Source of the DNA: SAR324 cluster bacterium
GTDB taxonomy: Bacteria > SAR324 > NAC60-12
Direction of reading: 5' to 3'
Assembly (NCBI GenBank): GCA_029245725.1
Contig: JAQWOT010000358.1
Location: forward strand, 689-64,688
DNA length: 64,000 nt
How positions within the stretch are numbered: position 1 is the first letter of the stretch; the number at the start of each line of letters is the position of its first letter. The translations under genes were made by a program, and so were the position numbers. Below, in pieces: positions 1-64,000 of this stretch. The notes beneath the pieces were generated by a model. It did not search any database and was not told the origin of the DNA. It saw only the letters and a list, made by a program, of their open reading frames with translations.

Positions 1-1077
1 CCTTAAACCGAACAATTTTGTATCTGGAGAAAATATAATATTCATCCTAAACAAAAAAAGGTTCCCTGTATCTTTAGCAAGTCTAAGTTCAGCACATCCA
101 TCTTGTGAATCCAGTGTTGATGAATTACTTAATAAATGTTTTTTTTGGGAAAACGCCTGTGCTACTTTTTCGGGTAGTCTAGTTCCTAACGTAAAATCAA
201 TACGTTGGTATATCTCATGTACGATGAGTGCACCCCCCCATTGCCATTCTGCTAAGTCATTTTGATTTTCTTTGGTCGGAACCCAACCAAAGAGATACCG
301 TTTATTTCCATCAGAGCAAGATCGTGCAGCGTAATAAGCTCTGCCGTCAAAGGCATCATCTAAGGGAGCTATCCAAGGGCCATCTAATGTCTTACTCATA
401 CGGTACACAGTTTTGCTTTTATCGCTGTATTCTGTTGTCAACAGATACCAAAAATCACCAATTCTGAAAAGATCTGGCATCTCATGCATATAGAAAAGAT
501 TTGGTGCCCAAAAGTCACCTTTAAAAATCCAGTTTTTGAAGTCGGTTGAGGTGAAGAAAACAGTACATCCAGTTCGGATTCTCTTGCCTTCTAGCTTACG
601 GGCACCCAGGAGCATTACGTATTCTTGACAATCCTCGTTCCAAAAGATAAAGGGGTCACGCCACTCTGTGGGGTCATAACCTTTCTGTGGGGTCACAAGC
701 GTCTGATCTGTTTTAGTCCAATTGATCAAGTCATAACTGTAAGCAAGCATCAAAACTTGTGAAGCCTTATTTAGATTCGAGTAACTATGGTTGTAACCAG
801 TATAAATTGTATAATAAATGTTATTTACAAAAAACAAGCTTCCAGCAAATATAAATTGGTCCTGATCTTCATCGTCACCATGAGTTATTACTTCACCAAA
901 ATCTTCATAGTGAACAAAATCAGTTGTGCAGGCTAAAGACCAACCAAATGGTTCACCAAACAGTGGTATAGGGTTGCGGGTATCACGTTGGTGAAAAAGA
1001 TAGAATTTTCCATCCTGATAGAATGGCATACAGTCTCCAAACCAAAATCCTTTAGGCTGATAGTAAAGCTTATGCAT
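1..1077 (-). CDS. Glycoside hydrolase family 32 protein (3' end outside window; missing from ORF track)
   Basis: Manual translation from ATG at 1077 gives MHKLYYQPKGFWFGDCMPFYQDGKFYLFHQ..., then FAGS, WRDPF and HEMPDLF beta-propeller motifs; frame is open to position 1. Confidence 0.85.
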   Translation of the reverse strand, partial: MHKLYYQPKGFWFGDCMPFYQDGKFYLFHQRDTRNPIPLFGEPFGWSLACTTDFVHYEDFGEVITHGDDEDQDQFIFAGSLFFVNNIYYTIYTGYNHSYSNLNKASQVLMLAYSYDLINWTKTDQTLVTPQKGYDPTEWRDPFIFWNEDCQEYVMLLGARKLEGKRIRTGCTVFFTSTDFKNWIFKGDFWAPNLFYMHEMPDLFRIGDFWYLLTTEYSDKSKTVYRMSKTLDGPWIAPLDDAFDGRAYYAARSCSDGNKRYLFGWVPTKENQNDLAEWQWGGALIVHEIYQRIDFTLGTRLPEKVAQAFSQKKHLLSNSSTLDSQDGCAELRLAKDTGNLFLFRMNIIFSPDTKLFGLR

Positions 1078-1197
1078 AGACAGTCATCTCTGTTTAACTT
1101 TTTTCAAATTTTCCTAAATATCATCTGACAATAACTGTTTTTTTGGATTAAAATATAACTGGATTTAGTCATTTAAAAATGGCAGAAATGAGGGTTT

Positions 1198-2079
1198 TTG
1201 CTTGAGAACAAAAAAAATGCCAGAAGCGATAACTTAAGTGGGATTATTTACATGATAATTGCTATGGCTGGATTTTCAATTGTAGATTTCTCAATTAAAA
1301 ATCTATCAGATCGGCTGCCAGTAAGCCAAATACTTATATTGATTGGGTTTTTTCAATTTGGCTTGTTTTGGGCTATTTCTACTTATAAAAATTCAGTTTT
1401 TTTTTCAAAAAAGATTAAGAATAAATTTTTTATCATACGTACATTAGCAGATCTTTTCGCAGCGATTTTATTTTTTATAGCGATAGCTAAAACACCGTTG
1501 AGTTCTGCATCAGCTATTATCCAACTTAATCCCTTAATGGTAAGTATATTTGCCTTACTTCTTTTGGGTGAACAAGTAAAATTGCAATCCTGGCTTGCGA
1601 TTCTGGTTGGATTAATTGGTATGCTGCTGATCATAAGGCCTGGCACTGATAGTTTCTTACCCGAATCAATATTTGCTGTTTTAGCTGTGGCTATGTTTGC
1701 ACTAAGAGATATATCTACAAGATTGATGTCAGATGACATCTCTACACTTACAGTTTCTATATGGGGTACCATAGGTTGTATGATTGCTGGACTAGTAAGC
1801 TTACCATTTTTTTCAGTACCATTATTACCAACAAACTATGAATTACTTTTGATTTTTCTGGTGAGTCCTATTGGTTGTATCGCTTATTTTTCACTTGTTA
1901 GTGCAACTCAAAGAGGAAATGTTTCAATTATCTCTCCATTTAGGTATACAAGGCTATTATTTACTCTCATTTTATCATTTTATTTCTTAAATGAGAGGCC
2001 TGATTTTATCATGCTTTTAGGTATATTGATGATAACTTGTGCTGGTATATACCACATTCTAAATCTGGCTCAAAAATAA
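1198..2079 (+). CDS. DMT/EamA family transporter
   Basis: 293 aa, about 10 hydrophobic segments, LLGEQV and LNERP repeat signature of EamA. Confidence 0.9.
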   Translation: MLENKKNARSDNLSGIIYMIIAMAGFSIVDFSIKNLSDRLPVSQILILIGFFQFGLFWAISTYKNSVFFSKKIKNKFFIIRTLADLFAAILFFIAIAKTPLSSASAIIQLNPLMVSIFALLLLGEQVKLQSWLAILVGLIGMLLIIRPGTDSFLPESIFAVLAVAMFALRDISTRLMSDDISTLTVSIWGTIGCMIAGLVSLPFFSVPLLPTNYELLLIFLVSPIGCIAYFSLVSATQRGNVSIISPFRYTRLLFTLILSFYFLNERPDFIMLLGILMITCAGIYHILNLAQK

Positions 2080-2272
2080 AATTAAAAAATTAATAAGCTT
2101 TCCAAGTGATATTGGAATTTGATAATCCAAAATTACAAATTAATAAATTAAATCTTGCCGAAAAATTGGTAATGGCTTCTTACGAATTGCCATCTGGTTG
2201 AATATCAATACTTGAGAAATTCTGATAACTAATTTACTAAATGGGCTAGAATGACCCTGTATCATTAAGCCA

Positions 2273-3340
2273 ATGATGGAAATTGCTTTCCCGATGATGG
2301 TCTCCACTTCCATAGAAGCCGTGTTGATGTTCATCGACCGGCTTTATCAAAAGCAGGTCAGTCCAGAAGTGATGAATGCCTGCTTGAGCTGAGGCTTTAC
2401 ATCCCTTGCCCTAAATCTCCTTTTTCATTGGCATCATTGGCTATAGTACGGCTCTGGTTGCCTAGTATTTGGGTGCTAGGAAACGTGCAAACTGTCCCAG
2501 AGTTCTAACCCAAAGTGTCTTGTTAAGCTGTCTAAGTTCACCTGTAATTCTTACCCTCATTCCAGCCGGCAGATGGGTTTTGGCTACTTCAGGACTCTCT
2601 AATACAGAGGCAGCGCAAGCACAGACCTACCTCACTATTTTAATGGCTGGTGCAGGGATGGACCTATTTCGACACAGCTTGCACAGCTACTTTGGAGGGT
2701 CAGGCAAAACCAGATTTGTGCTGTTATCGACTTTCGTCATGACCATTTCGAATATCGGAGTAAACTACGTGCTAATTTTGTGAAGCTTGGATTCCCTGCG
2801 CTCGGAATTTCTGGGGCTGGTTATGGAACAGTGTTCACCTAGTTTATGGGCGTGGTCACGTTGTGCGTTTTCTACTTCAAGCAGATTCAACTTCCATAAT
2901 GCCAACTTCTGGATAGCTTTCAGTCGGATCTGGAAATTCTAAAAAACTGGTCCACTTTGGATTTGCCAGGGGTCTGTGTATCAACCTACTGATTTTCGCT
3001 GTTGATCTGATGATTCTCACTTTTCAGTCCTACGGAGTCGCTGTTTCTAAAGCCATCACAATAATTTTCACCTAGTTTCAAACTCTTTTCATCCCAGTGA
3101 TTGGTCTGGAGATTGACACTATGAGCCTGGTAGGACGCTTTGTCGGAGCGCACGATGCGGACTCTGCTTCAGACTCCGTATTGGCCGGGCTTCTCCTAGA
3201 AACTAGCTATCCTCTAATCATCTCTCTAATCAGTTTCTTGCTACTCCTGCATTGATCGGAGTGTTTTTGGAATCGAATTCCTCCTCATCAATTCAGAATC
3301 TAGTGATATGGGGAACCCACCTTAATGCCTTCATGATGTT
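2273..3340 (+). pseudogene. MATE efflux family pseudogene
   Basis: Fragments across frames: MEIAFPMMVSTSIEAVLMFIDRL, NIGVNYVLI, LGFPALGISGAGYGT, SLVGRFVGA; several stops and frameshifts; truncated where the integrase remnant begins. Confidence 0.75.
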
Positions 3341-4020
3341 CATCCTTCACTCTTGGCAACTTGCTCATCACGTTTCTCCAACAAAGAACTCATCGCTTCC
3401 TGAGCCTTGTTAGCAATACTCTGCTGGGCTGCAGGGATGAACTTGGCGTAACGCTTGGTCATCGGTGAGCCAGGGGCATGTCCCAGTTGATGGGCGACTT
3501 CAGCTAAGGTGGCTCCATTTGACAACATCATTGAGGCAACTGTATCTCGCAGACAGTAGTTCGGCCTAAATTCTTTTGGGATGCCAGAGAGAGCTCTCAG
3601 TTGGCTGAAACGCTTCTTCAAACTATCCAATCTGCACAAACCACCATCACTCGCTGGAAAGACAAGAGAACTCCCCTGCAATTCTGCTGAACTATTATTC
3701 AATAGTTCCCTTTGAAGCAAGAGCACCTCACGAACCTTCTCATTCATCAGCTGGATCACCATCGTGCCACTCTTGGTATCCCGCTTGGTATATCCTTCGA
3801 CCAAAATCAACCTCCTTCCAGAGCAGCTTAAGTGCCTCCGAGGGCCTGGATCCCGTCCAGCCAATGAATTGATGTAGATGTAAAAGTTGGTGGTCCGAAT
3901 AAGATTCCCACACTCGCTGTAGGTTCTGGAACTGTTCTGGGCTGGGTACTTCAATGCGCTCACTGTTCGGGTCTTGTTTGGGGAGTTCAATCGCCCAGTC
4001 GAGAGCTGGACAATGATTCT
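3340..4020 (-). pseudogene. Tyrosine recombinase/integrase remnant, copy 1 (catalytic domain only, frameshifted)
   Basis: GWTGSRPSEAL (box I) in one frame; YCLRDT...LGH...TKRY (box II) in another; N-terminal part absent. Confidence 0.85.
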
Positions 4021-4148
4021 CATGTGATCCGAAGTTGATAAGACAACTTAATTGTTCGAACAAGCTGTAAAAGAGAAGCCTCTTGGACATAAATTTTCAC
4101 TTGTAGTAGCAAAATATCTTCTAAATACATGATTTAATTTATTTTTAA

Positions 4149-4211
4149 TTGTATACATTAACAATTGTCATTGTATAACAAGCTTGACAACTTAATTGAA
4201 ATTATTAATAA
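4149..4211 (+). promoter_or_regulatory. Putative promoter with tandem GntR-type operators
   Basis: TGTATACA palindrome at 4150-4157, TTGTATAACAA at 4171-4181, TTGACA at 4184-4189 followed by an AT-rich -10-like region; upstream of an operon ending in a GntR gene. Confidence 0.45.
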
Positions 4212-4429
4212 AAGGATTTTTCTAACCATACGTTAGAATTTCCAAAATCCTAGTCTCTTAGAGGGATGTATGCTTGATTCGGACTGAAATTTGTCGATCA
4301 ATACTACAATTCCACGCATCGTCGGGTCTGAGACAGTTTGCCTAATTGAAAGTAAGACTAGTCTTGGCACCAACAAATAAGTGATCTCTAAGAATCTAGA
4401 ATTAACAATACTATCTAATAGAGGTAGCA

Positions 4430-5401
4430 ATGAAGAGAATCGTACTTGCCATTGGGTTAGTTTTAGCAGTATTCGGCTTCAACAGTGCTGCTGTGGGTGC
4501 TGCCGAGTTCCCGGAAGAAACAATTACAATTATTTGTAATTGGTCACCGGGGGGAGGTCAAGACACAGTATCAAGACTGATTGCGAAGTATGCGAGTGAG
4601 AGAGCTGGGGTACCTGTTGTAGTCAATAATGTAACTGGTGCAGCCGGTGCTGCAGGGGTTAGATTTGCAGCTGAAGCAACCCCTGATGGTTACACGGTTG
4701 GGATTATAGGATCTAGCTTTGTAGCAAGAAACTATAGCAATGCAGAAGCAACAGAATTGAGCGAAATTGAGCCGCTGGCATTCTTTGGACCTGACCCGGG
4801 AGCTCTAACAGTCCGAGCTGATACAGGAATAAATTCGCTTAGCGAGTATTTTGATAAAATAAAATCAAATCCTGGGGATCTGATGAATGGTAACGATCCA
4901 CCTGGAGGATCATCAGCCGTTGTTGCATCACTGATTGAGAGTACATTTGATGTGAATATGTCTCAGGTCCCTTATAAAGGATATGCGGCAACAAAAGCCG
5001 CACTATTATCTGGAGAGGTTCAATCAGCAACGCTTCCTGTTGCTCAAGTGTCTGAAGAACACAAGGCAGGAAGTTTGAAAATACTGGGCGTCACATCAAC
5101 CAAAAGGCATTTCAAAGCTCCAGATGTTCCAACATTTGCAGAACAGGGGTTTGAGCTAGTAGCGGGCGACTGGCGAGCTTTGTTTGTGCCCAAAGGAGTG
5201 CCCTACATGAGGCGAATGGTTTTGGAAGATATCTTTCTAAAAACTATGATGGATCCTGAATTCATGAAAGCCGCTGAGACAGCAGGCTATGTGGTAACAC
5301 CGATGAACTCTGTAGATACACTCGGTGCAATAAATAATCATGACCAAAACGTATATCCAATTCTATTGGAAGCCGGTCTAGTCACTCAAAGGAAAAAATA
5401 A
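4430..5401 (+). CDS. tctC: Tripartite tricarboxylate transporter substrate-binding protein (Bug/TctC)
   Basis: Signal peptide, FPEETITIICNWSPGGGQD, PYKG, PDVPTFAEQG motifs; followed by TctB and TctA genes. Confidence 0.92.
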   Translation: MKRIVLAIGLVLAVFGFNSAAVGAAEFPEETITIICNWSPGGGQDTVSRLIAKYASERAGVPVVVNNVTGAAGAAGVRFAAEATPDGYTVGIIGSSFVARNYSNAEATELSEIEPLAFFGPDPGALTVRADTGINSLSEYFDKIKSNPGDLMNGNDPPGGSSAVVASLIESTFDVNMSQVPYKGYAATKAALLSGEVQSATLPVAQVSEEHKAGSLKILGVTSTKRHFKAPDVPTFAEQGFELVAGDWRALFVPKGVPYMRRMVLEDIFLKTMMDPEFMKAAETAGYVVTPMNSVDTLGAINNHDQNVYPILLEAGLVTQRKK

Positions 5402-5411
5402 TTAAAGGAAG

Positions 5412-5432
5412 GGGGAGTGGAACTCACTCCCC
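5412..5432 (+). terminator. Perfect 8-bp stem-loop after the binding-protein gene (attenuator or mRNA stabiliser)
   Basis: GGGGAGTG-GAACT-CACTCCCC between tctC and tctB. Confidence 0.7.
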
Positions 5433-5441
5433 TAATACGAA

Positions 5442-5915
5442 ATGAAGAAGATTAATTATGAAGTACTGACTGTTGCAGTAGTAACGGGGGTGTTTGCAGT
5501 TGCTGGCTGGTATTCCATTTTTGATAGATTCGAGTTAGTAGAAGGAATATATAAAACTAATGACCCAGGTGCCGGATTACTACCTCTCATTCTGTTATCA
5601 ATCTTAAGTATATCCTCAATAACATTCCTCACCCAAATAAAAGCAGAGAACGGACGTTCCTTGAAAGAAGTTTTTCATTCTGCAAACTTACCTCTTCTAC
5701 TTAGTATTCTTCTAGTTATCATCGTTTTTTTGACAAAGTTCTTGGGATATTTATTAACAATCAACGGATTAACAATTCTGTGGTTTCTTCTTTATGGTAA
5801 ACTTAGAAATGAAGATAAAAAGAAATTATTTATAAATACTATATTCATGATTCTTATAGTAAATAGTGTAGTTTATTTATTTTTTATGAAGTTATTGAAT
5901 ACGCCTTTACCATAA
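5442..5915 (+). CDS. tctB: TTT small membrane subunit TctB
   Basis: 157 aa, about 4 TM, DPGAGLLP motif, ends ...NTPLP; stop overlaps tctA start. Confidence 0.85.
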   Translation: MKKINYEVLTVAVVTGVFAVAGWYSIFDRFELVEGIYKTNDPGAGLLPLILLSILSISSITFLTQIKAENGRSLKEVFHSANLPLLLSILLVIIVFLTKFLGYLLTINGLTILWFLLYGKLRNEDKKKLFINTIFMILIVNSVVYLFFMKLLNTPLP

Positions 5916-7390
5916 TGCTTTTAGAACGTTTTTTTATAAGTAGTATTCAGATTTTAACGAACCCTGAAACATTACTACTGTCAGTTATCGGGGTAGCACT
6001 TGGAATAGTATTGGGAGCAATTCCTGGTATCAGCAGTACAATGACGTTGGCGATACTACTTCCAGTGAGTTTTTATCTTGATCAGAATTCCGCAATGGTA
6101 TTTCTGATGGCAGTTTTCTCCTCAAGTGTTTTTGGGGGTTCCATATCGGCAATTCTTCTAAATATACCCGGTACACCAGGAGCAATAGTAACTCAAATTG
6201 ATGGCTTCCCACTAGCAAAAAAGGGCAAAGGTGGGTATGCGCTAGCTTATGCTCTGTTTTCTTCATCTGTAGGAGGCTTAGTTGGCTTATTGATATTGAT
6301 GCTCTTAGCACCAGTTATTATCAAAAGTGCTATGAATTTCAGGAGCCCCGAATTTGCAGCAGCAGCTCTATTTGGTCTAGCAATGTTAGCATATTCAACA
6401 CCTGGCTCAACATACAGGGGGATAGTCATTGGAGTTCTTGGAGTGATTTTAGGGATGGTCGGTTTTGATAATATGACCGACATGCTTAGATTTGATTTCA
6501 GAACAGAGTTTTTACAAAATGGAATCAATTTAGTCCCATTATCGATTGGGCTATTTGGTATGTCAGAAATCCTGAAAAATATAGAAACCTCAAAGGATTC
6601 TGAAAAATTACCAAATATTGGAAACATATTTCCACCATTCTCAAGTGTAATAAAAACATGGAAAAGTATATTTCGAGGATCAATTTTTGGTGTGTTCATT
6701 GGGGCAATTCCAGCTGCAGGCTCAGCGATCGCAGTTGCAATCTCTTATGCTCAAGAAGTGAAGTTAGCGAAAGATAAATCAGAATTTGGTAAAGGTGATA
6801 TACGAGGTATTGTTGCACCAGAATCAGCAAATAACGCTTGTGTAGGAGGTGCTCTCATTCCAATGATGACGTTAGGGATTCCAGGAGATACGATGACTGC
6901 CGTATTGATGGCATCCCTCTTAATACATGGTTTGCAGCCTGGCCCGTTTTTATTCCAGAACAATCCCCAATTCGTTTCCGTCGTTTATGCATCACTGTTC
7001 ATAGCAATTATCCTTACACTCCTACTTGGATTTTTCTTAATCAGATTTATAGTCAAGGCGTTGAATGCACCCACAACGATAATCAATTTTACAATTATTG
7101 TTCTATGTCTTACTGGATCCTTTGCCATTAGAAATTTAATCAGTGATGTCTTCATAATGATTTTCTTTGGTGTTCTAGGATATTTATTTTACAAAATAAA
7201 TTTACCGACAGCACCTCTAGCATTTGGACTTATACTTGGTCCAGTTTTAGAAGAAAATCTCCGGAGAAGTCTAATTATTAGTCGAGGATCGTGGTTAATC
7301 TTTTTGGAGCGTCCAATATCGTTATGTTTGGTAGTAATTACCCTAATTGTTCTTTTATTACCTTTGATAAAATTTAAAAATAGGCAATAA
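5915..7390 (+). CDS. tctA: TTT large membrane subunit TctA
   Basis: GAIPGIS, GGSISAILLNIPGTP, APESANNA, MMTLGIPGD signature motifs. Confidence 0.95.
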   Translation: MLLERFFISSIQILTNPETLLLSVIGVALGIVLGAIPGISSTMTLAILLPVSFYLDQNSAMVFLMAVFSSSVFGGSISAILLNIPGTPGAIVTQIDGFPLAKKGKGGYALAYALFSSSVGGLVGLLILMLLAPVIIKSAMNFRSPEFAAAALFGLAMLAYSTPGSTYRGIVIGVLGVILGMVGFDNMTDMLRFDFRTEFLQNGINLVPLSIGLFGMSEILKNIETSKDSEKLPNIGNIFPPFSSVIKTWKSIFRGSIFGVFIGAIPAAGSAIAVAISYAQEVKLAKDKSEFGKGDIRGIVAPESANNACVGGALIPMMTLGIPGDTMTAVLMASLLIHGLQPGPFLFQNNPQFVSVVYASLFIAIILTLLLGFFLIRFIVKALNAPTTIINFTIIVLCLTGSFAIRNLISDVFIMIFFGVLGYLFYKINLPTAPLAFGLILGPVLEENLRRSLIISRGSWLIFLERPISLCLVVITLIVLLLPLIKFKNRQ

Positions 7391-7392
7391 AA

Positions 7393-8529
7393 ATGGATTT
7401 TAATTATCAGAAAAAAAACAAATATTTTGACAGTCTGATTAGTAATAAAAATCTAATGTGGATGGGTCAAAATACAAACCATATCCCTTCTCATGAAGCT
7501 GTAAAAGAGAGTTTAATAAAGTCAATCCATGATGAAGAGTACCATGTATACGCACCACCACTTGGGTTGGAAGAATTAAGAGAGCTAGTTTTAGTCCACC
7601 TGAATTTGAAACAGAATGATTGTTTTATTACTGATGGCGCAGTTTCAGCCTTATCTAATGTTTGTAATTCATTAATTGGTGAAGATGATGAGTTTTTGAC
7701 GACGGACCCAACATGGATCTGGCCAACTTTATTTACGAAGCAGTCTGGAGGTTTTGTAACCCAAATACCTATATATGGTCATCATACTAATTTTAAAGTC
7801 AAAGCTTCTGACATTGAAAAACATATAACCCCAAAAACTAAAATTTTGTACTTGGTTGATCCAAACAATCCTTTGGGTACTACCATTGATGAATCAGAGG
7901 TTGAAGCGATAGCCAAAATAGCAAAATCAAATAATATTTATATCTTACATGACTGTACCTACCGTGACTTTGCATATAATCACACATTTTTTAATCACTT
8001 CTATCCTGAGGGTACGATCACAATTTGGAGCTTTTCCAAGTGGCTTGGTATTGCAGGCTTGCGCGTGGGTGCTCTGTTATCAACGCCACATCTCATCGAA
8101 AAACTTTCCAAGTGTCCACCAAATATTCTAGGCTCAAATATTATCTCACAGAGAGGTGCTATTGCTGGGCTTAAGCATTTTGCAGAGTGGTTTCCTGAAG
8201 TGAATTCAATTCAACGTAATAATCAACGAATTATATATGAAAGTATTCAAAATGTTGATGAACTCTCGATGCCCATTTTCCCTTCTGACTCCAATTTTGT
8301 TATTGTTGAAATGAATAGTTCTGAAATTTCACCCGAATCACTGACAAAATCATTTCTTGAAAAGAATATTATGATCCGTCAAGGAAGTTATCATAGCGAA
8401 AAATTTGGACATAAATTTGTTAAAATAAGTCTAACTGTACCAACAGATTGGGCGGAATCTTTCGCATATTTTCTTCCAGATAGAATTACTGCTGCCAAAA
8501 ATTTCAATAATGATACTGATTTATTCTGA
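7393..8529 (+). CDS. PLP-dependent aminotransferase, class I/II
   Basis: DPNNPLG, HDCTY, SFSKWLGIAGLRVG (PLP lysine) motifs. Confidence 0.9.
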   Translation: MDFNYQKKNKYFDSLISNKNLMWMGQNTNHIPSHEAVKESLIKSIHDEEYHVYAPPLGLEELRELVLVHLNLKQNDCFITDGAVSALSNVCNSLIGEDDEFLTTDPTWIWPTLFTKQSGGFVTQIPIYGHHTNFKVKASDIEKHITPKTKILYLVDPNNPLGTTIDESEVEAIAKIAKSNNIYILHDCTYRDFAYNHTFFNHFYPEGTITIWSFSKWLGIAGLRVGALLSTPHLIEKLSKCPPNILGSNIISQRGAIAGLKHFAEWFPEVNSIQRNNQRIIYESIQNVDELSMPIFPSDSNFVIVEMNSSEISPESLTKSFLEKNIMIRQGSYHSEKFGHKFVKISLTVPTDWAESFAYFLPDRITAAKNFNNDTDLF

Positions 8530-8536
8530 GTAGTAT

Positions 8537-9319
8537 ATGGATTTAAATTTACAAGGTAAGAGAGTTTTAGTTACTGGTGCATCTAAAGGAATTGGACATG
8601 GACTTGCCTATACACTTGCTAGTGAGGGGGCTCATCTATATTTAGTTGCTCGCAGCGAGCAACTGCTTCGAGAAATGCAAACTCAGCTTACCGAGAGCCA
8701 CGATATTGATGTCCAAATCTTTTCTCTTGATATCAAAAACCTTGAATCAATTGAAAATTTAAAGCTTGAATGTGCTGATACCGATATTCTTGTCAACAAT
8801 GCTGGTGATATACCTAGTGGTAATCTCTTTGATGTTGATGATACGAAATGGCGTGAAGGTTGGGATTTGAAGGTTCATGGTTACATTCGTATGTGTAGAA
8901 TCTTCTATAAAGTCTTCAAGGAAAGAGGATCTGGAGTAATACTTAACAATATTGGTAATGGTGGTGAGATTTTTGACTCGCGCTACATAGCTGGAGTATC
9001 TGGGAACGCATCTCTTATTGCGTTTACCAAGGCTTTAGGTGCAACTAGTCTTAATGATAATATTCGTGTACTTGGTGTTAATCCTGGTCCTGTAAACACT
9101 GAGAGAATTTTTAAAATGTTGAGGAAACGGTCTTTTGATCTCTTTGGCACAGAAGATCGGTTTAACGAACTTGCGCAAAAATATCCCTTATCACGACCTG
9201 CACACATTAATGAAGTCACAGATGCAATAGCATTTTTGATCTCAGATCGTGCCAGTTATATTTCGGGATCCATTCTAACAATTGATGGTGGAATATCATC
9301 CAATAATTCAATCGTATGA
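8537..9319 (+). CDS. Short-chain dehydrogenase/reductase
   Basis: TGASKGIG, NNAG, GVNPGPV, IDGG motifs; lacks a canonical YxxxK. Confidence 0.9.
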   Translation: MDLNLQGKRVLVTGASKGIGHGLAYTLASEGAHLYLVARSEQLLREMQTQLTESHDIDVQIFSLDIKNLESIENLKLECADTDILVNNAGDIPSGNLFDVDDTKWREGWDLKVHGYIRMCRIFYKVFKERGSGVILNNIGNGGEIFDSRYIAGVSGNASLIAFTKALGATSLNDNIRVLGVNPGPVNTERIFKMLRKRSFDLFGTEDRFNELAQKYPLSRPAHINEVTDAIAFLISDRASYISGSILTIDGGISSNNSIV

Positions 9320-10203
9320 AAAATTTTAAAGTTAGCACTTCTGACAATGTTGAGCTGGATTGTAATATTTCAGGAGAAGGCATCCCACTTGTCTTTGTAC
9401 ATGAATTTGGTGGTGACCAGCGTAGTTGGCAGAATCAAGTAAATTATTTTTCTCGCAAATACCAATGTATCACTTTTAATGCACGTGGATATCCACCATC
9501 TGAAGTCCCTAGTTCTGTCGAGTCCTATTCTCAAAGCCGCGCTGTCGAAGATATAATTGATGTTTTAGATTATTTGAAAATCGATGCAGCGCACTTTGTG
9601 GGGCATTCGATGGGTGGATTCGCCGTTTTGCACTTATTAATCAATTATTCACGAAGAGCTATTTCGGCTTCTATAGTTGGGGTTGGTTATGGTGCAGAGA
9701 AACAACACGAAGACTACTTTCGAGGTGTTTCAACAAATGTTGCCAAGCAATTTCTCGAATTAGGAAGCGAAAAGTATTCTCATATTTACGGATCAGCTGC
9801 ATCAAGAATTCCTTTCCAAGTTAAAGATCCCGTTGGTTGGAATAAATTCAGACATAGACTCGGACAGCACTCCATGATTGGGGCTAGTAATACAATGCTT
9901 GGTGTGCAGGCCCACCGTCCATCACTTTATGATTTAGTGACAGAGCTATCTAACATTGAAACACCGTTGTTTATCGTCATTGGGGACGAAGATGATCATT
10001 GCCTACAGACGAGTCTATTTTTGAAGAGCACAGTAAAATCATCTGGATTATTAATTCTACCAAAGACTGGGCATACAGTACCTTCTGAAGAGCCTGGTAT
10101 GTTTAATTCCCATCTTTCAGAATTCTTTTCATTAAATGAGCTTTCCAGGTGGCCAAATCGTGATCCGAGATCAAACCCCATGGAAATCATGAAGATTAGC
10201 TGA
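9316..10203 (+). CDS. Alpha/beta-fold hydrolase
   Basis: FVHEFGGD oxyanion region, GHSMGG nucleophile elbow, GDEDD and GHT catalytic motifs. Confidence 0.9.
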   Translation: MKNFKVSTSDNVELDCNISGEGIPLVFVHEFGGDQRSWQNQVNYFSRKYQCITFNARGYPPSEVPSSVESYSQSRAVEDIIDVLDYLKIDAAHFVGHSMGGFAVLHLLINYSRRAISASIVGVGYGAEKQHEDYFRGVSTNVAKQFLELGSEKYSHIYGSAASRIPFQVKDPVGWNKFRHRLGQHSMIGASNTMLGVQAHRPSLYDLVTELSNIETPLFIVIGDEDDHCLQTSLFLKSTVKSSGLLILPKTGHTVPSEEPGMFNSHLSEFFSLNELSRWPNRDPRSNPMEIMKIS

Positions 10204-11453
10204 TGCTTGAGAAAATTATTGAATCCGTAAATCTTGCTCGTCTAGTTGAGAGGCACGATTTACTTGCAAAGTGTACAACTGAATCATCCTTGGGGGTCAA
10301 TAGACAAGCTCTCTCCCTTGAGGATATAAATGCTCGTAAATTGTTGATTCAGTGGGCAGAAATGATTGATATGCAGGCATTTACTGATGCTGCATCAAAT
10401 CTCTTTTTGCGATATGAAGGCAAGTTTCCCGATCTACCACCTGTTATTGCTGGTTCTCACATAGATAGTCAACCTACTGGTGGAAAGTACGACGGAGTAT
10501 TTGGTGTCCTGTCTGCGCTTGAGGTTGCTGAATCATTCTACAAGAATCAGTTCAAACCTGATCACTCATTTGAGGTTGTATGTTGGATGAACGAAGAAGG
10601 CTCTCGTTTTGCTCCTGGTATGATGGGTTCTTCAGTATTTTCTGGCTACAAATCACTCAATGATATTATTGATATTGTCGACGATGATGGATTTTCTATA
10701 GCATCAGGGATTGAATACGTTCGTTCAGCCCTACCCTCAGTGCCTATCAGGGAGTTTGGTTTCCCAATCAAATGTTATTTAGAACCGCACATTGAGCAAG
10801 CACCATTCTTGGAAAGAGCAGATGTTGTTATTGGTGCCGTTAAAGGCATGCAAGGCAAAAAAACCTTCGCAGTTACTGTAACTGGCCGGGCTGATCATGT
10901 TGGAACTGTCCCGTTGTCTGAGCGCGATGATGCCCTTCTGTGTGCAACTCAAATCATGCACCAGTTGTATTCTGCAGTCATCAATGATGATGAAGATGTG
11001 AAATTTACCATTGGTAAGCTTATTGTTGAGCCAAATGCACCTTCAGTAGTACCCAGTAAAGTTACCTTTTCTATTGATCTGAGACATCCTCACCAATCAC
11101 CCCTTGATCACTATGAATCCTTAATAATTGCAGTAATTAGCAAATACAGCTCTAAAAAATCAGTCAAATTAACTCCCCTAGTAGATGATCCTGTCATAGA
11201 ATTTCCAACTGAGTTAATCTCATCAATTATATTTGCGGCTAAGGAACTCGGGATATCATCTACAACAATTCTTTCCCTAGCTGGTCATGATTCAAAATTT
11301 CTTCATAAGATAACTCCAACTGGAATGATATTTATTCCTTGTTCTGAGGGAATAAGTCATAATCCAGCTGAAGCAGTTCACCCAGATCATCTCTTTGATG
11401 GCACTCGTGTTCTATGTCACACGCTTTATCATCAACTTCAGTTAAGTAGATAG
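10203..11453 (+). CDS. M20 Zn-dependent amidohydrolase (N-carbamoyl-amino-acid/allantoate amidohydrolase family)
   Basis: GSHIDSQPTGGKYDG, NEEGSRF, EPHIEQ, AGHD, SHNPAE motifs. Confidence 0.92.
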   Translation: MLEKIIESVNLARLVERHDLLAKCTTESSLGVNRQALSLEDINARKLLIQWAEMIDMQAFTDAASNLFLRYEGKFPDLPPVIAGSHIDSQPTGGKYDGVFGVLSALEVAESFYKNQFKPDHSFEVVCWMNEEGSRFAPGMMGSSVFSGYKSLNDIIDIVDDDGFSIASGIEYVRSALPSVPIREFGFPIKCYLEPHIEQAPFLERADVVIGAVKGMQGKKTFAVTVTGRADHVGTVPLSERDDALLCATQIMHQLYSAVINDDEDVKFTIGKLIVEPNAPSVVPSKVTFSIDLRHPHQSPLDHYESLIIAVISKYSSKKSVKLTPLVDDPVIEFPTELISSIIFAAKELGISSTTILSLAGHDSKFLHKITPTGMIFIPCSEGISHNPAEAVHPDHLFDGTRVLCHTLYHQLQLSR

Positions 11454-11460
11454 TCGAATA

Positions 11461-12150
11461 GTGAATATTTCAATCAGTAACTACGCAAATAAGCCAAAAA
11501 ATACCACTATCACTAACTGGATTACGTCTGCACTCGAAAAATCAATTATCGAAGGCAAGCTTAAACTTGGCACAAAAATAGATGAAATCAGCCTTGCTAA
11601 CGAATTTGATGTTTCAAGAACACCTGTCCGTGAAGCACTTCAAAACCTGGCAGCTGCAGAATTGATTGATCTTAAACCTCGACATGGGGCAGTTGTCAAA
11701 AAACTTCAACTTTCTGAAATTATTGAACTCTTTGAATTAATGGCTGTACTTGAAGCAACTGCAGCTAAATTCGCTGCTCTGAGGATGTCTAATGAGGAAC
11801 TGCAAGTTATAAAAGTTGCGCACGAAAAATGCCGCGCTGCAGCTTTGGAGAATGATATTGATCTTTTCTATAACCTAAATTTTGAATTTCATAGATGTGT
11901 ACATGCTGCATCTCGAAATCGATCTCTCCAGAAGCATGCCTACTCAATTGATTTAAGATTAAAGCCTTATCGCAGGCTTATTACATTTCGAAAAGGCAGA
12001 GTTGTGAATTCAATTGCTGAGCACGATCTCATTATGAATGCTCTGAGTGATAGAGATGAACAATTAGCTTACGAATCAATGTTTAATCACCTCCAAATTC
12101 TTTCAACTGATGCGGTGTTGATCGCATCTGCCCTTGAAGAATCTAATTAA
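11461..12150 (+). CDS. GntR family regulator (FCD domain)
   Basis: LANEFDVSRTPVREAL winged HTH; FHRC and EHD FCD motifs. Confidence 0.93.
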   Translation: MNISISNYANKPKNTTITNWITSALEKSIIEGKLKLGTKIDEISLANEFDVSRTPVREALQNLAAAELIDLKPRHGAVVKKLQLSEIIELFELMAVLEATAAKFAALRMSNEELQVIKVAHEKCRAAALENDIDLFYNLNFEFHRCVHAASRNRSLQKHAYSIDLRLKPYRRLITFRKGRVVNSIAEHDLIMNALSDRDEQLAYESMFNHLQILSTDAVLIASALEESN

Positions 12151-12253
12151 TCAATCTTCTTGAGTCAAAACTCTTTATCATAATTTACCCATTCAACTAT
12201 CTTCTGTTTGGCATCTTTCAAAGAGTCTCAATTCTTATCCTTTCCAAGCCATT

Positions 12254-13320
12254 TTAAAGAGATTCCAATTCCTCTTCGAAACTATAATCTATATCAAATC
12301 TATCTGGTGTCTTCTCCTGACACATGTTTGCCTCCAACCCTTTTGAGTCTAACAAAGTAATCATCGCCTCCTGAGCCTTGTTAGCAATGCTTTGTTGAGC
12401 AACTGGAATGAACTTGGTGTAGCGCTGGGTTATTGGGGAGCCTGGGGCATGTCCTAACTGGTAAGCAACTTCAGCTAAGGTGGACCCGTTTGATAGCATC
12501 ATCAAAGCAATCGTGTCTCGTAGGCAGTAATTTGGTCTGAACTCTTTCGGGATGCCAGCTAGATCCCTTAATTGGCTGAAACGCTTCTTCAAACTATCCA
12601 ATCTGCGCAATCCACCACCACTTGCCGGAAAGGCATAAGCACTCTCCCGCAATTCTGCTGAACCACTATTCAGAAGTTCCCTTTGCTGCAACAGCACCTC
12701 ACGAACTTTCTCATTCATCGGCTGAATCAACATCTTGCCACTCTTGGTATCACGCTTGTTGTAGTTCCCGCGATCAAAATCAATATCCTTCCAGAGCAAC
12801 TTAAGTGCTCCTGAAGGCCTTGATCCTGCCAGCCAATGAATTGATGCAGGTGTGAAAGTTGGTGGTCCGGATAAGATTTCCATACCTGCTGTAGGTTCTG
12901 GAACTGTTCTGGGCTAAGAACTTCAATACGCTCACTGTTCAGGTCTTGTTTGAGGAGTTCAATCACCCAGTCGAGAGCCGGACAATGACGCTGGCGAACT
13001 CCATAGTTAATGATGTGGCGTAGCAGCTCTAGTACGTTGCGGGTAGTTGCGCTGCTATGCGCTTTGGCAACCTGCCTACACAATCACTCGACATCTAGCA
13101 GGACTAATTCCTGTGTTGTATTGTTCCCAACGGGTTTTCGTAAGTGGAGATCAAAGCGATTCTTATCCGTTACTACCCCCTTGAGTTGATTGCCTTTGCT
13201 CTCGAGGTAAAGCTCTCAAAGCCTCTCAATAGTGGGACAAGAGTCTGCGGTCCGTTTAGCTTCTGCTTGGGCTTGTCACCGTTCGCTATTGGTCAGTACT
13301 TGCCCATTAATCCACCTTGT
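12254..13320 (-). pseudogene. Tyrosine recombinase/integrase remnant, copy 2 (more complete; stops and a frameshift)
   Basis: One frame reads RWINGQVLTNSER*..PTIERL*ELYLESK..DKNRFDLHL..VE*L..LELLRHIINYG; frameshift in box I; YCLRDT/LGH/RY box II; clear nucleotide paralog of 3340-4020. Confidence 0.85.
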
Positions 13321-13719
13321 TCTCTCTGGGTCTGCAGGGTCTTCTGGTCGCGCTCTTCTTGCGGAGTTCACAAGTAGTTCAAGAGTGCTTTCTCGTATCA
13401 ATAGTCTGCTAGAGACAAGACCACCACAGCTATAAGCAAATTTACAGTAGGTCTTGTGACGGCTGCCTTCAGAAGCAGACCCAATCTGCTGAAGACCTTG
13501 CTGAAGGGACTGCTCGGCAGAAGCAGTTATCAGATTGTTTAGTGGTTCTTCAAATAAGTCTTCAGTGGACTCAGTAGAATCGGCGGGGTTATCAACAACT
13601 GTTACTGGAGGCTTTGCAGAATCTTTAGTTGACTGGGCAACAGGCCTCAGATGCCCTTGAAGCCTCTGGATTGATCTGCAACAAGAATTCAGTGACTGGA
13701 GAAACGCAGCCTTCCCAAA
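13321..13719 (-). pseudogene. Fragment resembling a primase C-terminal helical domain, in frame with the integrase remnant
   Basis: IGSASEGSRHKTYCKFAYSCGGLVSSRLL...LLVNSA resembles the EGxRN/H..GGLV pattern of mobile-element primase proteins; recognition by eye only. Confidence 0.4.
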
Positions 13720-13963
13720 TTACATCAGGATTTCGTTTTGGAGTTTCTGTAAGAACCACCAGGGGGTTCTAGGAGAAAGAATCCACCATGATTGGTGAAT
13801 AGATTGCAGAAGTTCTCAAAGCTCTTTCAAATGAGGAAAAATGAAAATAATTTCTAACTCAATCAATAGAAAAGTTCTAGAACTGATCCGAGAATTTATG
13901 ATTTATGAAAACCAATCCTGATATGAAACCAAGAATCTTCTTTTTTCGAACATCCTTTAGACA

Positions 13964-15601
13964 ATGAACAAAACATACGACTTCATCATTGTAGGAGGTG
14001 GTTCTGCAGGATGTGTTTTGGCAAACCGTCTCAGCGAAAACCCTGAAAACCAAGTATTATTGTTGGAAGCGGGCAGACCGGATTCAATTTGGGACATTTT
14101 TATCCACATGCCTGCCGGACTGTCAATGCCTATTGGTAACCGTTTCTACGACTGGATTTATGAAACTGAACCGGAACCCTTCATGAACAGGCGTAGAATC
14201 TACCAAGGCCGGGGGAAAGTCTTGGGGGGTTCCAGCAGCATCAACGGCATGATTTTCCAACGCGGAAATCCACAGGATTACGAACGCTGGGCGGCCGATC
14301 CAGGTATGGAGGAATGGGACTACGCGCATTGCCTGCCATATTTCAAAAAGATGGAAAACTGTCTGACTGGAGGAGACGATTTCCGAGGGGATCAAGGACC
14401 ACTCAAATTGGAAAGAGGTCCTGCTTCAACCCCATTGTTTCAGGCTTTTTTCCAGGCAGTCCAACAGGCAGGATTCGAACTGACAAACGATGTTAATGGT
14501 TTCCGTCAGGAAGGATTTGCTGCCTTTGATAAGAATGTCTTCCGGGGAAGACGCCTCAGTGCAGCTAGAGCTTATCTTCATCCTGTGATGAATCGACCCA
14601 ACCTCAAAGTAATCTGCCGTGCCCACGCATTATGCATACGTTTTGATGGTAAAAGGGCTGTAGGTGTGGATTTCAGACACAAAGGGCAAACCATAAGCGT
14701 TCAAGGTGGAGAAATCATCAGCTGTGGCGGCGCCTTCAATTCTCCTCAACTACTACAGCTTTCCGGGATCGGGAACCCGAATGACCTTAAGCCCCTGGGT
14801 ATCGAAATAGTTCACGAACTTCCAGGAGTGGGAGAAAACCTGCAGGACCATCTAGAGGTATATGTGCAGCATGCATGCACCCAACCGGTTTCGATGCAAC
14901 CTGCACTCCGTTGGTGGAATAAACCTTGGATCGGCCTCCAGTGGCTTTTCTTTCGAGAGGGCCCTGCAGCCACTAATCATTTTGAAGCAGGAGGGTTCGC
15001 GCGAAGTAATGATGAGGAGTCTTACCCAAACCTGATGTTTCATTTTCTGCCTCTCGCGATCCGCTATGATGGGACCTCTCCAACTGGAGGACATGGGTAC
15101 CAGGTTCATATCGGACCAATGTTTTCCAATTCCCGTGGTTCAGTAAAAATTAATAGTAAAGATCCCTATGCCAAACCATCTTTGAGGATGAATTATCTTT
15201 CCACCCCCGAGGACCAAAAAGAATGGGTGGAAGCCATTCACTGCGCAAGGAAGATTCTTGGACAATCTGCGTTTGATGAGTTCAGCGGGGGTGAAATATC
15301 TCCAGGACCTTCAGTCGACTCTGATGAAGAAATCCTCGAATGGGTTCGAAGAGATGGAGAAACCGCCTATCATCCCTCCTGCAGTTGTGCCATGGGAACT
15401 GGGACTCAATCCGTAGTGGACCCAAAAAGTTTCAAGGTTCATGGCATGGAAGGAATTCGTGTCGTGGATGCCTCAGCCATGCCCTATGTACCCAATGCCA
15501 ACATCAATGCCCCGATCCTGATGCTCGCCGAAAAAGCTGCTGACCTCATTCTTCAAAACACACCACTGACTAAGCAAGCTCAGGAATTTTATCGGGCTTG
15601 A
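13964..15601 (+). CDS. betA: Choline dehydrogenase (GMC oxidoreductase)
   Basis: [42 protein letters not shown] motifs and BetA-like IHMPAGL and LPLAIRYDG segments. Confidence 0.8.
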
Positions 15602-15802
15602 TCCAAATTCATTTAATGATAAAAAAAGATGGCCAGGCGAAGTAGAATTCTTAACTGTATCTACCAGTATTTAAAGATGTGCTCAATATAGTAGCCTCAA
15701 TAATTCTAGGCGGTTACTTTAGGGGGGAATTGTCCCTAAGTGTTGCTAACGCTATCATTTTCAGTTGATAGTTATCAACACTTTAACAATATGGGTTTCC
15801 AT

Positions 15803-17059
15803 TCAGAAATCGAACTTTGGCAGATGTGCCGTGCCAAGAACCATACTTTCTCGACGAAGCTTCTCTCCCTGACTATGAATCTGGCCAATGTTTTGAACAC
15901 CCAGCAGTTCCATGGAACGAATCAAATCTTCCTTTACCAATTCAAAGGCTCGGCTGATACCCATGTGACCACCAGCTCCAAGACCACCAGCAACCACTCT
16001 GCCTAAACCCACGGCTTTGAGGCCATAGCTCAGCCCAACAAGAACATCTAACCCGCTTCGGATTCCTCCATCCATTGCGCAATCAAGCTTAGATCCTGCT
16101 GCATGCAATTTAGGCATTGCTTCCGCTACAATTTGTAAAGAAGGTATTGCCTGACCTAACTGGCGGCCACCGTGGTTGGAGAAAATCACTCCAGTTGCTC
16201 CTAATTCTTCCGCTTTCAATGCATCCTCAGCACAGTGAACACCTTTGACAATAAGTGGCTGCTCACCCCATGCTTCTTTGATCCAAGAGAGATCACTCCA
16301 AGTTACAGCTGAGGCCGCAAGTTGCTCGCCTATACCGGCATAAGGCATTGGCTCTCCCCGCTCATTTATTACATTGACAAAAGGCAGCATTCCACCATCT
16401 TGCCAGTGCCTCCATAACCACCCAGTTCGAGGAATCATTTGCGGGGCAAGCTTCATTTTGTGAAATGCGCGCGCTATCTTTTTTGGTCCAGAAAAAATTG
16501 AGCTCACTGCAACCATGGGTTTCATCCGCGCATGTGCAATTCTATCCCCTGATACCGCAGTATCAATTGTCAGCACCAGTGCTGAAAATCCTGCATCTCT
16601 TGCCCGTTTTATACCCCTTTTAGCTGTTTCAACTCCCCCACACAGATAAAGTTGGAACCACTTTGGACCACTTGAAGCTTCCGCTACTTCTTCCATGGGA
16701 GTCTGTGAGAGAGTTGAAAGCGTAGTGGCTGTTCCAAATTCTCCTGCAACTTGGGAGACGACCGCGTCGCCCTTGGGCCACAATGTTCGAAGGCTACCAA
16801 CTGGAGCTGTAAAAAAAGGTACAGAAAGCTCATGGCCAAATATTTCAGTCTTTGTCTCAATTGTTTTGTGTTTGACAGCACCGTGAGGCGCAAGCATCAC
16901 CTGTTGAAAAGCTAACACATTTGACTTCAATGTAGTCAAGCTACCTGCACCTCCAATAAAATATTCAGCTGCAATTGGAGGAACTTCCTTCAGCATTATT
17001 TGCCATATGTCTGCTGTAGTCAGAGCGTCAGCAATTTCGTTCTCTCGAATCCGAAACAT
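15803..17059 (-). CDS. FMN-dependent alpha-hydroxy acid dehydrogenase/oxidase
   Basis: WFQLY, LTIDT, VKG, SNHGGRQL, DGGIRSG motifs. Confidence 0.92.
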   Translation of the reverse strand: MFRIRENEIADALTTADIWQIMLKEVPPIAAEYFIGGAGSLTTLKSNVLAFQQVMLAPHGAVKHKTIETKTEIFGHELSVPFFTAPVGSLRTLWPKGDAVVSQVAGEFGTATTLSTLSQTPMEEVAEASSGPKWFQLYLCGGVETAKRGIKRARDAGFSALVLTIDTAVSGDRIAHARMKPMVAVSSIFSGPKKIARAFHKMKLAPQMIPRTGWLWRHWQDGGMLPFVNVINERGEPMPYAGIGEQLAASAVTWSDLSWIKEAWGEQPLIVKGVHCAEDALKAEELGATGVIFSNHGGRQLGQAIPSLQIVAEAMPKLHAAGSKLDCAMDGGIRSGLDVLVGLSYGLKAVGLGRVVAGGLGAGGHMGISRAFELVKEDLIRSMELLGVQNIGQIHSQGEKLRRESMVLGTAHLPKFDF

Positions 17060-17779
17060 AGATATTTCTCAAAAACAAATCTTTGAATAAGAGTTTACTC
17101 CGTTCGAAAAACGGCGTTGAGGGCCAAGGAGACAAAGTTCTGAACAACTAATTCTTAATCTGTTTAAATTTGCATATTTTAATTTTCTGAGGCTAAAATT
17201 AGATGTTTGACTTTCTTCTGATTTTCTCAAGCCAATTTAACTAATCTGTAAGTTCCTTTTTTATTTGAACCATCCTTTTTTGTATTTCTTTTAGAAGAAT
17301 ATTTCTTGCGTAGGGTTTCATTACTTTCCATTGTTGACATTCCTTTCAAGTGCGACCACAACCTAGACACCAATTACTTTGATGAGAAAATGCACAAACA
17401 CTGATGCAAGGACTTTTACTTCTTTTCACTCAAAGCCTTTTGCCTAATTTTATTACTCCAAAAATTTAAAAGATTGGGCTAATGAGCAACTTACATCACA
17501 AATGATAAAACTCATTTAGGAGTTACCCAAAAGACGGCTACATCTGCATATCATCTGCCTTAGACCTTGACTGAATCAAAATCTCTACAGAATTGGATTC
17601 CAAAATTTTGAAGATTGCTCAACTTGTCTCCAGATATTAATCAAGATACTTAATTTATGCTAAATCATCCGAAAAATACCTTCCAAGAAATGATAGGACT
17701 TCTTCTCAAAAATTACCTATTAAATTTAACGCTAGAATAATATTTTTGCAACTGAATTGCAAAAATATTATTTTCATTG

Positions 17780-18056
17780 CAATCAGAAATTACAGCAAAT
17801 CTGGAGGACGAAAAAACGGTAATCTTGTCACTCAGCAGTGCGGTTGTTGTCGGTCCTTAAAGATGTGTTTCCAAGAGTGAGGTTCTTTTAAGCATTCATG
17901 CTTACAGGATATTCAAAGAAGCGGAAATATTTTGTTCGTTCACTACCTACACTTCTTTCAGAGAGGGTAAAATCATTACTCAAAAAATCGTTTCGGAAGA
18001 ATTTAGACTACGATCCCAGCGAAGGTCAAGACTGGAACTGAGAAGATTACGACTGA
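17780..18056 (+). pseudogene. Fragment of small 'WNWEDY'-terminal protein family (copy A)
   Basis: Broken frames ending LDYDPSEGQDWN*EDYD*; similar to 18125-18516 and 22181-22566. Confidence 0.6.
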
Positions 18057-18124
18057 TCAGCAAGCAGTTGGTGGGCTATACCAACGCAGAAATCAAAGCA
18101 TGCATAGCAGTATAAGGAACAATT

Positions 18125-18516
18125 ATGATGAAATCTGAAAAATACATTAAGGTGTTAGCTCTGGGATTAAAAAATGATTTTCCCCTCGTGGATGAAATCT
18201 ATCATCCAGATTATAAGTCGTTTGATTTTAGAGCAGGCATTTTTACGAATATTGATGATGATAAAATAATTGTTTCAACCTACACTGAAGAATATACTTA
18301 TGGCCCATATTAAATAATTTATGAAAATGATGAATTTATATGTATTTACAAGTATACAAAAGATAAACTAGAGGGAGATGATGAACTATCAATTGATACA
18401 GTAATGCACGCCACTAGTTACAAGGACAGGAAAATAACAAAGCAGAAAATATGGTACATCACTTAGATTTTGGCTCAAATAAGTATTTAGACTGGAACTG
18501 GGAAGACTACAGGTGA
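18125..18516 (+). pseudogene. 'WNWEDY'-terminal protein family (copy B; internal stop and frameshift)
   Basis: DEIYHPDY..GPY*IIYENDEFICI..LDFGSNKYLDWNWEDYR*. Confidence 0.7.
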
Positions 18517-18578
18517 TCAACAGAAGAGTAATCAAGTTAACTAATTAATTAAAATCGTTTAAGTTTCAATAGGAATTA

Positions 18579-18872
18579 ATGTTACTGGACAGATTAGTAA
18601 ATTCTTTTTTTAGTACACTGCTACCTTCTGAAATCTCAATAAAAACTGAAACATTATTAAAAAATACTGCTTTATTGCTTGGCTTGCTTAGCGCAGTGGC
18701 AATCATTTTTGATTGGTACCCATTAACCATGTTTTTATCATTTCCATTTTGTCTCATTTGGATTTACTGCGCTTGGTTAAACACAGAACCACAACTAAAA
18801 TGGGTTAATTTGGTTTTTCTTTTAATTTATTTCTTCGGTATTGCACGATATTTCTTTGAAATTGCTGAGTAG
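18579..18872 (+). CDS. Small membrane protein, unknown function
   Basis: 97 aa ORF with about 3 hydrophobic segments. Confidence 0.6.
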   Translation: MLLDRLVNSFFSTLLPSEISIKTETLLKNTALLLGLLSAVAIIFDWYPLTMFLSFPFCLIWIYCAWLNTEPQLKWVNLVFLLIYFFGIARYFFEIAE

Positions 18873-19023
18873 AAATAAGTTGAAATTACTTATTGGAGGG
18901 AGACTCCCTCAACCTCTGAAGATTCTGCTGGTCGGACTTGGTGGGTTGAAAAATTTCTGCAGGGATGTGGCAGTCACATCACGGAGTCTTTGCTCAAGTG
19001 ATACGACATTTCGGAGATGAGAT

Positions 19024-19512
19024 ATGTTTTTTTGGGTTTTACTAGTTTCTACTTTGTTATGCACTCTGGTCACTGGTTTTGTCTTCACATACGCCATTGT
19101 CGTGATGCCGGGTTTTGGCAAGCTGAATGATCGGGAATTTATTCAGGCTTTTCAGGCTACTGACGGAATAATACAGAAAAATCAGCCACTATTTATGCTT
19201 GTTTGGATGGGTTCAATAGCTTCAGTAGTTGCAACGATGGTACTGAGTGTTGTCTACCTCCATGGAAATGAGCGCTGGGTCATTATCTTGTTTGGTACTC
19301 TTTATATCATCGGTGTGCAGGGCATCACGATTTTAGTCCATCTACCATTAAATAAGAGTCTTCAGGGCATCAAAATCAATGAGATGGACTACGAGTCCTT
19401 AAAGCAATTGCGCAGCAAATTTGAAGCACGTTGGAACTGTTTCAACAATATTCGTACTGGTATTGCCTTTGCCGTGAGCATGGCACTGATGTTCTCCCTG
19501 GGGTCAACCTAA
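19024..19512 (+). CDS. DUF1772 (anthrone oxygenase-like) membrane protein
   Basis: VVMPG..LNDREFIQAFQ..NQPLF, HLPLN and WN..N..RT pattern; 4 TM. Confidence 0.8.
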   Translation: MFFWVLLVSTLLCTLVTGFVFTYAIVVMPGFGKLNDREFIQAFQATDGIIQKNQPLFMLVWMGSIASVVATMVLSVVYLHGNERWVIILFGTLYIIGVQGITILVHLPLNKSLQGIKINEMDYESLKQLRSKFEARWNCFNNIRTGIAFAVSMALMFSLGST

Positions 19513-19779
19513 GCAGGCATTTGACGTCAAGGCAAAGAAGCTATGAGATAATATATATTACATCAAAAATCCTTCCTTCTCGAGCCAATACTCATCTTGC
19601 CCTGCAAGTCCATCCAAACAAGCAATAACAGCGATCCTCAAGTCTCCCAGAGGCGCTCCAGCGGTAGGATCCGATAATTAGCCAGACAAGACGCAGTTGC
19701 CTCTGATCACGCCAATTTGTGAGTCAGCTATCTGTTGTGCTAATTACAATGAGCATCCGTAGATTTAAATCTGCAGATC

Positions 19780-20248
19780 CTGAAACCAGCTATTTTCATT
19801 TCAGCAGATATGCAGGTGGACTATGGGGTACAGGCCAGTTAGGACAAGTAAGGGAACTCCAATGCAACCTGCTCCTTGGAACCTGCCAAGTAGCTATGAT
19901 GCTCTGGAGTTACATATCAAGCGAGTGGATGAATTCATTGAATCTCAGGACTTCTAACGCCTAGAGATTAGTCTGGAAGTGATTCTTCACTGGATTAGGC
20001 ACCTTGGTTGGTTCGACATCGATGTGACCTACCCCAACTGGGGTGGCTATGATCCACCACAATGGTTGGATGGTGCTGAGAATCTTGCAAAGACTCCATT
20101 CTGGAAGAACCCACCAGAAGCATTTGCAGCAATCCTTGCAGATGGTGATCTTCCCAGCAATCAGCGTATGCTGAGAGGCTACAGTATTTGTAGAGTTGTG
20201 GGGTATATGGGAGTAGTGCTCTGGGAGGCACCGCTAGGTCTAGCCTAG
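19780..20248 (+). pseudogene. Broken ORF of unknown family
   Basis: One frame reads RWTMGY..PWNLPSSYDALELHIK..DF*RLEISLEVILHWIRHLGWF.. with a single TAA; family not recognised. Confidence 0.3.
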
Positions 20249-20311
20249 ACTGTGGAACCTTGTTGGAGCCAAAGCAAGGAAGCAGCTTAGACTTTCTTTG
20301 CCGAAGGCATC

Positions 20312-20645
20312 ATGAAAATCACACATCTCTGCTTGTTACTTATCCTGCTCCTGATCCCAGCCTATTCCTTTGCAGAGTGTCCAGCCTACGAGCGCAAGGC
20401 GTGAAAGCACTGGGTGGATGAGAAGACAAAGACTGTCAAAATGCCTGGCATGAAGTGCTGATTACTGAGTCTCTCTCGCCAGTTGCACTCAAGACGAATA
20501 GAGGCTGCAGAGTTATATCAGGCAATTGGAATGGATTCATACTCTAGCAAGACGATCACTGATGCCAACCAATTGGATATCGACCATCTAGTGCCTCTGA
20601 AGGAAGCTCATCAATCAGCAGGCTACGCTTGGGATCCTGACAGGC
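20312..20645 (+). pseudogene. Secreted HNH-type (DUF1524-like) nuclease pseudogene
   Basis: Signal peptide, YERKA*KHWVD, DCQN..EVLITES (other frame), LDIDHLVPLKEAHQSAG..WD; truncated. Confidence 0.7.
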
Positions 20646-20696
20646 AAGTTGATTTCACTGAATCAAGCTCTTCAGAAAGGGCGATCAACGGCTTTT

Positions 20697-21440
20697 TCAG
20701 TAAAATGTTTCAGCATCATCAACTGGATGAAAATCAAGAGAAGTGATTGTCTCTGTGAGCTCGAAGACCTTTCTGGAGTTATTGCTAATGGCGTAAGCAA
20801 GTAAATATTTTTTACCCACTTCCAATGCTCTCTCAAAAGAATGCACACAATCTCGGTGACTTAAGTACATGGCTCTCATGTAATCTTCTGAGGGAGTTCC
20901 CTGCATAATCGTGGGATCATTGCCTTTGACCACCCAGCCGATTCTGAGCCCAACAAATTGAATTCCGTATTTTTCAGAGAAGTACTTCCCTAAATTCTCA
21001 CCAAATAACTTCGAAACCGCGTACAGGGAATCTGGGTTGGTCGGATCTGATAGTGAAAGAATTTTATTCTTGGAGGGATCTAGGGTCTCTGTCGTAGTTA
21101 AGAGAGTATCTCCATGTTGAGTATGATTCGTACTGGCAAAAATAATCTTACTGACCCGGGCTCTCCTGCACTCATTGAAGACATTGTAGGTTGCTTCAAT
21201 ATTATTTGGCTGAACACTTTCCCAGGGTGCGTTTGGACTTGGATCTGCTGCCAGATGAATCAATGCATCCAGACCAGAGAACTTGCCGACAACCTCAGCG
21301 CTTTTGGATAGGTCAATTTTTGTAGAGCCGAGTTCCTGATTTTCTTCAAGAGTAAATGATGTTAACTCGTGTTGCCCCACCAACCCATTGAGCAAGACAG
21401 TTCCAATTGTTCCATCTGCTCCAGTGATGCCTACTTTCAT
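20697..21440 (-). CDS. NAD-dependent epimerase/dehydrogenase (uronate dehydrogenase-like)
   Basis: TGADGTIG, HLAA, FASTNH, PDSLYAVSK, LRIG motifs. Confidence 0.85.
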   Translation of the reverse strand: MKVGITGADGTIGTVLLNGLVGQHELTSFTLEENQELGSTKIDLSKSAEVVGKFSGLDALIHLAADPSPNAPWESVQPNNIEATYNVFNECRRARVSKIIFASTNHTQHGDTLLTTTETLDPSKNKILSLSDPTNPDSLYAVSKLFGENLGKYFSEKYGIQFVGLRIGWVVKGNDPTIMQGTPSEDYMRAMYLSHRDCVHSFERALEVGKKYLLAYAISNNSRKVFELTETITSLDFHPVDDAETFY

Positions 21441-21463
21441 TATTTTTTCCTTTCTCGAATGCT

Positions 21464-21709
21464 TTACGGTTCACCCAAATCATTGGCTTCAGAAATTTCT
21501 GAGGCCGACCAGGCTTCTTCTAGTAATTTGAGCTGCTTCTGTTTCGGGTCATAGAGATCACCGACCATCGATTCAATCAAAACACGATAGTAATGCCGAT
21601 CAACAAAAGTCCTTCCATGCTGGATCTCTTCAAAGCGATGACGCTGGTAGGCTTTAGAGTGTGGCAGTTCGAAATATTTGGATGAATCCGGATTCTTCGG
21701 CATCAGCAA
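21464..21709 (-). CDS. Hypothetical protein
   Basis: 81 aa ORF, co-oriented and tightly spaced between neighbours. Confidence 0.45.
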   Translation of the reverse strand: MLMPKNPDSSKYFELPHSKAYQRHRFEEIQHGRTFVDRHYYRVLIESMVGDLYDPKQKQLKLLEEAWSASEISEANDLGEP

Positions 21710-21727
21710 TTCAGGCTTTTGGTGTAG

Positions 21728-22165
21728 CTAGCAGTCATCGTTTCTGATAGATCCATCCGACATGGATGTGTTACAAAATTTGACCTGTTCCAGATCGGCA
21801 TATTCCAAAACAGCCCTATCTAGCTTTGCCCCTCGCAGGTCGGCTCTGATGAGGATAGCTCCCCAAAGATCAGCTCCACTCAAGTCAGCATCCCTCAAAT
21901 TAGTTTGACTCAGATCGGCTTCAATCAAGTTCACTCCCACAAGCTCAGCCTCGCTCAGGTCAGCTCTGCTTAGCTTGACCCCAAACAGATCAGCTTCTCT
22001 CAAACTGGCTTTGCTTAGATTCCTATCTGTTAGGTCCGCGAGAGCAAGATCACAATTGATACACTGATTGGTTCTCAAAAACTTGTCCAAGTCTTCTTCT
22101 TCATATCCAAAAACTTGCGAACCCAGTATTGCCAAGAACAGCGCGAGCAAGATTCGTTTGTTCAT
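21728..22165 (-). CDS. Secreted pentapeptide-repeat protein
   Basis: Signal peptide (MNKRILL...), CINCDL, A(D/E)L repeats, FCNTSMSDG..DDC end. Confidence 0.9.
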   Translation of the reverse strand: MNKRILLALFLAILGSQVFGYEEEDLDKFLRTNQCINCDLALADLTDRNLSKASLREADLFGVKLSRADLSEAELVGVNLIEADLSQTNLRDADLSGADLWGAILIRADLRGAKLDRAVLEYADLEQVKFCNTSMSDGSIRNDDC

Positions 22166-22180
22166 AGTTTCACGTGCCAA

Positions 22181-22566
22181 TTACTCGTAGTCTTCCCAGT
22201 TCCATTCTTGTCCTTCGCTATGATCATAATCCAACTGTTCACGCATCGTTTGTTGGCTGATAACTTTCCCAAACTTATAGTTCACACCAGACAACATTGA
22301 AATAATACATACTTGTTGACTCTTGAAAACCGCTGAATGCAGAGGAACTCATGATTTTCATAGAGAACCTGATAGGGGCCCATGATTACCTTGCCTTTGC
22401 GTTTTAACAGAACTCGTTTGCTCATGTTTTTATCTAACTTCACACCATGATTTACTGATTCATAATCAGGGTGCACAAGTTCATCATACAAAGAAAAATC
22501 ATCTTTCTGAATTGCCTGTCGCCATGCCCTATCGAATGCTTCTCCTTTCGTCGTCTGTACTTCCAA
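22181..22566 (-). pseudogene. 'WNWEDY'-terminal protein family (copy C; one frameshift)
   Basis: DELVHPDY..GPYQVLYENHEFLCI, then shifted frame ..LDYDHSEGQEWNWEDYE* ending at 22181. Confidence 0.75.
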
Positions 22567-23135
22567 TCAAGGTTTTTGGGTTAATTCGTAGGAAAAACAA
22601 CCAACTCCCTGCTTACCCACCAGTTTCTTTTCCATTTCTCCCCCAGTCATCCTCCGAGTTCTTTGAAATGCTTGATAGGTTTATGGGCACATTCACTTTG
22701 TGCCAAATAACCAATTCTAAAGAGGCATCATGCAGTATGGACAAACTGATAAAACCAATCGAAACATTGCAATTTGGACCGCCTACATCTGCGGAGTCTT
22801 CATTTCTCTGGCAGTATTGGAAAGCCTACTCCAAGTACCTGCTGTTCAATAAAGAATCTTTAATTTTCTGAAACCAACTGAGGTCGAGCCACGTTCTGAG
22901 CACGACCTGCAGCGTGCAGGTAAATGGAGAACAACCGTGCCAGCGGGTTTTGCTTTCATGCCCGAATCTCTGTGGCCAATCAATAATGCTCCTTCCCTTG
23001 CTACGATACCCTGGTTGGGTTCAGACAACCTCTCCACTTACAGCCCCAGAAGCACCTCCCATTGAGGCTGTTCATCCTCCCTTTTCCTAGAACATCGTAA
23101 GACTGCCGAATCAGCTCAATACTCTCTGCAGTCTC

Positions 23136-25148
23136 CTAGCGCTCACTACGCTCAAGGTTCAACCAGGCAGTCTCTGAGGTACTCAGGGGTACTGTCATCG
23201 CCGGTAAGGTCGTGGCAATCTCACTGGGACTGCGAGGTCCAATGAGCGCCAGCGATGGGAACTGCTGACCCAACACCCAGGCAGTCGCAATGTTTTGGGC
23301 CTTTACTCCACGCTCTGCTGCGAGTTGAGTTGCGCGCCTGCGACGCTCTGCGTTGGCTTCAGAAGAGAAACAGGCATCCCCAGTCGTATCCGGTGACAGG
23401 GCGGTGCCTTGACCCGGTTGCAGAAAATAACCTCTCGCCTGCGAGGACCAGGACAGGTGTGTCGTGCCAGTCTCCCTCAAAAAGCCCAGCATCTCTGGCG
23501 TGTTGGAGGTAATGCAACCATCCCAGACTGGCTTTTCCATCACTGCAAGCGACAGGTTATTGTTTAGGATTTTCAGAGGTTGCAGCCCCTTTGAAGCGGC
23601 ATAGGCGTTGGCTTCTTTGAAGCGGGCCACTGACCAGTTTGAACCACCAAAGGTCTCAATCAGCCCCTTGGCGTGGAGAGCATTCAAAGCATCTACGAAC
23701 TCATCCACAGGCACATCAGGATTGTCGCGATGCATGATATAAATAGGGGCTCGTTCGATCTGTAAGCGTTCTAGGGAAATGGCTAACTGGGTTGCAATCA
23801 CATCTGGAAGGCAGTACGGACTGTGCACACCCTTGACGACAACACGTGCTTCCTTTGTGATTCCACGGGCCGCCATCCATTGCCCCAGCACCGTTTCATG
23901 GACACCACCTCCATAGATGAAACCGGAATCAAAGCCATTTCCACCAGCCTCCCACCACGCGTCCCAGACGATCGCACCTTCATCAAGGGTGTCTCGGTTG
24001 TCACAGCCCATGATCAAGGCGCTGATTTCTCCAGTCATGCCAGGAATTCCAACGCGTGGAATCGCAGGAAGATTCGATGGCAGAGTACCGTTCAGGCTTC
24101 GAATGTGAGATGGATTCTCTCCATGGAGTTTGTAACCGGTGGCTTCCCGCCATGTTGCAATGACACGAGCATTACCCACACTGTCCGATAGATTTGGTGC
24201 TGGGCTTGGGGCTTCCGTTAGTCCATCAAGGATGGCACAGCTGGCTAGTTCCGCTTCATGAGCAAAAAGAATCCGAGGATCCTTAAGCTGCTCCACGCGC
24301 TTCTCACCAGCTACTTCAATCTCAATGATCGCATCTGAAGGACCGGCATCACGTCCAGGTATCCAGGGATTCGGCAGGTGGATACGTCCCTTGCTACCGA
24401 TTACAGTTGCCGAATTGTCCATGGCTCTTCGGATTGATGTAGCACAACTGGCAGTGATGTCTTGATCAAACTTGAGGAGCGCGTGGGCCGTTTCGTCAAC
24501 ACCCAGCTGACCAAGGGAACCGATCCCCTGGATCTCAATTGGCTCAGCAAATGACACCCCTTGGGCTGCTCCAGCGACCAGCCGAGCGAAGGAAACTGGA
24601 TAGACACCCACATCAAGAATCGCTCCTCCAGCCAGCTCAGGATTATCCAGACGTGATGCAGGATTGTAGGTCGAAGCAAAACCAAAACTCGCCTCAATGT
24701 GTTGAACTTTCCCAATCTCACCACTTCCAATCAATTCTACTAAGCGCTCAATCTGGGGATGGCAGCGGTACATGAAGCCTTCCATGAAGAAGCGTCCGGT
24801 TCCCTTGGCAACATCAGTCATGGCGACGACCTCTCCGGGGATCAGGCCAGCTGGCTTTTCAACGACTACATGCTTGCCAGCTCGCAGAGCTCGAATCACC
24901 AACTCTGCATGAAACGGATGCGGTGTAGCAATGTAGACCGCCTCAACCTGGGGCGCGACCAAGAGGTCATCGTAGCTGTTAAACCAACCTTCAGATGGTA
25001 CCGAAAAGCCCTCTCCAAAGGCCTTGCAGCGTTCCGCATCACGACTAGCTATGGCGCAAAGCGTTCCATGATCACACTCCGCTAAGCCTTGTGCAAAATT
25101 AGCTGCGATTGAACCGGGACCAATGATGCCCCACTGAACCGTCTTCAT
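23136..25148 (-). CDS. Gfo/Idh/MocA oxidoreductase fused to an aldo-keto reductase domain
   Basis: N-half WGIIGPG, VEKP, GGAILDVGVY; C-half FDSGFIYG, HRDNP, GGSNWS, WSSQARG. Confidence 0.9.
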   Translation of the reverse strand: MKTVQWGIIGPGSIAANFAQGLAECDHGTLCAIASRDAERCKAFGEGFSVPSEGWFNSYDDLLVAPQVEAVYIATPHPFHAELVIRALRAGKHVVVEKPAGLIPGEVVAMTDVAKGTGRFFMEGFMYRCHPQIERLVELIGSGEIGKVQHIEASFGFASTYNPASRLDNPELAGGAILDVGVYPVSFARLVAGAAQGVSFAEPIEIQGIGSLGQLGVDETAHALLKFDQDITASCATSIRRAMDNSATVIGSKGRIHLPNPWIPGRDAGPSDAIIEIEVAGEKRVEQLKDPRILFAHEAELASCAILDGLTEAPSPAPNLSDSVGNARVIATWREATGYKLHGENPSHIRSLNGTLPSNLPAIPRVGIPGMTGEISALIMGCDNRDTLDEGAIVWDAWWEAGGNGFDSGFIYGGGVHETVLGQWMAARGITKEARVVVKGVHSPYCLPDVIATQLAISLERLQIERAPIYIMHRDNPDVPVDEFVDALNALHAKGLIETFGGSNWSVARFKEANAYAASKGLQPLKILNNNLSLAVMEKPVWDGCITSNTPEMLGFLRETGTTHLSWSSQARGYFLQPGQGTALSPDTTGDACFSSEANAERRRRATQLAAERGVKAQNIATAWVLGQQFPSLALIGPRSPSEIATTLPAMTVPLSTSETAWLNLERSER

Positions 25149-25490
25149 GTGCTGTCCTTAGTTTATTTGTGGTAGTTCCAGAGTACGAATCTAATCTGTC
25201 GATAACCTAGCACTCTCTAGCCTTGGTTACAGTTTCCAATTGAGACGTTCAATTCAGGAATTCTCTAAACATAGGATAGTTTTTCATAAATTCAACAAAT
25301 CCTTTTTCCGTTCAGACACTTTCTTTACTAGGACATCTCGCATCAACCTAATCCCTTTTTGAGCAGCTTATCAAAGCTAGCCCACCTGAAAAGACCATTT
25401 GCCTCTTGACTATCATCTGGTTGATATTAAATTTCTATATTCTAGCTACCGTAAGTTGGCATCTCAGTTACACATGTCAGATGGAACAGA

Positions 25491-25718
25491 ATGAAAATCA
25501 TTGCCAGTATCAAACTGACGAAGGGCTATGAGCACTGGAAAAGTGTAATTGAAAGTGAGCATCACAAGAAAGCCAGAGAAGAATCTGGAATCTTTTTTCT
25601 AGAATATGGCTATCAGGTAAAGAGTAGGTGAGTCTTCATTGTTAAAGAAATGGAGTCTGCAGAATCAGGCAAACAATTTTTGGCAAAGAATCCTAATTAC
25701 GTCGATGAAGTTGGGTAG
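25491..25718 (+). pseudogene. Small DUF3764-like protein with internal stop
   Basis: MKIIASIKLTKGYEHWKSV..; in-frame TGA at 25629-25631; resembles 25870-26139 in size and pattern. Confidence 0.45.
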
Positions 25719-25869
25719 ATCCATCATCACTCCAAGTCATTGTTTTAGAGGATTGAGTAGCTCTGGTCTCCTGAAATCAGACTACTCAAGCTGAGCCAGC
25801 TTTATTTGGTTCTAATCAATTAAACAACCGATAGGTTGAAAAAATAATTATTAATGCAGAGGACTGGAA

Positions 25870-26139
25870 ATGCTAAATACGATGATTGTGCTGACAATGA
25901 AGAACTGTACTTATGATGATTGGAAGAAGGCCTTCGACGCTGACGCCGAAATGCAGTCTGACTTTATGAGGGAAACCATTGTCGGCAAAGTGGATGACCA
26001 AACAGCGGTGGTCAGTGCCGATGTGTTTGCACCCGAGAAAATGCAGCAGTTGATGTCAACACCTGAATTCAAGCAGATGGAGGAAGAAATGGGTCTAGAA
26101 CACAGCGTCTATTTTCTTCAACCAGCCCCAACTGCGTAA
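25870..26139 (+). CDS. DUF3764-like small protein
   Basis: 89 aa, YDDWKKAFD..GKVDD pattern, GAGG/GGA Shine-Dalgarno upstream. Confidence 0.65.
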   Translation: MLNTMIVLTMKNCTYDDWKKAFDADAEMQSDFMRETIVGKVDDQTAVVSADVFAPEKMQQLMSTPEFKQMEEEMGLEHSVYFLQPAPTA

Positions 26140-26217
26140 GCGACCTACTTACAATTAGGGTCTGGTCAATTGGATCCCAATCACTCGCCTGAATCTAACA
26201 AACAATTTTTTGTTGAT

Positions 26218-26469
26218 TCATTCGCTTTCCTCTTCTGAAGCAGAATTTCGTTTCTCCAGATTCAGCTTCTGATGCTTGGTCGTTCTTCCGGAGACCCTCT
26301 TCCTCCAAAGTTTGAAGGAAGAGGGCCTCAACGATCTCCGCATCACCTTGATGACCTCAGCCTCGGAGAGACCAGTCTCTTTCTTGATTTCTTCAAAAGT
26401 GATCCGATCCTGCCATGCAAGGTAGATAATTCGATCTGTTTGTTTTAGTGATAGTTGAGGTGTCCGCAT
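26218..26469 (-). CDS. TIGR03643 (DUF2805) family protein
   Basis: RIIYLAWQDRITFEEI..GLSEAEVIKVMR..SFKLWRKRVSGRTTKH. Confidence 0.85.
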   Translation of the reverse strand: MRTPQLSLKQTDRIIYLAWQDRITFEEIKKETGLSEAEVIKVMRRSLRPSSFKLWRKRVSGRTTKHQKLNLEKRNSASEEESE

Positions 26470-26584
26470 TTCGCTATATCGGTACTTTGGTGAGGTTTTG
26501 AATTGAAGAGTCAGCAAAATCACCCCACGATATTACTGTTCATACAGCAAATCGATCCTCAAATTGACCTTAGCACTCTGATCC

Positions 26585-26812
26585 ATGTACCTAGAGCTAT
26601 TAACTCGATTGAAATGGTTTTGCAATCCAGAGGAAATACGTCAAGGTGAATATGATCCTTTTGGACCCAAGGAACCTACGCCCGGTCCACGAAAGCGCAG
26701 ACCTCCACGTTTTGAGTTTCTGGGAGCGATCGGATTACTGCTTGGCATCTTTGGTGTCCTTGGCTTTCTGATCTTTCAAGCAGTGTTGTTCATAAATTAT
26801 ATAGCTGGTTAA
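26585..26812 (+). CDS. Small membrane protein (repeat copy 1)
   Basis: DPFGPKEP..RFEFLG followed by one TM segment; duplicated at 29581-29814. Confidence 0.55.
   Translation: MYLELLTRLKWFCNPEEIRQGEYDPFGPKEPTPGPRKRRPPRFEFLGAIGLLLGIFGVLGFLIFQAVLFINYIAG
26637..26812 (+). repeat. 176-bp direct repeat, left copy (partner 29639-29814)
   Basis: Ungapped match at offset 3002; about 7 mismatches in the first ~120 nt by manual count, then a diverged 3' end. Confidence 0.9.
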
Positions 26813-27055
26813 TCCATAAAGTTCTAAATCTATTCCTCCAACGACTTCTTTCCAAAAGCTGTTCGGCCAAAAGAGAAGATAGTCATTCAACCAAAAGATC
26901 AGAAAATTTCTAGAACTCCCAAAGATTGCTTTGCTTTTTCCTACCTTCTGATTGATCTTTAGAATAAATGAGTGAGACGTGTTGTCCTAATCAGTGAATA
27001 GCACGTTGGTGTCTCCCTCTTCCCAAGTAATTATCACTTTTTCAAGGAGATTCAG

Positions 27056-27436
27056 ATGGATATCAATAAAGATTGTCACGCTTTTCATTTAGTTTTCAGA
27101 GCACCTGATGAAGAGGCCTCAAGGCTTGATGTGTTTTTTGAAGCTCATGAGAGGTTTATGCGAGAGACCCATTTCACTGAAGGTGATACAGAACCACGTG
27201 TCTTGGTTTATAACATCACAAAATGCCCTGAGCTGAAAAATCCGTTGAACCCAGATGAGGGCACCACAGGACATACCCTATTTGGACTACATGAAGTTTA
27301 TCGGGGCCCTGAGGGTTGTGCAGCACACATGGCAGCTGGCCAAGCTCGAGAAGCTCTTTTTGCAGAATTCATCGACTTGGTACAAACCTATATGGTCAGC
27401 GGTTTATTGGCAGCGCCTGTGATTCGTACAATGTAA
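27056..27436 (+). CDS. Small uncharacterised protein (paralog of 28566 and 29078)
   Basis: GGAG RBS; shares FFExH, TGxTxFxLxExY and GxxxH pattern with the downstream pair. Confidence 0.75.
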   Translation: MDINKDCHAFHLVFRAPDEEASRLDVFFEAHERFMRETHFTEGDTEPRVLVYNITKCPELKNPLNPDEGTTGHTLFGLHEVYRGPEGCAAHMAAGQAREALFAEFIDLVQTYMVSGLLAAPVIRTM

Positions 27437-27540
27437 AACCTCCTCGGGATGCAGGCCTTTACTTTCAGAATGTATCCCCAACATCACTCACATATTGATT
27501 TGTCTTCTCAATAGCGCCTCAACAACAGAAGGAAAAACTT

Positions 27541-27870
27541 ATGTCTCTCTATTTTTTCAGTGCAAAGTATAGCAATGCCGCTTTCAAAGGTATGGTTGAC
27601 ACTCCTCAAGATCGGGAAGCTGCCGCTAACAAGCTCTTCAATGCCATGGGTGTGAAGATGCACAATATTTACTTCAGTATCAGCAGCGCAGAAATTGTTG
27701 GAATTTTGGAGGGCAATGCAGAAAACATGGCGGCTCTAGAGATGGTAACAATGTCAACGGGAACCTTTACTTCCATAGATGCCAAGGAGGTTATTGACTC
27801 CAAGTCGATGACAGCTGCAATGGAGACTGCCAACAAAGTGGTTTCCGCCTATCAAGCACCAAATCAATGA
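27541..27870 (+). CDS. GYD-domain protein
   Basis: YS..AFKGMV..PQDREAAA..L..AMG..YFS pattern. Confidence 0.8.
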   Translation: MSLYFFSAKYSNAAFKGMVDTPQDREAAANKLFNAMGVKMHNIYFSISSAEIVGILEGNAENMAALEMVTMSTGTFTSIDAKEVIDSKSMTAAMETANKVVSAYQAPNQ

Positions 27871-27909
27871 AACGAAGCAAACACTTGTTTTCAAATCAGG
27901 AGCAGAAAG

Positions 27910-28281
27910 ATGACGGCTGAAGAAATCGTCTTGGGAGGTTATGCCTCCTATGTCCAAGGAGATATGAAAGCTTTAGGAAGTATTTATCATCCGGAGTGTA
28001 AGATCACCGTTAATGGCAATCATGCTCTGTCTGGGGTCTACATCGGTTTTGATGCTTTTCACGAAGGCATTTTATCGAAACTCAATACTGCTTGGCCTGG
28101 CTTCAATCTAGAAATTCAAAAAGTCGTCTCCAACGAGTCAGATGTCGTTGTTTTCTTGAAGTTGACAGCCACTAATCTGGAATCTCGATCTATTCATCAT
28201 TTCGTTGTCAAAGATGGATTGCAGGTGGAGTTCAACATACATGACGACAGCCAGTTAGCAGCCGCTGCCATTCAAATCTAA
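27910..28281 (+). CDS. SnoaL-like/NTF2 family protein
   Basis: Y..Y..GD..L..YHP, GNHALSGVYIG pattern. Confidence 0.75.
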   Translation: MTAEEIVLGGYASYVQGDMKALGSIYHPECKITVNGNHALSGVYIGFDAFHEGILSKLNTAWPGFNLEIQKVVSNESDVVVFLKLTATNLESRSIHHFVVKDGLQVEFNIHDDSQLAAAAIQI

Positions 28282-28565
28282 AGGAGGCTTTTTTTTGCAC
28301 ATGGGGGAACTCAGCAAAGCTTAATCCCCCTTTAACTTAAATTGAGTTCCCATCACAATCTTTGTGTTCGCTAGTTTACCATGAAAATGTTCCTGAAGGA
28401 ATCTTAGCATTAGCAACAGAGATTCCACTAATTCCACAACTTACTTCTTGCATTTTTCCAACCTGTTGAATGATACTCTGCCAACTTTTTTTGCACCTCT
28501 TGGTTAGCAAAAGAATTTGAGTAATCACAATGATCTGTAATTTCTAAAATTGCATGGAGCTGCAT

Positions 28566-28961
28566 ATGTCAAATGCATGGGTAGGAAAATCTTCCGTCAC
28601 CTTTGTTTTTTGGGTGCCAACTCAAGAGGGTGTGGAAGCTGTGAGACTTTTTTTCGAAGGGCATGCAAACTTTATGGGGATTAAGAGCCATCAACATGGG
28701 CCCTTAAAACTTATTCACTACTACATCTCTGAAGGTCCAGAGTGGGTTCGTGATGATGAGTTTTTTGAGGGCAAATGGCCTGAAAAAACCGGAAGAACCA
28801 TATTCACTCTAAATGAAATTTACGAAACTGAGGATGGCCTGCACCACCATTATATTGAATCATCTGAATTTATACCTGAATTTGACGAATTGATTACAAC
28901 TTATAAAATAGAGCTTTTAACTTTCAACCAGTTGAAAGTTATTCATAGTCTTTGGGACTGA
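28566..28961 (+). CDS. Small uncharacterised protein (tandem paralog 1)
   Basis: GGAG RBS 5 nt before ATG; EDGLHHH and KVIHSLWD shared with the next gene. Confidence 0.75.
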   Translation: MSNAWVGKSSVTFVFWVPTQEGVEAVRLFFEGHANFMGIKSHQHGPLKLIHYYISEGPEWVRDDEFFEGKWPEKTGRTIFTLNEIYETEDGLHHHYIESSEFIPEFDELITTYKIELLTFNQLKVIHSLWD

Positions 28962-29077
28962 CGAGAATCAAATTGATTGCATCCCTGATGTGGGTAACAT
29001 CAAAGGTTTTTTGATTACTGCGACTAGACTAATCAGTCACTGTATTTCTAAAGCAACAAGATTTGGAGAAAACACAA

Positions 29078-29473
29078 ATGGCAAACGCTCTAGACGGAAC
29101 ATCCACGGTATGCATTGTTTAGAAAGTGCCTACAGCAGAGGGTGTACAAGCCTTAAGAGATTTTTTTGAATTTCATTACACCTACATGCGTGAAAAAAGT
29201 TATCAACAAGGCCCTCTAGAACTGATTCAGTACACAATCTCAGAAAGTCCAGAATATGAACTTTCAGGCGCTTGGCACGAAGGAAAATTTCCCGAAACTA
29301 CAGGCAGTACTATTTTTACTCTTTTTGAGATTTACAGGACTGAAGATGGCTTACACCATCATTTCATTGATGGTAAGGATTTTGGGCCCGAACTATTTGA
29401 AATAGCTACTACACATAACATCGAGTTTCATTTGATGAATCAAATGAAAGTCATTCAGAGTCTCTGGGACTAG
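29078..29473 (+). pseudogene. Tandem paralog 2 with a single in-frame TAG
   Basis: ATG at 29078 with GGAG RBS; TAG at 29120-29122; the rest aligns to 28566-28961 through KVIQSLWD. Confidence 0.75.
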
Positions 29474-29638
29474 TTGCTACCAGAAAACTCATACTCAGAA
29501 AAGCAACCAAGTTGTTTAGTTACAGTTCCTTCCTATGATTTCCACTAATTGAGATCCAGTGAATTGAGTTTGTCTGAGTTTTGCCTGTTTCCCTGGCCTC
29601 CCTTCATCCTGTGATAGGGCCTCACATTCTGGTAGAGG

Positions 29639-29814
29639 TACGTCAAGGTGAGTTTGATCCTTTTGGACCCAAGGAACCTACGCCCAGTCGACGCAAGCGC
29701 AGATCTCCACGTTTTGAGTTTCTGGGAGCGATCGGATTGCTGCTTGGCATCTTTGGTGTCCTCGGTTTTATGATCTTCAAATTCGCTATCTTCATCTACT
29801 ACGTGACCGGCTGA
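29639..29814 (+). repeat. 176-bp direct repeat, right copy (within ORF 29581-29814)
   Basis: Matches 26637-26812; same reading frame and length, different N-terminus. Confidence 0.9.
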
Positions 29815-30438
29815 GCAATCGTGTAGTATCAGTTCCTGATAGCTTGGTTGTTTCAGCAGCCATTCCTTCCCTGACAATTTCGTACCACACACCCTCCAAG
29901 CCAATCCTTCTTCCTTGAAGTGAGAGCTTTCTTCGGACCGCTTGCTGGAGTTGGTTGGGTTGACTCAACGACCTTCTTATGTTGGGCGTCTTAATAGAAC
30001 CAACTGAGGAAACATACCCGATCATGACAGAGTTGAGAAAAGCTCGGCGGGGCAGGCTTCTTCAAACAGTTTTTTACCTAGGTTATACATTCAAAATCAT
30101 ATGCAGGAGGCATAAAAGGAGCAGGAGCACCTATGTTATCTGGATATTTCTACTCGTAGCAGCCGCCACCATCCTCATCTTATTTCGCCAGCGAAGAAAA
30201 GACAGCGAAGCCCTCGACATTCCCTCCGCAATGGTCATGCTCTTTTACCCCACTAAAGGGGAAGGTGATCTGACAATTTGGCAGAATCATCATTTTATAC
30301 TCGATGTCACGAATCATCTCCGAACTCATCGAAATCGTTCGAGGCGTCTTCTGATTATCACTCCAGCCCTGTGATGAGAACAACTGGTTCAGGAAAGCGT
30401 TTAAAATCCGCTGCGAGCTGATTACTAAGGAGGGTTTC

Positions 30439-31212
30439 CTAACATGCAAAGAACTCTTTCTTCGCCAAATTGGCTCTGACAGAAGCCAACGCTGTGACGA
30501 CTTTCCGCAAGCCTACAGGGTCAACCGAATAATCTTCATTCAAATAAAGCTTACGGTTGATCTCAATCATCAGTGATTGGACTCGTTGATCCTTTCGATA
30601 GTGCTTTAGTGGGACGATTGTTCCACTGAATGGCTCATTGCGCGCTGTAGAATAGCCCAGGCGCTGCAGCTCTGCTTCGACCGCTTCCAACAACTCTGGT
30701 GAAGTATGGAAGTCATCGGTTCCTAAACAAAAGTTGGGTCGAGTTGCCTTGGGGTTCATCTTGTAGGGTAGAGCCTTCGAGGGGAAACTGTGTTCATCGA
30801 TGATCAGGCAGCGATTCTGTTCCTCCATAACTCGATCCACCGTTTCGGTCAATTTTTTGTGATGAGGGTGATAGTACTGATTCAGCAGCTGTTGACGTAC
30901 TGTAGGACTGGGCTTCTCACGAATGAGTTGACGTAAGGTCCCTTGGGTGTAGAGAACCCCCATCCCAACCCGGTTCATTGGCTCTTCTAAATCATCACAG
31001 AATCGCTCCGGATCGACGACAAGCCGACTGACAGGAAAAACCACAGCTGGTGCTTCTGGAAATGCCTGTTGAAAAATCAGGTCTGTCGCATGATCCATGA
31101 TTTGATCTAACTCAGCCTGAAGTTCTTGATCCAAAAGCAGGAACGTGCCTCACATATCCGCAGGAATTTCGGTGGCAGTGTGTGGGATGTGTAGAACAAT
31201 CGAGGATATCAT
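30439..31212 (-). pseudogene. N-formylglutamate amidohydrolase family gene with one in-frame TGA
   Basis: MISSIVLHIPHTATEIPADM*GTFLL.. is in frame with the 231-aa ORF (SRLVVDPERF, NEPFSG, SLMIEINR); TGA at 31150-31152. Confidence 0.85.
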
Positions 31213-31365
31213 TCATCAACATGAGAAGGTGTAGCCTGTTATGCTGGAAATAGCCTTTCAAAAGCTAGCTAGAGAATGACTTGGAAAGACTTTGACAAGA
31301 GGGTTCGGGTTTTGAAAAAATTCATTAACTTTCAATGCATCTAAGTTTTATCTGAAACTGAATAC

Positions 31366-31938
31366 TCACTCCTCATGCAGCGTTCGCTCAATCGGTGGAC
31401 CAATCACCAGATTATCAAAGTCCACCTTGAGTCCGGCTCGCTCTGGAGAGCAACACATCGGACCAATCATCACGGAAGAAGGCATTGAGAGGTATCCCAA
31501 TCGTGACATTTGCCATTGGCCTCCTTGGTGATACTGAATCCTGAGAGCTTCTGAGTGGCGCGTCAGCCGCAATCGAATTGGTTCAACCCGAACTCCCAAC
31601 GGAATGACCGACCAATCCGAAAAACCGTCTCGCGTGATCACTGTGCTGAAGTGCTGGATCCCATCGGTGAATTCAATCCCCGTCTTGATCCAGTTGTGAG
31701 CATCGACACGCATCATCAAGCCAGCCTGATCATATAGCTCCTCGTAATAGCCATTGATCAAGACCTCTGCTGAGAAATCTCCCGCCACCTCCGTCTGGTA
31801 GAAATGCCCGTTGTCTCGCTGAAATCCATAGAAGGTGGATTGCCAAAAATCTGTTTTGAGACCCGTCACCACAGACAATTGTTCCGGAGTGTGGGACCAC
31901 TCGGGAGGTTCACAGTACCAACTAAATTTTCTTTTCAT
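31366..31938 (-). CDS. DUF1349 (concanavalin A-like) protein
   Basis: TDFWQSTFYGFQRDNGHF, YDQAGL, WIKTGIE, GPMCCSPER. Confidence 0.9.
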   Translation of the reverse strand: MKRKFSWYCEPPEWSHTPEQLSVVTGLKTDFWQSTFYGFQRDNGHFYQTEVAGDFSAEVLINGYYEELYDQAGLMMRVDAHNWIKTGIEFTDGIQHFSTVITRDGFSDWSVIPLGVRVEPIRLRLTRHSEALRIQYHQGGQWQMSRLGYLSMPSSVMIGPMCCSPERAGLKVDFDNLVIGPPIERTLHEE

Positions 31939-31982
31939 TCACTTTCCCAAGTTCGGGGGCTTCAGAGAATCAGTCCAATTGT

Positions 31983-32201
31983 TCACTCTGCCGCTGGCTT
32001 TGTAGGTTCTGCCTCACAGTGTCTACGAGCGCCCAAACGTCGATCATCTTCTACGGGAACGTCCTGAACGCGACGGTCTGGTCCCTTGCCCTTGCGCTTG
32101 AAGTGCGGTTTCTTTCTGTTTTCTGGAGACCTGCGCTCCATGACCCGACGATCTTCCTCCACCGGTACGTCTTCAACTCTTCGATCTTCTTTTTTTCGCA
32201 T
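31983..32201 (-). CDS. Small Arg/Asp-rich repeat protein
   Basis: 72 aa, two copies of DRRVxDVPVExDRR plus GPDRR; GAGG RBS upstream. Confidence 0.7.
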   Translation of the reverse strand: MRKKEDRRVEDVPVEEDRRVMERRSPENRKKPHFKRKGKGPDRRVQDVPVEDDRRLGARRHCEAEPTKPAAE

Positions 32202-32221
32202 AGTGTTCCTCTTTGAAAAAA

Positions 32222-32353
32222 TTATTCTAACCGACCCTGGTGATACTCGCTCTTGCGGACTCGGACCTTGGCAATGAAGAAGGCGATAATGATCACACCA
32301 ACCACTACGGAAATTGCGTACTCCGTCACAAATGCAATGGCAGCTTCTAGCAT
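32222..32353 (-). CDS. 43-aa single-TM small protein (below ORF-track cutoff)
   Basis: GAGG RBS, MLEAAIAFVTEYAISVVVGVIIIAFFIAKVRVRKSEYHQGRLE*; co-oriented with 31983-32201. Confidence 0.6.
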   Translation of the reverse strand: MLEAAIAFVTEYAISVVVGVIIIAFFIAKVRVRKSEYHQGRLE

Positions 32354-32781
32354 AGGAACCTCTTTGGATGCGCAGAATGATGGGTTACGGATCAAGCACC
32401 AAACAGTTCCAGCATATCTTGAGCTTTTAAAAACCTACAGAGCATTTGCGAATCCAACCATTTTCATGAATTCAGCACTCCCACTTCCACAAAAATTGTG
32501 ATTCCGCAGAGATGGGTTGAACTGAATTTCAGCCAAGGCTTTTCCCACAACTCCCTTTGTCAAATCAAAGATACTGTCTTGATCATCATTGTTCTCTAAT
32601 CTGTGCTTCCCAAAAAAGGTAGTTAGAGAACCATGTGCACTGCTTCTCTACTATTTTCTGCTGCAAGATGCCTAATGCTTTTTTTGAAAAAATGAACTAA
32701 CTCTATTCAGCATAACTGATGGATTGACCTGTCTTTGTAAGCCAGCAGCCACCGATATATCTTTCACCTGATTCATCAACC

Positions 32782-33050
32782 TTGGAAGACCGTAAGCACT
32801 TCTTCTTTCTCAATGTGGGGCACTTTCTTGATCATCTCTTCATGTTGATCTTCGCCAGTGTGGCTGCACTGGTGCTCACCAAGGAGTGGAAGTTGGGGTA
32901 TTCCGAACTGATTCCATACGCAACTCCAGGGCTCATCGCTTTCGGTGAATTCCCTTACCTGCAGGCTGGCTGGCAGACCGTTGGAGTCGAGAAGGAGTGA
33001 TGGGAGTGTTTTTTGTGGGAATTGGGTTGGCTGCAATTGGTACCTCTAAA
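32782..33050 (+). pseudogene. MFS transporter N-terminal fragment
   Basis: LNVGHFLDHLFMLIF, then frameshifted PLPAGWLADRWSR; abruptly truncated. Confidence 0.75.
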
Positions 33051-33102
33051 AAGCCAGGTTACATTGCAAGGGAATTTCCACATCATCTACCGGAGATCGT
33101 AC

Positions 33103-34158
33103 ATGAAAGCTTACCAAATCACCCAATGGGGTCAGCCCCTTGAAGAAAGAGAAGTGGAGACTCCCAAACCAAAGGGCACCGAGGTGCTGCTGAAGGTGAC
33201 TGCTTGTGGGGTTTGTCACTCGGATATTCACATCTGGGATGGATTCTTCGACCTAGGTGGTGGAAAAAAAGTGACCCTGGAAGATCGTGGACTGAAATTA
33301 CCCTTCACCCTGGGACATGAGCCACTTGGGGAGGTCGCTGGGTTGGGACCTAGAGCAACAGGAGTTTCCATCGGTGAGAAGCGGATCGCTTATCCGTGGA
33401 TTGGATGTGGTCAGTGTGATGTCTGTAAGCGGGACCAGGAGTTGATCTGCATGAACCCAATTACAATCGGAACCCGCAGGAATGGTGGTTATGCAGAGTA
33501 CCTGATCGTGCCTCATCCAAAGTACCTAGTTCCGTATGACGGTGTCGACGAAGCAGTTGCCGCCACGGCAGCCTGCTCTGGAATCACGGCCTACAGCGCC
33601 TTGAAGAAAGTAAGACATCTCCGTTCAGATGAATCCCTCCTTATTGTCGGTGCTGGCGGAGTTGGTCTTGCTGGAATTGGAATGGCTAAGGCAGTCGTCA
33701 AAGCCAAGATCATTGTGGCAGAGATTGATCCAGCCAAACGAGCCGCCGCGCTTGAAGCTGGTGCCGATGTTGTCTTGGACAACTCTGATCCCTCTGCACG
33801 AGAAGAGTTGAGTGCACTGACCAATGGTGGACCGAATGCAGCCATTGATTTTGTGGGAGCCCCTGCAACCGTGGAGTTTGCCTTTGGTGTTATGGCTAAA
33901 GGAGCCAGTTTGGTGTTGGTCGGCTTGTACGGTGGCGCTGCGCAACTCTCTACTTCCTTGTTTCCTCTCAAGGTGAACAACATCCTTGGATCCTTCGTAG
34001 GAACGCAACAAGATCTTGTCGAGTTACTTCAGCTCATTCGGGAAGGAAAGGTGAAACCTGTACCACTGGTTAGAAGACCCCTGAAAGAGGCCCCTCAAGC
34101 GATCCAGGAGCTACGGGAAGGCAAAGCACTTGGGCGCTATGTATTGATCACTGACTAG
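33103..34158 (+). CDS. Zn-dependent alcohol dehydrogenase (MDR family)
   Basis: CGVCHSD, GHE, CGQCDVC..C structural Zn motif, GAGGVG; start taken at MKAYQ with GGAG RBS. Confidence 0.93.
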   Translation: MKAYQITQWGQPLEEREVETPKPKGTEVLLKVTACGVCHSDIHIWDGFFDLGGGKKVTLEDRGLKLPFTLGHEPLGEVAGLGPRATGVSIGEKRIAYPWIGCGQCDVCKRDQELICMNPITIGTRRNGGYAEYLIVPHPKYLVPYDGVDEAVAATAACSGITAYSALKKVRHLRSDESLLIVGAGGVGLAGIGMAKAVVKAKIIVAEIDPAKRAAALEAGADVVLDNSDPSAREELSALTNGGPNAAIDFVGAPATVEFAFGVMAKGASLVLVGLYGGAAQLSTSLFPLKVNNILGSFVGTQQDLVELLQLIREGKVKPVPLVRRPLKEAPQAIQELREGKALGRYVLITD

Positions 34159-34244
34159 AGGGCTGGCTTCTATGACAGTAGGTATTCTGTAAGTTGCTTT
34201 CACTGCAATCATCCCAATGAATCTTCTAAGTAAAGACGCTTGAA

Positions 34245-35141
34245 GTGACTCATCCGAAGATCGGCTTTGTAGGACTTGGGCAAATGGGTAGTGGAATGAC
34301 ATCTAACCTCACCACTGCTGGTCAGACTATCTATGTTCATGATCAGTCTGCTTCTGCAATGGCTAGATTTGCTGACACCACCGCTATTTGCTGCCAGAAT
34401 CTTAGTGAAATTGCGCAGAGCTGCTCTCTGATTTTCCTGTGCTTACCATCCGCAAAAGAAGTTGATGAAGTCCTGTTCGGACCGAACGGATTGATTGACA
34501 ATGTCAATGCAGAGCTCTCCATCATCGACACTTCGACTCTCGAACGAAGTGAAGCTCTCCAGTTCCATGGTCAGCTTGCCCACAAAGCAATCCAATACGC
34601 TGATTGCCCGGTATCCGGATTACCTGCAAGAGCTCGGGAAGGAAAACTAACGCTGATGTTTGGGGGATCACAGACTCTATTTGAGCAAGTGTCTCCACTC
34701 CTCGAATTACTCGGAAAGAACATTGTCTATTGTGGGGAGGTGGGTTCTGGACAGTTGATGAAAGCGGTCAACAATATCATTTACAACATCAATATTGTTG
34801 CTTTATGCGAGATCCTCCCCTTGGCGGTTACCGGAGGCATCTCCGTTGATGCTCTGGAACAGGTTGTCACATCGGCGAGTTCGCGCAGTTTTGCAGGAGA
34901 TCACTTCATCCCACGGATGCTAGCCAGGGAATTTGAGGGAGATTTTCCGTTGGCTGGCGCTTATAAAGACATTCTCAACATGCAGAAAGTTGCCACCGAA
35001 AAGCAGGCCCTAACACCGTTGATGAATGCGATGATCAGTAGCTACCAGAATGCACTTGCTGATGGTCTAGGAGATGAGCCCAAGAGTGCGATCATCAAGA
35101 TCTACGAAAAAGTTCTCGGTGTCGAATTCAAGCGGAAATAA
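34245..35141 (+). CDS. 3-hydroxyisobutyrate/tartronate-semialdehyde reductase family NAD(P) oxidoreductase
   Basis: GFVGLGQMG, DCPVSG, GSGQLMKAVNN motifs. Confidence 0.9.
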   Translation: MTHPKIGFVGLGQMGSGMTSNLTTAGQTIYVHDQSASAMARFADTTAICCQNLSEIAQSCSLIFLCLPSAKEVDEVLFGPNGLIDNVNAELSIIDTSTLERSEALQFHGQLAHKAIQYADCPVSGLPARAREGKLTLMFGGSQTLFEQVSPLLELLGKNIVYCGEVGSGQLMKAVNNIIYNINIVALCEILPLAVTGGISVDALEQVVTSASSRSFAGDHFIPRMLAREFEGDFPLAGAYKDILNMQKVATEKQALTPLMNAMISSYQNALADGLGDEPKSAIIKIYEKVLGVEFKRK

Positions 35142-35184
35142 ACCAACACACCACCTGCTTTAGTTTCAAAGTCCCTTGGAAATC

Positions 35185-35826
35185 ATGACTTCAAAAATTG
35201 ATCACTTGGTGCTTGGTGCGGAAGATCTGAGTTCTGCAACCCAAGCTTTGGAGTCCGATTTCGGAGTGCCTTTTGATGTTGGAGGAGAGCATCCTGTGAT
35301 GGGGACACATGATCGGCTCCTTCGGCTCCAAGCTGATATCTACCTTGAAGTGATTGCTGCAAATCCAGCTGCGTTACCGCAACGGATAAGGTGGTTTTCA
35401 ATGGATGACCCAAAGACAAAACTCCAACTTATTAAAGGAGTTCATCCCCTTTGTTGGGTGCTGCAAGTGGAAGATATCCATGAAGCCAGAAAGAACTGTG
35501 GCTACGAACCTTGCGAGGTGATTACTATGTCCCGTGGTGACTTGGAATGGCAGATTACCGTTCCTAAAGATGGTGGCTTGGCTGAAGGTGGCCTATTGCC
35601 TGTGCTGATTCAATGGCCGGGTGGAAGAAATCCCGGCCATCGGCTCAACCCGAGTCCAGTACAGTTGATACATCTGGAAATTACTCATCCCAGCCCCTCC
35701 AGCATCGAGAATATTCTTCAGAAATTGGGTACTCCACCGGAAATCAACATCACCCGGGGCAACCCTGCTCTATGCTTGCATTTGAACACCCCCAAAGGCT
35801 CAGCTGTTCTAAAGTCTGAGCTATAG
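35185..35826 (+). CDS. VOC/glyoxalase-like (Glyoxalase_3) protein
   Basis: IDHLVL, GGEHPVMGTHDRLL, YLEVIA, LPVLIQW motifs. Confidence 0.88.
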   Translation: MTSKIDHLVLGAEDLSSATQALESDFGVPFDVGGEHPVMGTHDRLLRLQADIYLEVIAANPAALPQRIRWFSMDDPKTKLQLIKGVHPLCWVLQVEDIHEARKNCGYEPCEVITMSRGDLEWQITVPKDGGLAEGGLLPVLIQWPGGRNPGHRLNPSPVQLIHLEITHPSPSSIENILQKLGTPPEINITRGNPALCLHLNTPKGSAVLKSEL

Positions 35827-35959
35827 GGTGAACTCCACCTGACAAGCAGTTCCAAAAATTTTGGAAAAAATATTGGATTCTGTAAAAGATTGTAGAATGC
35901 TTGTGCATCATCAATGATGAGCGGTCAACCATGCGCAACTTCAGTCAATCGAGGAATCA

Positions 35960-36352
35960 ATGAGGAACAGATTTTTGCGAAATCTTCTCTCTGTAATTCT
36001 TATTCTGTGGATGTGTTCATTCCAGATCTTCGCCTACGATCGTGAAGACTTGGATCAATTACTGAGGACTAATGAGTGCTCAGATTGTGATCTCTCTCAG
36101 GCAAACCTAATCGGCATGAATCTGAGAGGAGCGGACCTCAGCGAGGCAAACCTGCAGGGAGCCAATCTACGAGGTGCAGCTCTTATGTTTGCTGATCTCA
36201 GTGACGCGAATCTTGTTGGGGCAAATCTCAGTCGTGCAAATCTATATGCAACAAATCTTTACGATGCGGATCTATACGGAGCAAATCTGTATGGAGCTAG
36301 ATTCTGCAATACCGTCATGCCCGATGGAAGAACGGCAATCAAAGGTTGTTGA
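35960..36352 (+). CDS. Secreted pentapeptide-repeat protein
   Basis: Signal peptide, CSDCDL, ANL/ADL repeats, [12 protein letters not shown] end. Confidence 0.9.
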
Positions 36353-36418
36353 AAGAATTGACAGTCTCAAATTTTCAATTCCTGCAGACCTTGAGTGTGA
36401 TCAAACCTGAAGAGGAAT

Positions 36419-36994
36419 ATGAATATCATTCGACGTAAGCTGTTTCAGTCCTTGGGGCTTTTGATCGGGGTCTATGCATTATCATCTCAGCAGAAGGTCT
36501 CGGCTGATGGGCTTCAAAACACTCCCCAAAGTCCATTGCACCCATTGATTCAGGCATTGCGTCAAACCCATAAGCCTGTTTGTCTCTCCGCCGCACAGCG
36601 ACTGGAAAAGCAATCTGGTAGTGGTGAGACGTTTAATCTGCATCTTCGCAGCGCTAATCTAGATATTTCTGATGCACAGCTGTTGGCAAACGCTTTTACT
36701 TCGATTCAGCAACAAGGTGACTTACCATTGAATTCTTTCAGTGTCAGTTACAATCCGGGTATTGAAACAGGCGGAGTTCAAGCGTTGCTGTCCAGTCTCC
36801 CACATGATGTGAATGAAATCGGACTGGTGGAATGTCAACTGGGAGACGATGTTGGTGAATTGCTGATTCACTTCATGGCTCACTCTAGTAATTTGAAAAT
36901 GATCTGCGTAGAAGGCAACTTGTTTTCTGCTTCGATGAGGGGCCAGATTGCCTCAGCAGGAAAAAAGCTGGGCGGTTGTGTGACAATTGTATGA
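36419..36994 (+). CDS. Exported protein with RNI-like leucine-rich-repeat segments
   Basis: IRRKLF Tat-like N-terminus; LHLRSANL, FSVSYNPGI, IGLVECQLGD, ICVEGNLF strands. Confidence 0.6.
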   Translation: MNIIRRKLFQSLGLLIGVYALSSQQKVSADGLQNTPQSPLHPLIQALRQTHKPVCLSAAQRLEKQSGSGETFNLHLRSANLDISDAQLLANAFTSIQQQGDLPLNSFSVSYNPGIETGGVQALLSSLPHDVNEIGLVECQLGDDVGELLIHFMAHSSNLKMICVEGNLFSASMRGQIASAGKKLGGCVTIV

Positions 36995-37106
36995 TTTCTT
37001 TCAAGATCAAAAACCCGTTTCAAGTTACTGAACAAATTTCTTTCTTCTCTTTCCATTCCCAGCATCTGAGCACTTCCTAGATTTTACGTGTAACTCGCTC
37101 CCTTTA

Positions 37107-37994
37107 TTGAAATCAACTATGAATCCTGCTGGGACAACTCCGTCCTATCTTCCTGGAATCCTGGCGATGCTGCTGGGACAATTATGTTTTTCAATCAATG
37201 ATGCGCTTATCAAGTACAGTGTGGGGTTGCACAGTGATCAGCAGAGTATCTTTCTACTACTTTTCCTACGGGGGTTACTGGTCTGTACGATGACAACTGG
37301 TTGGTTAATCGGTCAAAGGCAGTTTTCTCCAAAAAATTTATTTGCCCTGAATGACATGCACCTTCGTGGGTGTGTTGAAGTGCTTTTGACCGGAGCTTTT
37401 TTTGCTTCAATCCTGCTGCTGCCACTCTCTGATGTCTACACGATCATGCTCTCGGCTCCACTGATGATCACAGCTTCAGGTTCTTTTTTGCTCAAGGAAA
37501 AGGTTCATTGGAAGAGTTGGTTGGCAGTTATACTGGGTTTCAGTGGTGTCTTGATCGTGATGTGGCCAGATGATCTTGGTTTTCAAGTTGCCTATCTTCT
37601 GCCTCTATTGGCCACAACTCTTCTGGTCCTGCGCGAGTTGCTCACAAAACGGATGGCACCTCAGTATCGAGGAATAGAGGTCGTCTTAGTGACCTCTCTA
37701 ATGACCACTCTGGTAGGTGGGATTCTCGCTTTCTTTTGGGAAACATCGCTGAATTTCAATGCAATCCCTTATTTGATGGGTTCAGCCTGCATGTTGACGG
37801 TGGGTTATTTGATGGCTGTGCTAACCATTCGTCTGGCTCCAATTTCCGTTACTTCTCCAGTACGCTATTCCATCATTATTTTCGGGGCATCCAGCGCCTA
37901 TCTAATTTTGGGGGAAACACCTTCAATTAACACAATTCTCGGCTCATTGATCATTGCTGCCAGTGGTCTTTTCGTATTCCATAGAAATCGATAA
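37107..37994 (+). CDS. DMT/EamA family transporter
   Basis: About 10 TM, LLKEKV and LGETP repeat motifs. Confidence 0.9.
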   Translation: MKSTMNPAGTTPSYLPGILAMLLGQLCFSINDALIKYSVGLHSDQQSIFLLLFLRGLLVCTMTTGWLIGQRQFSPKNLFALNDMHLRGCVEVLLTGAFFASILLLPLSDVYTIMLSAPLMITASGSFLLKEKVHWKSWLAVILGFSGVLIVMWPDDLGFQVAYLLPLLATTLLVLRELLTKRMAPQYRGIEVVLVTSLMTTLVGGILAFFWETSLNFNAIPYLMGSACMLTVGYLMAVLTIRLAPISVTSPVRYSIIIFGASSAYLILGETPSINTILGSLIIAASGLFVFHRNR

Positions 37995-38110
37995 TCTTCC
38001 CTGTAAATACATCGTATGTGATATATATTTTATCTAATTTATTCAAATAATTTAAGTAATTTTTATTAAAAAAATTTAATATGAAATATGGAAGACAAAT
38101 TGATTTAGAC

Positions 38111-38851
38111 TTACTTGGGTTCTTTTGGAAAGAGGTGACGCATCCTCAACACAGAAGCTAGGCCCAGTGCAGGTGTCAACACAACCGCATAGAGTAAACC
38201 CTTGGCAAGGTTGGGCAGCCAACTCTCATCAATCCAGCGCAAGGACCGAAAAAGAAAGACCATCAGTTTTGGTACCCCAAGACAACCAAAACACATCGCC
38301 ATGTCGAACAGGAGCTTGGAAATCAGGTTTGTGATTGGTCCTTTTTGATAATGTGGCAGAGCATCAAGCTTCTCAATATATTCTGGATCAAGCCCATTCA
38401 GGCGGGCACCGGTTCGAATCAATTCGAGATAGCGCAGGGTAGGTGGACGGTCCTGGGGCAATTTTCTAGCCTCCAGTGCTCTGAATACAAAAGCCTTTTG
38501 GACTTTTCCGCAATAGGTCTCCACTTCCACAGCTTCACGCGTATAACTTTGGTCTCCACCCTCACTTTGTACAAGCTTTGCGAAATCCTCAGCACACAGC
38601 CGGATCAGCACCCCATGCACTGTTTCCTCTGGATCAGGTTCGACACCTGCCATTGATGGTTCTAACCACGAAATTCCCTGCAAATTGAAAGCGAGACGCC
38701 AACCTTTGAGCTTAGCGGGGAAACTCTCCTTGATTACCAGATTGGCTCGTCCCTGTAACTTGTCGGGATGCATGTTGGAGCCAATGGCAAAATTCCAAAT
38801 ATCTTCCGCAGTTTGTTCTATAGGATTTTCAGCAGATGTGGGGGGGATCAT
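38111..38851 (-). CDS. Gamma-glutamylcyclotransferase-like protein with hydrophobic C-terminal extension
   Basis: NFAIGSNM, LKGWRLAFN, VHGVL, YLELIRTGA motifs. Confidence 0.8.
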   Translation of the reverse strand: MIPPTSAENPIEQTAEDIWNFAIGSNMHPDKLQGRANLVIKESFPAKLKGWRLAFNLQGISWLEPSMAGVEPDPEETVHGVLIRLCAEDFAKLVQSEGGDQSYTREAVEVETYCGKVQKAFVFRALEARKLPQDRPPTLRYLELIRTGARLNGLDPEYIEKLDALPHYQKGPITNLISKLLFDMAMCFGCLGVPKLMVFLFRSLRWIDESWLPNLAKGLLYAVVLTPALGLASVLRMRHLFPKEPK

Positions 38852-38971
38852 GGGGTTAAATTGTAGTTTAAAGCGAAACTAAGTTGCTTGGGCTTTTTTT
38901 CGGTAGCGTGGTTATCAATTGAGTGAGTGAAGCAAGCTAAGGTCAATGTTGAGGTGACCGAATTCGAATTC

Positions 38972-39901
38972 CTACATGTTGACAAGTTCGCACATCTGAT
39001 CAGCTGTTTCCTTTAAAACCAGCCAATTTTCTGCATGTGCATTGTATGCAATATGATCCAAACCAATGTGCAGATAGCAAGTGTTAAGTCGTTCTTGTAG
39101 ATTTGTTGGCGCATAGCCAACTTGAATCCAGTGATTTTCCAGAGCCTTTCGAAGAAGGGGAACATCAAGATTTGTGTGCCAGGAGGCCCAGAACTCAAAC
39201 CAGGCCAAATCGTAGAGGTGGTCTCCCAAACGTCCACATCCCCAATCAAAGACTGCGTTGATGTGTTCGTCATCAACTAGGACATTACGATTCATCAAAT
39301 CACAATGCAGCAAAGAACGAGGGACATCTGTTAAGGCAAAATTCTTCAACTTATCCAACCCTCGCTCAAAAGCATCCATTCCTGAAGGAGAATTCTGTTC
39401 CAGTTTGCGACGCCAACCATGAGTGCGTTGGATCGGCTTGTCTTCAACAACAGTGAGCAGATGCTCCCTCCAAGTAGCACAATTGGCGGTGCCATCTTTG
39501 TCCCAATGCCCCACTCCAGTGGTCTCTTTGAGATCAGCAGTCCGCAAAGCTTCTAGTACATTGACCAAATCTGGAATCACGCCCTGCCAAACCTCAGGGT
39601 CCACATTCTCAAGATGAATACCATGTGCTCTGCGAGAGATAGCAAAGTAGCCATCCAGCGCCTCCCCCACCTCAAATACCTCGGGAATAGGGAGCTGTGC
39701 TGAGCTAAATCTAGCCGCCCAGCTGTCCTTTTGAAAATCTTCGATGTAATGCCCAAAGCGGATCACATATTCCCGGTCTCCAACAAGGTATCCAAAACAA
39801 CGAGACCAAGCGCCCTCCCCGATCATCGTAAGCTGTTGAGGCTCAGCTGAGAGATGACTTCGTAGAAATTGATGAGCTTGCTCGAGGGATACCGATGACA
39901 T
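38972..39901 (-). CDS. Aminoglycoside phosphotransferase family protein, APH(4)/hygromycin-kinase-like
   Basis: GEGAWSRCF, LPIPEV, AISRRAHG, LLHCDLMNRNVL, AVFDWG motifs; start taken at MSSVS. Confidence 0.85.
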   Translation of the reverse strand: MSSVSLEQAHQFLRSHLSAEPQQLTMIGEGAWSRCFGYLVGDREYVIRFGHYIEDFQKDSWAARFSSAQLPIPEVFEVGEALDGYFAISRRAHGIHLENVDPEVWQGVIPDLVNVLEALRTADLKETTGVGHWDKDGTANCATWREHLLTVVEDKPIQRTHGWRRKLEQNSPSGMDAFERGLDKLKNFALTDVPRSLLHCDLMNRNVLVDDEHINAVFDWGCGRLGDHLYDLAWFEFWASWHTNLDVPLLRKALENHWIQVGYAPTNLQERLNTCYLHIGLDHIAYNAHAENWLVLKETADQMCELVNM

Positions 39902-40593
39902 CGATCTTGAAGTGAGGGCCGTGTTCCAAAAACCTGAGAATTGAATCAATCCTTTGAAACAACGAAAGTGCTCGCTAATTGCGAGTACTGACAAGAAGTT
40001 TGTCCAGACCGATCCTTTTGATGGATGATCTGAGCAAATTAATCCAGTTCTTTGTCAGTGTCAGCAAGATGATGAGTAGGAACTAGAGAACAGGAGATGA
40101 TTTGGGATCGGTTGGTACAGCCAGGAAAAGTGACTTTAAAACCTGACTGTGCCCTGAGATGAGAGGATTGGGCTAAGACAAGACCCTCACCCGAGGTCGT
40201 TGTAGAACTATGCAAACAAAGATAAGCCTCAGCACCCAGAGAGACACGTAGCAAATTCTCTGGGCGTGAGAATCAGTAGAGAGTGAATCACTCCCCGTTT
40301 GAGCAAGATAGTCATGAAGATTTTCTCGGTTCCACTGCTTGGCTCCGAATCTTCATAATATAGGCATCCTTTCCTGAAAACTCCGGACTCTCAACCTATG
40401 GGCGGTACGTTAGTCTCTAGTTGATTATTTACCAGCAAAGTTTGAGAGCACATTGAGTAGATTTTAATTAAGTTATTGATAAATTTAATGAAAATTTAAA
40501 AGTGTGAAAAGCGTAATTCCAAAAAAATATCTTTTTTTATTTTATTGAAAAACCTATGGTGCTGATTTCAAAAGTCAACTGCTTTGATTCCTT

Positions 40594-43362
40594 TTGCTGA
40601 CCATGCTTCACAGATACTCATTCACAATTTGGATTCTGATTTTAGTCGGGAATATTCTCTCAGGTGTTTCCAGCTGGGCGAAGTCACCCAGCGAGCTCAA
40701 TGCTGGGTTTGAGTCAATCCATCTTCGCTCCGAATTGGAGTTCCTTGAAGATCCCTCAGGATCGATGTCGTTTGAGCAAGTGCTGGGTGCTGAAAATCAG
40801 CAGCGCTTTCAGCCCAACGGAGAAATGGTTTTTAATCAGGGAATTACGAACTCGGTCTATTGGTTGCGTTTCAGTGTCGCTAATACCACCGCCAATTCCA
40901 TCCCCCTAATATTCAGTATTGATAACATCTACGGATCACTTGAACTCTATGGGATAAAGCCGACTGGAGAGAGTTTCTTAGTTTTCAAGAAATCAGCCCG
41001 ACAGCTTGTCAAGGAGGGAGGAACGACCTGGGATCTGAAGAACACTTCAATATCAGCAGATGCTAATCAGCAAACAGATTACTACCTGCGTCTGGAACCC
41101 AACCTGATTCTACGAGCAGAAATTTCACTTTGGAAACCAGAGGCTCTTAGAGAGCATTTCACTGATAAATACAATCTACTGAGTGTTAGCTGGGGAGCGA
41201 TTGGTTGTAACGCATTTTTCAGTCTTTTGTTCTTCTTTTTTCTTCGCGATAGAACCTACCTATTCTACGGCCTGCATCTACTTTTTTTCACCTTCCACCG
41301 CATGCTAACTAAGGGATGGTGGATCACTGACTTTCCAAGCCTCGATTGGTTCAACTGGGTACGCATCTATGTTGTTGGATTGTCAATCATCACTGTATTA
41401 CTTTTCTTTTCAAAAGTCCTAGAGCTAAAAAAGAAACATCCAATTTTGCACAAGATCATCAGATCCGCTGTGCTCTGCATACTTGGAATCTCATTCCTAG
41501 TGGCTTGGTTCGAGCCCAATCAAGCATTTGGAGTCTTCATGATCCTCTCAGCCATTTCCACCCTATTTCTGCTGATTCCTTACAGGGCTTGGAGAACTGG
41601 AGATAAGAACGCCCTTTTCTATTCCCTGGGCTGGGGAATCCTATGCGTATCTACTTTGATAGGAACCCAAAATGCCATGGGATTTCTGGAGTTTCCCACT
41701 TCTGTCTACTTAGTGATGGAATTGGGCGCTTTTTCAGAATCCCTCCTTTTCTCAATTGCATTGGCATTTCGAGTTCCTCAGAATGTTCAGGAACGCCAGA
41801 GAGTTCAAGAACAATTGTTGAAGCAAATGCAGGCGACTGAACGCTTCAAAAATCAATTTCTGGCAAACACCTCTCATGAATTGAAAACACCTTTGCATGG
41901 TATCATGGGACTCGCAGAAAATATGTTCCTGGAAGCTCGTCAGCGAGGCATGCAGCAGATGTCTGAAACACTCCATTTGATGATCCAAAGTGGAAGGCGT
42001 TTGAATCTGCTCATCAATAATCTACTGGACCAGGCAGCACTAGTAGAACATCGATTAACACTGCATCCAGAGCTATGCTACCTACAGCCTCTTGTGCGCT
42101 CTGCGGTTGACCTGATCAACGTCCAATTTTCTACCAAAAAACTCCGCGTCGAAAATCAGGTTTCTGAGTTTGTCCTCCCAGTTCATGCGGACCCATCAAG
42201 GATCGAACAGGTTTTGCTAAACCTCCTTTACAATGCCTGTAAATTTACCTCACAAGGACGAATTCAAATTCGATCTGCAACAGATGATGAGAGTTTGCGA
42301 ACCGAGATTCATGATTCAGGACCAGGTGTTCATGATGATGATCGTAAAATGATCTTCGAAGCCTTCGAACAACAGAACTCAGCTGTGACGGAAGGCATCG
42401 GCCTAGGCCTTTCAATCTCGAAAGAAATCATTGAGGAACATGGAGGCCAAATCGGAGTAGAGTCTTCTCCTCTGGGTGGGGCGTGTTTCTGGTTCTCTCT
42501 GCCACTGGCGCAACCCACCCAAATCCCTTTGATGGAGGAGGGGACCAATGAAAAATCCAGTGATGAAATTTCTTTTCTGCCAAAAGTCACACCAAATTTA
42601 AAGACCAGTGGGAGTATTTCCATTTTGATCGTCGATGATGATCCCGTAAATCTGCACATCCTAACAGGGATGCTCACTGAGACTGACTGGACCTTTACCT
42701 GTTGTAGCTCTGGTCAGGAAGCTCTGGAGTTGATGAGTCAAACCTCAGAATTTGACTTGGTGTTACTGGACTTGATGATGGATGGAATGGACGGCATTGA
42801 GCTCTGTACAACTCTTCGCCAACGATTTGCCAAGGAGGATTTGCCGATTCTCTTCCTGACTGCACTGAGTCGGAGTGAGGAGCTTACCCAGGCTTTTGAA
42901 GCAGGTGCAAACGACTATCTGACAAAGCCAATTCAGAAAGCGGAATTGAAAGCAAGAATTTCTTCACAGCTGGAACTCGCTCAATTGCGCCATTTAAATC
43001 CACCGGCTGTTCATGGAAAGAGTAAATCCATGAGAGATCTGCTCGCCCAAACCATGCAGGTAGTAGTTCATTGCTGGGAACATTGCCAAGGAAAGGATCA
43101 AATTTCTTTGGCTCAGGAATCAAAACTTTGGGGGGCATACCTGGATAAGACTAATGGGGTCTGGCGATCACCCGGAATTAGACAATACCTTTCAGCCTCC
43201 TCCATGCCTCAAAGGCCCCGCTGGCGTAAAGTTGCTCAGACTGTTGAGTTTCTCCAAGCTCAACTTCCGAAGGATGACTCCCACCATCAAGAACTTTCAG
43301 AGTTACTTGCAGAAATCTACAAGAAGTCCCACCAGGAAGGCCCTAATTCATCCGAGACCTAA
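40594..43362 (+). CDS. Hybrid sensor histidine kinase (7TM-DISM, HisKA, HATPase, REC) with putative ChiS-family DNA-binding C-terminal domain
   Basis: Periplasmic DISM region (NSVYWLRF), 7 TM, SHELKTPL, DSGPG/GIGLGL, LLDLMM; extra ~100 aa tail W..G..LA.ES.LW..Y..YL..P..PRW. Confidence 0.9.
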   Translation: MLTMLHRYSFTIWILILVGNILSGVSSWAKSPSELNAGFESIHLRSELEFLEDPSGSMSFEQVLGAENQQRFQPNGEMVFNQGITNSVYWLRFSVANTTANSIPLIFSIDNIYGSLELYGIKPTGESFLVFKKSARQLVKEGGTTWDLKNTSISADANQQTDYYLRLEPNLILRAEISLWKPEALREHFTDKYNLLSVSWGAIGCNAFFSLLFFFFLRDRTYLFYGLHLLFFTFHRMLTKGWWITDFPSLDWFNWVRIYVVGLSIITVLLFFSKVLELKKKHPILHKIIRSAVLCILGISFLVAWFEPNQAFGVFMILSAISTLFLLIPYRAWRTGDKNALFYSLGWGILCVSTLIGTQNAMGFLEFPTSVYLVMELGAFSESLLFSIALAFRVPQNVQERQRVQEQLLKQMQATERFKNQFLANTSHELKTPLHGIMGLAENMFLEARQRGMQQMSETLHLMIQSGRRLNLLINNLLDQAALVEHRLTLHPELCYLQPLVRSAVDLINVQFSTKKLRVENQVSEFVLPVHADPSRIEQVLLNLLYNACKFTSQGRIQIRSATDDESLRTEIHDSGPGVHDDDRKMIFEAFEQQNSAVTEGIGLGLSISKEIIEEHGGQIGVESSPLGGACFWFSLPLAQPTQIPLMEEGTNEKSSDEISFLPKVTPNLKTSGSISILIVDDDPVNLHILTGMLTETDWTFTCCSSGQEALELMSQTSEFDLVLLDLMMDGMDGIELCTTLRQRFAKEDLPILFLTALSRSEELTQAFEAGANDYLTKPIQKAELKARISSQLELAQLRHLNPPAVHGKSKSMRDLLAQTMQVVVHCWEHCQGKDQISLAQESKLWGAYLDKTNGVWRSPGIRQYLSASSMPQRPRWRKVAQTVEFLQAQLPKDDSHHQELSELLAEIYKKSHQEGPNSSET

Positions 43363-43594
43363 TGTCCCCAACTCTGACTAAATTCCCACCGTTTCCTCTA
43401 TTCCTTCCCGTCTGCAAAGCAATCTTTAATCTGAATTAGTCCAATCAAGCTGATTAAATTTTCATATATATTCAATGGCTTGTTCTAAATTTACTCAAAA
43501 TGCTCTCAATCTTAGCTGGCAAAAATTTGGGGGCAAACTACTGTCTCTCCCAGCGTTTCAATCCTAATCAATTGTTCTTCCTCGCAGTCACCCC

Positions 43595-43798
43595 ATGATT
43601 GTTCAATACAAAAGAACTGACAATCAACATCAATTCAGTATCCAGGGGGAAGCAACTGAAAAGGAGGTAGAGGCAATTCTGCAACGATTTCAGGAGTTGC
43701 TTCATCCTGAACCGGGCTTACAGGTCAATCTTGTTTTGGATTGTTCAGACTATCTGGGGAGACGTTCTGAAGACTCTGCTCCTCCCGAAGGCAGCTAA
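43595..43798 (+). CDS. Hypothetical protein
   Basis: 67 aa ORF; no family recognised. Confidence 0.45.
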   Translation: MIVQYKRTDNQHQFSIQGEATEKEVEAILQRFQELLHPEPGLQVNLVLDCSDYLGRRSEDSAPPEGS

Positions 43799-44020
43799 TC
43801 CTGAATTTGCTTCCGTTAGGGGAATCGAACTTCTCACTCTAGTCCGACTTACAAAGAATTAGGAACCAGATGGTTCTAGGCGTAACAGGCGGGATGCCCA
43901 TGAAATCATTGTCATATCAGGTTTCTCGCAACCACAAAATAGGATGCTTACTCATTTAGCAAAAGTGGTGTGAGGAACTGTGATAACAGAATCTCTCTCA
44001 GCATTGGGAAGGAGAGCACC

Positions 44021-44299
44021 ATGTCATTTTCTCAGCCTTTGAATCCAACCAAAAAATTCGCGACACATCGGATGTTTTTTCGACCTCGTGACTGGGAAGA
44101 CCTTAAAGTTCATTTGATCTTCTCGGCAGGTCGCCTTTCGCCAGAGTTGTTTGATTTGTTGCTCCGATGGCTGGGTCGACGAAAGGAAGAGCCCCAAATC
44201 TGTTTGTTGTTCTGGCTCGCCACCTACAATCCAACTTTGTTTCATTTGATCTTGGCAGTTCGTCGTTTCTTACTCAGCCCTCTGCAACTGATCAAATAG
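44021..44299 (+). CDS. Hypothetical protein
   Basis: GGAG RBS before ATG at 44021; no family recognised. Confidence 0.45.
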   Translation: MSFSQPLNPTKKFATHRMFFRPRDWEDLKVHLIFSAGRLSPELFDLLLRWLGRRKEEPQICLLFWLATYNPTLFHLILAVRRFLLSPLQLIK

Positions 44300-44380
44300 A
44301 CTCTGGAACATCATTAAACTAGTTTTGAGCAAGAAATATTATCAACAGCACCCCGCTCAATTAGACTTACTTTTTGAACA

Positions 44381-44632
44381 GTGACGACCATGACTCACTT
44401 TCCTGGCAGGGTTCTCCCAAAACAATCTCGTAAAACTGAGAGCAAGCGGCCAACTCGTGAAGAGATTGAAGATCAAGTGGCCAAGTTCCTACAGCAAGGA
44501 GGAGTGATTCAGCAGCTTCATCCTGAAGCTGCCCAAAACACTGGGCTTGCAGAAATCGGTTCGCAAATAGATTTGAACATTCAAGGGTTGAACGAGGAAG
44601 CTCGATTGAATCTGGATAATTTCAGCAAATAG
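44381..44632 (+). CDS. Small protein with SutA-like RNA-polymerase-binding motif
   Basis: REEIEDQVAKFLQQGGVIQQL matches the R..L...F L..GG.I pattern recalled for the SutA family. Confidence 0.55.
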   Translation: MTTMTHFPGRVLPKQSRKTESKRPTREEIEDQVAKFLQQGGVIQQLHPEAAQNTGLAEIGSQIDLNIQGLNEEARLNLDNFSK

Positions 44633-45169
44633 TTGAAAAAATGGATTGATTTTCAGTCCACTTGTTCAGGGATGATCTCTAACGATTCGTCCTTCACATC
44701 ATCCGTCCTCCAAAACTACAGTCTCCAACTTTCAGGCGGACTCCTTTCGCTAATTCCCCCCGTAAGCTCATCTCTTTCACAAATATACTAAATCCAAAGA
44801 CAAGCATTGTACTTGAACTACCGCTGGAGGATGACCACTCTTCATCCAGTCCACCTGGCTGTACCAGGGCTTTTTCTACTTTTTAAAGTATATCGGTGCT
44901 TTACTCTTCTTCACTGGGAGGAAATATTGTGATTACAATTCATTTAGATAAAATGCGTCAACTAGCTTGAATATGTATTCATCAGAAGAACTTCATATCG
45001 ACTAAAATTCTAATTTTGTTCATTCAATTTAAATACATCAATCCTCTCTATCATTTTCCTCCCCCCGCTCTCCTCTGAATTCAGGATCTCTTTTGATAAG
45101 ATATTAAGTAGACAGTCGGTGCAACAGCCACTGACGAATTAGCAATTATGAACACTTGAGGAGATTTCT

Positions 45170-45346
45170 ATGAGTGGGCTGAACAACCTCTTTTTTGGAT
45201 TCATCAAAGTCGGTATCCTCTTGGTTATCTTGTCGCTGATTGTGGCAGGAATCATGTCAGAAGGTACTGGGTTCGTGCTGGGGATTGCGTGCGCTGGCTT
45301 GGTGAGTATGGTCTTTGTGGTAGCTCTGCTGGAACAGAAGTCCTGA
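45170..45346 (+). CDS. 58-aa two-TM small protein (below ORF-track cutoff)
   Basis: GAGGAG RBS; MSGLNNLFFGFIKVGILLVILSLIVAGIMSEGTGFVLGIACAGLVSMVFVVALLEQKS*. Confidence 0.65.
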   Translation: MSGLNNLFFGFIKVGILLVILSLIVAGIMSEGTGFVLGIACAGLVSMVFVVALLEQKS

Positions 45347-45475
45347 TTAGTCAATTCCGCTTAATCTCTCATTTTGTGGCAGGAGAGCTTACATCTTCTG
45401 CCAGCTTCTCCACGACTCCGATAAGGCGCCCGTTCTCGCCAAAAGCAAGCATCACTTCAAACAATCCACTTCCCT

Positions 45476-46237
45476 TCAACGGACATCCATTGTCCAACAA
45501 TCCCTGAAAGACCTTCGGACATTCGGCAAGATCGAGTAGCATAATTTCGCGGCTCGTAGCTCTGGAATAATATAGCGTCCATTTGTGACGATTGCCCCAG
45601 TCAGATTAGTGTGAAAGAGGTTTGCTTCTTCAAAGTTCGCCTTCACCAAATTCGTATCTGAGAGATTTGTCCTTGTAAGCGTTGCTCTCAAAAGAGTTGC
45701 AGGAGAAAGGTTGGCCTTCGCCAAATCAGCATCTGTAAGGTTGGCTCCAGAAAGATTGGCTCCAGAAAGATCTGCTTCTTTCAGTAGGGTTCCCTTGAGG
45801 ATTGCATTACTAAGATCAGCATCCCTGAGAGTCACTCCTGTAAAATCTGCGTTGGAGAGATCAGATCCAGAAAGATTGGCTCCTGGCAAATAACTACCGG
45901 ATAAATCAGCTCCTTGCAGATCCACTCCTGATAGATTTGCACCCTCTAAATTGCAACCTCTCATACTCGCTGAGAACAAGTGAGCCCCTTGCAAGTTGAC
46001 CCCAGTCAGATTGCTATTGTTCAAATTCGAACCCTCTAAATGAGCATTTGCTAAGTTGGCATTGCTCAGATCAAAATTGATGAACTGGACCCCTGCCAAA
46101 TTTCCAGCTTCCAGGTTGCAACTCCGGCACTCCCGATCTTCGGCGAGTCTCTTGGTCATGCTGTAGTCCATTGAGAATCCCTGACCTGAGAGGCAGGCAA
46201 AGAGAGCCACAAGCATCATCATTTGGTAGTTTGCCAT
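45476..46237 (-). CDS. Secreted pentapeptide-repeat protein (long)
   Basis: Signal-like N-terminus, CRSCNL, about 30 pentapeptide units, C-terminal Cys pair. Confidence 0.9.
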   Translation of the reverse strand: MANYQMMMLVALFACLSGQGFSMDYSMTKRLAEDRECRSCNLEAGNLAGVQFINFDLSNANLANAHLEGSNLNNSNLTGVNLQGAHLFSASMRGCNLEGANLSGVDLQGADLSGSYLPGANLSGSDLSNADFTGVTLRDADLSNAILKGTLLKEADLSGANLSGANLTDADLAKANLSPATLLRATLTRTNLSDTNLVKANFEEANLFHTNLTGAIVTNGRYIIPELRAAKLCYSILPNVRRSFRDCWTMDVR

Positions 46238-46544
46238 TTTAATCTCTGTGACCGATTGGGAATGGAAAGGACATCCAACTACTCAAGTAATCACCTGCCA
46301 CCGAAAATCTAGATTGGGCAATTGGCTTGATAGAGCTAGCTTTCGAAGCAGGGGTAGACTGTCGACTAGTATCTTACCACGATCATATAATCAATTCAGC
46401 TAATCTCGTAAGATTGATACGTGATGCAAGAGGAGATCTTCAGCGAGGAAAGATAGGGTAGGTTTCAGGAAGAAGAGAGGGTGACCTGAGGCCAAGCCTG
46501 ATTTGCTGACAAGAAAGCCCGGCAGAATCTTCATCAAAGAAGCT

Positions 46545-48083
46545 TCAGGCATTCACAGTGGTCTTCAGCCCATACGTTCGCAGCCCCAGAAGACGGGCCC
46601 TACCAGCAATCGTGCTTATGGAGAGTTCGTTACTTTCTGGATTGGAGAAGATATTATTGGTCATAGTGGTCCGACCATAATCCGTAAAAATTTCAATCGA
46701 AATACTGTCCAAGAAAATCCTGACAGTAAGCTCGGATTGGCTCGCTGATTCCAGTAGGCACTTGCGCTGTAGAGCAGAGATGTTCCCCGAGCGTGTTCGA
46801 TCAAAGATCATCTCACCTTTCGCCAGGTCAAACTCCAGCTTTGTCTCCTGCTCAGCAGAGCCACGCAGGCTAAAAACAATTCGCTGCGCAGTGGTTTCTG
46901 ACAAATCAAAGCTGGCAATAATTTCACAATGCACACCGTCCCCAGCAGTGAAGGGCAAGGGTTTAGCTTCTTCGATCACACAGGGGGCATAGTATTGTTC
47001 GTGCTCCCGAAGCTTTTCCACCTCAGAGACCGGCTCACTCACAAGTTTACCATCAGGGCACAGACGGATCTGACGCGGTAGCGTAAGGCTACCATACCAA
47101 CCCAATTCACTGGTATCATATTTACCTCGACACCATGGCATAAAGGGCCATGAACCAACCCAAGCCATGATTAAATCACGGCCCCTATCATCCCGAAAAT
47201 GCTGTGGTGCATAATAGTCAAAACCCAAATCGACTGAACCCATCGTCTGCCAATGGAACTTCCCAGTTTGCTCATCAAAATCTCCTGTCAGATAAACCAC
47301 TTGTCTCTCTTGCAAGCCCATAGGCGAATACATCAGAATCCACTTACCATCTAGTGAGAAAAAATTTGGACACTCCAACATAGTGCCCAACTCTCCACCG
47401 CTCTCTACAAGATAATTGACAAATTCCCAATTCTTGAGATTTTTTGAGCGGTGCAGACAAACTTTTCCCAGGCCGTTTTTTTGGCTATTCGAAGGCTCAA
47501 TCAGATCACTCACTCCATCAGTCACCCCAGTAACCATGTACCATAAATTCCCCTGTTTCCAGACTTTGGGATCCCGGAAGTCATGGGGATTGATTTCAGG
47601 TGGAGGTTCAGCAAGTACTGGATTTTGATCTGATTTGGTAAAGTTCATACCATCTGAAGAACTGGCCATGCACTGAACCTGTCGGTTCTTAGCACAGCCC
47701 GTGTAATAGAGAATCAGTTCATCCTGATGTTCAATTGCGGATCCAGTGAAGATTCCACCACCTTCCCAACCGTCATAATCTTCACTCGGTGCAAGTGCTT
47801 CAGGCTGATGCTCCCAATGAATCAGATCAGTGCTGATGGCGTGTCCCCAGTGCATCGTACCCCACTTTCCACTGAAAGGGTGATGCTGGTAAAACAAATG
47901 AAACTTTCCCTGAAATTGAATCAATCCGTGTGGATCATTCATCCAACCCACAGGGGTTTGAAAATGATAATTTTCTCTCCATGGATGCTGCGCAATTTCA
48001 GCTTTGTGTTGAGCAACATATTCTTCAACCCGGTGAATTTTTTCTTGGTGTAACTTTGCGTTGAAGCCCATGCTATTCTCCAA
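46545..48083 (-). CDS. GH32 beta-fructofuranosidase / sucrose-6-phosphate hydrolase
   Basis: WMNDPHG, FTGSA, FRDP, ECPNF, DYYAPQ catalytic motifs plus C-terminal beta-sandwich. Confidence 0.95.
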   Translation of the reverse strand: MENSMGFNAKLHQEKIHRVEEYVAQHKAEIAQHPWRENYHFQTPVGWMNDPHGLIQFQGKFHLFYQHHPFSGKWGTMHWGHAISTDLIHWEHQPEALAPSEDYDGWEGGGIFTGSAIEHQDELILYYTGCAKNRQVQCMASSSDGMNFTKSDQNPVLAEPPPEINPHDFRDPKVWKQGNLWYMVTGVTDGVSDLIEPSNSQKNGLGKVCLHRSKNLKNWEFVNYLVESGGELGTMLECPNFFSLDGKWILMYSPMGLQERQVVYLTGDFDEQTGKFHWQTMGSVDLGFDYYAPQHFRDDRGRDLIMAWVGSWPFMPWCRGKYDTSELGWYGSLTLPRQIRLCPDGKLVSEPVSEVEKLREHEQYYAPCVIEEAKPLPFTAGDGVHCEIIASFDLSETTAQRIVFSLRGSAEQETKLEFDLAKGEMIFDRTRSGNISALQRKCLLESASQSELTVRIFLDSISIEIFTDYGRTTMTNNIFSNPESNELSISTIAGRARLLGLRTYGLKTTVNA

Positions 48084-48107
48084 AAGTGTATAAGAAGTTT
48101 TGGTGTT

Positions 48108-49176
48108 TCAATTTCTGTCCAAGAACCCTGATCGGTAATCCGACGCCATTTCTTCTTCTAAATCGTGAGATCTTGTTTTAATTTTTGGCGCCTGTCCTGC
48201 GGTATTGAACTGCTCAGAGCGAAGTTTGGCGACTTTCTCCATTACGACCATTGCAGGCTTCAAAAATTTTCGAGGGGCAAACTCAGTTTTTTCTTCAGTT
48301 GCAACTTTGTGCATTGCTCCCGTCATTGCCAAGCGGCAATCAGTATCAATGTTAATTTTTCGAACCCCATACCGAATGCCCTTTTGAATCTCTTCGACAG
48401 GAACACCCCAAGTTTGAGGCATTTTACCACCGTGGTGGTTGAAGATATCCTGAAGATCCTGTGGAACACTGGATGAGCCATGCATTACCAAGTGTAGATC
48501 TGGCATTCTTCGATTGATTTCCTTCACAATATCCATAGCCAGAATATCTCCATCAGGTTTTCTCGTGAATTTGTATGCCCCATGTGAAGTACCCATTGCA
48601 ATTGCCAGTGCATCGACCTGAGTTTGCTTGACAAAATCTTCAGCTTGCCCAGGATTTGTAAGTAGTTGGTCTCGACTGAGTTTACCCTCGGCGCCGTGAC
48701 CGTCCTCCTGTTCAGACTCACCACTTTCAAGTGATCCGAGGCAACCTAACTCTCCTTCAACAGAGACTCCAACTGAATGCGCAGTTTCAGTGACTTTTGC
48801 TGTAATGTTCAAATTGTATTCGTAGGAAGACGGAGTTTTAGCGTCTTCTTCAAGTGATCCATCCATCATTACTGATGTAAATCCATTTTGTATGGCAGAG
48901 AAACAGTTGGTCGTATTGTTACCATGGTCTTGATGTAAGCAGATTGGAGTTTTGGGGAACATCTCCTCAGCCGCTTGAATCATGTGTTGGATCATTGCAT
49001 CACTAGAATAACTGCGAGCTCCTCTTGTAACTTGCAGAATTACAGGTGCTTCCACGGACTGAGCGGCCTGCACTTATGGCAATAAGTTGCTCAATGTTGC
49101 TGATGTTAAAGGCAGGTACACCTTAACCTTCAAGCGCAGCATGATCTAACAGTTGTCTCAATGTGATGCGTGCCAT
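48108..49176 (-). pseudogene. fba: Class II fructose-bisphosphate aldolase with nonsense codon and frameshift
   Basis: MARITLRQLLDHAALEG*GVPAFN (TAA 49123-49125), frameshift near 49075, then HQDHG, SVMMDGS, GTSHGAYK, VMHGSSS, KINIDTD. Confidence 0.9.
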
Positions 49177-49215
49177 GTTGAAAAAATTGAGTTTCTGGAT
49201 TGCTAAGGAGTAGCA

Positions 49216-49256
49216 TCCCGAAAGGCGCTAACTTTAATGAAAGCAGCCTTTCAGGA
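49216..49256. terminator. Imperfect inverted repeat between the binding-protein gene and fba
   Basis: TCCCGAAAGGC...GCCTTTCAGGA, 10 of 11 pairs. Confidence 0.55.
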
Positions 49257-49293
49257 CTAGGAAGGAGATAATTACCAATGAATCAATGTAATT

Positions 49294-50355
49294 TTATTGA
49301 TTCCAGGTACTTGAGAAGTTTTCAATAAATCCGGCCAAGTCAGCGTCAGGATTATACACCCGTGAGAGATCCCGAATTTCATTAGGAGTAAGCACGCACC
49401 CGTTCAAGAACTGACGTTCATAAGCATCAACGTTGGATGCATTTACAGGAATGAGGCTGAAGTCAGGCTGGGTATCTTCAATGGGGAATCCATGCAAATA
49501 GTCATAAAGATGAATCATTGCAAAACCACCTCCCATCCAATGCCCCCCGATACTGAAAGACAACTTACCATCACGAATATTTTGCGCGACTTGCTCATCT
49601 ATATCGCACGTAATGACGTCAATATCTGTTCGCCCAGCTTGCTCAAGAGCGAATTGTGCACCAAGTCCAGCAGTTGCACCTAAAACAATCACTGCATCAA
49701 TCTCTCCCTCTCCAAAACGTGCAACGTATTGCTCCGCATACTTGATTCCAGTCTCCCGACTCAGCCGATCTCGGCCTTCCATGATCACTTCAGCATCAGG
49801 ATACTTGTCAATTACTCTTTGAGCTCCTGCCCAAATATATTGCGTTGTGATGACATCCTTCGGATTCCAAATCATGGCAATCTTTCGGTGGCCATCATCA
49901 ATCGCAGCCTGAGCCATCGCAGCACCCCAAGCATCCAGGTTGGTGCCCATCTGTCCAATCAAGAACTTGCCATTGTACTCTTTCTCATAATCGGCAACTA
50001 CCACTCTTCCGGCTGTCATGCCAGGAATACGGTTGCGTTCCAGTAATCTGGCGACTTGAGCTCCAGCAGGTGAGGTCAATGGGTTGAAAACTATTGCATC
50101 TGGTTGGCGGGCTACCAAAGATTCTGCCTGGCTTACGTGTTTACTCTCACTGTTTTCATCATCGGCAAGAATTTGCTCAATATTCAATGCCCTGGCGACA
50201 CATTCCTGAAAACGGTGGCGGTTAATCACCCAAGGGTTAGTCTGAGGCTGACCCAAATCAGCAATTACCAAATCCTTGCGAGGCGTGACTGCTTCAGCAA
50301 AAGGGATCGGAGCCAACAGCAATACACCTAGCAAGCCATGAAGAAATCGTCTCAT
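49294..50355 (-). CDS. Sugar ABC transporter periplasmic binding protein (RbsB/LacI fold)
   Basis: Signal peptide, PDAIVFNP, DVITCD, GGHW motifs. Confidence 0.88.
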   Translation of the reverse strand: MRRFLHGLLGVLLLAPIPFAEAVTPRKDLVIADLGQPQTNPWVINRHRFQECVARALNIEQILADDENSESKHVSQAESLVARQPDAIVFNPLTSPAGAQVARLLERNRIPGMTAGRVVVADYEKEYNGKFLIGQMGTNLDAWGAAMAQAAIDDGHRKIAMIWNPKDVITTQYIWAGAQRVIDKYPDAEVIMEGRDRLSRETGIKYAEQYVARFGEGEIDAVIVLGATAGLGAQFALEQAGRTDIDVITCDIDEQVAQNIRDGKLSFSIGGHWMGGGFAMIHLYDYLHGFPIEDTQPDFSLIPVNASNVDAYERQFLNGCVLTPNEIRDLSRVYNPDADLAGFIENFSSTWNQ

Positions 50356-50375
50356 GTTACCTCTTCAGAAAAAAA

Positions 50376-50396
50376 TTATTTTCGTGAATAAAATGA
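50376..50396. promoter_or_regulatory. Candidate ROK-family operator
   Basis: TTATTT-N9-AAATGA, 21-41 nt upstream of the binding-protein start codon. Confidence 0.4.
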
Positions 50397-50488
50397 CTAA
50401 ATCAAGGTCTCCACTACATCTCTTCACATAGGCCCTCCTTTACTCAGGTGTATTGAAAGACAGGGAATAAAATCCTGCCTGAACAAGA

Positions 50489-51550
50489 CTATTTGACTAC
50501 ATCGATTTGCTTTCGGTTGAGTGAAATAGCAATTGCGGTGATTAACAAAATTCCTCTGGCTATTCTGCTCCATGAAGGGGGAACCCCAGCTATTGTCAAA
50601 CCGTTTGCTACAATGGTAAGTGTCAACGCGCCTACAACAGTTTTCAAAACACTACCGTAGCCTCCTGTAAGCACTGTTCCCCCAAGTGCAACAGCCGCAA
50701 TTGCATCCAACTCAAGCATTTCACCTGCTTGAACAGTAGCTGCTCCAGAGCGTGCTAGATTGATGAAGGATGCCAGCCCAACCATAAAACCTGCGGCAGC
50801 AAAGACTTGAATCTTGAACCAATTAACTGAAATACCTGTTAATCGAAGTACTTTTTCGTTGCCACCAAGTGCTTTTAGCTGCTGACCAAAAACTGTTTTT
50901 TCATAAACAATCCAGAGCAGTACGGCAACAGCTACCGTGAAGTAAAGAATCTGTGGAAACTGACCTAGATCCAGCAGCCACTTCGCTTCGATTGAAGTGA
51001 TATTACTATTACTCATTGGCTGATCACTGACATAGATGGAGCGACCATCTGAAACAATCACCAGAACAGCTCTCACGATAATCAGCATCGCCAGTGTGGT
51101 TACGAAAGAGGAGATTTTGAAAAGTGAGAAAATCGTCCCATTGAGTACACCAATGAAAACTGCTGAACATATTCCAACCAGAAAACCCAACTCACCAAAC
51201 CAGAGCATTCCCAAGGCAGCCATGTAGGCGCTAAAACCTAAATTTGAACCAACAGAGATATCGATTGACCCTGTAGTGACAACGAGAAGCTGAGCAAAAG
51301 CCAATAGTAGTAAGACCGGTGTCTGCTGCGCAATAAACGTCCAGTTTCGGACAGACATGAATCTGTCTCCACTGATGAACCAGAACAACAGGATTACCAA
51401 AGTAATTGCGATGAATGGCACATTATCGCGAATCCGCCCAATCCAAACCCGACCCTCGGGAGAATCCCACCAAAGCATACCTAACTTGGCCGTTAACAAA
51501 TTAGCCTCATCATTTGGTCGAATCACTTCCTTATCAACGTCACTTGCCAT
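50489..51550 (-). CDS. Sugar ABC transporter permease (RbsC/FrcC-like)
   Basis: GSIDISVG, SFVTTL, GGN..GI, ELDAIAAVALGG motifs. Confidence 0.93.
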   Translation of the reverse strand: MASDVDKEVIRPNDEANLLTAKLGMLWWDSPEGRVWIGRIRDNVPFIAITLVILLFWFISGDRFMSVRNWTFIAQQTPVLLLLAFAQLLVVTTGSIDISVGSNLGFSAYMAALGMLWFGELGFLVGICSAVFIGVLNGTIFSLFKISSFVTTLAMLIIVRAVLVIVSDGRSIYVSDQPMSNSNITSIEAKWLLDLGQFPQILYFTVAVAVLLWIVYEKTVFGQQLKALGGNEKVLRLTGISVNWFKIQVFAAAGFMVGLASFINLARSGAATVQAGEMLELDAIAAVALGGTVLTGGYGSVLKTVVGALTLTIVANGLTIAGVPPSWSRIARGILLITAIAISLNRKQIDVVK

Positions 51551-51562
51551 ACAACGCTCCTT

Positions 51563-52309
51563 TCAGCCGGTCGTAATGGCTTTAACAAGCTCATCAATAT
51601 TGACTTCATTTCTCAAAAATTCCCTCGATGTGTTTCCTTGGTGGACAACGACCAGGCGATCTGCCAATCGAAAAACTTGATCCAAATTATGGCTTATCAG
51701 GATGGTAGCGGTATTCCGTTTTCGTATTTCGTTTATGACGCGCTCAACCTGTTGTGTTTCGTTTGGCCCTAACGCTGCTGTAGGCTCATCGAGGATTACA
51801 ATCTCTTTTCCCCAGGCAATAGCCCGCCCGATGGCAATGCTTTGTTGCTGACCTCCAGACATCTCTGAAATTGGGCGTTTGAGGCTCTGAACTGTTTCCA
51901 CTTTGAGGTCTGCAAGCACCTCTCTTGTCTTTGCCTCCATTTGCCTTTCATCAACAAAAATTCCAAATTTTCTTGGAATTCTGCCGAGAAAGAGATTGTA
52001 GGGAGCTGTCATGTTCGGGACGATTGCCAAATCTTGATAAACAACTTCGACACCCATCTGCCTGATAAAGCCAACACTGTGGTCTTGACGAGTAATTCGA
52101 TTTCCCCGAATGCTGATGTAACCCCGATCTGGAGCAAGAACGCCAGCAATGATTTTGATTAGAGTTGATTTGCCTGCTCCATTTGCTCCAACAATAGCGA
52201 GGACCTCTCCAGGAAAAAGTTTGAGTGAGCCTTCTCGGAGTGCTTCCACTCCACCAAAGGCTTTACTGACACTATTTACCTCTAAAATGGATTGAGAAGT
52301 ACTCTTCAT
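51563..52309 (-). CDS. Sugar ABC transporter ATP-binding protein (single domain, FrcA-like)
   Basis: GANGAGKST, VVYQDLA, MSGGQQQ, ILDEPTAALG. Confidence 0.95.
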   Translation of the reverse strand: MKSTSQSILEVNSVSKAFGGVEALREGSLKLFPGEVLAIVGANGAGKSTLIKIIAGVLAPDRGYISIRGNRITRQDHSVGFIRQMGVEVVYQDLAIVPNMTAPYNLFLGRIPRKFGIFVDERQMEAKTREVLADLKVETVQSLKRPISEMSGGQQQSIAIGRAIAWGKEIVILDEPTAALGPNETQQVERVINEIRKRNTATILISHNLDQVFRLADRLVVVHQGNTSREFLRNEVNIDELVKAITTG

Positions 52310-52310
52310 C

Positions 52311-52715
52311 AGTTAATCGTTTGAAAATTCATATGACGCATTATTTCCAGTCACTCTGAACCAGATTCCATTTTCCAGGCTAACTCAATATCTGCGCACA
52401 ATCTGTTGTTCAACACCCTCAAAACATTTGGTGTATCTGTGCGCTCATAGTGAGCTTCTACTTTGATTATTACTTACCCACTCCCATTTTTTTATTAAGC
52501 TCTCTACATCATAGGACACAGGGGAGCCCTTCAATTTTGATATTGGGGTTTCAACTCCCTGATATTCGATGAATTTTGAATTCATATAATCCATCGAAAA
52601 GTGAAAGCCATCAATCCCAACTGCTTGCATTGAAAATGCTTCCAAACATTTTACTGAGTTTCACCAGTGTTGCCGCAAAAGTTGATTTGCCATTGCCAGG
52701 TGGACCAGCTAAATT
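52311..52715 (-). pseudogene. FrcK-like P-loop kinase remnant
   Basis: AGPPGNGKSTFA, frameshift, VGIDGFH, KGSPVSYD; truncated at both ends. Confidence 0.75.
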
Positions 52716-52872
52716 TAGTTTTGCAAGTGTGTTTAAATTTCAATTATTTTATACTTTCTTTCTATTTCTCTCCATACTGGTTTATAAACAAATTCTAATT
52801 AATTACTCATAATCTTTATTTTGGAATAAAATCCATTGATTTGAAGGTCTATATTCATTTTAAATGAAAGGT

Positions 52873-53808
52873 TCAAATCATTTTAATGAGAGATTTTAAT
52901 TCTTCTTTTTCAATACTTGCTCCTAACTGCTGCAGTGACAAAGCGGCTACTTTATTTCCAAATTCTGCACACCAATCAATTGGCTTTTCTATACTCAGTC
53001 CATAAACAAACCCAGCACTGAAATTATCACCAGCACCAGTGGTATCAGACACCTCAGATGCATTAACAATTGCAGGTAATCTAAAAGATTGCTCATTATT
53101 TAAGATGAAAACTCCCTTAGAACCCAGCTTAAGAACAACGTTCTGAACCCCTTTCTCTAAAAAGAATTTTGCAAGGTCTTCGGGCTGTTCGTTAGGGTAT
53201 AGATGAGCAAGATCATCAGAACTGGGCATTAAGTAGTCTACAAAGGGAAGACAGGATTCGAATATATTCCTTTGTAAACCCAAAACACCCCAAGTTTCAT
53301 CAAGAACGGTCAAGATGCCACGCTGTTGAGCATTCTCTAACAGATTTAACAGAGGTGTTCCATCAATCCTTGGGAGATTGAATAGGTCTGGATAGACGAG
53401 AATGTCACAAGCGTACAGATCCTCCAAATCTAGATCATTTAACTTAAATTCTGAAAGGGCACCATGATATGACATGAAACTACGCTCGCCATCCTGATTA
53501 ACACCAACAATAACTGTTGATGTAGATTTTTTATCGGTTTTTCTAAGAGAGTTTCTTGTTTTTACACCGGCAACTTTCAGTTCTTCTTGAAGATAATCTC
53601 CCTGCAAATCATTACCAATCTTGCTGAACAAACGTACATTTGCTCCCATTTTTGCCAGTGAAAGTGAACAATTCGTTGCGCCACCTCCAGGAGATGATTT
53701 CAATTCATCAACAAATATATTAGTACAAACTTTTGGCTCTGGATAGCTAGCAACAGGACTCAACAAGATGTCAACTAAGCAACTGCCAATGCAATTCACT
53801 GTTTTCAT
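52873..53808 (-). CDS. PfkB family carbohydrate kinase
   Basis: PGGGATN, GNDLQG, VLKLGSKG, DTTGAGDNFSAG. Confidence 0.95.
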   Translation of the reverse strand: MKTVNCIGSCLVDILLSPVASYPEPKVCTNIFVDELKSSPGGGATNCSLSLAKMGANVRLFSKIGNDLQGDYLQEELKVAGVKTRNSLRKTDKKSTSTVIVGVNQDGERSFMSYHGALSEFKLNDLDLEDLYACDILVYPDLFNLPRIDGTPLLNLLENAQQRGILTVLDETWGVLGLQRNIFESCLPFVDYLMPSSDDLAHLYPNEQPEDLAKFFLEKGVQNVVLKLGSKGVFILNNEQSFRLPAIVNASEVSDTTGAGDNFSAGFVYGLSIEKPIDWCAEFGNKVAALSLQQLGASIEKEELKSLIKMI

Positions 53809-53853
53809 TTTAAAGTACTTCTAGGCAGTTGATTTATTCATATTTCATGTTAT

Positions 53854-55041
53854 TCAAAGTAGTTCACTTTGAATAACATGGTGAAAACTTCCACTAATAA
53901 CTAAGTCTTTCTGTGGAGCTAACTGAAATTTTATATTTTTAAATACACTTGGTAGAACATTATTTTGAACATAGCTCTTAATACTCTCCACAAAGCACTC
54001 CCCAAATCTTGCATACTCATCCCCAATAACAATCAAATCTGGATTCATCAAATTGATAGAATTTACTAGACCTTTTGCAAGATACTTAGCAACTAGTGCA
54101 ACTTCCTTTACAATCAAAGGGTGCTGCTCCCTATAAGCTACTACGACTTCCTCAAAAGAAATTGGTTTAGATGAAATTTTATACCAATGTTCTTCTAGGT
54201 TTCTAAGCAATGCTAGACTGGAACTGTAAATTTCCAGGCAACCCCGATTTCCACACTTGCAAAGTGGACCATTTAGATCAATCGAAGTATGTCCAATTTC
54301 GCCAGCTGTTCCCAAACTTCCCCTGAACACCTCCCCATTGAGAACTATTCCTGCGCCAATGCCTTGACCTGCGGACAAATACAGGGTCACTTTTGAGTTC
54401 GAATCCAATCCCTGGGAAATCCAAACGGCTAACGCAGCAGCCTTTGCATCATGTTTCGAATAGACAGGAATCTGCTCATAATGCGATCTCAACTGCTGAA
54501 TTAAATCAAACTGGTGCCAGTCTGTTGACTCCGTAATGAGTACAATTCTTTCTGAATCTTCCAGAAATGGCCCTGGCAGAGTAACTCCAATTCCCAACAA
54601 ATTTTCTTTGCACAGTTCCAAAAATGTGTTCAGCGATTCAACGATTTGCTCAAAAATGCTCTCTGCTGTGTTGACCGGTTTTACTTGGATTTCAGTCGAC
54701 TGTAGTATAGAGCCTCTTAAGTCCATCAACGCCACCCTGAAGTTGAGACGTTGAAGCCGGACCACTAAAACCCGGTGAGGATCCGCCGCTATCCTCAATC
54801 CTATAGACCGTCTACCTCTCTGATTCTCCTCCTTTTGAAGTATGCTTTCTTCGACAACACCTTCATCGACTAATTGCTGTACTACTCTCGTTACCGTGGA
54901 AGCGTCTAGTCCTGAGCTCTGAACAATTTCGGACCTAGAACACATTCGTCTTTCATAAATCAAGCGGAGAATAACTCTGCGATTGTATTCTTGAACGCTC
55001 TTAACCGTAAAACCGCGGCTCCGCATTTCATTAACAACCAT
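53854..55041 (-). CDS. ROK family transcriptional regulator (NagC/XylR-like)
   Basis: N-terminal HTH (SRSEI..GLDASTVT), GIGAGIV, AGEIGH, CKCGNRGCLE. Confidence 0.95.
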   Translation of the reverse strand: MVVNEMRSRGFTVKSVQEYNRRVILRLIYERRMCSRSEIVQSSGLDASTVTRVVQQLVDEGVVEESILQKEENQRGRRSIGLRIAADPHRVLVVRLQRLNFRVALMDLRGSILQSTEIQVKPVNTAESIFEQIVESLNTFLELCKENLLGIGVTLPGPFLEDSERIVLITESTDWHQFDLIQQLRSHYEQIPVYSKHDAKAAALAVWISQGLDSNSKVTLYLSAGQGIGAGIVLNGEVFRGSLGTAGEIGHTSIDLNGPLCKCGNRGCLEIYSSSLALLRNLEEHWYKISSKPISFEEVVVAYREQHPLIVKEVALVAKYLAKGLVNSINLMNPDLIVIGDEYARFGECFVESIKSYVQNNVLPSVFKNIKFQLAPQKDLVISGSFHHVIQSELL

Positions 55042-55355
55042 TTATTTTCTCAGTGAAATTAATTTCTACCATCAATTGATTTCCAATTTCAACAAAAAAT
55101 TTATTGCTCAAAAAACTTTCTCAGTACTTGAGAGATTATTTCAAAATCTTTATCCCAGGAGTTAGGGGGATTCTTGAGAGGAATTCAAGGAATTGTCAGC
55201 AGGTGCCTGAAGTTTCATCAAAATCAGGATGGTATTAGGTGGGTATGAAACAGAATTTATTTGAAGTGATTCTTAGGCACAAAAATTTACAACAAATTCA
55301 AGCCTTTGTAGCATTCGACTTAGGCAAGCCTTTGGAAGACCAACCAAAAGAGATA

Positions 55356-56150
55356 CTATTGATAAGTGAAACTCAATGAAGCCCAATAGCTTTTCCAAAC
55401 AGCACCGTTAGCCTGTTCTACCTCCAACATGTGCACGGCGTTCAGCAGGAAAAAGCCAGGGGCCGTCAGTGGGACCTGAGCACGTCCTTTGGCATCTGTT
55501 CTGACTGTGGTCTCTTCTGTTTCACCACCTCTATGAAAGATACGAATCTGAATGTCGGGGAGTGGTTCCCCTTGCCAGAACAACCGCACTGGCAGGCTGG
55601 TGCTCTTTGTCAAGTAAGGGTTTTCTTCTGCCAACAGTTCCAAGGGCATCCCCACCAGTAGATCCTGTCCTTCAGCAGTACCACCCACCGCCAAAGCCTT
55701 GGCACATCTCACATAGTCTTCCCGAAAACCGAACTCGGGTAGACCACGCTCCTGGTGACGTTCCAACACACCTGTCAGCCCTTCGTATTCAATAAATCGC
55801 TCAAACTGTTCCTTTGAGCGGTAACGCATATCATCTGTGCTAGAGACATAATTGATAACGTGTAATCCTGGAGTACGGACCTTCATCGCAAAAGCAGGCA
55901 TGTCGCCCTGCATCCCCTTAACAGGACGTATCCCCTCTGCATCTCGGATTTGAAACTCCTCAAACCAGGATTCAATATAAGGCTGTTGATTGCCCTTGAG
56001 ATGCTGACCAACTCTTAGTTTAATCTTCAGGGTGTCACCCACGGATACCAATGGATTTTCTGGTTCCATCCAAAACTCATGAGCTTGGAGGGGATTGGAC
56101 ACTACCAAGGCTGCGAATAAGCCCAAGAACACTCGTTGGAGAATTTTCAT
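55356..56150 (-). CDS. DUF4198 periplasmic protein (metal-uptake associated)
   Basis: Signal peptide then AHEFWMEP, YVRCAKAL, GMPLEL, WKSYWASL; start taken at MKILQR. Confidence 0.85.
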   Translation of the reverse strand: MKILQRVFLGLFAALVVSNPLQAHEFWMEPENPLVSVGDTLKIKLRVGQHLKGNQQPYIESWFEEFQIRDAEGIRPVKGMQGDMPAFAMKVRTPGLHVINYVSSTDDMRYRSKEQFERFIEYEGLTGVLERHQERGLPEFGFREDYVRCAKALAVGGTAEGQDLLVGMPLELLAEENPYLTKSTSLPVRLFWQGEPLPDIQIRIFHRGGETEETTVRTDAKGRAQVPLTAPGFFLLNAVHMLEVEQANGAVWKSYWASLSFTYQ

Positions 56151-56238
56151 GAAATTCCTCTGTTTTTCAGATGGACTTAAAAATGATTGGGGATTTGGAG
56201 AGAGCCCTTGGCGGATAAGGCAAGTATTCCACTTCCTA

Positions 56239-57351
56239 ATGGTCACAGCTTGCTTGGCGTTATTCCCTAGCCTACTGATGGCCCATGAAATTCGCCCAGC
56301 AATCGCGACCTTTGCAATGCAACCCAACGGCGACTACTCCATCACGATCAGTCTGAACTTGGAAGCGATTCTTTCTGGCATCGGTGCCGAACATGAAGAC
56401 ACAGATGACTCCCCAAATGCGGAGCGCTACAACAACCTACGAGCACTGCCTCCGAATGACTTGCGTTCAGCATTTCAACCCTTTGAAACAGAGTTCCTTG
56501 AGGGAGTAACCCTGCGTTTCGGTGATGACATTGCGGAGAGCCCACAGCTTGGACAACTCACAATTCCAGAAATTGGAGATTTGGAGTTAGCCCGGATTTC
56601 TGAAGTAGTCTTGACCGGAGTAGTGCCTTACGGTGCGGAGAGCTTTGTTTGGCAATGGAAAGAAGCCTTCGGATCAAGTGTTATTCGGGTATTACCGCAA
56701 GGTGAGGGGGACGGGGTCTCTTTCTGGCTGCAAAATGGAGATCCAAGTGAGCCGATCTCGATCGCAGGAATTGACCAGCGGACCCGCTGGGAGCAATTTC
56801 TGGATTACATCATTATTGGCTTTGAGCATATTGTCCCCAAAGGTTTGGATCATATCCTATTTGTGATTGGCATCTTTCTGCTTAGTACCCACTGGAAGCC
56901 CCTACTGACCCAGGTCACTGCATTTACGATCGCCCACTCCATCACACTGGGACTGAGCATTTATGGGATTGTCCAGTTGCCATCAAACATTGTAGAGCCA
57001 TTGATTGCCGCTTCCATTGTTTATGTGGGCATCGAAAATCTCTTCACACAGAAATTACAAAAGTGGCGAGCTGCCGTTGTCTTTACCTTTGGATTGCTCC
57101 ACGGCTTGGGCTTTGCGAGTGTTCTCTTTGAAATCGGCCTCCCTCGCGATGCATTTCTGGAGGGCCTACTCGCTTTCAACATAGGTGTAGAATTGGGACA
57201 GCTTGCAGTGATCGCGGTAGCTTTTGTTCTCATTGGCTTCTGGGGCAGAAACAGAGAGTGGTATCGGCCCTGGGTAATTGTGCCTGGATCCCTGGCGGTA
57301 TCAGTGGTTGGTGGTTGGTGGTTTCTGGAGCGTACAGTACTGGCAGGTTGA
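56239..57351 (+). CDS. HupE/UreJ family membrane protein
   Basis: AHEIRP, GFEHI..GLDHILF, FTIAHSITL, FGLLHGLGFA, FNIGVELGQ. Confidence 0.9.
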   Translation: MVTACLALFPSLLMAHEIRPAIATFAMQPNGDYSITISLNLEAILSGIGAEHEDTDDSPNAERYNNLRALPPNDLRSAFQPFETEFLEGVTLRFGDDIAESPQLGQLTIPEIGDLELARISEVVLTGVVPYGAESFVWQWKEAFGSSVIRVLPQGEGDGVSFWLQNGDPSEPISIAGIDQRTRWEQFLDYIIIGFEHIVPKGLDHILFVIGIFLLSTHWKPLLTQVTAFTIAHSITLGLSIYGIVQLPSNIVEPLIAASIVYVGIENLFTQKLQKWRAAVVFTFGLLHGLGFASVLFEIGLPRDAFLEGLLAFNIGVELGQLAVIAVAFVLIGFWGRNREWYRPWVIVPGSLAVSVVGGWWFLERTVLAG

Positions 57352-57376
57352 AGGGTATTTAAGCTAACTCGATTCG

Positions 57377-58039
57377 TCAGATCCTCCTCCGCGGCAACTT
57401 TGAAAACCGAAACTCTGGGGCTGACAAGCGTTCTGGCGGTCCAATCCAGGCATAGGCCAATAAGCAGGGTTCACGAATACCTACCGTGATCCGATGATGC
57501 TGAGTGGAACGATTCAAGATCAAAGATCCCGGAGCATAGACAGCATTATCATTCTCTGACCAAGCCCCTGCCAAGGAGATATAGCTCTCCTCAATCTCAT
57601 CATGACGGTGTTGGGGGTAGGTGGTCCCTGGAGCAAAGAGCACCAAGCCCAGAATCAATCCTTCCGCTTGAATCGGACCCTGCGGTCCCATCATCTCGCA
57701 ATAGGCATAGCGCTTGGCAAGTTCCCTGGGAACTTTCTGATAACCATACTCCCAGGTGAGTTGGCTCTCCACCCGATACAACACCCGTGACAAATGGGCC
57801 AACGGTCCCGAATCTGCCAAGTCAAGCGCTCGGCCCCAGTGTGCACTGACCGGTTTGTTCTCTGGTTGTCTTGGTGTGTAGTAAGGGTTGCTCTTCGTGA
57901 TTTTACTGATGGCCTCTCGCACACGCCGCTGATGACTCCTGATGATGGGACTTCCTCCCGCAGAGCCCAAGCGATAGACCTGGTCAATTTCCTGGAAAAC
58001 ATACTTCCAGTCTGGTACGTCATTTAATCGATTTTCCAT
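57377..58039 (-). CDS. Cupin protein of the DMSP-lyase (DddQ/DddL-like) family
   Basis: PGTTYPQHRHDEIEESYISLAG and QHHRITVG..EPCLLAYAW cupin motifs. Confidence 0.7.
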   Translation of the reverse strand: MENRLNDVPDWKYVFQEIDQVYRLGSAGGSPIIRSHQRRVREAISKITKSNPYYTPRQPENKPVSAHWGRALDLADSGPLAHLSRVLYRVESQLTWEYGYQKVPRELAKRYAYCEMMGPQGPIQAEGLILGLVLFAPGTTYPQHRHDEIEESYISLAGAWSENDNAVYAPGSLILNRSTQHHRITVGIREPCLLAYAWIGPPERLSAPEFRFSKLPRRRI

Positions 58040-58305
58040 CTGGCCCATAGCAGGGGTAAGAGGATCGACTGTTGGCAATTTTGTCACCGAGGCCAGCACT
58101 AATTGGCTCAAGGCCTAGCAGGTCGCCTGCCAGGCTCAGTGCAGATAATGAGTTTTTTTGTCTATCCGACAAACCTTCCAAAACTTTGGTCAAAATTTGC
58201 TTCAAAATTTCTCTGATTTTCTGCTAAATTACAATTTAAGTTGCGAATAAATCAAATACTTTTCGCAACTTTTAGTTATTTCTTGAATTTTTGCAGGAGA
58301 GAAAA

Positions 58306-58503
58306 ATGGATTTCAAACCAAAGAAAAGATTTTCCAAGAAGGAGTTGAATTACTGGCTTCGCAGAAACTTCACCTGGGATCAAAACAAGTGGAATGAGCT
58401 GCTGACTGATCTAGAGTAGCAAGGTTTTATGGAATGGGTCGGTAATGCTGCGGGAAGAGATGCCCTTGGTTTGTATCTGGAGACCAATCGCCAGCCCGCC
58501 TGA
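58306..58503 (+). pseudogene. Small protein with a single in-frame TAG
   Basis: GGAG RBS; MDFKPKKRFSKKELNYWL..LLTDLE*QGFMEW..LYLETNRQPA*; TAG at 58417-58419. Confidence 0.55.
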
Positions 58504-58551
58504 AAATCATTCGAAAATGACGGCATTCAACACGAGAAAGGTTCTTCGAAG

Positions 58552-59184
58552 TTAGACTGGCTTCTGTACTTGCTCTTGATAAAGACAACCAATCACCCGC
58601 GGAACTCCCTCTAAATAAAAGGTTTGGATCGGCCTCACTTGGAACGGCTGGGAGCAAATGATCTGATCCATCGGACGGTTCAGATGACAGCCATCCCCCA
58701 ATATGTGTTGAATTGGATTCAGACGATATTGCCAGCTCGCTACTTTTGGATCCGGCGATAGGCCGTGCTCCAGAAAACAGAACCGCCCACCAGGTCGCAG
58801 CACCCGCCAGATCTCCTGCACTGCCTGATGCACCTTCGCAATACTACACAGTGTGAAGGTACTCACCACAAAGTCGAAGCTTTCATCTTCCATTGGCAAG
58901 GATTCGCCTGAGAGCACATGATGCTGAACAGGAAATGGTACTTCCTGAATCCGTTGTAGGGCTTTCGGAGCCATCATTGGATTCACATCAACCGCATGCA
59001 CCTCCACAACATTCTTGGAATAAAAGGGAAGATTCAGTCCAGTCCCAAAACCTATCTCCAGCACTTTACCTTGGACTCCATGCAAGCACTGCTGCCGAAG
59101 TGGCTGTAGCTCTTTGCTGGACATTGCCCAATCGCAGAGACAGGGGAAAACGTGTTGAGAGTAGAGTTCTCGAAGTGACATCAA
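58552..59184 (-). CDS. Class I SAM-dependent methyltransferase
   Basis: VLEIGFGTGLN, FDFVVSTFTLC, LRPGG, CHLNR. Confidence 0.92.
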   Translation of the reverse strand: MMSLRELYSQHVFPCLCDWAMSSKELQPLRQQCLHGVQGKVLEIGFGTGLNLPFYSKNVVEVHAVDVNPMMAPKALQRIQEVPFPVQHHVLSGESLPMEDESFDFVVSTFTLCSIAKVHQAVQEIWRVLRPGGRFCFLEHGLSPDPKVASWQYRLNPIQHILGDGCHLNRPMDQIICSQPFQVRPIQTFYLEGVPRVIGCLYQEQVQKPV

Positions 59185-59197
59185 ACCCGGTGAATCT

Positions 59198-59515
59198 TCA
59201 TTCGTTGCTTGTGAGGCTCAAGCGAGTTGAACAGACCTCAATCAAAGGATCCACCAAAGTATTCATGATTTCTTCAGTATTGACCAAGAAGTCTTCGTAG
59301 CTAAACAAAAAATCCAGCACTTCTGCATAACAGACACACGATTCCTCCAGATTGGCTAATTCACTAGCGTTGAGACGACCCGTGCTCTCCAGTGCAGACT
59401 GAATACAACTCGCATTAAATTCTTCGATGTCCACCTCAGGCCAATCCAATTCATAGTCCGCTAGCACGATCATGGGCATCAGCAGAAATGTGATCAACAG
59501 GAAAGTCTGTTTCAT
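59198..59515 (-). CDS. Secreted hypothetical protein with three Cys-containing segments
   Basis: Signal peptide; FNASC, CVCY and EVC segments. Confidence 0.6.
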   Translation of the reverse strand: MKQTFLLITFLLMPMIVLADYELDWPEVDIEEFNASCIQSALESTGRLNASELANLEESCVCYAEVLDFLFSYEDFLVNTEEIMNTLVDPLIEVCSTRLSLTSNE

Positions 59516-59590
59516 TCAGTTGTCTCCGAAACGGTTTGGATGAGCTGGCAAAAAATGAAACAACTGGCCGCTCTCCTTCCTCCTCCAGTT

Positions 59591-60250
59591 TCAATCTTCC
59601 ACTTTTAATTGAACCTCGTTCTTTCGCAAAAACGGCAACGTCCACGGCGGATCATAGCGAGCGGTCCGTACCAAACCCACCACAGTGATTCCTTGCTTCG
59701 TGGCCCACTGCCTCAACTCTTGCTCCTTCTCTTCTAGATCGCGGGCTCCCATTCGTCCACTGAACTGTAAGACTACCATTTGCTCCGGGGAGACCTCCCT
59801 CAAATTCACTTGCTGATCATTGGGAACTGGCGCCGTTTCCAAGTTCCATTTGGAGGGCAAACTGAAGGCCATCCGCCATTGATCTGGCTGTTCACCCTGA
59901 TCCATCTGTACAGGGGCTGTCATCGCAATATTCTCGCTGGCAGCTTCAGCTTTTCCTGCCATTTGAACGGAGGCCGAGCGGGAGAGATTGTTGCCAAAGA
60001 TGTAATCTGCCAGAATCCGGAAGCCATCCCCCGATGCTTCGTCAAAATCTTCTCCCTCCATGAAGACCTCTGCAACTAGATAGGAGGCGTATTCACGAAT
60101 TTCAAAATTACCTTCCTTGATCCGTATCTGATAGGTCGGTTCCTCCAATGCTCGCACTCCCACTACCGAACATGCCGACAAGATCAGGTTGATCATCAAG
60201 ACAACTCCAATTGAACGAAGGAAGAGATTTAAACGCATGGGCTGATTCAT
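59591..60250 (-). CDS. SOUL heme-binding family lipoprotein
   Basis: LSAC lipobox, EEPTY, GFRILADYIFGNN, IAMTAPV, ARYDPPWTLPFLRKNEV. Confidence 0.93.
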   Translation of the reverse strand: MNQPMRLNLFLRSIGVVLMINLILSACSVVGVRALEEPTYQIRIKEGNFEIREYASYLVAEVFMEGEDFDEASGDGFRILADYIFGNNLSRSASVQMAGKAEAASENIAMTAPVQMDQGEQPDQWRMAFSLPSKWNLETAPVPNDQQVNLREVSPEQMVVLQFSGRMGARDLEEKEQELRQWATKQGITVVGLVRTARYDPPWTLPFLRKNEVQLKVED

Positions 60251-60279
60251 CTTAGATTAGTTGATTAGTAGTTGGTGGC

Positions 60280-61044
60280 TCACCACAATGCAGTATTTTG
60301 GAGGACCCCTGCGATGCCTTCTGCAGCCACTTCTAGCAATAGTTCTCCCTTAGCTGCCGTTGCCACGGAGGGACTCCCGATCACACCATTTGCAGAAACC
60401 TCCTTAAATGATACCCAACGGGAAACCCCGGATCCATAAAAGGGAATCTCTAGCGTTCCATCAGCCTGATTGAGGGTGGACTGATTGACCAGTTCCGGTT
60501 CCAAGGCCAGCATCATCGAAGTCTCTGCTTCACCAGCATGACGCACATTCTGCTGGACTTCAAGAATCTCGGCAAACTTCTCAGCCACCTCAGGTAGCGT
60601 CCAATAGGTGCCAGAAACTACTCTTAATCCATCCAACTCTCTGACCAACTCCGAACAGATTACGTTCAGAGCAGCAATGTTTCCACCATGACCATTGAGA
60701 AGGAAGATTCGTCGAAACCCATGATGACGAATGGAGCGACAAAGATTTCTTAACAGCGCATGAAAGGTTTCAAAATCGAGGGTCAGCGTGCCGCAAAAAT
60801 CCATATGATGTTCAGCAAGCCCACACCAAACAGTCGGAGTCACCAATATTGGCTGATGTGTCTGAACTTTCAGCGCAGCCCGCCGCGCTACCTCTGTCGC
60901 GAGTAGTGCGTCTACCTTAACCGGGAGATGTGGTCCATGTTGCTCTATCGAACCAACTGGAACAACTATGATGGCATTGGCATCTGCTAGTGATTTCAAT
61001 TGAGGAGACCGCAATTGCTCCCAATAAATTTGCTCTTCCATCAC
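60280..61044 (-). CDS. Creatininase (creatinine amidohydrolase) family protein
   Basis: GSIEQHGPHLP..D, LNGHGGN, HAGEAETS metal-binding motifs. Confidence 0.93.
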   Translation of the reverse strand: MMEEQIYWEQLRSPQLKSLADANAIIVVPVGSIEQHGPHLPVKVDALLATEVARRAALKVQTHQPILVTPTVWCGLAEHHMDFCGTLTLDFETFHALLRNLCRSIRHHGFRRIFLLNGHGGNIAALNVICSELVRELDGLRVVSGTYWTLPEVAEKFAEILEVQQNVRHAGEAETSMMLALEPELVNQSTLNQADGTLEIPFYGSGVSRWVSFKEVSANGVIGSPSVATAAKGELLLEVAAEGIAGVLQNTALW

Positions 61045-61376
61045 TTATTTCCTCAGCGCAATTGAATAAAGATTTGTGAAAGTATCGATCATCTTGTTGC
61101 ATTTTCTGACAAATGCCAATCACTTCGAAGAAATCTATTTTTTTGATTGACACAAAATATTTCTCTGGTTATACCTCCCCCCACTCACTATCCCGCAAGC
61201 TATTTTGATAAATACAAATTTTTTATTTTGTAATTCCATGGATAGCTGGCTGAAGAAGTGTGAATGGGTCTCCAAAGAGAGAAATTCATTTCAATGAAAT
61301 TCCCAACCACAAAGAAAGTGAGCCTTTTGGGAGAAGCTGCTCCCCACGTACCCATACTCTTTAAGAGGACAAGATC

Positions 61377-62654
61377 ATGATGAAGAAATGGTTGACGATT
61401 GCTGCGCTTGCCTTGGTTGGTTGGGCAGCTCCCATGTCGGCTCAAGATACTGATGTAGAATTGACTGGCTGGCCCTATCAAGTTGATGTGGTCCGAGAAA
61501 ACCTTGAGCGTTTCACCAGTCAGTCTGGCTTGAGCGCAACTTACAATCCCTTCCCCAGCAACGAATACCATACCAAGATGGTCTCGAGTTTTGCCTCTGG
61601 AACCAACTTTGATGTGGTCTATGTCCGTGACAGCTTCCTAGCAGAGTGGGCCGCAGCTGGCTGGATTATACCCCTAACCGGACTTCCCGGAGTAGATGAT
61701 TACATGGCGGATCTGCCCCAAGGAATCATCGAACAGATGTCTTTTGAGGGTGAAGTCTACGGACTACCCTACTACTCTGGGAATTCAGTATTCGTTTACA
61801 ATGATCGCTTGATGAAACAGGCTGGCATTAATTCACCACCCAAGACGTGGAATGATCTAAGGTCACAAGCACAAGCGATGAAGGACAAGGGGATACTCCC
61901 CAAACCAGTCGTCATCGGCTTGGCTGCTAACGAAAACTCAATCCTTCGAACCTTGGAGATCGTCTCTGCAGGATTCGGTGGTAAATTCTTCAATGACAAA
62001 CTGGAACCAGTTTTCCAAGAGCCAAACAGCGGCGTTCGTAAGGCATTAGCCTGGATTGCTGATGGTATCAAGAGTGGCTGGATCAACGAGGCTTCCTTAA
62101 ACCAGGGCGATGGTGAGATTGATCAATTCATGCGCTCTGGCACAGCTGCCTTCACGCTGGTCACTGATTACGAGATGAAGGTGCTCAACGACTCGGAGCA
62201 ATCCAATGAGGCCGGTAACATCAAGAACGCCCTGGTTCCTGGTTCCGCCGATGCCACCAGCGGTACCATTGGCTACGTCCGGCTCTATTCAATAACCTCT
62301 GAGGCAGATAAGGAAAAAGCTTGGAAACTGGTTCAGTTTCTAGGGGGTAAGGACGCAACTGGTGCCTATTATGTACCGAAGCGCTGGGCTCTAGAGTTTG
62401 GACTCGGCTTCTCTCCAGCTCCACTATATAAAGACGCAGACGTGCGCAACTCGATCTCAGGTTGGATTGACCCTGACCTGCTTCAGGAGCAAGCCAAGTA
62501 TGCCATCAATCGTGGCTACCGCTTCGTTCCCTACTTCTCTGACTGGGAGACTGAGGCCTGGGGTGGATTCCAGGAGATCATTGGCGGTGCTGACGCTGAT
62601 TCTATCCTTGAAGAATTGGCGGAGAATTGGAACGAGCTGCAGTCAGAGTACTGA
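61377..62654 (+). CDS. CUT1 ABC transporter substrate-binding protein
   Basis: Signal peptide, FDVVY, YGLPY, PPKTWNDL, AWKLVQFL. Confidence 0.9.
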   Translation: MMKKWLTIAALALVGWAAPMSAQDTDVELTGWPYQVDVVRENLERFTSQSGLSATYNPFPSNEYHTKMVSSFASGTNFDVVYVRDSFLAEWAAAGWIIPLTGLPGVDDYMADLPQGIIEQMSFEGEVYGLPYYSGNSVFVYNDRLMKQAGINSPPKTWNDLRSQAQAMKDKGILPKPVVIGLAANENSILRTLEIVSAGFGGKFFNDKLEPVFQEPNSGVRKALAWIADGIKSGWINEASLNQGDGEIDQFMRSGTAAFTLVTDYEMKVLNDSEQSNEAGNIKNALVPGSADATSGTIGYVRLYSITSEADKEKAWKLVQFLGGKDATGAYYVPKRWALEFGLGFSPAPLYKDADVRNSISGWIDPDLLQEQAKYAINRGYRFVPYFSDWETEAWGGFQEIIGGADADSILEELAENWNELQSEY

Positions 62655-62686
62655 TTTGCTGCTCCTTCCATTGATATCATAACAAC

Positions 62687-63613
62687 ATGAGGGCATTCGC
62701 TCAGAATGCCCTTTCTGCAATGACGAAGAATCCCTCCACTGAAATTCCCCAAGGAAGATTAGCGTTGATCTTCAGTGCTCCGGCACTGCTGATCCTGGCA
62801 GTGACCGTTCTGGTCCCCCTGGCTTATGCGATCTATCTCAGCTTTCATCGCTACAACCTCAAGCGAGCGAAGCGCCCCTTTGCTGGCTTCCGGAATTATG
62901 AAAAAATCCTGACAGACGATAAGTTCTGGGATTCCCTGGCAACGAGCTTTATCTTTGCGGTAAGTGCAGTTGCAGTGATCACTGTAGTCTCTTTCTTCCT
63001 AGCCTTGCTACTTGATCAGGATTATCCAGGGCGTGGTCTGTTGCGGGCACTTCTGTTGATCCCCTGGGCCATTCCTGATGTTGTGAATGCCTTGCTCTGG
63101 AAATGGCTGTTGCATCCAGCCTTTGGGGTAATGAACGCACTCTTTCAAATGGGAGGCCTGATTGATGACTATGTTGCCTGGCTCAGTAGTATGCCCAGTG
63201 CAATCATTTGGGTTATCATCGCCTATTCCTGGAAGAACATTCCTCTGGCAACACTGCTGATTCTTGCAGGCTTGCAGACAATTCCAAAAACTCTGCATGA
63301 GGCAGCTGAACTCGAGGGAGCCAGCGCTTGGAAGCGCACGCTTTACATTACGCTTCCATTGCTTCGACCAACTCTCACTGTTGTGCTAATTTTTGAAACG
63401 ATCTTTGCACTCAAGGTTTTCGATCTAATCTATGTGCTTACCTCTGGAGGACCAGGCAAATCAACCACCGTCCTAGGTTGGAGTATCTACATCAATACCT
63501 TCAAGAAGCTTGATTTTGGGACAGGCAGTGCTCTTGCCATGATTCTCGGCTTGATCACCCTCTTTATTGCTATTGTCTTCTACGCATTCCTGGATCGGGG
63601 AGAAAAACAGTGA
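62687..63613 (+). CDS. CUT1 ABC transporter permease 1
   Basis: LLIPW, EAAELEGAS (EAA motif), TSGGPG. Confidence 0.93.
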   Translation: MRAFAQNALSAMTKNPSTEIPQGRLALIFSAPALLILAVTVLVPLAYAIYLSFHRYNLKRAKRPFAGFRNYEKILTDDKFWDSLATSFIFAVSAVAVITVVSFFLALLLDQDYPGRGLLRALLLIPWAIPDVVNALLWKWLLHPAFGVMNALFQMGGLIDDYVAWLSSMPSAIIWVIIAYSWKNIPLATLLILAGLQTIPKTLHEAAELEGASAWKRTLYITLPLLRPTLTVVLIFETIFALKVFDLIYVLTSGGPGKSTTVLGWSIYINTFKKLDFGTGSALAMILGLITLFIAIVFYAFLDRGEKQ

Positions 63614-64000
63614 AGCGCAACAATCTCACTCGCTACATTCTGCTCTACCTAGCATCTGCACTTTTTTTGATCGTTTTCATTGGCCCTTTTGTCTGGCTGG
63701 TCAGCTCCAGTCTCCAATTGGAGCGCCAACTCGTTCAGGTTCCTACAGTCTGGTTACCAGATCCCCTCAGTCTGGCGAGCTACAAGGAGATTTTTTACGG
63801 AGCCTTTTTCGATGAGTCCTACGTCTCTGCCGATGGTTACAGTTCTTCCTATCAAGCCAGGATTTATCTTGGTTCCTTCCTGAATAGCGGGATCATCGCT
63901 CTCAGTGTCTCCTTCTTCAGCGTAGTCTTTGGTGCCTATGCTGCTTATCCAATTGCACGCCTGAACTTTCGGGGTCGCTACACTCTACTCTTCTCCATCT
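63610..64000 (+). CDS. CUT1 ABC transporter permease 2 (partial, runs off window)
   Basis: GTG start overlapping previous stop; GPFVWLVSSSLQ, FLNS..IA, AAYPIARLNFRG. Confidence 0.9.
   Translation, partial: MKRNNLTRYILLYLASALFLIVFIGPFVWLVSSSLQLERQLVQVPTVWLPDPLSLASYKEIFYGAFFDESYVSADGYSSSYQARIYLGSFLNSGIIALSVSFFSVVFGAYAAYPIARLNFRGRYTLLFSI

Follow-up and report, generated by a model that had tools for sequence, protein, structure and literature searches.

Which compound is taken up and degraded by the products of the eight co-oriented genes at positions 4430-12150 (+) of a 64,000-nucleotide stretch of DNA from a SAR324 cluster bacterium (the entire stretch is called the window here)? A preliminary description had called these genes a self-contained, AT-rich operon for the import and degradation of a ureido-, amide- or heterocycle-derived acid, and had not recognised the gene set as a described pathway. 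Our search of the literature and databases likewise found no characterised operon and no published description that matches the gene set.

Gene layout and origin of the cluster

All eight genes are intact ORFs, arranged in the order tctC, tctB, tctA, class-I/II aminotransferase, SDR, serine hydrolase, M20 amidase, and GntR/FCD regulator. The intergenic gaps from tctC to the regulator gene are +40, -1, +2, +7, -4, -1, and +7 nt. The junctions after tctB thus span -4 to +7 nt, in agreement with the overlapping or very short junctions reported initially. The AT-richness was also borne out: the cluster has a GC content of 38.5%, compared to a mean of 46.0% (sd 3.2) for 7.7-kb segments of the genome, and falls into the lowest 1.6% of the segments of that size.

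The cluster is flanked on the left by the remnant of a tyrosine recombinase (phage integrase; 3340-4090, minus strand), which matches PF00589 and is frameshifted, its frame being split into two ORFs. A second frameshifted tyrosine recombinase remnant is found on the right (12254-13083, minus strand; PF00589; repeat families D1-D3). Bases 3377-4039 and 12348-13011 are 80-85% identical, so that the two integrase remnants represent a direct repeat. Because the cluster is located between two decayed integrase copies and is missing from all 40 sampled relatives, it is a horizontally acquired island.

A conserved four-enzyme block and its genomic neighbours

The aminotransferase was used as the marker gene of a conserved block and is encoded in at least 521 species. 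In 72 of 83 independent loci from Alpha-, Beta-, and Gammaproteobacteria, the genes of all four enzymes (aminotransferase, SDR, hydrolase, and M20 amidase) span no more than 6.5 kb; among the 56 loci whose flanking sequence is long enough, 52 have this arrangement. The four genes are co-oriented in 66 of the 83 loci. This grouping is far beyond chance. A lack of conserved co-occurrence, which according to the preliminary description would have spoken against its reading, was thus not observed. GntR orthologues (35-45% identity) are encoded within 9 kb of the block in 65 of the 83 loci. The transporter, in contrast, varies between carriers (ThiY-like ABC, Liv-type ABC, MFS, TTT, or nucleoside [BMP]). 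The conserved functional unit thus consists of the four enzymes and GntR, while the TTT importer is one of at least five interchangeable transporters. The term "self-contained" applies literally here, the cluster being an island between integrase copies that none of the sampled relatives has. The four-enzyme block is uncharacterised in the literature that we found.

On Rhizobium plasmids, a co-directional run codes for a BMP nucleoside ABC transporter, the aminotransferase, the SDR, the hydrolase, the M20 amidase, a nucleoside phosphorylase, and deoC, with a divergent phosphopentomutase gene upstream. The phosphorylase of this type is uridine-phosphorylase-like (TIGR01718, 238 bits), and such a gene occurs within 10 kb of the block in five loci; in Neorhizobium, a nucleoside hydrolase is encoded near the block. 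Nucleoside-linked arrangements are a minority (about six loci). Two types of block-linked ABC binding proteins (24 and about 11-15 loci) are both closest to ThiY, 4NMY, and THI5; ThiY and THI5 are pyrimidine-handling members of the NMT1 family. Further neighbours are a cog0402 deaminase (10 loci; 8-oxoguanine-deaminase-like), dihydropyrimidinase (three loci), HyuAB (three to four loci), a triple RidA (eight loci), aldehyde dehydrogenase (14-19 loci), and a HIBADH-like reductase (six loci). Genes for HyuAB and dihydropyrimidinase/hydantoinase adjoin those for the aminotransferase and the M20 amidase in loci L030, L038, and L083; the hydrolase and the SDR were not found by tblastn in L083. In several lineages, the operon that holds the block also codes for an HcnABC/opine-oxidase-like dehydrogenase. 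In Arenicellales, Bosea, Ancylobacter, and Zavarzinia, the block shares one operon with ThiY/THI5-like periplasmic and cytosolic proteins, a ThiO-like DAO subunit with 2Fe-2S and HcnB-like partners, and an aldehyde dehydrogenase.

Canonical pyrimidine degradation shows no clear relation to the block. Both PreA and RutA are missing in 24 of 35 carrier genomes searched. PreA is present in 9 of the 35, compared to 73 of 201 genomes in a background order, dihydropyrimidinase in 23, and RutA in only two. Of the four searched carriers in which a uridine-phosphorylase-like gene lies no more than 10 kb from the block, three are also devoid of dihydropyrimidinase. The block thus neither excludes nor tracks the canonical pathway, which suggests a different, possibly modified, substrate.

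Protein families, diagnostic residues, and the putative operator

The family assignments of the preliminary description were reproduced throughout. The importer is a tripartite tricarboxylate transporter (TTT), consisting of the periplasmic solute-binding protein TctC, which has a signal peptide (4430-5401, +; PF03401, 137 bits), the small membrane subunit TctB (5442-5915, +; PF07331, 44.5 bits), and the large membrane subunit TctA (5915-7390, +; PF01970, 458 bits). TctC shows 75% sequence identity to its counterpart from locus L001 and 48-55% to TctC proteins adjoining the same enzyme block in other loci, while TctA is 60-73% identical to block-linked TctA proteins elsewhere. The solved structures nearest to TctC (Bug27, BugD, and TphC) are roughly equidistant at about 105 bits. 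Ligands of TTT binding proteins include citrate (TctC), aspartate (BugD), nicotinate (Bug27), and terephthalate (TphC). The TTT importer argues for an anionic substrate. Anions are what TTT systems and ACS-type MFS carriers are known for, and neither uracil nor thymine is anionic, which makes either plain base an unlikely substrate for the version found in this cluster.

The PLP-dependent class I/II aminotransferase (7393-8529, +) is of the PRK06225 type (NF004870, 432 bits; cut-off 351). The PLP-lysine motif SFSK216W as well as D187, Y190, R224, and R329 are invariant. It has no close solved structure, the best match reaching 83 bits. The NADP-type SDR (8537-9319, +; PRK06125 type; NF004779, 358 bits; cut-off 261) is indeed atypical. 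Alignment to classical paralogues places Gly, Gly, and Asn at the positions of the Ser/Tyr/Lys triad, and this is conserved in 54 orthologues. TGxxxGIG, NNAG, and Arg39 of the NADP-type site are retained, and new acidic and Tyr residues (E144, D147, and Y150) are invariant among the orthologues. The AF2 model has a pLDDT of 85.7, with sorbose reductase and AerF as nearest folds. SDRs that reduce C=C bonds, such as enoyl and dienoyl reductases, likewise depart from the classical triad.

The alpha/beta-fold serine hydrolase (9316-10203, +; PF00561, Abhydrolase_1) has an invariant FVHEFGG oxyanion loop, the nucleophile elbow GHSMGG, the Asp in GDEDDHC, and the His in KTGHT. The HEFGG motif, which had been noticed initially, is kept in at least 90% of the aligned orthologues. 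Its nearest folds (AF2 model pLDDT 88.7) are the AHL lactonase Est816, the enol-lactonase PcaD, and aryl esterases, at about 20% identity. On the RutD model, the hydrolase scores 60 bits, well short of the cut-off of 238.

The M20 amidase (10203-11453, +) belongs to the ureido-cleaving hydantoinase/carbamoylase family (TIGR01879, 331 bits; cut-off 204), as the original HyuC/AmaB-type assignment implied. It scores below the cut-off of every equivalog model. Its best NCBIfam subfamily matches, both below cut-off, are named allantoate amidohydrolase, and its score falls well short of the AllC and UAH models (203 bits; cut-off 598). The nearest function-assigned solved structure is N-carbamoyl-beta-alanine amidohydrolase (8c46); the solved relatives, with which the metal and catalytic motifs align, also include yeast beta-alanine synthase. 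The motif SRN(V/T)(I/V)P of these relatives is replaced by APSVVPS, which is kept in at least 80% of the orthologues; a Ser thereby takes the place of the Asn with which characterised carbamoylases bind the carboxylate of their substrate.

The GntR-family regulator (11461-12150, +; PF00392) carries an FCD effector domain (PF07729) and retains all 27 columns that are conserved at 95% or more. Putative operators are found upstream of tctC (4147-4182, +), just before a -35-like hexamer (TTGACA) at about 4183. The first copy is AATTGTATACATTAA, with the perfect core TGTATACA at 4150; the second, TTGTATAACAA, is imperfect. Across 78 orthologous loci, the DNA upstream of the first core gene shows a 46-fold enrichment of the motif T[TG]G[TC]AT[AG]C[AC]A. 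The regulator presumably is the repressor of the operon and probably binds the TTGTATACA-type palindrome, from which the substrate or a pathway intermediate would release it.

Proposed pathway, alternatives, and comparison with known systems

The most likely target of the four enzymes is a pyrimidine-like, urea-containing compound, which would be degraded by a route of unusual enzyme types. In its full form, our tentative proposal, which we hold to be a serious possibility but short of probable, is that the island is a GntR-repressed operon for a non-orthologous, reductive-pyrimidine-like breakdown of a pyrimidine-like cyclic ureide. Its logic would follow the reductive pyrimidine (Pyd) pathway, with two steps taken over by unrelated enzyme families; we infer both the reaction order and the nature of the substrate. 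The atypical NADP-binding SDR would reduce a C=C (or C=N) bond of the ring (PydA-like), and the Ser-His-Asp hydrolase would then cleave this reduced ring, giving a linear N-carbamoyl (ureido) acid (PydB-like). The M20 amidase would release CO2, NH3, and an amino acid (PydC), and the class-I aminotransferase would move the last nitrogen to a keto acid, leaving an oxo-acid or a semialdehyde (PydD-like). Among these proposed steps, the M20 step is the one backed by homology. The substrate would enter via the dedicated TctCBA importer, which points to a compound in anionic form; a pyrimidine that is carboxylated or whose ring has been opened would be an example, such as orotate, dihydroorotate, or a beta-ureido acid.

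The proposal is consistent with the conservation of the block as a unit and the wide distribution of its marker gene, with the ureido-cleaving family of the M20 amidase and its proximity to 8c46, with the absence of both PreA and RutA from most carriers, and with the operator enrichment, which includes the site upstream of tctC. It also accommodates the nucleoside uptake, phosphorylase, and deoC genes of the Rhizobium plasmids and the block-linked binding proteins close to ThiY, 4NMY, and THI5. Ring chemistry and a semialdehyde product are suggested by the neighbouring cog0402 deaminase, dihydropyrimidinase, HyuAB, RidA, aldehyde dehydrogenase, and HIBADH-like genes. The loss of the SDR triad alongside retained NADP motifs and invariant E144, D147, and Y150, with AerF among the closest folds, fits the reductive step, and the ring-opening lactonases closest to the hydrolase fit the second. 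The general idea of an imported and degraded ureido-, amide- or heterocycle-derived acid is supported by the M20 family, the conserved unit, and its neighbours; the uridine-phosphorylase-like, dihydropyrimidinase, HyuAB, cog0402 deaminase, and ThiY-like genes among the latter narrow it towards cyclic ureide or pyrimidine chemistry. Several points count against the proposal. The aminotransferase is of class I (HisC/AspC-like) with a conserved carboxylate-binding Arg, while the beta-alanine aminotransferases known to us belong to class III, and we know of no SDR-type pyrimidine reductase and no dihydropyrimidinase of the alpha/beta-hydrolase type. The distribution of PreA and dihydropyrimidinase among carriers, the Asn-to-Ser replacement, the small number of nucleoside-linked loci, and the co-operonic HcnABC/opine-oxidase-like dehydrogenase, which is left without a role, weigh in the same direction.

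A pathway for a carboxylated hydantoin, dihydroorotate, or an N-carbamoyl-alpha-amino acid is an alternative that we consider rather unlikely. Here, dihydroorotate/orotate, 5-carboxymethylhydantoin, hydantoin-5-propionate, or a free N-carbamoyl-L-amino acid would be imported, the hydrolase would open the ring, the M20 amidase would yield an L-alpha-amino acid (Asp, Glu, or a non-standard one), the aminotransferase would convert it to a 2-oxo acid, and the SDR would adjust redox state or stereochemistry. TTT and MFS importers suit a carboxylate, a class-I aminotransferase with invariant Arg329 suits an alpha-amino acid, HyuAB and dihydropyrimidinase/hydantoinase genes adjoin the aminotransferase and M20 genes in the three loci named above, and the M20 amidase is also similar to L-carbamoylases and ErtE. 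However, it lacks the carboxylate-binding Asn of L-carbamoylases, a dedicated aminotransferase would be unnecessary for Asp or Glu, operonic genes for aldehyde dehydrogenase and HIBADH-like enzymes indicate a semialdehyde, and the phosphorylase/deoC context is left unexplained. Import of allantoate or a related ureide is improbable. The M20 amidase would then be an allantoate/ureidoglycolate amidohydrolase, oxalurate would arise from ureidoglycine through the aminotransferase, and its processing would fall to the SDR and hydrolase. This reading is weakened by the low AllC/UAH score, by a phosphorylase of uridine rather than DeoD type, by the lack of a cupin, allantoinase, or allantoicase conserved beside the block, and by the aminotransferase being of class I, the known ureidoglycine aminotransferases being, to our knowledge, of class V. 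In its favour are the subfamily names of the best M20 matches, the anionic nature of allantoate, the 8-oxoguanine-deaminase-like neighbour, and the fact that purine nucleosides are frequent ligands of BMP binding proteins. An aminotransferase step on ureidoglycine has precedent in Bacillus and Klebsiella, according to references listed in PMC4016543.

The similarity of the hydrolase to Est816, its top structural match, and then to PcaD would also be compatible with the degradation of an N-acyl amino acid that has a lactone or ester group; N-acyl-homoserine(-lactone) and pantothenate are examples. After opening of the lactone by the hydrolase, the M20 enzyme would serve as an N-acyl-amino-acid (or N-acyl-beta-alanine) amidase, leaving homoserine, beta-alanine, or a hydroxy acid for the aminotransferase and SDR to metabolise. 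Ring-opened acids are carboxylates, compatible with a TTT importer, and carbamoylase family members have side activity on N-formyl and N-acetyl amino acids. Yet the hydrolase is only about 20% identical to the lactonases, members of the M20 family are essentially specific for ureido compounds, and the ThiY-like proteins, uridine-phosphorylase-like enzyme, dihydropyrimidinase, and cog0402 deaminase would have no role, so that we regard this as very unlikely. Least probable is another cofactor-derived heteroaromatic carboxylate, e.g. pterin-6-carboxylate or, for the thiamine pyrimidine, 4-amino-2-methylpyrimidine-5-carboxylate from aminomethyl- or formylaminomethyl-pyrimidine. In some lineages, the HcnABC-like dehydrogenase and aldehyde dehydrogenase would make the carboxylate from an aminomethyl or secondary-amine precursor, and the cog0402 enzyme would deaminate it. 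The operon of Arenicellales, Bosea, Ancylobacter, and Zavarzinia with its ThiY/THI5-like, ThiO-like DAO, and aldehyde dehydrogenase components points this way, as do TTT and MFS importers suited to an anionic heterocycle and the cog0402 deaminases, a group that includes pterin and aminopyrimidine deaminases. On the other hand, an Rfam scan of the region returned no TPP riboswitch and no other Rfam element, a 2-methylpyrimidine would give an acetyl/amidine fragment rather than the carbamoyl group cleaved by M20, and the chemistry is speculative, with no oxygenase for the aromatic ring.

The proposed reductive-pyrimidine-like breakdown matches the Pyd pathway in step number and logic (reduction, ring opening, decarbamoylation, transamination), and the M20 amidase is homologous to M20-type beta-ureidopropionases. 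The optional aldehyde dehydrogenase and HIBADH-like genes could process a semialdehyde, and some block loci are tied to nucleoside uptake and a uridine-phosphorylase-like gene. The pathways differ in that a triad-less SDR stands in for the flavin/Fe-S enzyme PydA, a serine hydrolase for the amidohydrolase-superfamily enzyme PydB, and a class I for a class III aminotransferase; also, the TTT importer of this cluster suggests an anionic substrate, and canonical PreA or dihydropyrimidinase coexists with the block in part of the carriers. With the Rut pathway of E. coli (RutA-G), the block shares an alpha/beta hydrolase (RutD), a RutC-like RidA in eight loci, and a plausible malonic-semialdehyde-type end product, but it is devoid of the monooxygenase RutA, the reductase RutF, and the isochorismatase-type amidase RutB. 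Hydantoin utilisation (HyuH or HyuAB, and the L-N-carbamoylase HyuC/AmaB) employs an amidase of the same M20 family, and HyuAB or dihydropyrimidinase genes adjoin those for the aminotransferase and the M20 amidase in a few loci; in the block, however, an alpha/beta hydrolase takes the place of the usual enzyme for ring opening, the fixed M20 partners are an aminotransferase, an atypical SDR, and GntR, and the carboxylate-binding Asn is exchanged for Ser. The importer has the three-gene tctCBA architecture of TTT systems with dedicated binding proteins, all three proteins being above the Pfam thresholds, and its TctC subgroup is specific to the neighbourhood of the four-enzyme block, where eight or more loci encode it.

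Gene content and origin of the island

All eight co-oriented genes listed in the preliminary description (window 4430-12150; in order tctC, tctB, tctA, aminotransferase, SDR, alpha/beta hydrolase, M20 amidase, and GntR) are open reading frames at the positions assigned to them on the + strand, and every family named there was borne out by Pfam and NCBIfam profile searches. The junctions are as tight as had been claimed, with intervals of +40, -1, +2, +7, -4, -1, and +7 nt in gene order. The transporter subunits exceed the Pfam gathering thresholds: TctC scores 137 bits with PF03401 (threshold 27), TctB 44.5 bits with PF07331 (29.1), and TctA 458 bits with PF01970 (28.9). The profile scores place its proteins in the TTT, M20 carbamoylase, alpha/beta-hydrolase, class-I aminotransferase, and GntR/FCD families. 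The AT-richness noticed earlier also holds: the cluster has 38.5% GC, while genome windows of equal length average 46.0% (sd 3.2) and just 1.6% of them are equally AT-rich.

The island is bracketed by two tyrosine-recombinase remnants (PF00589; window 3340-4090 and 12254-13083, both on the - strand), each split by frameshifts. These are direct repeats, 80-85% identical over ~660 nt and ~8.97 kb apart. The aminotransferase, which served as marker gene, is missing from all 40 sampled relatives (8 from the same genus, 16 from the same family, 16 from the same order), and each of the four enzymes is single-copy in the genome, distant paralogues aside. Metagenomic contigs are the nearest relatives; they share the order tctCBA-aminotransferase-SDR-hydrolase, with aminotransferase identities of 94%, 83%, and 58%. 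We consider the cluster to be an acquired island, illustrating the horizontal movement of the module as a ready-made cassette of importer, pathway, and regulator. Given that columns with at least 95% conservation among orthologues are almost completely retained (the window proteins deviate at 6/94, 1/59, 12/103, 7/93, and 0/27 of them), the island genes look functional.

Just left of the left integrase remnant lies a MatE fragment of 104 aa (window 2469-2783), apparently a truncated MATE efflux gene, which may mark the gene that was hit when the element inserted. An intact EamA-family transporter (window 1198-2079) is encoded on the same side. Directly right of the island (window 13964-17059), a GMC-family FAD oxidoreductase resembling choline dehydrogenase is encoded, convergent with an FMN-dependent alpha-hydroxy-acid dehydrogenase; both have the normal GC content of the genome and are outside the island. 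Within window 5427-12150, no recognisable Shine-Dalgarno sequence was found within 15 nt upstream of the starts; tctC is the exception (GAGG). Overlaps or 2-nt gaps at four of the downstream junctions are suggestive of translational coupling, or of initiation independent of such a sequence.

The host assembly comprises 4.4 Mb in 407 contigs, with 45.5% GC. Its EF-Tu is a singleton at 90% identity in a collection of 15 billion proteins, and the organism is thus poorly sampled. Elsewhere in the genome, contig C303 encodes an M20 carbamoylase-family paralogue with 35% identity together with another SDR (~15238-16428 and 836-1606), the latter also apparently devoid of the classical Tyr/Lys. A SelB-like selenocysteine elongation factor is encoded on contig C144.

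A conserved unit, its transporters, and its regulator

Relatives of the aminotransferase were found in at least 521 species by a pattern scan with one genome per species. Neighbourhoods were read for 83 non-redundant loci, and the species loci inspected numbered 80 out of at least 521; genes in GC-rich loci were called by an ORF/GC3 heuristic. A span of 6.5 kb accommodates aminotransferase, SDR, hydrolase, and M20 in 72 of the 83 loci (52/56 where the flank suffices), so that the co-occurrence on which the preliminary description had staked its operon is retained. The four enzymes are co-oriented in 66 loci, and an orthologous GntR is found at a distance of at most 9 kb in 65. The conserved unit consists of the four enzymes and GntR. 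Carriers are spread over Alpha-, Beta-, and Gammaproteobacteria (Bosea, Microvirga, Bradyrhizobium, Mesorhizobium, Methylobacterium, Ancylobacter, Bordetella, Caballeronia, Trinickia, marine Arenicellales, and marine MAGs). None of 14 model organisms has an aminotransferase orthologue above the NF004870 cut-off.

The variable part is the transporter only. Two kinds of ABC system are of the ThiY/NMT1 type (24 and about 11-15 loci), and others are of the Liv type (11 loci). An anion-type MFS carrier occurs in 7 loci, and in 8 loci the TTT type is represented by a TctA of at least 50% identity, encoded no more than 9 kb from the marker aminotransferase. On rhizobial plasmids, the transporter is a BMP nucleoside ABC system. 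Self-contained versions, limited to a transporter, the four enzymes, and GntR, are represented by this window, by the MFS type, and by the type with SBPa, one of the two ThiY-like ABC binding proteins; the four enzymes should therefore suffice to process the compound.

Several loci are more extended. In Arenicellales (L034, L037, L046, L077), in Bosea and Ancylobacter (L035, L051, L060, L068), and in Zavarzinia (L062, L069), the block is inside one operon of up to ~11-12 genes, which also codes for an aldehyde dehydrogenase, a ThiY-like ABC importer, a second NMT1/THI5-like protein, and a DAO / 2Fe-2S / HcnB-like dehydrogenase. This three-component dehydrogenase is of the opine-oxidase or D-hydroxyproline-dehydrogenase type; the second NMT1/THI5-like protein presumably lacks a signal peptide.

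The regulator belongs to the FadR/FCD subfamily, with an N-terminal wHTH domain (PF00392, 55.7 bits), a C-terminal FCD domain (PF07729, 82.9 bits), and a putative operator palindrome of the T.GT...AC.A type. The putative operator, AATTGTATACATTAA, is located upstream of tctC at window 4147-4161, adjoining a TTGACA hexamer, and has the core TGTATACA. A FadR-type palindrome, T[TG]G[TC]AT[AG]C[AC]A (e.g., TTGGCATGCCAA or TTGTATACAA), recurs in the intergenic regions of orthologous loci, with a 46-fold enrichment upstream of the first core gene (0.73 vs 0.016 sites per kb); at least one exact site was found in 19 of 78 loci. No Rfam match to a riboswitch or other RNA control element was obtained in window 3000-14000.

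When five carrier genomes were scanned for a regulon, exact copies of TTGGCATGCCAA outside the cluster were restricted to two sites. One is upstream of an NAD-dependent formate dehydrogenase operon in Bosea sp. Root483D1 (locus L094, ~7918), the other upstream of a GntR / oxalyl-CoA decarboxylase (oxc) / formyl-CoA transferase (frc) operon in Ancylobacter sp. (locus L095, ~8035). The GntR of this oxalate operon is only 30% identical to that from the window, and we judged the two sites to belong to paralogous regulators rather than to the regulon. They may reflect use of the same operator by a paralogous FCD regulator, or a connection with oxalate/formate metabolism.

Properties of the four enzymes

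The M20 protein passes the hydantoinase/carbamoylase model TIGR01879 (331 bits, cut-off 204), and its di-metal and catalytic motifs (HxD, NEEG, H...E, ...SHN) are present as GSHIDSQP, NEEGSRF, EPHIEQ, and GISHN, in alignment with 4wjb, 5thw, and 8c46. Its nearest solved relative with an assigned function is N-carbamoyl-beta-alanine amidohydrolase. It stays below every equivalog cut-off among those tested (NF006771, 358 vs 399; ErtE, 284 vs 520; AllC, 203 vs 598), the set consisting of ErtE, AllC, and the PRK09290 and PRK12893 subfamilies (carbamoylase/ureidopropionase/allantoate amidohydrolase). The segment 'SRN(V/T)(I/V)P', the Asn of which binds the substrate carboxylate in characterised enzymes of the carbamoylase family, is replaced by 'APSVVPS', and this is conserved to at least 80% among 59 aligned orthologues.

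The aminotransferase passes the class I/II PRK06225 equivalog NF004870 (432 bits, cut-off 351) and has a full PLP site and the C-terminal Arg (S213-F-S-K216, D187, Y190, R224, and R329, all invariant in 15 homologues). A search for solved or characterised proteins returned no close relative.

The SDR passes the PRK06125-type model NF004779 (357.9 bits, cut-off 261), a subfamily without assigned function. It keeps the TGxxxGIG cofactor motif, an Arg typical of NADP sites, and NNAG, and lacks the Ser...YxxxK triad of classical SDR oxidoreductases: upon alignment to classical paralogues from the same genome, the Ser/Tyr/Lys positions are Gly/Gly/Asn. The orthologues conserve these replacements and have the stretch NNIGN.GE..D..YIAG..GN instead of the triad. 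The AF2 model (pLDDT 85.7) looks like that of an ordinary SDR, with sorbose reductase and AerF as the closest folds.

The hydrolase has the predicted fold of alpha/beta-fold serine hydrolases, with the elbow GHS98MGG, D224-227, and H253 invariant. While this triad (GHSMGG / Asp / His) is normal, an invariant FVHEFGG takes the place of the usual HG oxyanion motif. The AF2 model (pLDDT 88.7) has TM scores of 0.73-0.81 to esterases and lactonases, and is nearest to the AHL lactonase Est816, the enol-lactonase PcaD, and aryl esterases (~20% identity). The protein scores below the equivalog cut-offs for RutD (60.5 vs 238.5), PcaD (67 vs 256), and MenH (70 vs 209). Structure searches with the SDR and hydrolase models yielded no neighbours beyond generic SDRs and esterases/lactonases, with identities of 20-31%.

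Substrate, proposed route, and relation to known pathways

Clues to the substrate come from other loci. Plasmids of Rhizobium sp. CB3171 and ZPR3 carry, in one co-directional run, a BMP nucleoside ABC transporter, aminotransferase, SDR, hydrolase, M20, a nucleoside phosphorylase, and deoC, with a divergent phosphopentomutase upstream. The phosphorylase is uridine-phosphorylase-like (TIGR01718, 238 bits; DeoD model, only 88), and in 5 loci such a gene is at most 10 kb from the block; Neorhizobium has a nucleoside hydrolase gene nearby. This context of nucleoside uptake and cleavage suggests that the block degrades the base released from nucleosides. Both types of ABC binding protein are closest to ThiY, 4NMY, and THI5, and ThiY is a binder of formylaminopyrimidine. 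Accessory genes include a cog0402 deaminase which is 8-oxoguanine-deaminase-like (10 loci), a triple RidA (8 loci), dihydropyrimidinase (3 loci), ATP-dependent HyuAB (3-4 loci), aldehyde dehydrogenase (14-19 loci), an HIBADH-like reductase (6 loci), and the DAO / 2Fe-2S / HcnB-like three-component dehydrogenase (7-10 loci).

We consider it probable that the block serves the catabolism of a ureido or cyclic-ureide compound. As to the mechanism, the best fit to the data is a reductive-pyrimidine-like route, which we put forward tentatively. The SDR would reduce the ring, the hydrolase would open the reduced ring to yield a ureido acid, M20 would split off CO2 and NH3, leaving an amino acid, and the aminotransferase would convert this to an oxo-acid or semialdehyde, to be consumed by aldehyde dehydrogenase or HIBADH-like enzymes where these optional genes are present. 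Exactly these proposed steps make up the known extended Pyd pathway, PydA to PydE (PMC7332683). The first two of them would be carried out here by protein families unrelated to the Pyd enzymes. In its most specific version, the block would be a complete non-homologous reductive pyrimidine catabolism, with the triad-less SDR as a flavin-free NADPH-dependent C5=C6 ring reductase and the HEFGG Ser-His-Asp hydrolase as a metal-free dihydropyrimidinase, acting on a pyrimidine (possibly carboxylated or modified) from nucleosides; we regard this full version as unlikely.

In favour of the reductive-pyrimidine-like route, PreA and RutA are both absent from 24 of 35 carriers, and dihydropyrimidinase is missing in three of the four searched carriers with a uridine-phosphorylase-like gene at most 10 kb from the block. 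SDRs which reduce C=C bonds also depart from the classical triad. However, there are serious objections: the TTT and MFS importers imply an anion, as is typical for TTT ligands; the aminotransferase is class I, whereas the known beta-alanine aminotransferases are class III; and the scheme does not account for the HcnABC-like partners. Nor does the block clearly avoid the canonical pathway: it appears statistically independent of PreA (present in 9/35 other carriers and in 73/201 genomes of one background order, with 3/7 for the carriers inside that background), and dihydropyrimidinase coexists with it in 23/35.

A carboxylated hydantoin or dihydroorotate, processed to an alpha-amino acid, is a rival reading to be set beside the objections from importer and aminotransferase class. 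In variant loci from marine Gammaproteobacteria (L030, L038, L083), aminotransferase and M20 stay adjacent; the genes around them code for HyuAB (the ATP-dependent hydantoinase), a true dihydropyrimidinase, a TauD-like dioxygenase, and a GST. In L030 and L038 the hydrolase has the opposite orientation, and tblastn did not detect it in L083. Such loci may represent an alternative way of ring opening. An allantoate/ureidoglycine branch also competes, M20 being related to allantoate amidohydrolases and far below the AllC cut-off. Substrates of the N-acyl-homoserine or pantothenate type would go with the lactonase-like hydrolase fold, to be weighed against the carbamoylase-family M20. Thiamine-pyrimidine or pterin carboxylates are the remaining rival, with which the ThiY-like binding proteins would also agree. 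Vitamin B6 degradation, which involves an aminotransferase, an SDR, a lactonase, and acetamidomethylene-succinate hydrolase, was considered and rejected, as an oxygenase is lacking and no similarity was seen to pyridoxamine-pyruvate aminotransferase or pyridoxal 4-dehydrogenase, both of which have solved structures.

Pyrimidines, ureides, and related N-rich heterocycles are a major recyclable form of organic nitrogen in soil and sea. If the reductive-pyrimidine-like scheme is true, >500 proteobacterial species would possess two enzyme chemistries that are new, ring reduction by an SDR and ring opening by a Ser-hydrolase, and the approximately two thirds of carriers with neither PreA nor RutA would have a candidate route. 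Even with another substrate, the module is a compact and directly testable target, with four enzymes, one predicted repressor and its putative operator, and five alternative binding proteins.

In the preliminary description, the gene set had not been recognised as a described pathway, and full-text literature searches likewise turned up no description. PGAP annotation of the plasmid-borne copies is purely generic; such names, and the lack of a carrier among the model organisms searched, may explain this. The canonical reductive Pyd pathway requires the flavoprotein PydA/PreAT and PydB from the amidohydrolase superfamily, and the island has neither; a tblastn search of its own genome found no close dihydropyrimidinase (best match 27% identical). 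More generally, the defining enzymes of the canonical Pyd, Rut, and hydantoin-utilisation systems are absent from the cluster or far below the cut-offs, so that it is not a member of these systems. By its gene content, the cluster can only be, at most, a functional analogue of the canonical Pyd pathway, a probable ureide or pyrimidine catabolism with replaced enzyme types.

Follow-up and report, generated by a model that had tools for sequence, protein, structure and literature searches.

The SAR324 bacterium examined here encodes a hybrid sensor kinase that terminates in a ChiS-type DNA-binding domain (DBD), as confirmed by sequence comparison and structural modeling. The gene is located within the window, the whole stretch of 64,000 nucleotides that was analyzed, in a genome of 4.4 Mb. 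The protein probably is a membrane-anchored one-component regulator of the ChiS type that activates an adjacent cluster of small genes and is gated by phosphorylation. A broader proposal, whose likelihood falls somewhat short of even, is that SAR324 possesses an expanded 7TMR-DISM/ChiS-DBD family (at least eight paralogues in one MAG) with private tandem-repeat operator pairs on bent, AT-rich DNA, most of them accompanied by a ~65-aa partner of an undescribed family, and that the lineage in the window couples an extracellular cue to a SutA-like factor.

A hybrid histidine kinase with a 7TMR-DISM sensor

The kinase gene and its domains are as follows:
40594..43362, + strand: hybrid sensor kinase gene with C-terminal ChiS-family DNA-binding domain (ORF translation, Pfam)
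40732..41136, + strand: 7TMR-DISMED2 (PF07696) extracytoplasmic sensor, residues 47-181 (E=2.8e-18, 66.6 bits, cut-off 22)
41179..41766, + strand: 7TMR-DISM_7TM (PF07695) seven-helix membrane module, residues 196-391 (E=2.3e-26, 93.5 bits, cut-off 29)
41848..42510, + strand: histidine kinase core, HisKA residues 419-481 and HATPase_c residues 533-639
42622..42960, + strand: Response_reg receiver, residues 677-789, with pocket D681/D682, phospho-acceptor D726, and K778
43009..43335, + strand: ChiS-family helix-sheet-helix DNA-binding domain, residues ~806-914 (sequence match, AlphaFold2 model, Foldseek)

The ORF comprises 922 codons from TTG 40594. Orthologues are 918-919 aa long and start at the position that corresponds to ATG 40603, which therefore likely is the true start and would yield a 919-aa product. 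A signal or anchor segment at the N-terminus precedes the DISMED2 domain which is followed by the seven-helix module, the order that typifies 7TMR-DISM receptors. All five Pfam matches exceed the gathering score. The hallmarks of a hybrid histidine kinase (H-box, N, G1 and G2 boxes, and the receiver DD...D...K residues) are present in full: the phosphorylated histidine is H428 within TSHELKTPLH which includes an HExxT phosphatase motif (T432), and the receiver phospho-acceptor D726 is situated within LVLLDLMMDG. Residues H428, T432, N543/N547, D574/G576/G578, G601-G605, D681/D682, D726, and K778 are invariant in 18 homologues. When the whole kinase was compared with NCBIfam only generic hybrid-kinase similarity emerged, far under every equivalog cut-off, and sequence searches revealed no relative of solved structure for the periplasmic domain. 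A preliminary description of this DNA had proposed a complete sensor, histidine kinase, and receiver chain that ends in an additional tail, with an input module different from that of ChiS and in a host other than Vibrio. The domain matches and invariant catalytic residues uphold this outline: the input is a 7TMR-DISMED2 domain plus seven helices, the host belongs to SAR324, and the tail sequence quoted in that description occupies residues ~803-922.

The C-terminal tail is a ChiS-type DNA-binding domain

The tail past the receiver (bases ~43000-43359) is about 120 residues in length and, in isolation, matched no entry in Pfam or NCBIfam. When all PDB chains were searched with phmmer, tail residues 17-97 matched the DBD of Vibrio cholerae ChiS (7kpo_A) with E=1.3e-10, and the next match had E>1. 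As modeled by AlphaFold2 (pLDDT 87, pTM 0.79), the tail consists of helix, helix, beta-hairpin, helix, and helix, with elements at H11-30, H34-41, E47-49, E54-56, and H75-88. The predicted model fits a trihelical bundle in which the beta-hairpin is inserted between H2 and H3. Foldseek searches with this model identified 7KPO as the sole significant fold match (E=5e-7, TM 0.74/0.82, rmsd 2.7 Å over 105 columns). Thus, the resemblance to the ChiS domain that had been suggested from a residue pattern in the tail is borne out both by sequence search and by comparison with the ChiS DBD structure. The domain occupies residues ~806-914 of 922, at the extreme C-terminus of a sensory protein.

The tail ranks among the best-conserved parts of the family, including residues W828, A840, S843, W846, G847, Y849, W857, Y865, and P872, and the PRWRKV motif at residues 875-880 of the kinase. 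The ChiS domain binds DNA by itself, for which R1068, R1074, K1078, R1090, and R1092 are required (PMC8092284). The counterparts of R1090 and R1092 are invariant in the SAR324 tail (PRWR), and that of R1068 is a conserved lysine. The counterpart of K1078 is glutamine preceded by arginine at position -1, and is not strictly conserved. R1074 aligns with proline; an arginine is located two residues earlier, and the hairpin is 2 aa longer. Judged by this homology and by the predicted fold, the SAR324 tail would be expected to bind DNA, and the paralogue-specific repeat pairs described below provide indirect support for sequence specificity.

A conserved block and a cluster of small genes follow the kinase

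The region downstream of the kinase contains the following features:
43480..43512, + strand: candidate operator, three tandem 11-bp units, TTGTTCTAAAT / TTACTCAAAAT / GCTCTCAATCT (conservation)
43516..43544, + strand: putative weak sigma-70-type promoter recognized by eye, with -35 CTGGCA (43516-43521), 17-bp spacer, and -10 TACTGT (43539-43544)
43595..43798, + strand: 67-aa gene of unrecognized family, with motifs Y5, G18, L..P..G, and LDC[ST]; co-occurs with kinase homologues
44021..44299, + strand: 92-aa gene of no known family, with AGGAGA ribosome-binding site; same order kept in diverged locus L017
44381..44632, + strand: SutA-like gene, RNA-polymerase-binding domain PF20661 (40.2 bits, cut-off 29.3), third in the conserved cluster

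The candidate operator forms the most strongly conserved stretch of non-coding sequence in the orthologue comparison (80-93% identity), and against L003 the 3′ portion of the intergenic region is conserved almost as well. The operator block occurs only once in the genome. By visual inspection it can be aligned with the promoter-proximal repeat of diverged homologue loci, including the repeat and -35 element of L017. As a two-copy repeat in the intergenic region of the window was not significant (p=0.28), leaving a single site and not a pair, and the 11-bp periodicity was not significant either (p=0.1-0.29), the block is retained solely as a candidate on the basis of its conservation and the alignment with L017. 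The putative promoter would start transcription near 43552, and its geometry recurs in L003 (TACTGT), L008 (TAATGT), and L017 (CTGGCA-17-TAAGGT). A consensus scan for promoters and terminators produced nothing that exceeded the shuffled background, and missed the putative promoter. The operator and promoter assignments are suggested by these sequence features. CTGGCA-N-TTGG could also be taken for a sigma-54 promoter, but L003 does not conserve the -12 element, and this interpretation was discarded for that reason.

The 67-aa gene shows a pN/pS of about 0.25, and an obvious Shine-Dalgarno sequence was not seen. About 18 small representatives of the protein occur among 1.84 billion proteins, searches of Pfam and of PDB sequences produced no match, and the AF2 model (pLDDT 70) resembled no known fold significantly. 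Several STAS-fold chains were returned at E=0.25-0.5 only which provides a lead rather than a finding. In orthologues a ~65-aa gene trails the kinase, and the association extends to homologues of about 35% identity. Nine diverged lineages have the gene, located downstream in L017, L004, L005, L012, L016, L036-39, and L041, and divergently in L035. The small gene and the repeats described below are both missing in L019/L042, L014/L049, L045, and L046. In L017, the syntenic small, 92-aa, and SutA-like cluster adjoins P0014, a paralogue with 35% identity. Separately, P0009 (55% identity) in L017 is followed by sequence that resembles tRNA genes when read by eye.

Direct-repeat pairs adjoin kinase homologues

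Pairs of direct repeats of 14-28 bp, separated by 46-69 bp, adjoin the kinase in 11 diverged homologue loci (L017, L004, L012, L016, L005, L018, L035, L036, L041, L047, and L048), with p≤0.015 against mononucleotide shuffles. The spacers are 71-88% AT as computed for eight pairs in seven loci. In every locus inspected, the proximal repeat is placed immediately 5′ of a weak -35 element. The core C[GA]CTC[TC]AA...GC is common to loci in which the hairpin and H3 residues are alike, and differs where those residues differ. In L035 the repeats are inverted along with the small gene. A second repeat pair is located past the small gene in L012, and the repeats of L018 and L004 lie ahead of genes for large Big_5/FG-GAP surface proteins; outputs therefore differ between lineages. 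ChiS likewise depends on two phased sites, presumably occupied by a pair of dimers. It also prefers bent DNA (PMC8092284).

The kinase lacks an evident phosphorelay partner

The preliminary description had noted that no partner response regulator was encoded nearby, which held over a greater distance: a REC search of the whole 77-kb contig found no receiver besides that of the kinase. The genome specifies four Hpt domains, three in ORFs of 680-754 aa that are CheA-like by size alone and one in a 943-aa hybrid, and no stand-alone Hpt was found. The assembly comprises 407 contigs with ~99% completeness, so that the absence of a regulator or Hpt is not absolute. Thus, neither a cognate regulator nor an Hpt appears to be available to the kinase, the situation of an orphan, one-component protein. 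ChiS also acts without a cognate regulator, and phosphorylation of its receiver inhibits activation.

Proposed mechanism and alternative explanations

In the mechanism that we consider probable, the 7TMR-DISMED2 domain and seven-helix module would respond to a ligand, perhaps a carbohydrate or a compound of surface origin, and thereby would set the balance of kinase and phosphatase activities of the HisKA/HATPase core (H428, HExxT) and, in turn, the phosphorylation state of the receiver of the same protein (D726). The receiver would gate the helix-sheet-helix domain that lies ~15 residues further on. If it behaves like ChiS, the protein would bind DNA and activate while unphosphorylated, and the sign of regulation is suggested on the same grounds. 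The dimeric protein would bind the tandem direct-repeat site at 43480-43512 that abuts the weak -35 and -10 elements and, from the membrane, would activate the 67-aa gene, with the 92-aa and SutA-like genes probably included.

The kinase alternatively might operate in a conventional phosphorelay of the LadS/RetS type in which D726 passes phosphate to the Hpt of another hybrid and from there to a separate regulator, with the tail devoted to dimerization or protein contacts. The N-terminal and kinase-receiver architecture is like that of the Pseudomonas proteins LadS and RetS, and the 943-aa hybrid ORF, on contig C139, has two REC domains as well as its Hpt and could accept phosphate. Moreover, a REC-only gene is located downstream in the relative L003, and two of the five DNA-contact residues of ChiS are not strictly conserved in the tail. 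However, the tail is confidently homologous in sequence and fold to a domain that binds DNA alone (PMC8092284) and is strongly constrained, PRWRKV included, the genome has no stand-alone Hpt and the contig no other REC, and the repeat pairs beside the kinase genes are specific to individual paralogues. A phosphorelay role is judged quite unlikely. An unlikely, if slightly more plausible, alternative is that the protein binds DNA without activating the small genes, either as a repressor or autoregulator or as a membrane tether, and that the small protein is a signaling partner. There is precedent in ChiS which at PtfoR works mainly by bringing the promoter to the membrane, and the small protein, which always adjoins the kinase, faintly resembles half of a STAS anti-sigma-antagonist fold at non-significant scores. 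The second repeat pair of L012 and the surface-protein neighbors of L018 and L004 also would be accommodated. Nevertheless, the position of the proximal repeat immediately 5′ of a weak -35 in the loci inspected is the usual one for an activator, and the orientation of the repeats tracks that of the small gene when it is inverted (L035). These features favor activation of the small-gene cluster.

The preliminary description had suggested that the regulator might act on the neighboring sugar locus at 46.5-55 kb. Such control of this fructoside/sugar locus would depend on a carbohydrate recognized by DISMED2. The locus includes GH32, aldolase, ABC transporter, PfkB kinase, and ROK genes. It is only 3 kb from the kinase in the SAR324 strain, and DISMED2 domains are predicted carbohydrate binders which would fit such a target. 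One further feature bears on this possibility:
54648..54676, + strand: second operator-core match of doubtful significance, GCTCAAAAATGCTCTC, then TTGACC; inside the ROK gene, antisense; pattern defined post hoc
The core at 54648-54663 is the sole other match in the 4.4-Mb genome, and the spacing to TTGACC is like that at the main site. However, the match is intragenic and antisense, the pattern was defined after the match had been seen, and its presence in G007 says nothing, as the coding identity there is 92%. The sugar genes are all on the strand opposite to the kinase. Furthermore, the locus is absent in L008/L009, where the kinase, small-gene cluster, and a pentapeptide gene are immediately followed by the orthologue of 55356-56327, and is cut down to GH32 alone in L007. 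Unlike the conserved kinase and small gene, the sugar locus thus is an accessory island. As it is missing beside the kinase in relatives, the locus was rejected as the primary target, and control of these genes by the regulator is very unlikely.

Relation to earlier work and significance

To our knowledge, ChiS is the only member of its DNA-binding-domain family that has been studied so far. The novelty implied in the preliminary description was overstated: the 7TMR-DISM architecture was already depicted among ChiS-DBD proteins by Klancher et al. (2021; Fig. 5A; PMC8092284), whose Data Set S1 includes MAA67353.1 and "unassigned" SAR324/Deltaproteobacteria proteins (PMC8092284). At ≥90% identity MAA67353.1 clusters with P0002, an orthologue that shares 93% identity with the SAR324 kinase, and on sequence grounds the latter is of the same protein family as the 7TMR-DISM and ChiS-DBD class catalogued in 2021. 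That catalogue was based on HMMs only and described neither targets nor operators, nor a partner gene or an expansion of paralogues (PMC8092284). NCBI names the SAR324 proteins merely "response regulator" because neither Pfam nor NCBIfam models the ChiS domain.

The present analysis extends published findings rather than establishing a new principle. It confirms that the ChiS-type domain occurs with a second input architecture, in a marine lineage that is abundant and uncultivated. For proteins of this type, whose DNA sites and target genes had never been described, likely candidates now can be proposed. If the broader proposal is correct, they would be the first recognition sequences and regulons to be predicted for a ChiS-family domain outside ChiS, and the covariation between hairpin/H3 residues and operators could define a recognition code. 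The window supplies one tail/operator pair for testing and the paralogues about ten. How the helix-sheet-helix domain reads DNA, whether the arrangement of two dimers on bent DNA is general, and what 7TMR-DISM sensors control thereby become testable questions.

Comparison with known systems

ChiS and the SAR324 kinase are both membrane-bound hybrid kinases with HisKA (including HExxT), HATPase, and REC domains, both possess a strictly C-terminal helix-sheet-helix domain with a PRWR motif, and a cognate response regulator is missing in both cases. ChiS acts through two sites 5′ of the -35 element on bent DNA, and the SAR324 homologue loci have repeat pairs with spacers that are AT-rich in the eight pairs measured. 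The proteins differ in the sensor, which in ChiS is a periplasmic domain that docks a chitin-binding protein and in the SAR324 kinase is 7TMR-DISMED2 plus seven helices, and in the linker between receiver and DBD, which is ~15 residues in the SAR324 protein versus roughly 170 in ChiS. The DBDs are only ~25-30% identical, conservation is not strict at ChiS R1074 and K1078, and phylum and targets differ. Pfam identified neither HAMP nor a ChiS-type periplasmic sensor in the kinase, and chitin genes (chb/cbp) are not among its neighbors; the protein is not a ChiS orthologue by these measures.

LadS and RetS of Pseudomonas aeruginosa are 7TMR-DISM hybrid sensor kinases with 7TMR-DISMED2, 7TM, kinase, and receiver domains which act through GacS and its Hpt and not on DNA. 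They are without a DNA-binding tail, whereas the SAR324 kinase has a tail of the DNA-binding type. The likeness to the OmpR/PhoB family is functional only: in that family a receiver gates a domain that reads tandem direct repeats beside the -35 element, with repeats about one helical turn apart, but these regulators have an unrelated DNA-binding fold, are soluble, and are phosphorylated by a separate kinase. ToxR, TcpP, CadC, and TfoS are membrane-anchored transcription regulators that bind promoters, as is proposed for the SAR324 protein, although they do so with OmpR-type winged-helix or AraC-type domains and have no kinase or receiver.

Domain Organization of the Hybrid Kinase

The start of the 918-919-aa orthologues aligns to ATG 40603, which therefore is the likely start of the hybrid kinase. 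The following features were assigned, with each Pfam domain scoring well over the gathering score:

40594-43362, + strand: long ORF, hybrid kinase
residues 47-181: 7TMR-DISMED2
residues 196-391: 7TMR-DISM_7TM
residues 419-481: HisKA
residues 533-639: HATPase_c
residues 677-789: Response_reg

Residue conservation was read by aligning 18 homologues that share this architecture at 29-93% identity. H428 and the HExxT phosphatase motif (T432), the N and G boxes, D681/D682, D726, and K778 are invariant. As every catalytic residue thus is retained, the kinase and receiver look functional. An APH-family phosphotransferase gene (38972-39994, - strand; Pfam APH E=4e-17) that is kept in relatives lies upstream in divergent orientation.

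The C-Terminal Tail is Related to the ChiS DNA-Binding Domain

Pfam and NCBIfam searches with the C-terminal ~120 residues gave no match. The sole match of the tail to PDB sequences was 7kpo_A (E=1.3e-10; next at E>1), the DNA-binding domain (DBD) of V. cholerae ChiS, which suffices on its own for DNA binding and has been described as a helix-sheet-helix version of the helix-turn-helix (PMC8092284). An AlphaFold2 model built from 11 family tails (pLDDT 87, pTM 0.79) has the predicted topology helix, helix, beta-hairpin, helix, helix, and 7KPO again was the only significant match when this model was compared with the PDB by Foldseek (E=5e-7, TM 0.74/0.82, rmsd 2.7 Å, 105 columns). The preliminary description of a sensor, histidine kinase and receiver chain ending in a ChiS-type tail therefore is borne out by the Pfam domains and by both sequence and fold.

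The tail, including an invariant PRWRKV motif, is among the most conserved segments in the 18 homologues. Five basic residues are required for DNA binding by ChiS (PMC8092284). The equivalents of R1090 and R1092 are invariant in the present family, that of R1068 is a conserved Lys, that of K1078 is not retained but has a basic neighbor, and that of R1074 is located within a hairpin lengthened by two residues. The tail almost certainly is a ChiS-family domain and is predicted with good confidence to bind DNA.

Among species genomes, relatives of the tail come from SAR324 cluster bacteria and 'Deltaproteobacteria' MAGs, in line with the non-Vibrio host proposed at the outset. Full-length homologues are present in 6-7 of eight same-genus genomes, extend to three further genera of this family, and were not found in the 16 genomes of a sister family. 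Klancher et al. (2021; PMC8092284) searched NCBI nr with a ChiS-DBD HMM, recovered 587 non-ChiS proteins, and gave 7TMR-DISM among the architectures. The unassigned hits in their Data Set S1 comprise SAR324 and Deltaproteobacteria MAG proteins, including MAA67353.1, which falls in the ≥90% cluster of the homologue P0002 that is 93% identical to the window protein. Thus, the protein type already was catalogued, and the finding adds a member to a published kind that is not itself new. In the literature searched, no targets have been published for proteins that combine 7TMR-DISM with the ChiS DBD.

The same genome encodes a second protein with a ChiS-family DBD (locus L002, C135:10822-13890, - strand; 1021 aa), in which a multi-helix membrane N terminus is followed by HisKA, HATPase, REC, PAS, and DBD modules. 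Its tail matched 7kpo_A better (E=6.6e-13) than that of the window protein, and REC-only ORFs are situated just upstream (C135:14459-14749 and 15131-15457). A further MAG, G009, which underlies loci L004, L005, L011, L041, L045, and L046, possesses at least eight full-length kinase paralogs, some with diverged PRWR motifs (PKWH, PRWG).

A Conserved Small Gene Adjoins the Kinase

An ORF of ~65 aa (43595-43798 in the window) follows the kinase in all orthologs. The gene also is downstream of diverged homologs (L017, L004, L005, L012, L016, L036-39, and L041); its orientation in L035 is divergent. Its pN/pS of about 0.25 indicates purifying selection. The family is tiny, with about 18 representatives of 58-96 aa among 1.84 billion proteins, and Pfam, PDB, and fold searches gave no significant match. 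At L017, a gene for a ~100-aa protein comes next, then one for a SutA-like RNA-polymerase-binding protein, the order also seen in the window. A conserved, very hydrophobic 58-aa peptide is encoded at 45170-45346 (+ strand; 76-98% identity in the relatives compared).

Candidate Operators Beside the Kinase

Eleven diverged loci contain a direct repeat of 14-28 bp, in two copies 46-69 bp apart beside the kinase, whose length exceeds nearly all mononucleotide shuffles (p≤0.015). In most loci the kinase and the small gene flank the pair, which in L018 and L005 is upstream of another downstream gene; the small gene was not detected at L047 and L048, which possess repeat pairs. Spacers are 71-88% AT compared to 41-58% across whole loci (eight pairs in seven loci computed). 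Each copy consists of two half-sites 9-11 bp apart, e.g., CGCTCTAAT-CGCTCT and CACTCCAAAAC-CACTCC. In L035 the repeats are inverted along with the small gene. Loci with similar hairpin and H3 residues share the core C[GA]CTC[TC]AA...GC, whereas loci that differ in these residues have unrelated repeats. The near-identical DBDs of L012 and L018 are accompanied by near-identical repeats, which in L018 precede a Big_5/FG-GAP surface-protein gene. L036 has a further tandem site, TAACTCCAAAATAACTCCTAAAT (2420-2450), about 100 bp upstream of its CTGGCCA repeat pair, and its promoter region therefore may contain two kinds of site. At L004:13625-22781 and L018:3877-6987, very large Big_5/Big_13/FG-GAP surface-protein genes come after the kinase and its repeat pair; family outputs therefore differ between SAR324-like lineages.

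A repeat pair was not seen in the lineage of the window, which has a single block instead:

43480-43512: candidate operator, three 11-bp units, TTGTTCTAAAT / TTACTCAAAAT / GCTCTCAATCT
43516-43521 and 43539-43544: putative weak promoter, CTGGCA and TACTGT with a 17-bp spacer, read by eye

The block is unique in its genome and is the best-conserved intergenic block, with 80% identity to L003 (5′ part 43%) and 93% to L008 (other parts 73-78%). Its internal periodicity is not significant by itself. Aligned by eye, the block and following CTGGCA resemble the promoter-proximal repeat of L017. The promoter geometry recurs in L003, L008, and L017; a consensus promoter scan did not list the CTGGCA/TACTGT promoter. 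Two observations weigh against a one-component regulator that activates the small gene: the syntenic cluster of L017 adjoins the more distant paralog P0014 rather than the closer P0009, which is followed by sequence resembling tRNA genes when read by eye, and several kinase homologs lack both small gene and repeats. On balance, the promoter adjoining the kinase is somewhat favored as the putative target.

Alternative Outputs

The sugar locus that was suggested initially as the target contains two relevant features:

46545-55041: GH32, aldolase, ABC transporter, PfkB, and ROK genes
54648-54676, + strand: second operator-core match, GCTCAAAAATGCTCTC, then TTGACC; intragenic, antisense to the ROK gene

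The locus is present in L003, L006, and genome G007. It is absent from L008 and L009, where kinases of 85-86% identity are followed by the small genes, a pentapeptide-repeat gene and then directly the ortholog of 55356-56327; the GH32 gene alone is left in L007. This patchy presence marks the locus as an accessory island rather than a conserved neighbor, and it is an unlikely target. The only other match to the operator-core pattern in the 4.4-Mb genome (54648-54663) is inside the ROK gene (53854-55041, - strand). As the pattern was drawn up with this match already in view, and the site runs antisense within a gene, it carries little weight and may be a chance occurrence.

Less probably, the kinase would signal through the Hpt domain of another kinase in a LadS-like relay. 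The genome (99% complete) has four Hpt domains, none stand-alone: three reside in ORFs of 680-754 aa, which we take to be CheA-like judged by size alone, and the fourth in a 943-aa hybrid. The REC domain of the kinase is the only one on the 77-kb contig, which upholds the initial view that no partner regulator is nearby. In L003 (14026-15500), the SutA-like and 58-aa peptide genes are separated by an EamA transporter gene and a gene for a 141-aa REC-only protein in which EN replaces DD in the acidic pocket. Both intervening genes are absent from the window (44633-45170 compared), in which 44679-44747 still matches the final 23 residues of the L003 REC protein (48% identity), suggesting a deletion.

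Comparison With ChiS

The protein most likely is a ChiS-like one-component regulator. The DISMED2/7TM module would sense a ligand that sets the kinase/phosphatase balance, and the phosphorylation state of D726 would gate the directly attached DBD. A dimer would bind the candidate tandem repeat beside the -35 and activate the 67-aa gene, and probably the 92-aa and SutA-like genes as well. Testable operator predictions follow from the conserved small gene beside the kinase and from the paralog-specific repeat pairs described here. ChiS lacks a cognate regulator and is inhibited in promoter activation when its own Rec domain is phosphorylated; the orphan status of the window kinase fits this precedent. 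ChiS prefers bent DNA (PMC8092284) and at Pchb has two phased sites that are thought to be bound by two dimers, an arrangement mirrored by the repeat pairs at the homologous loci.
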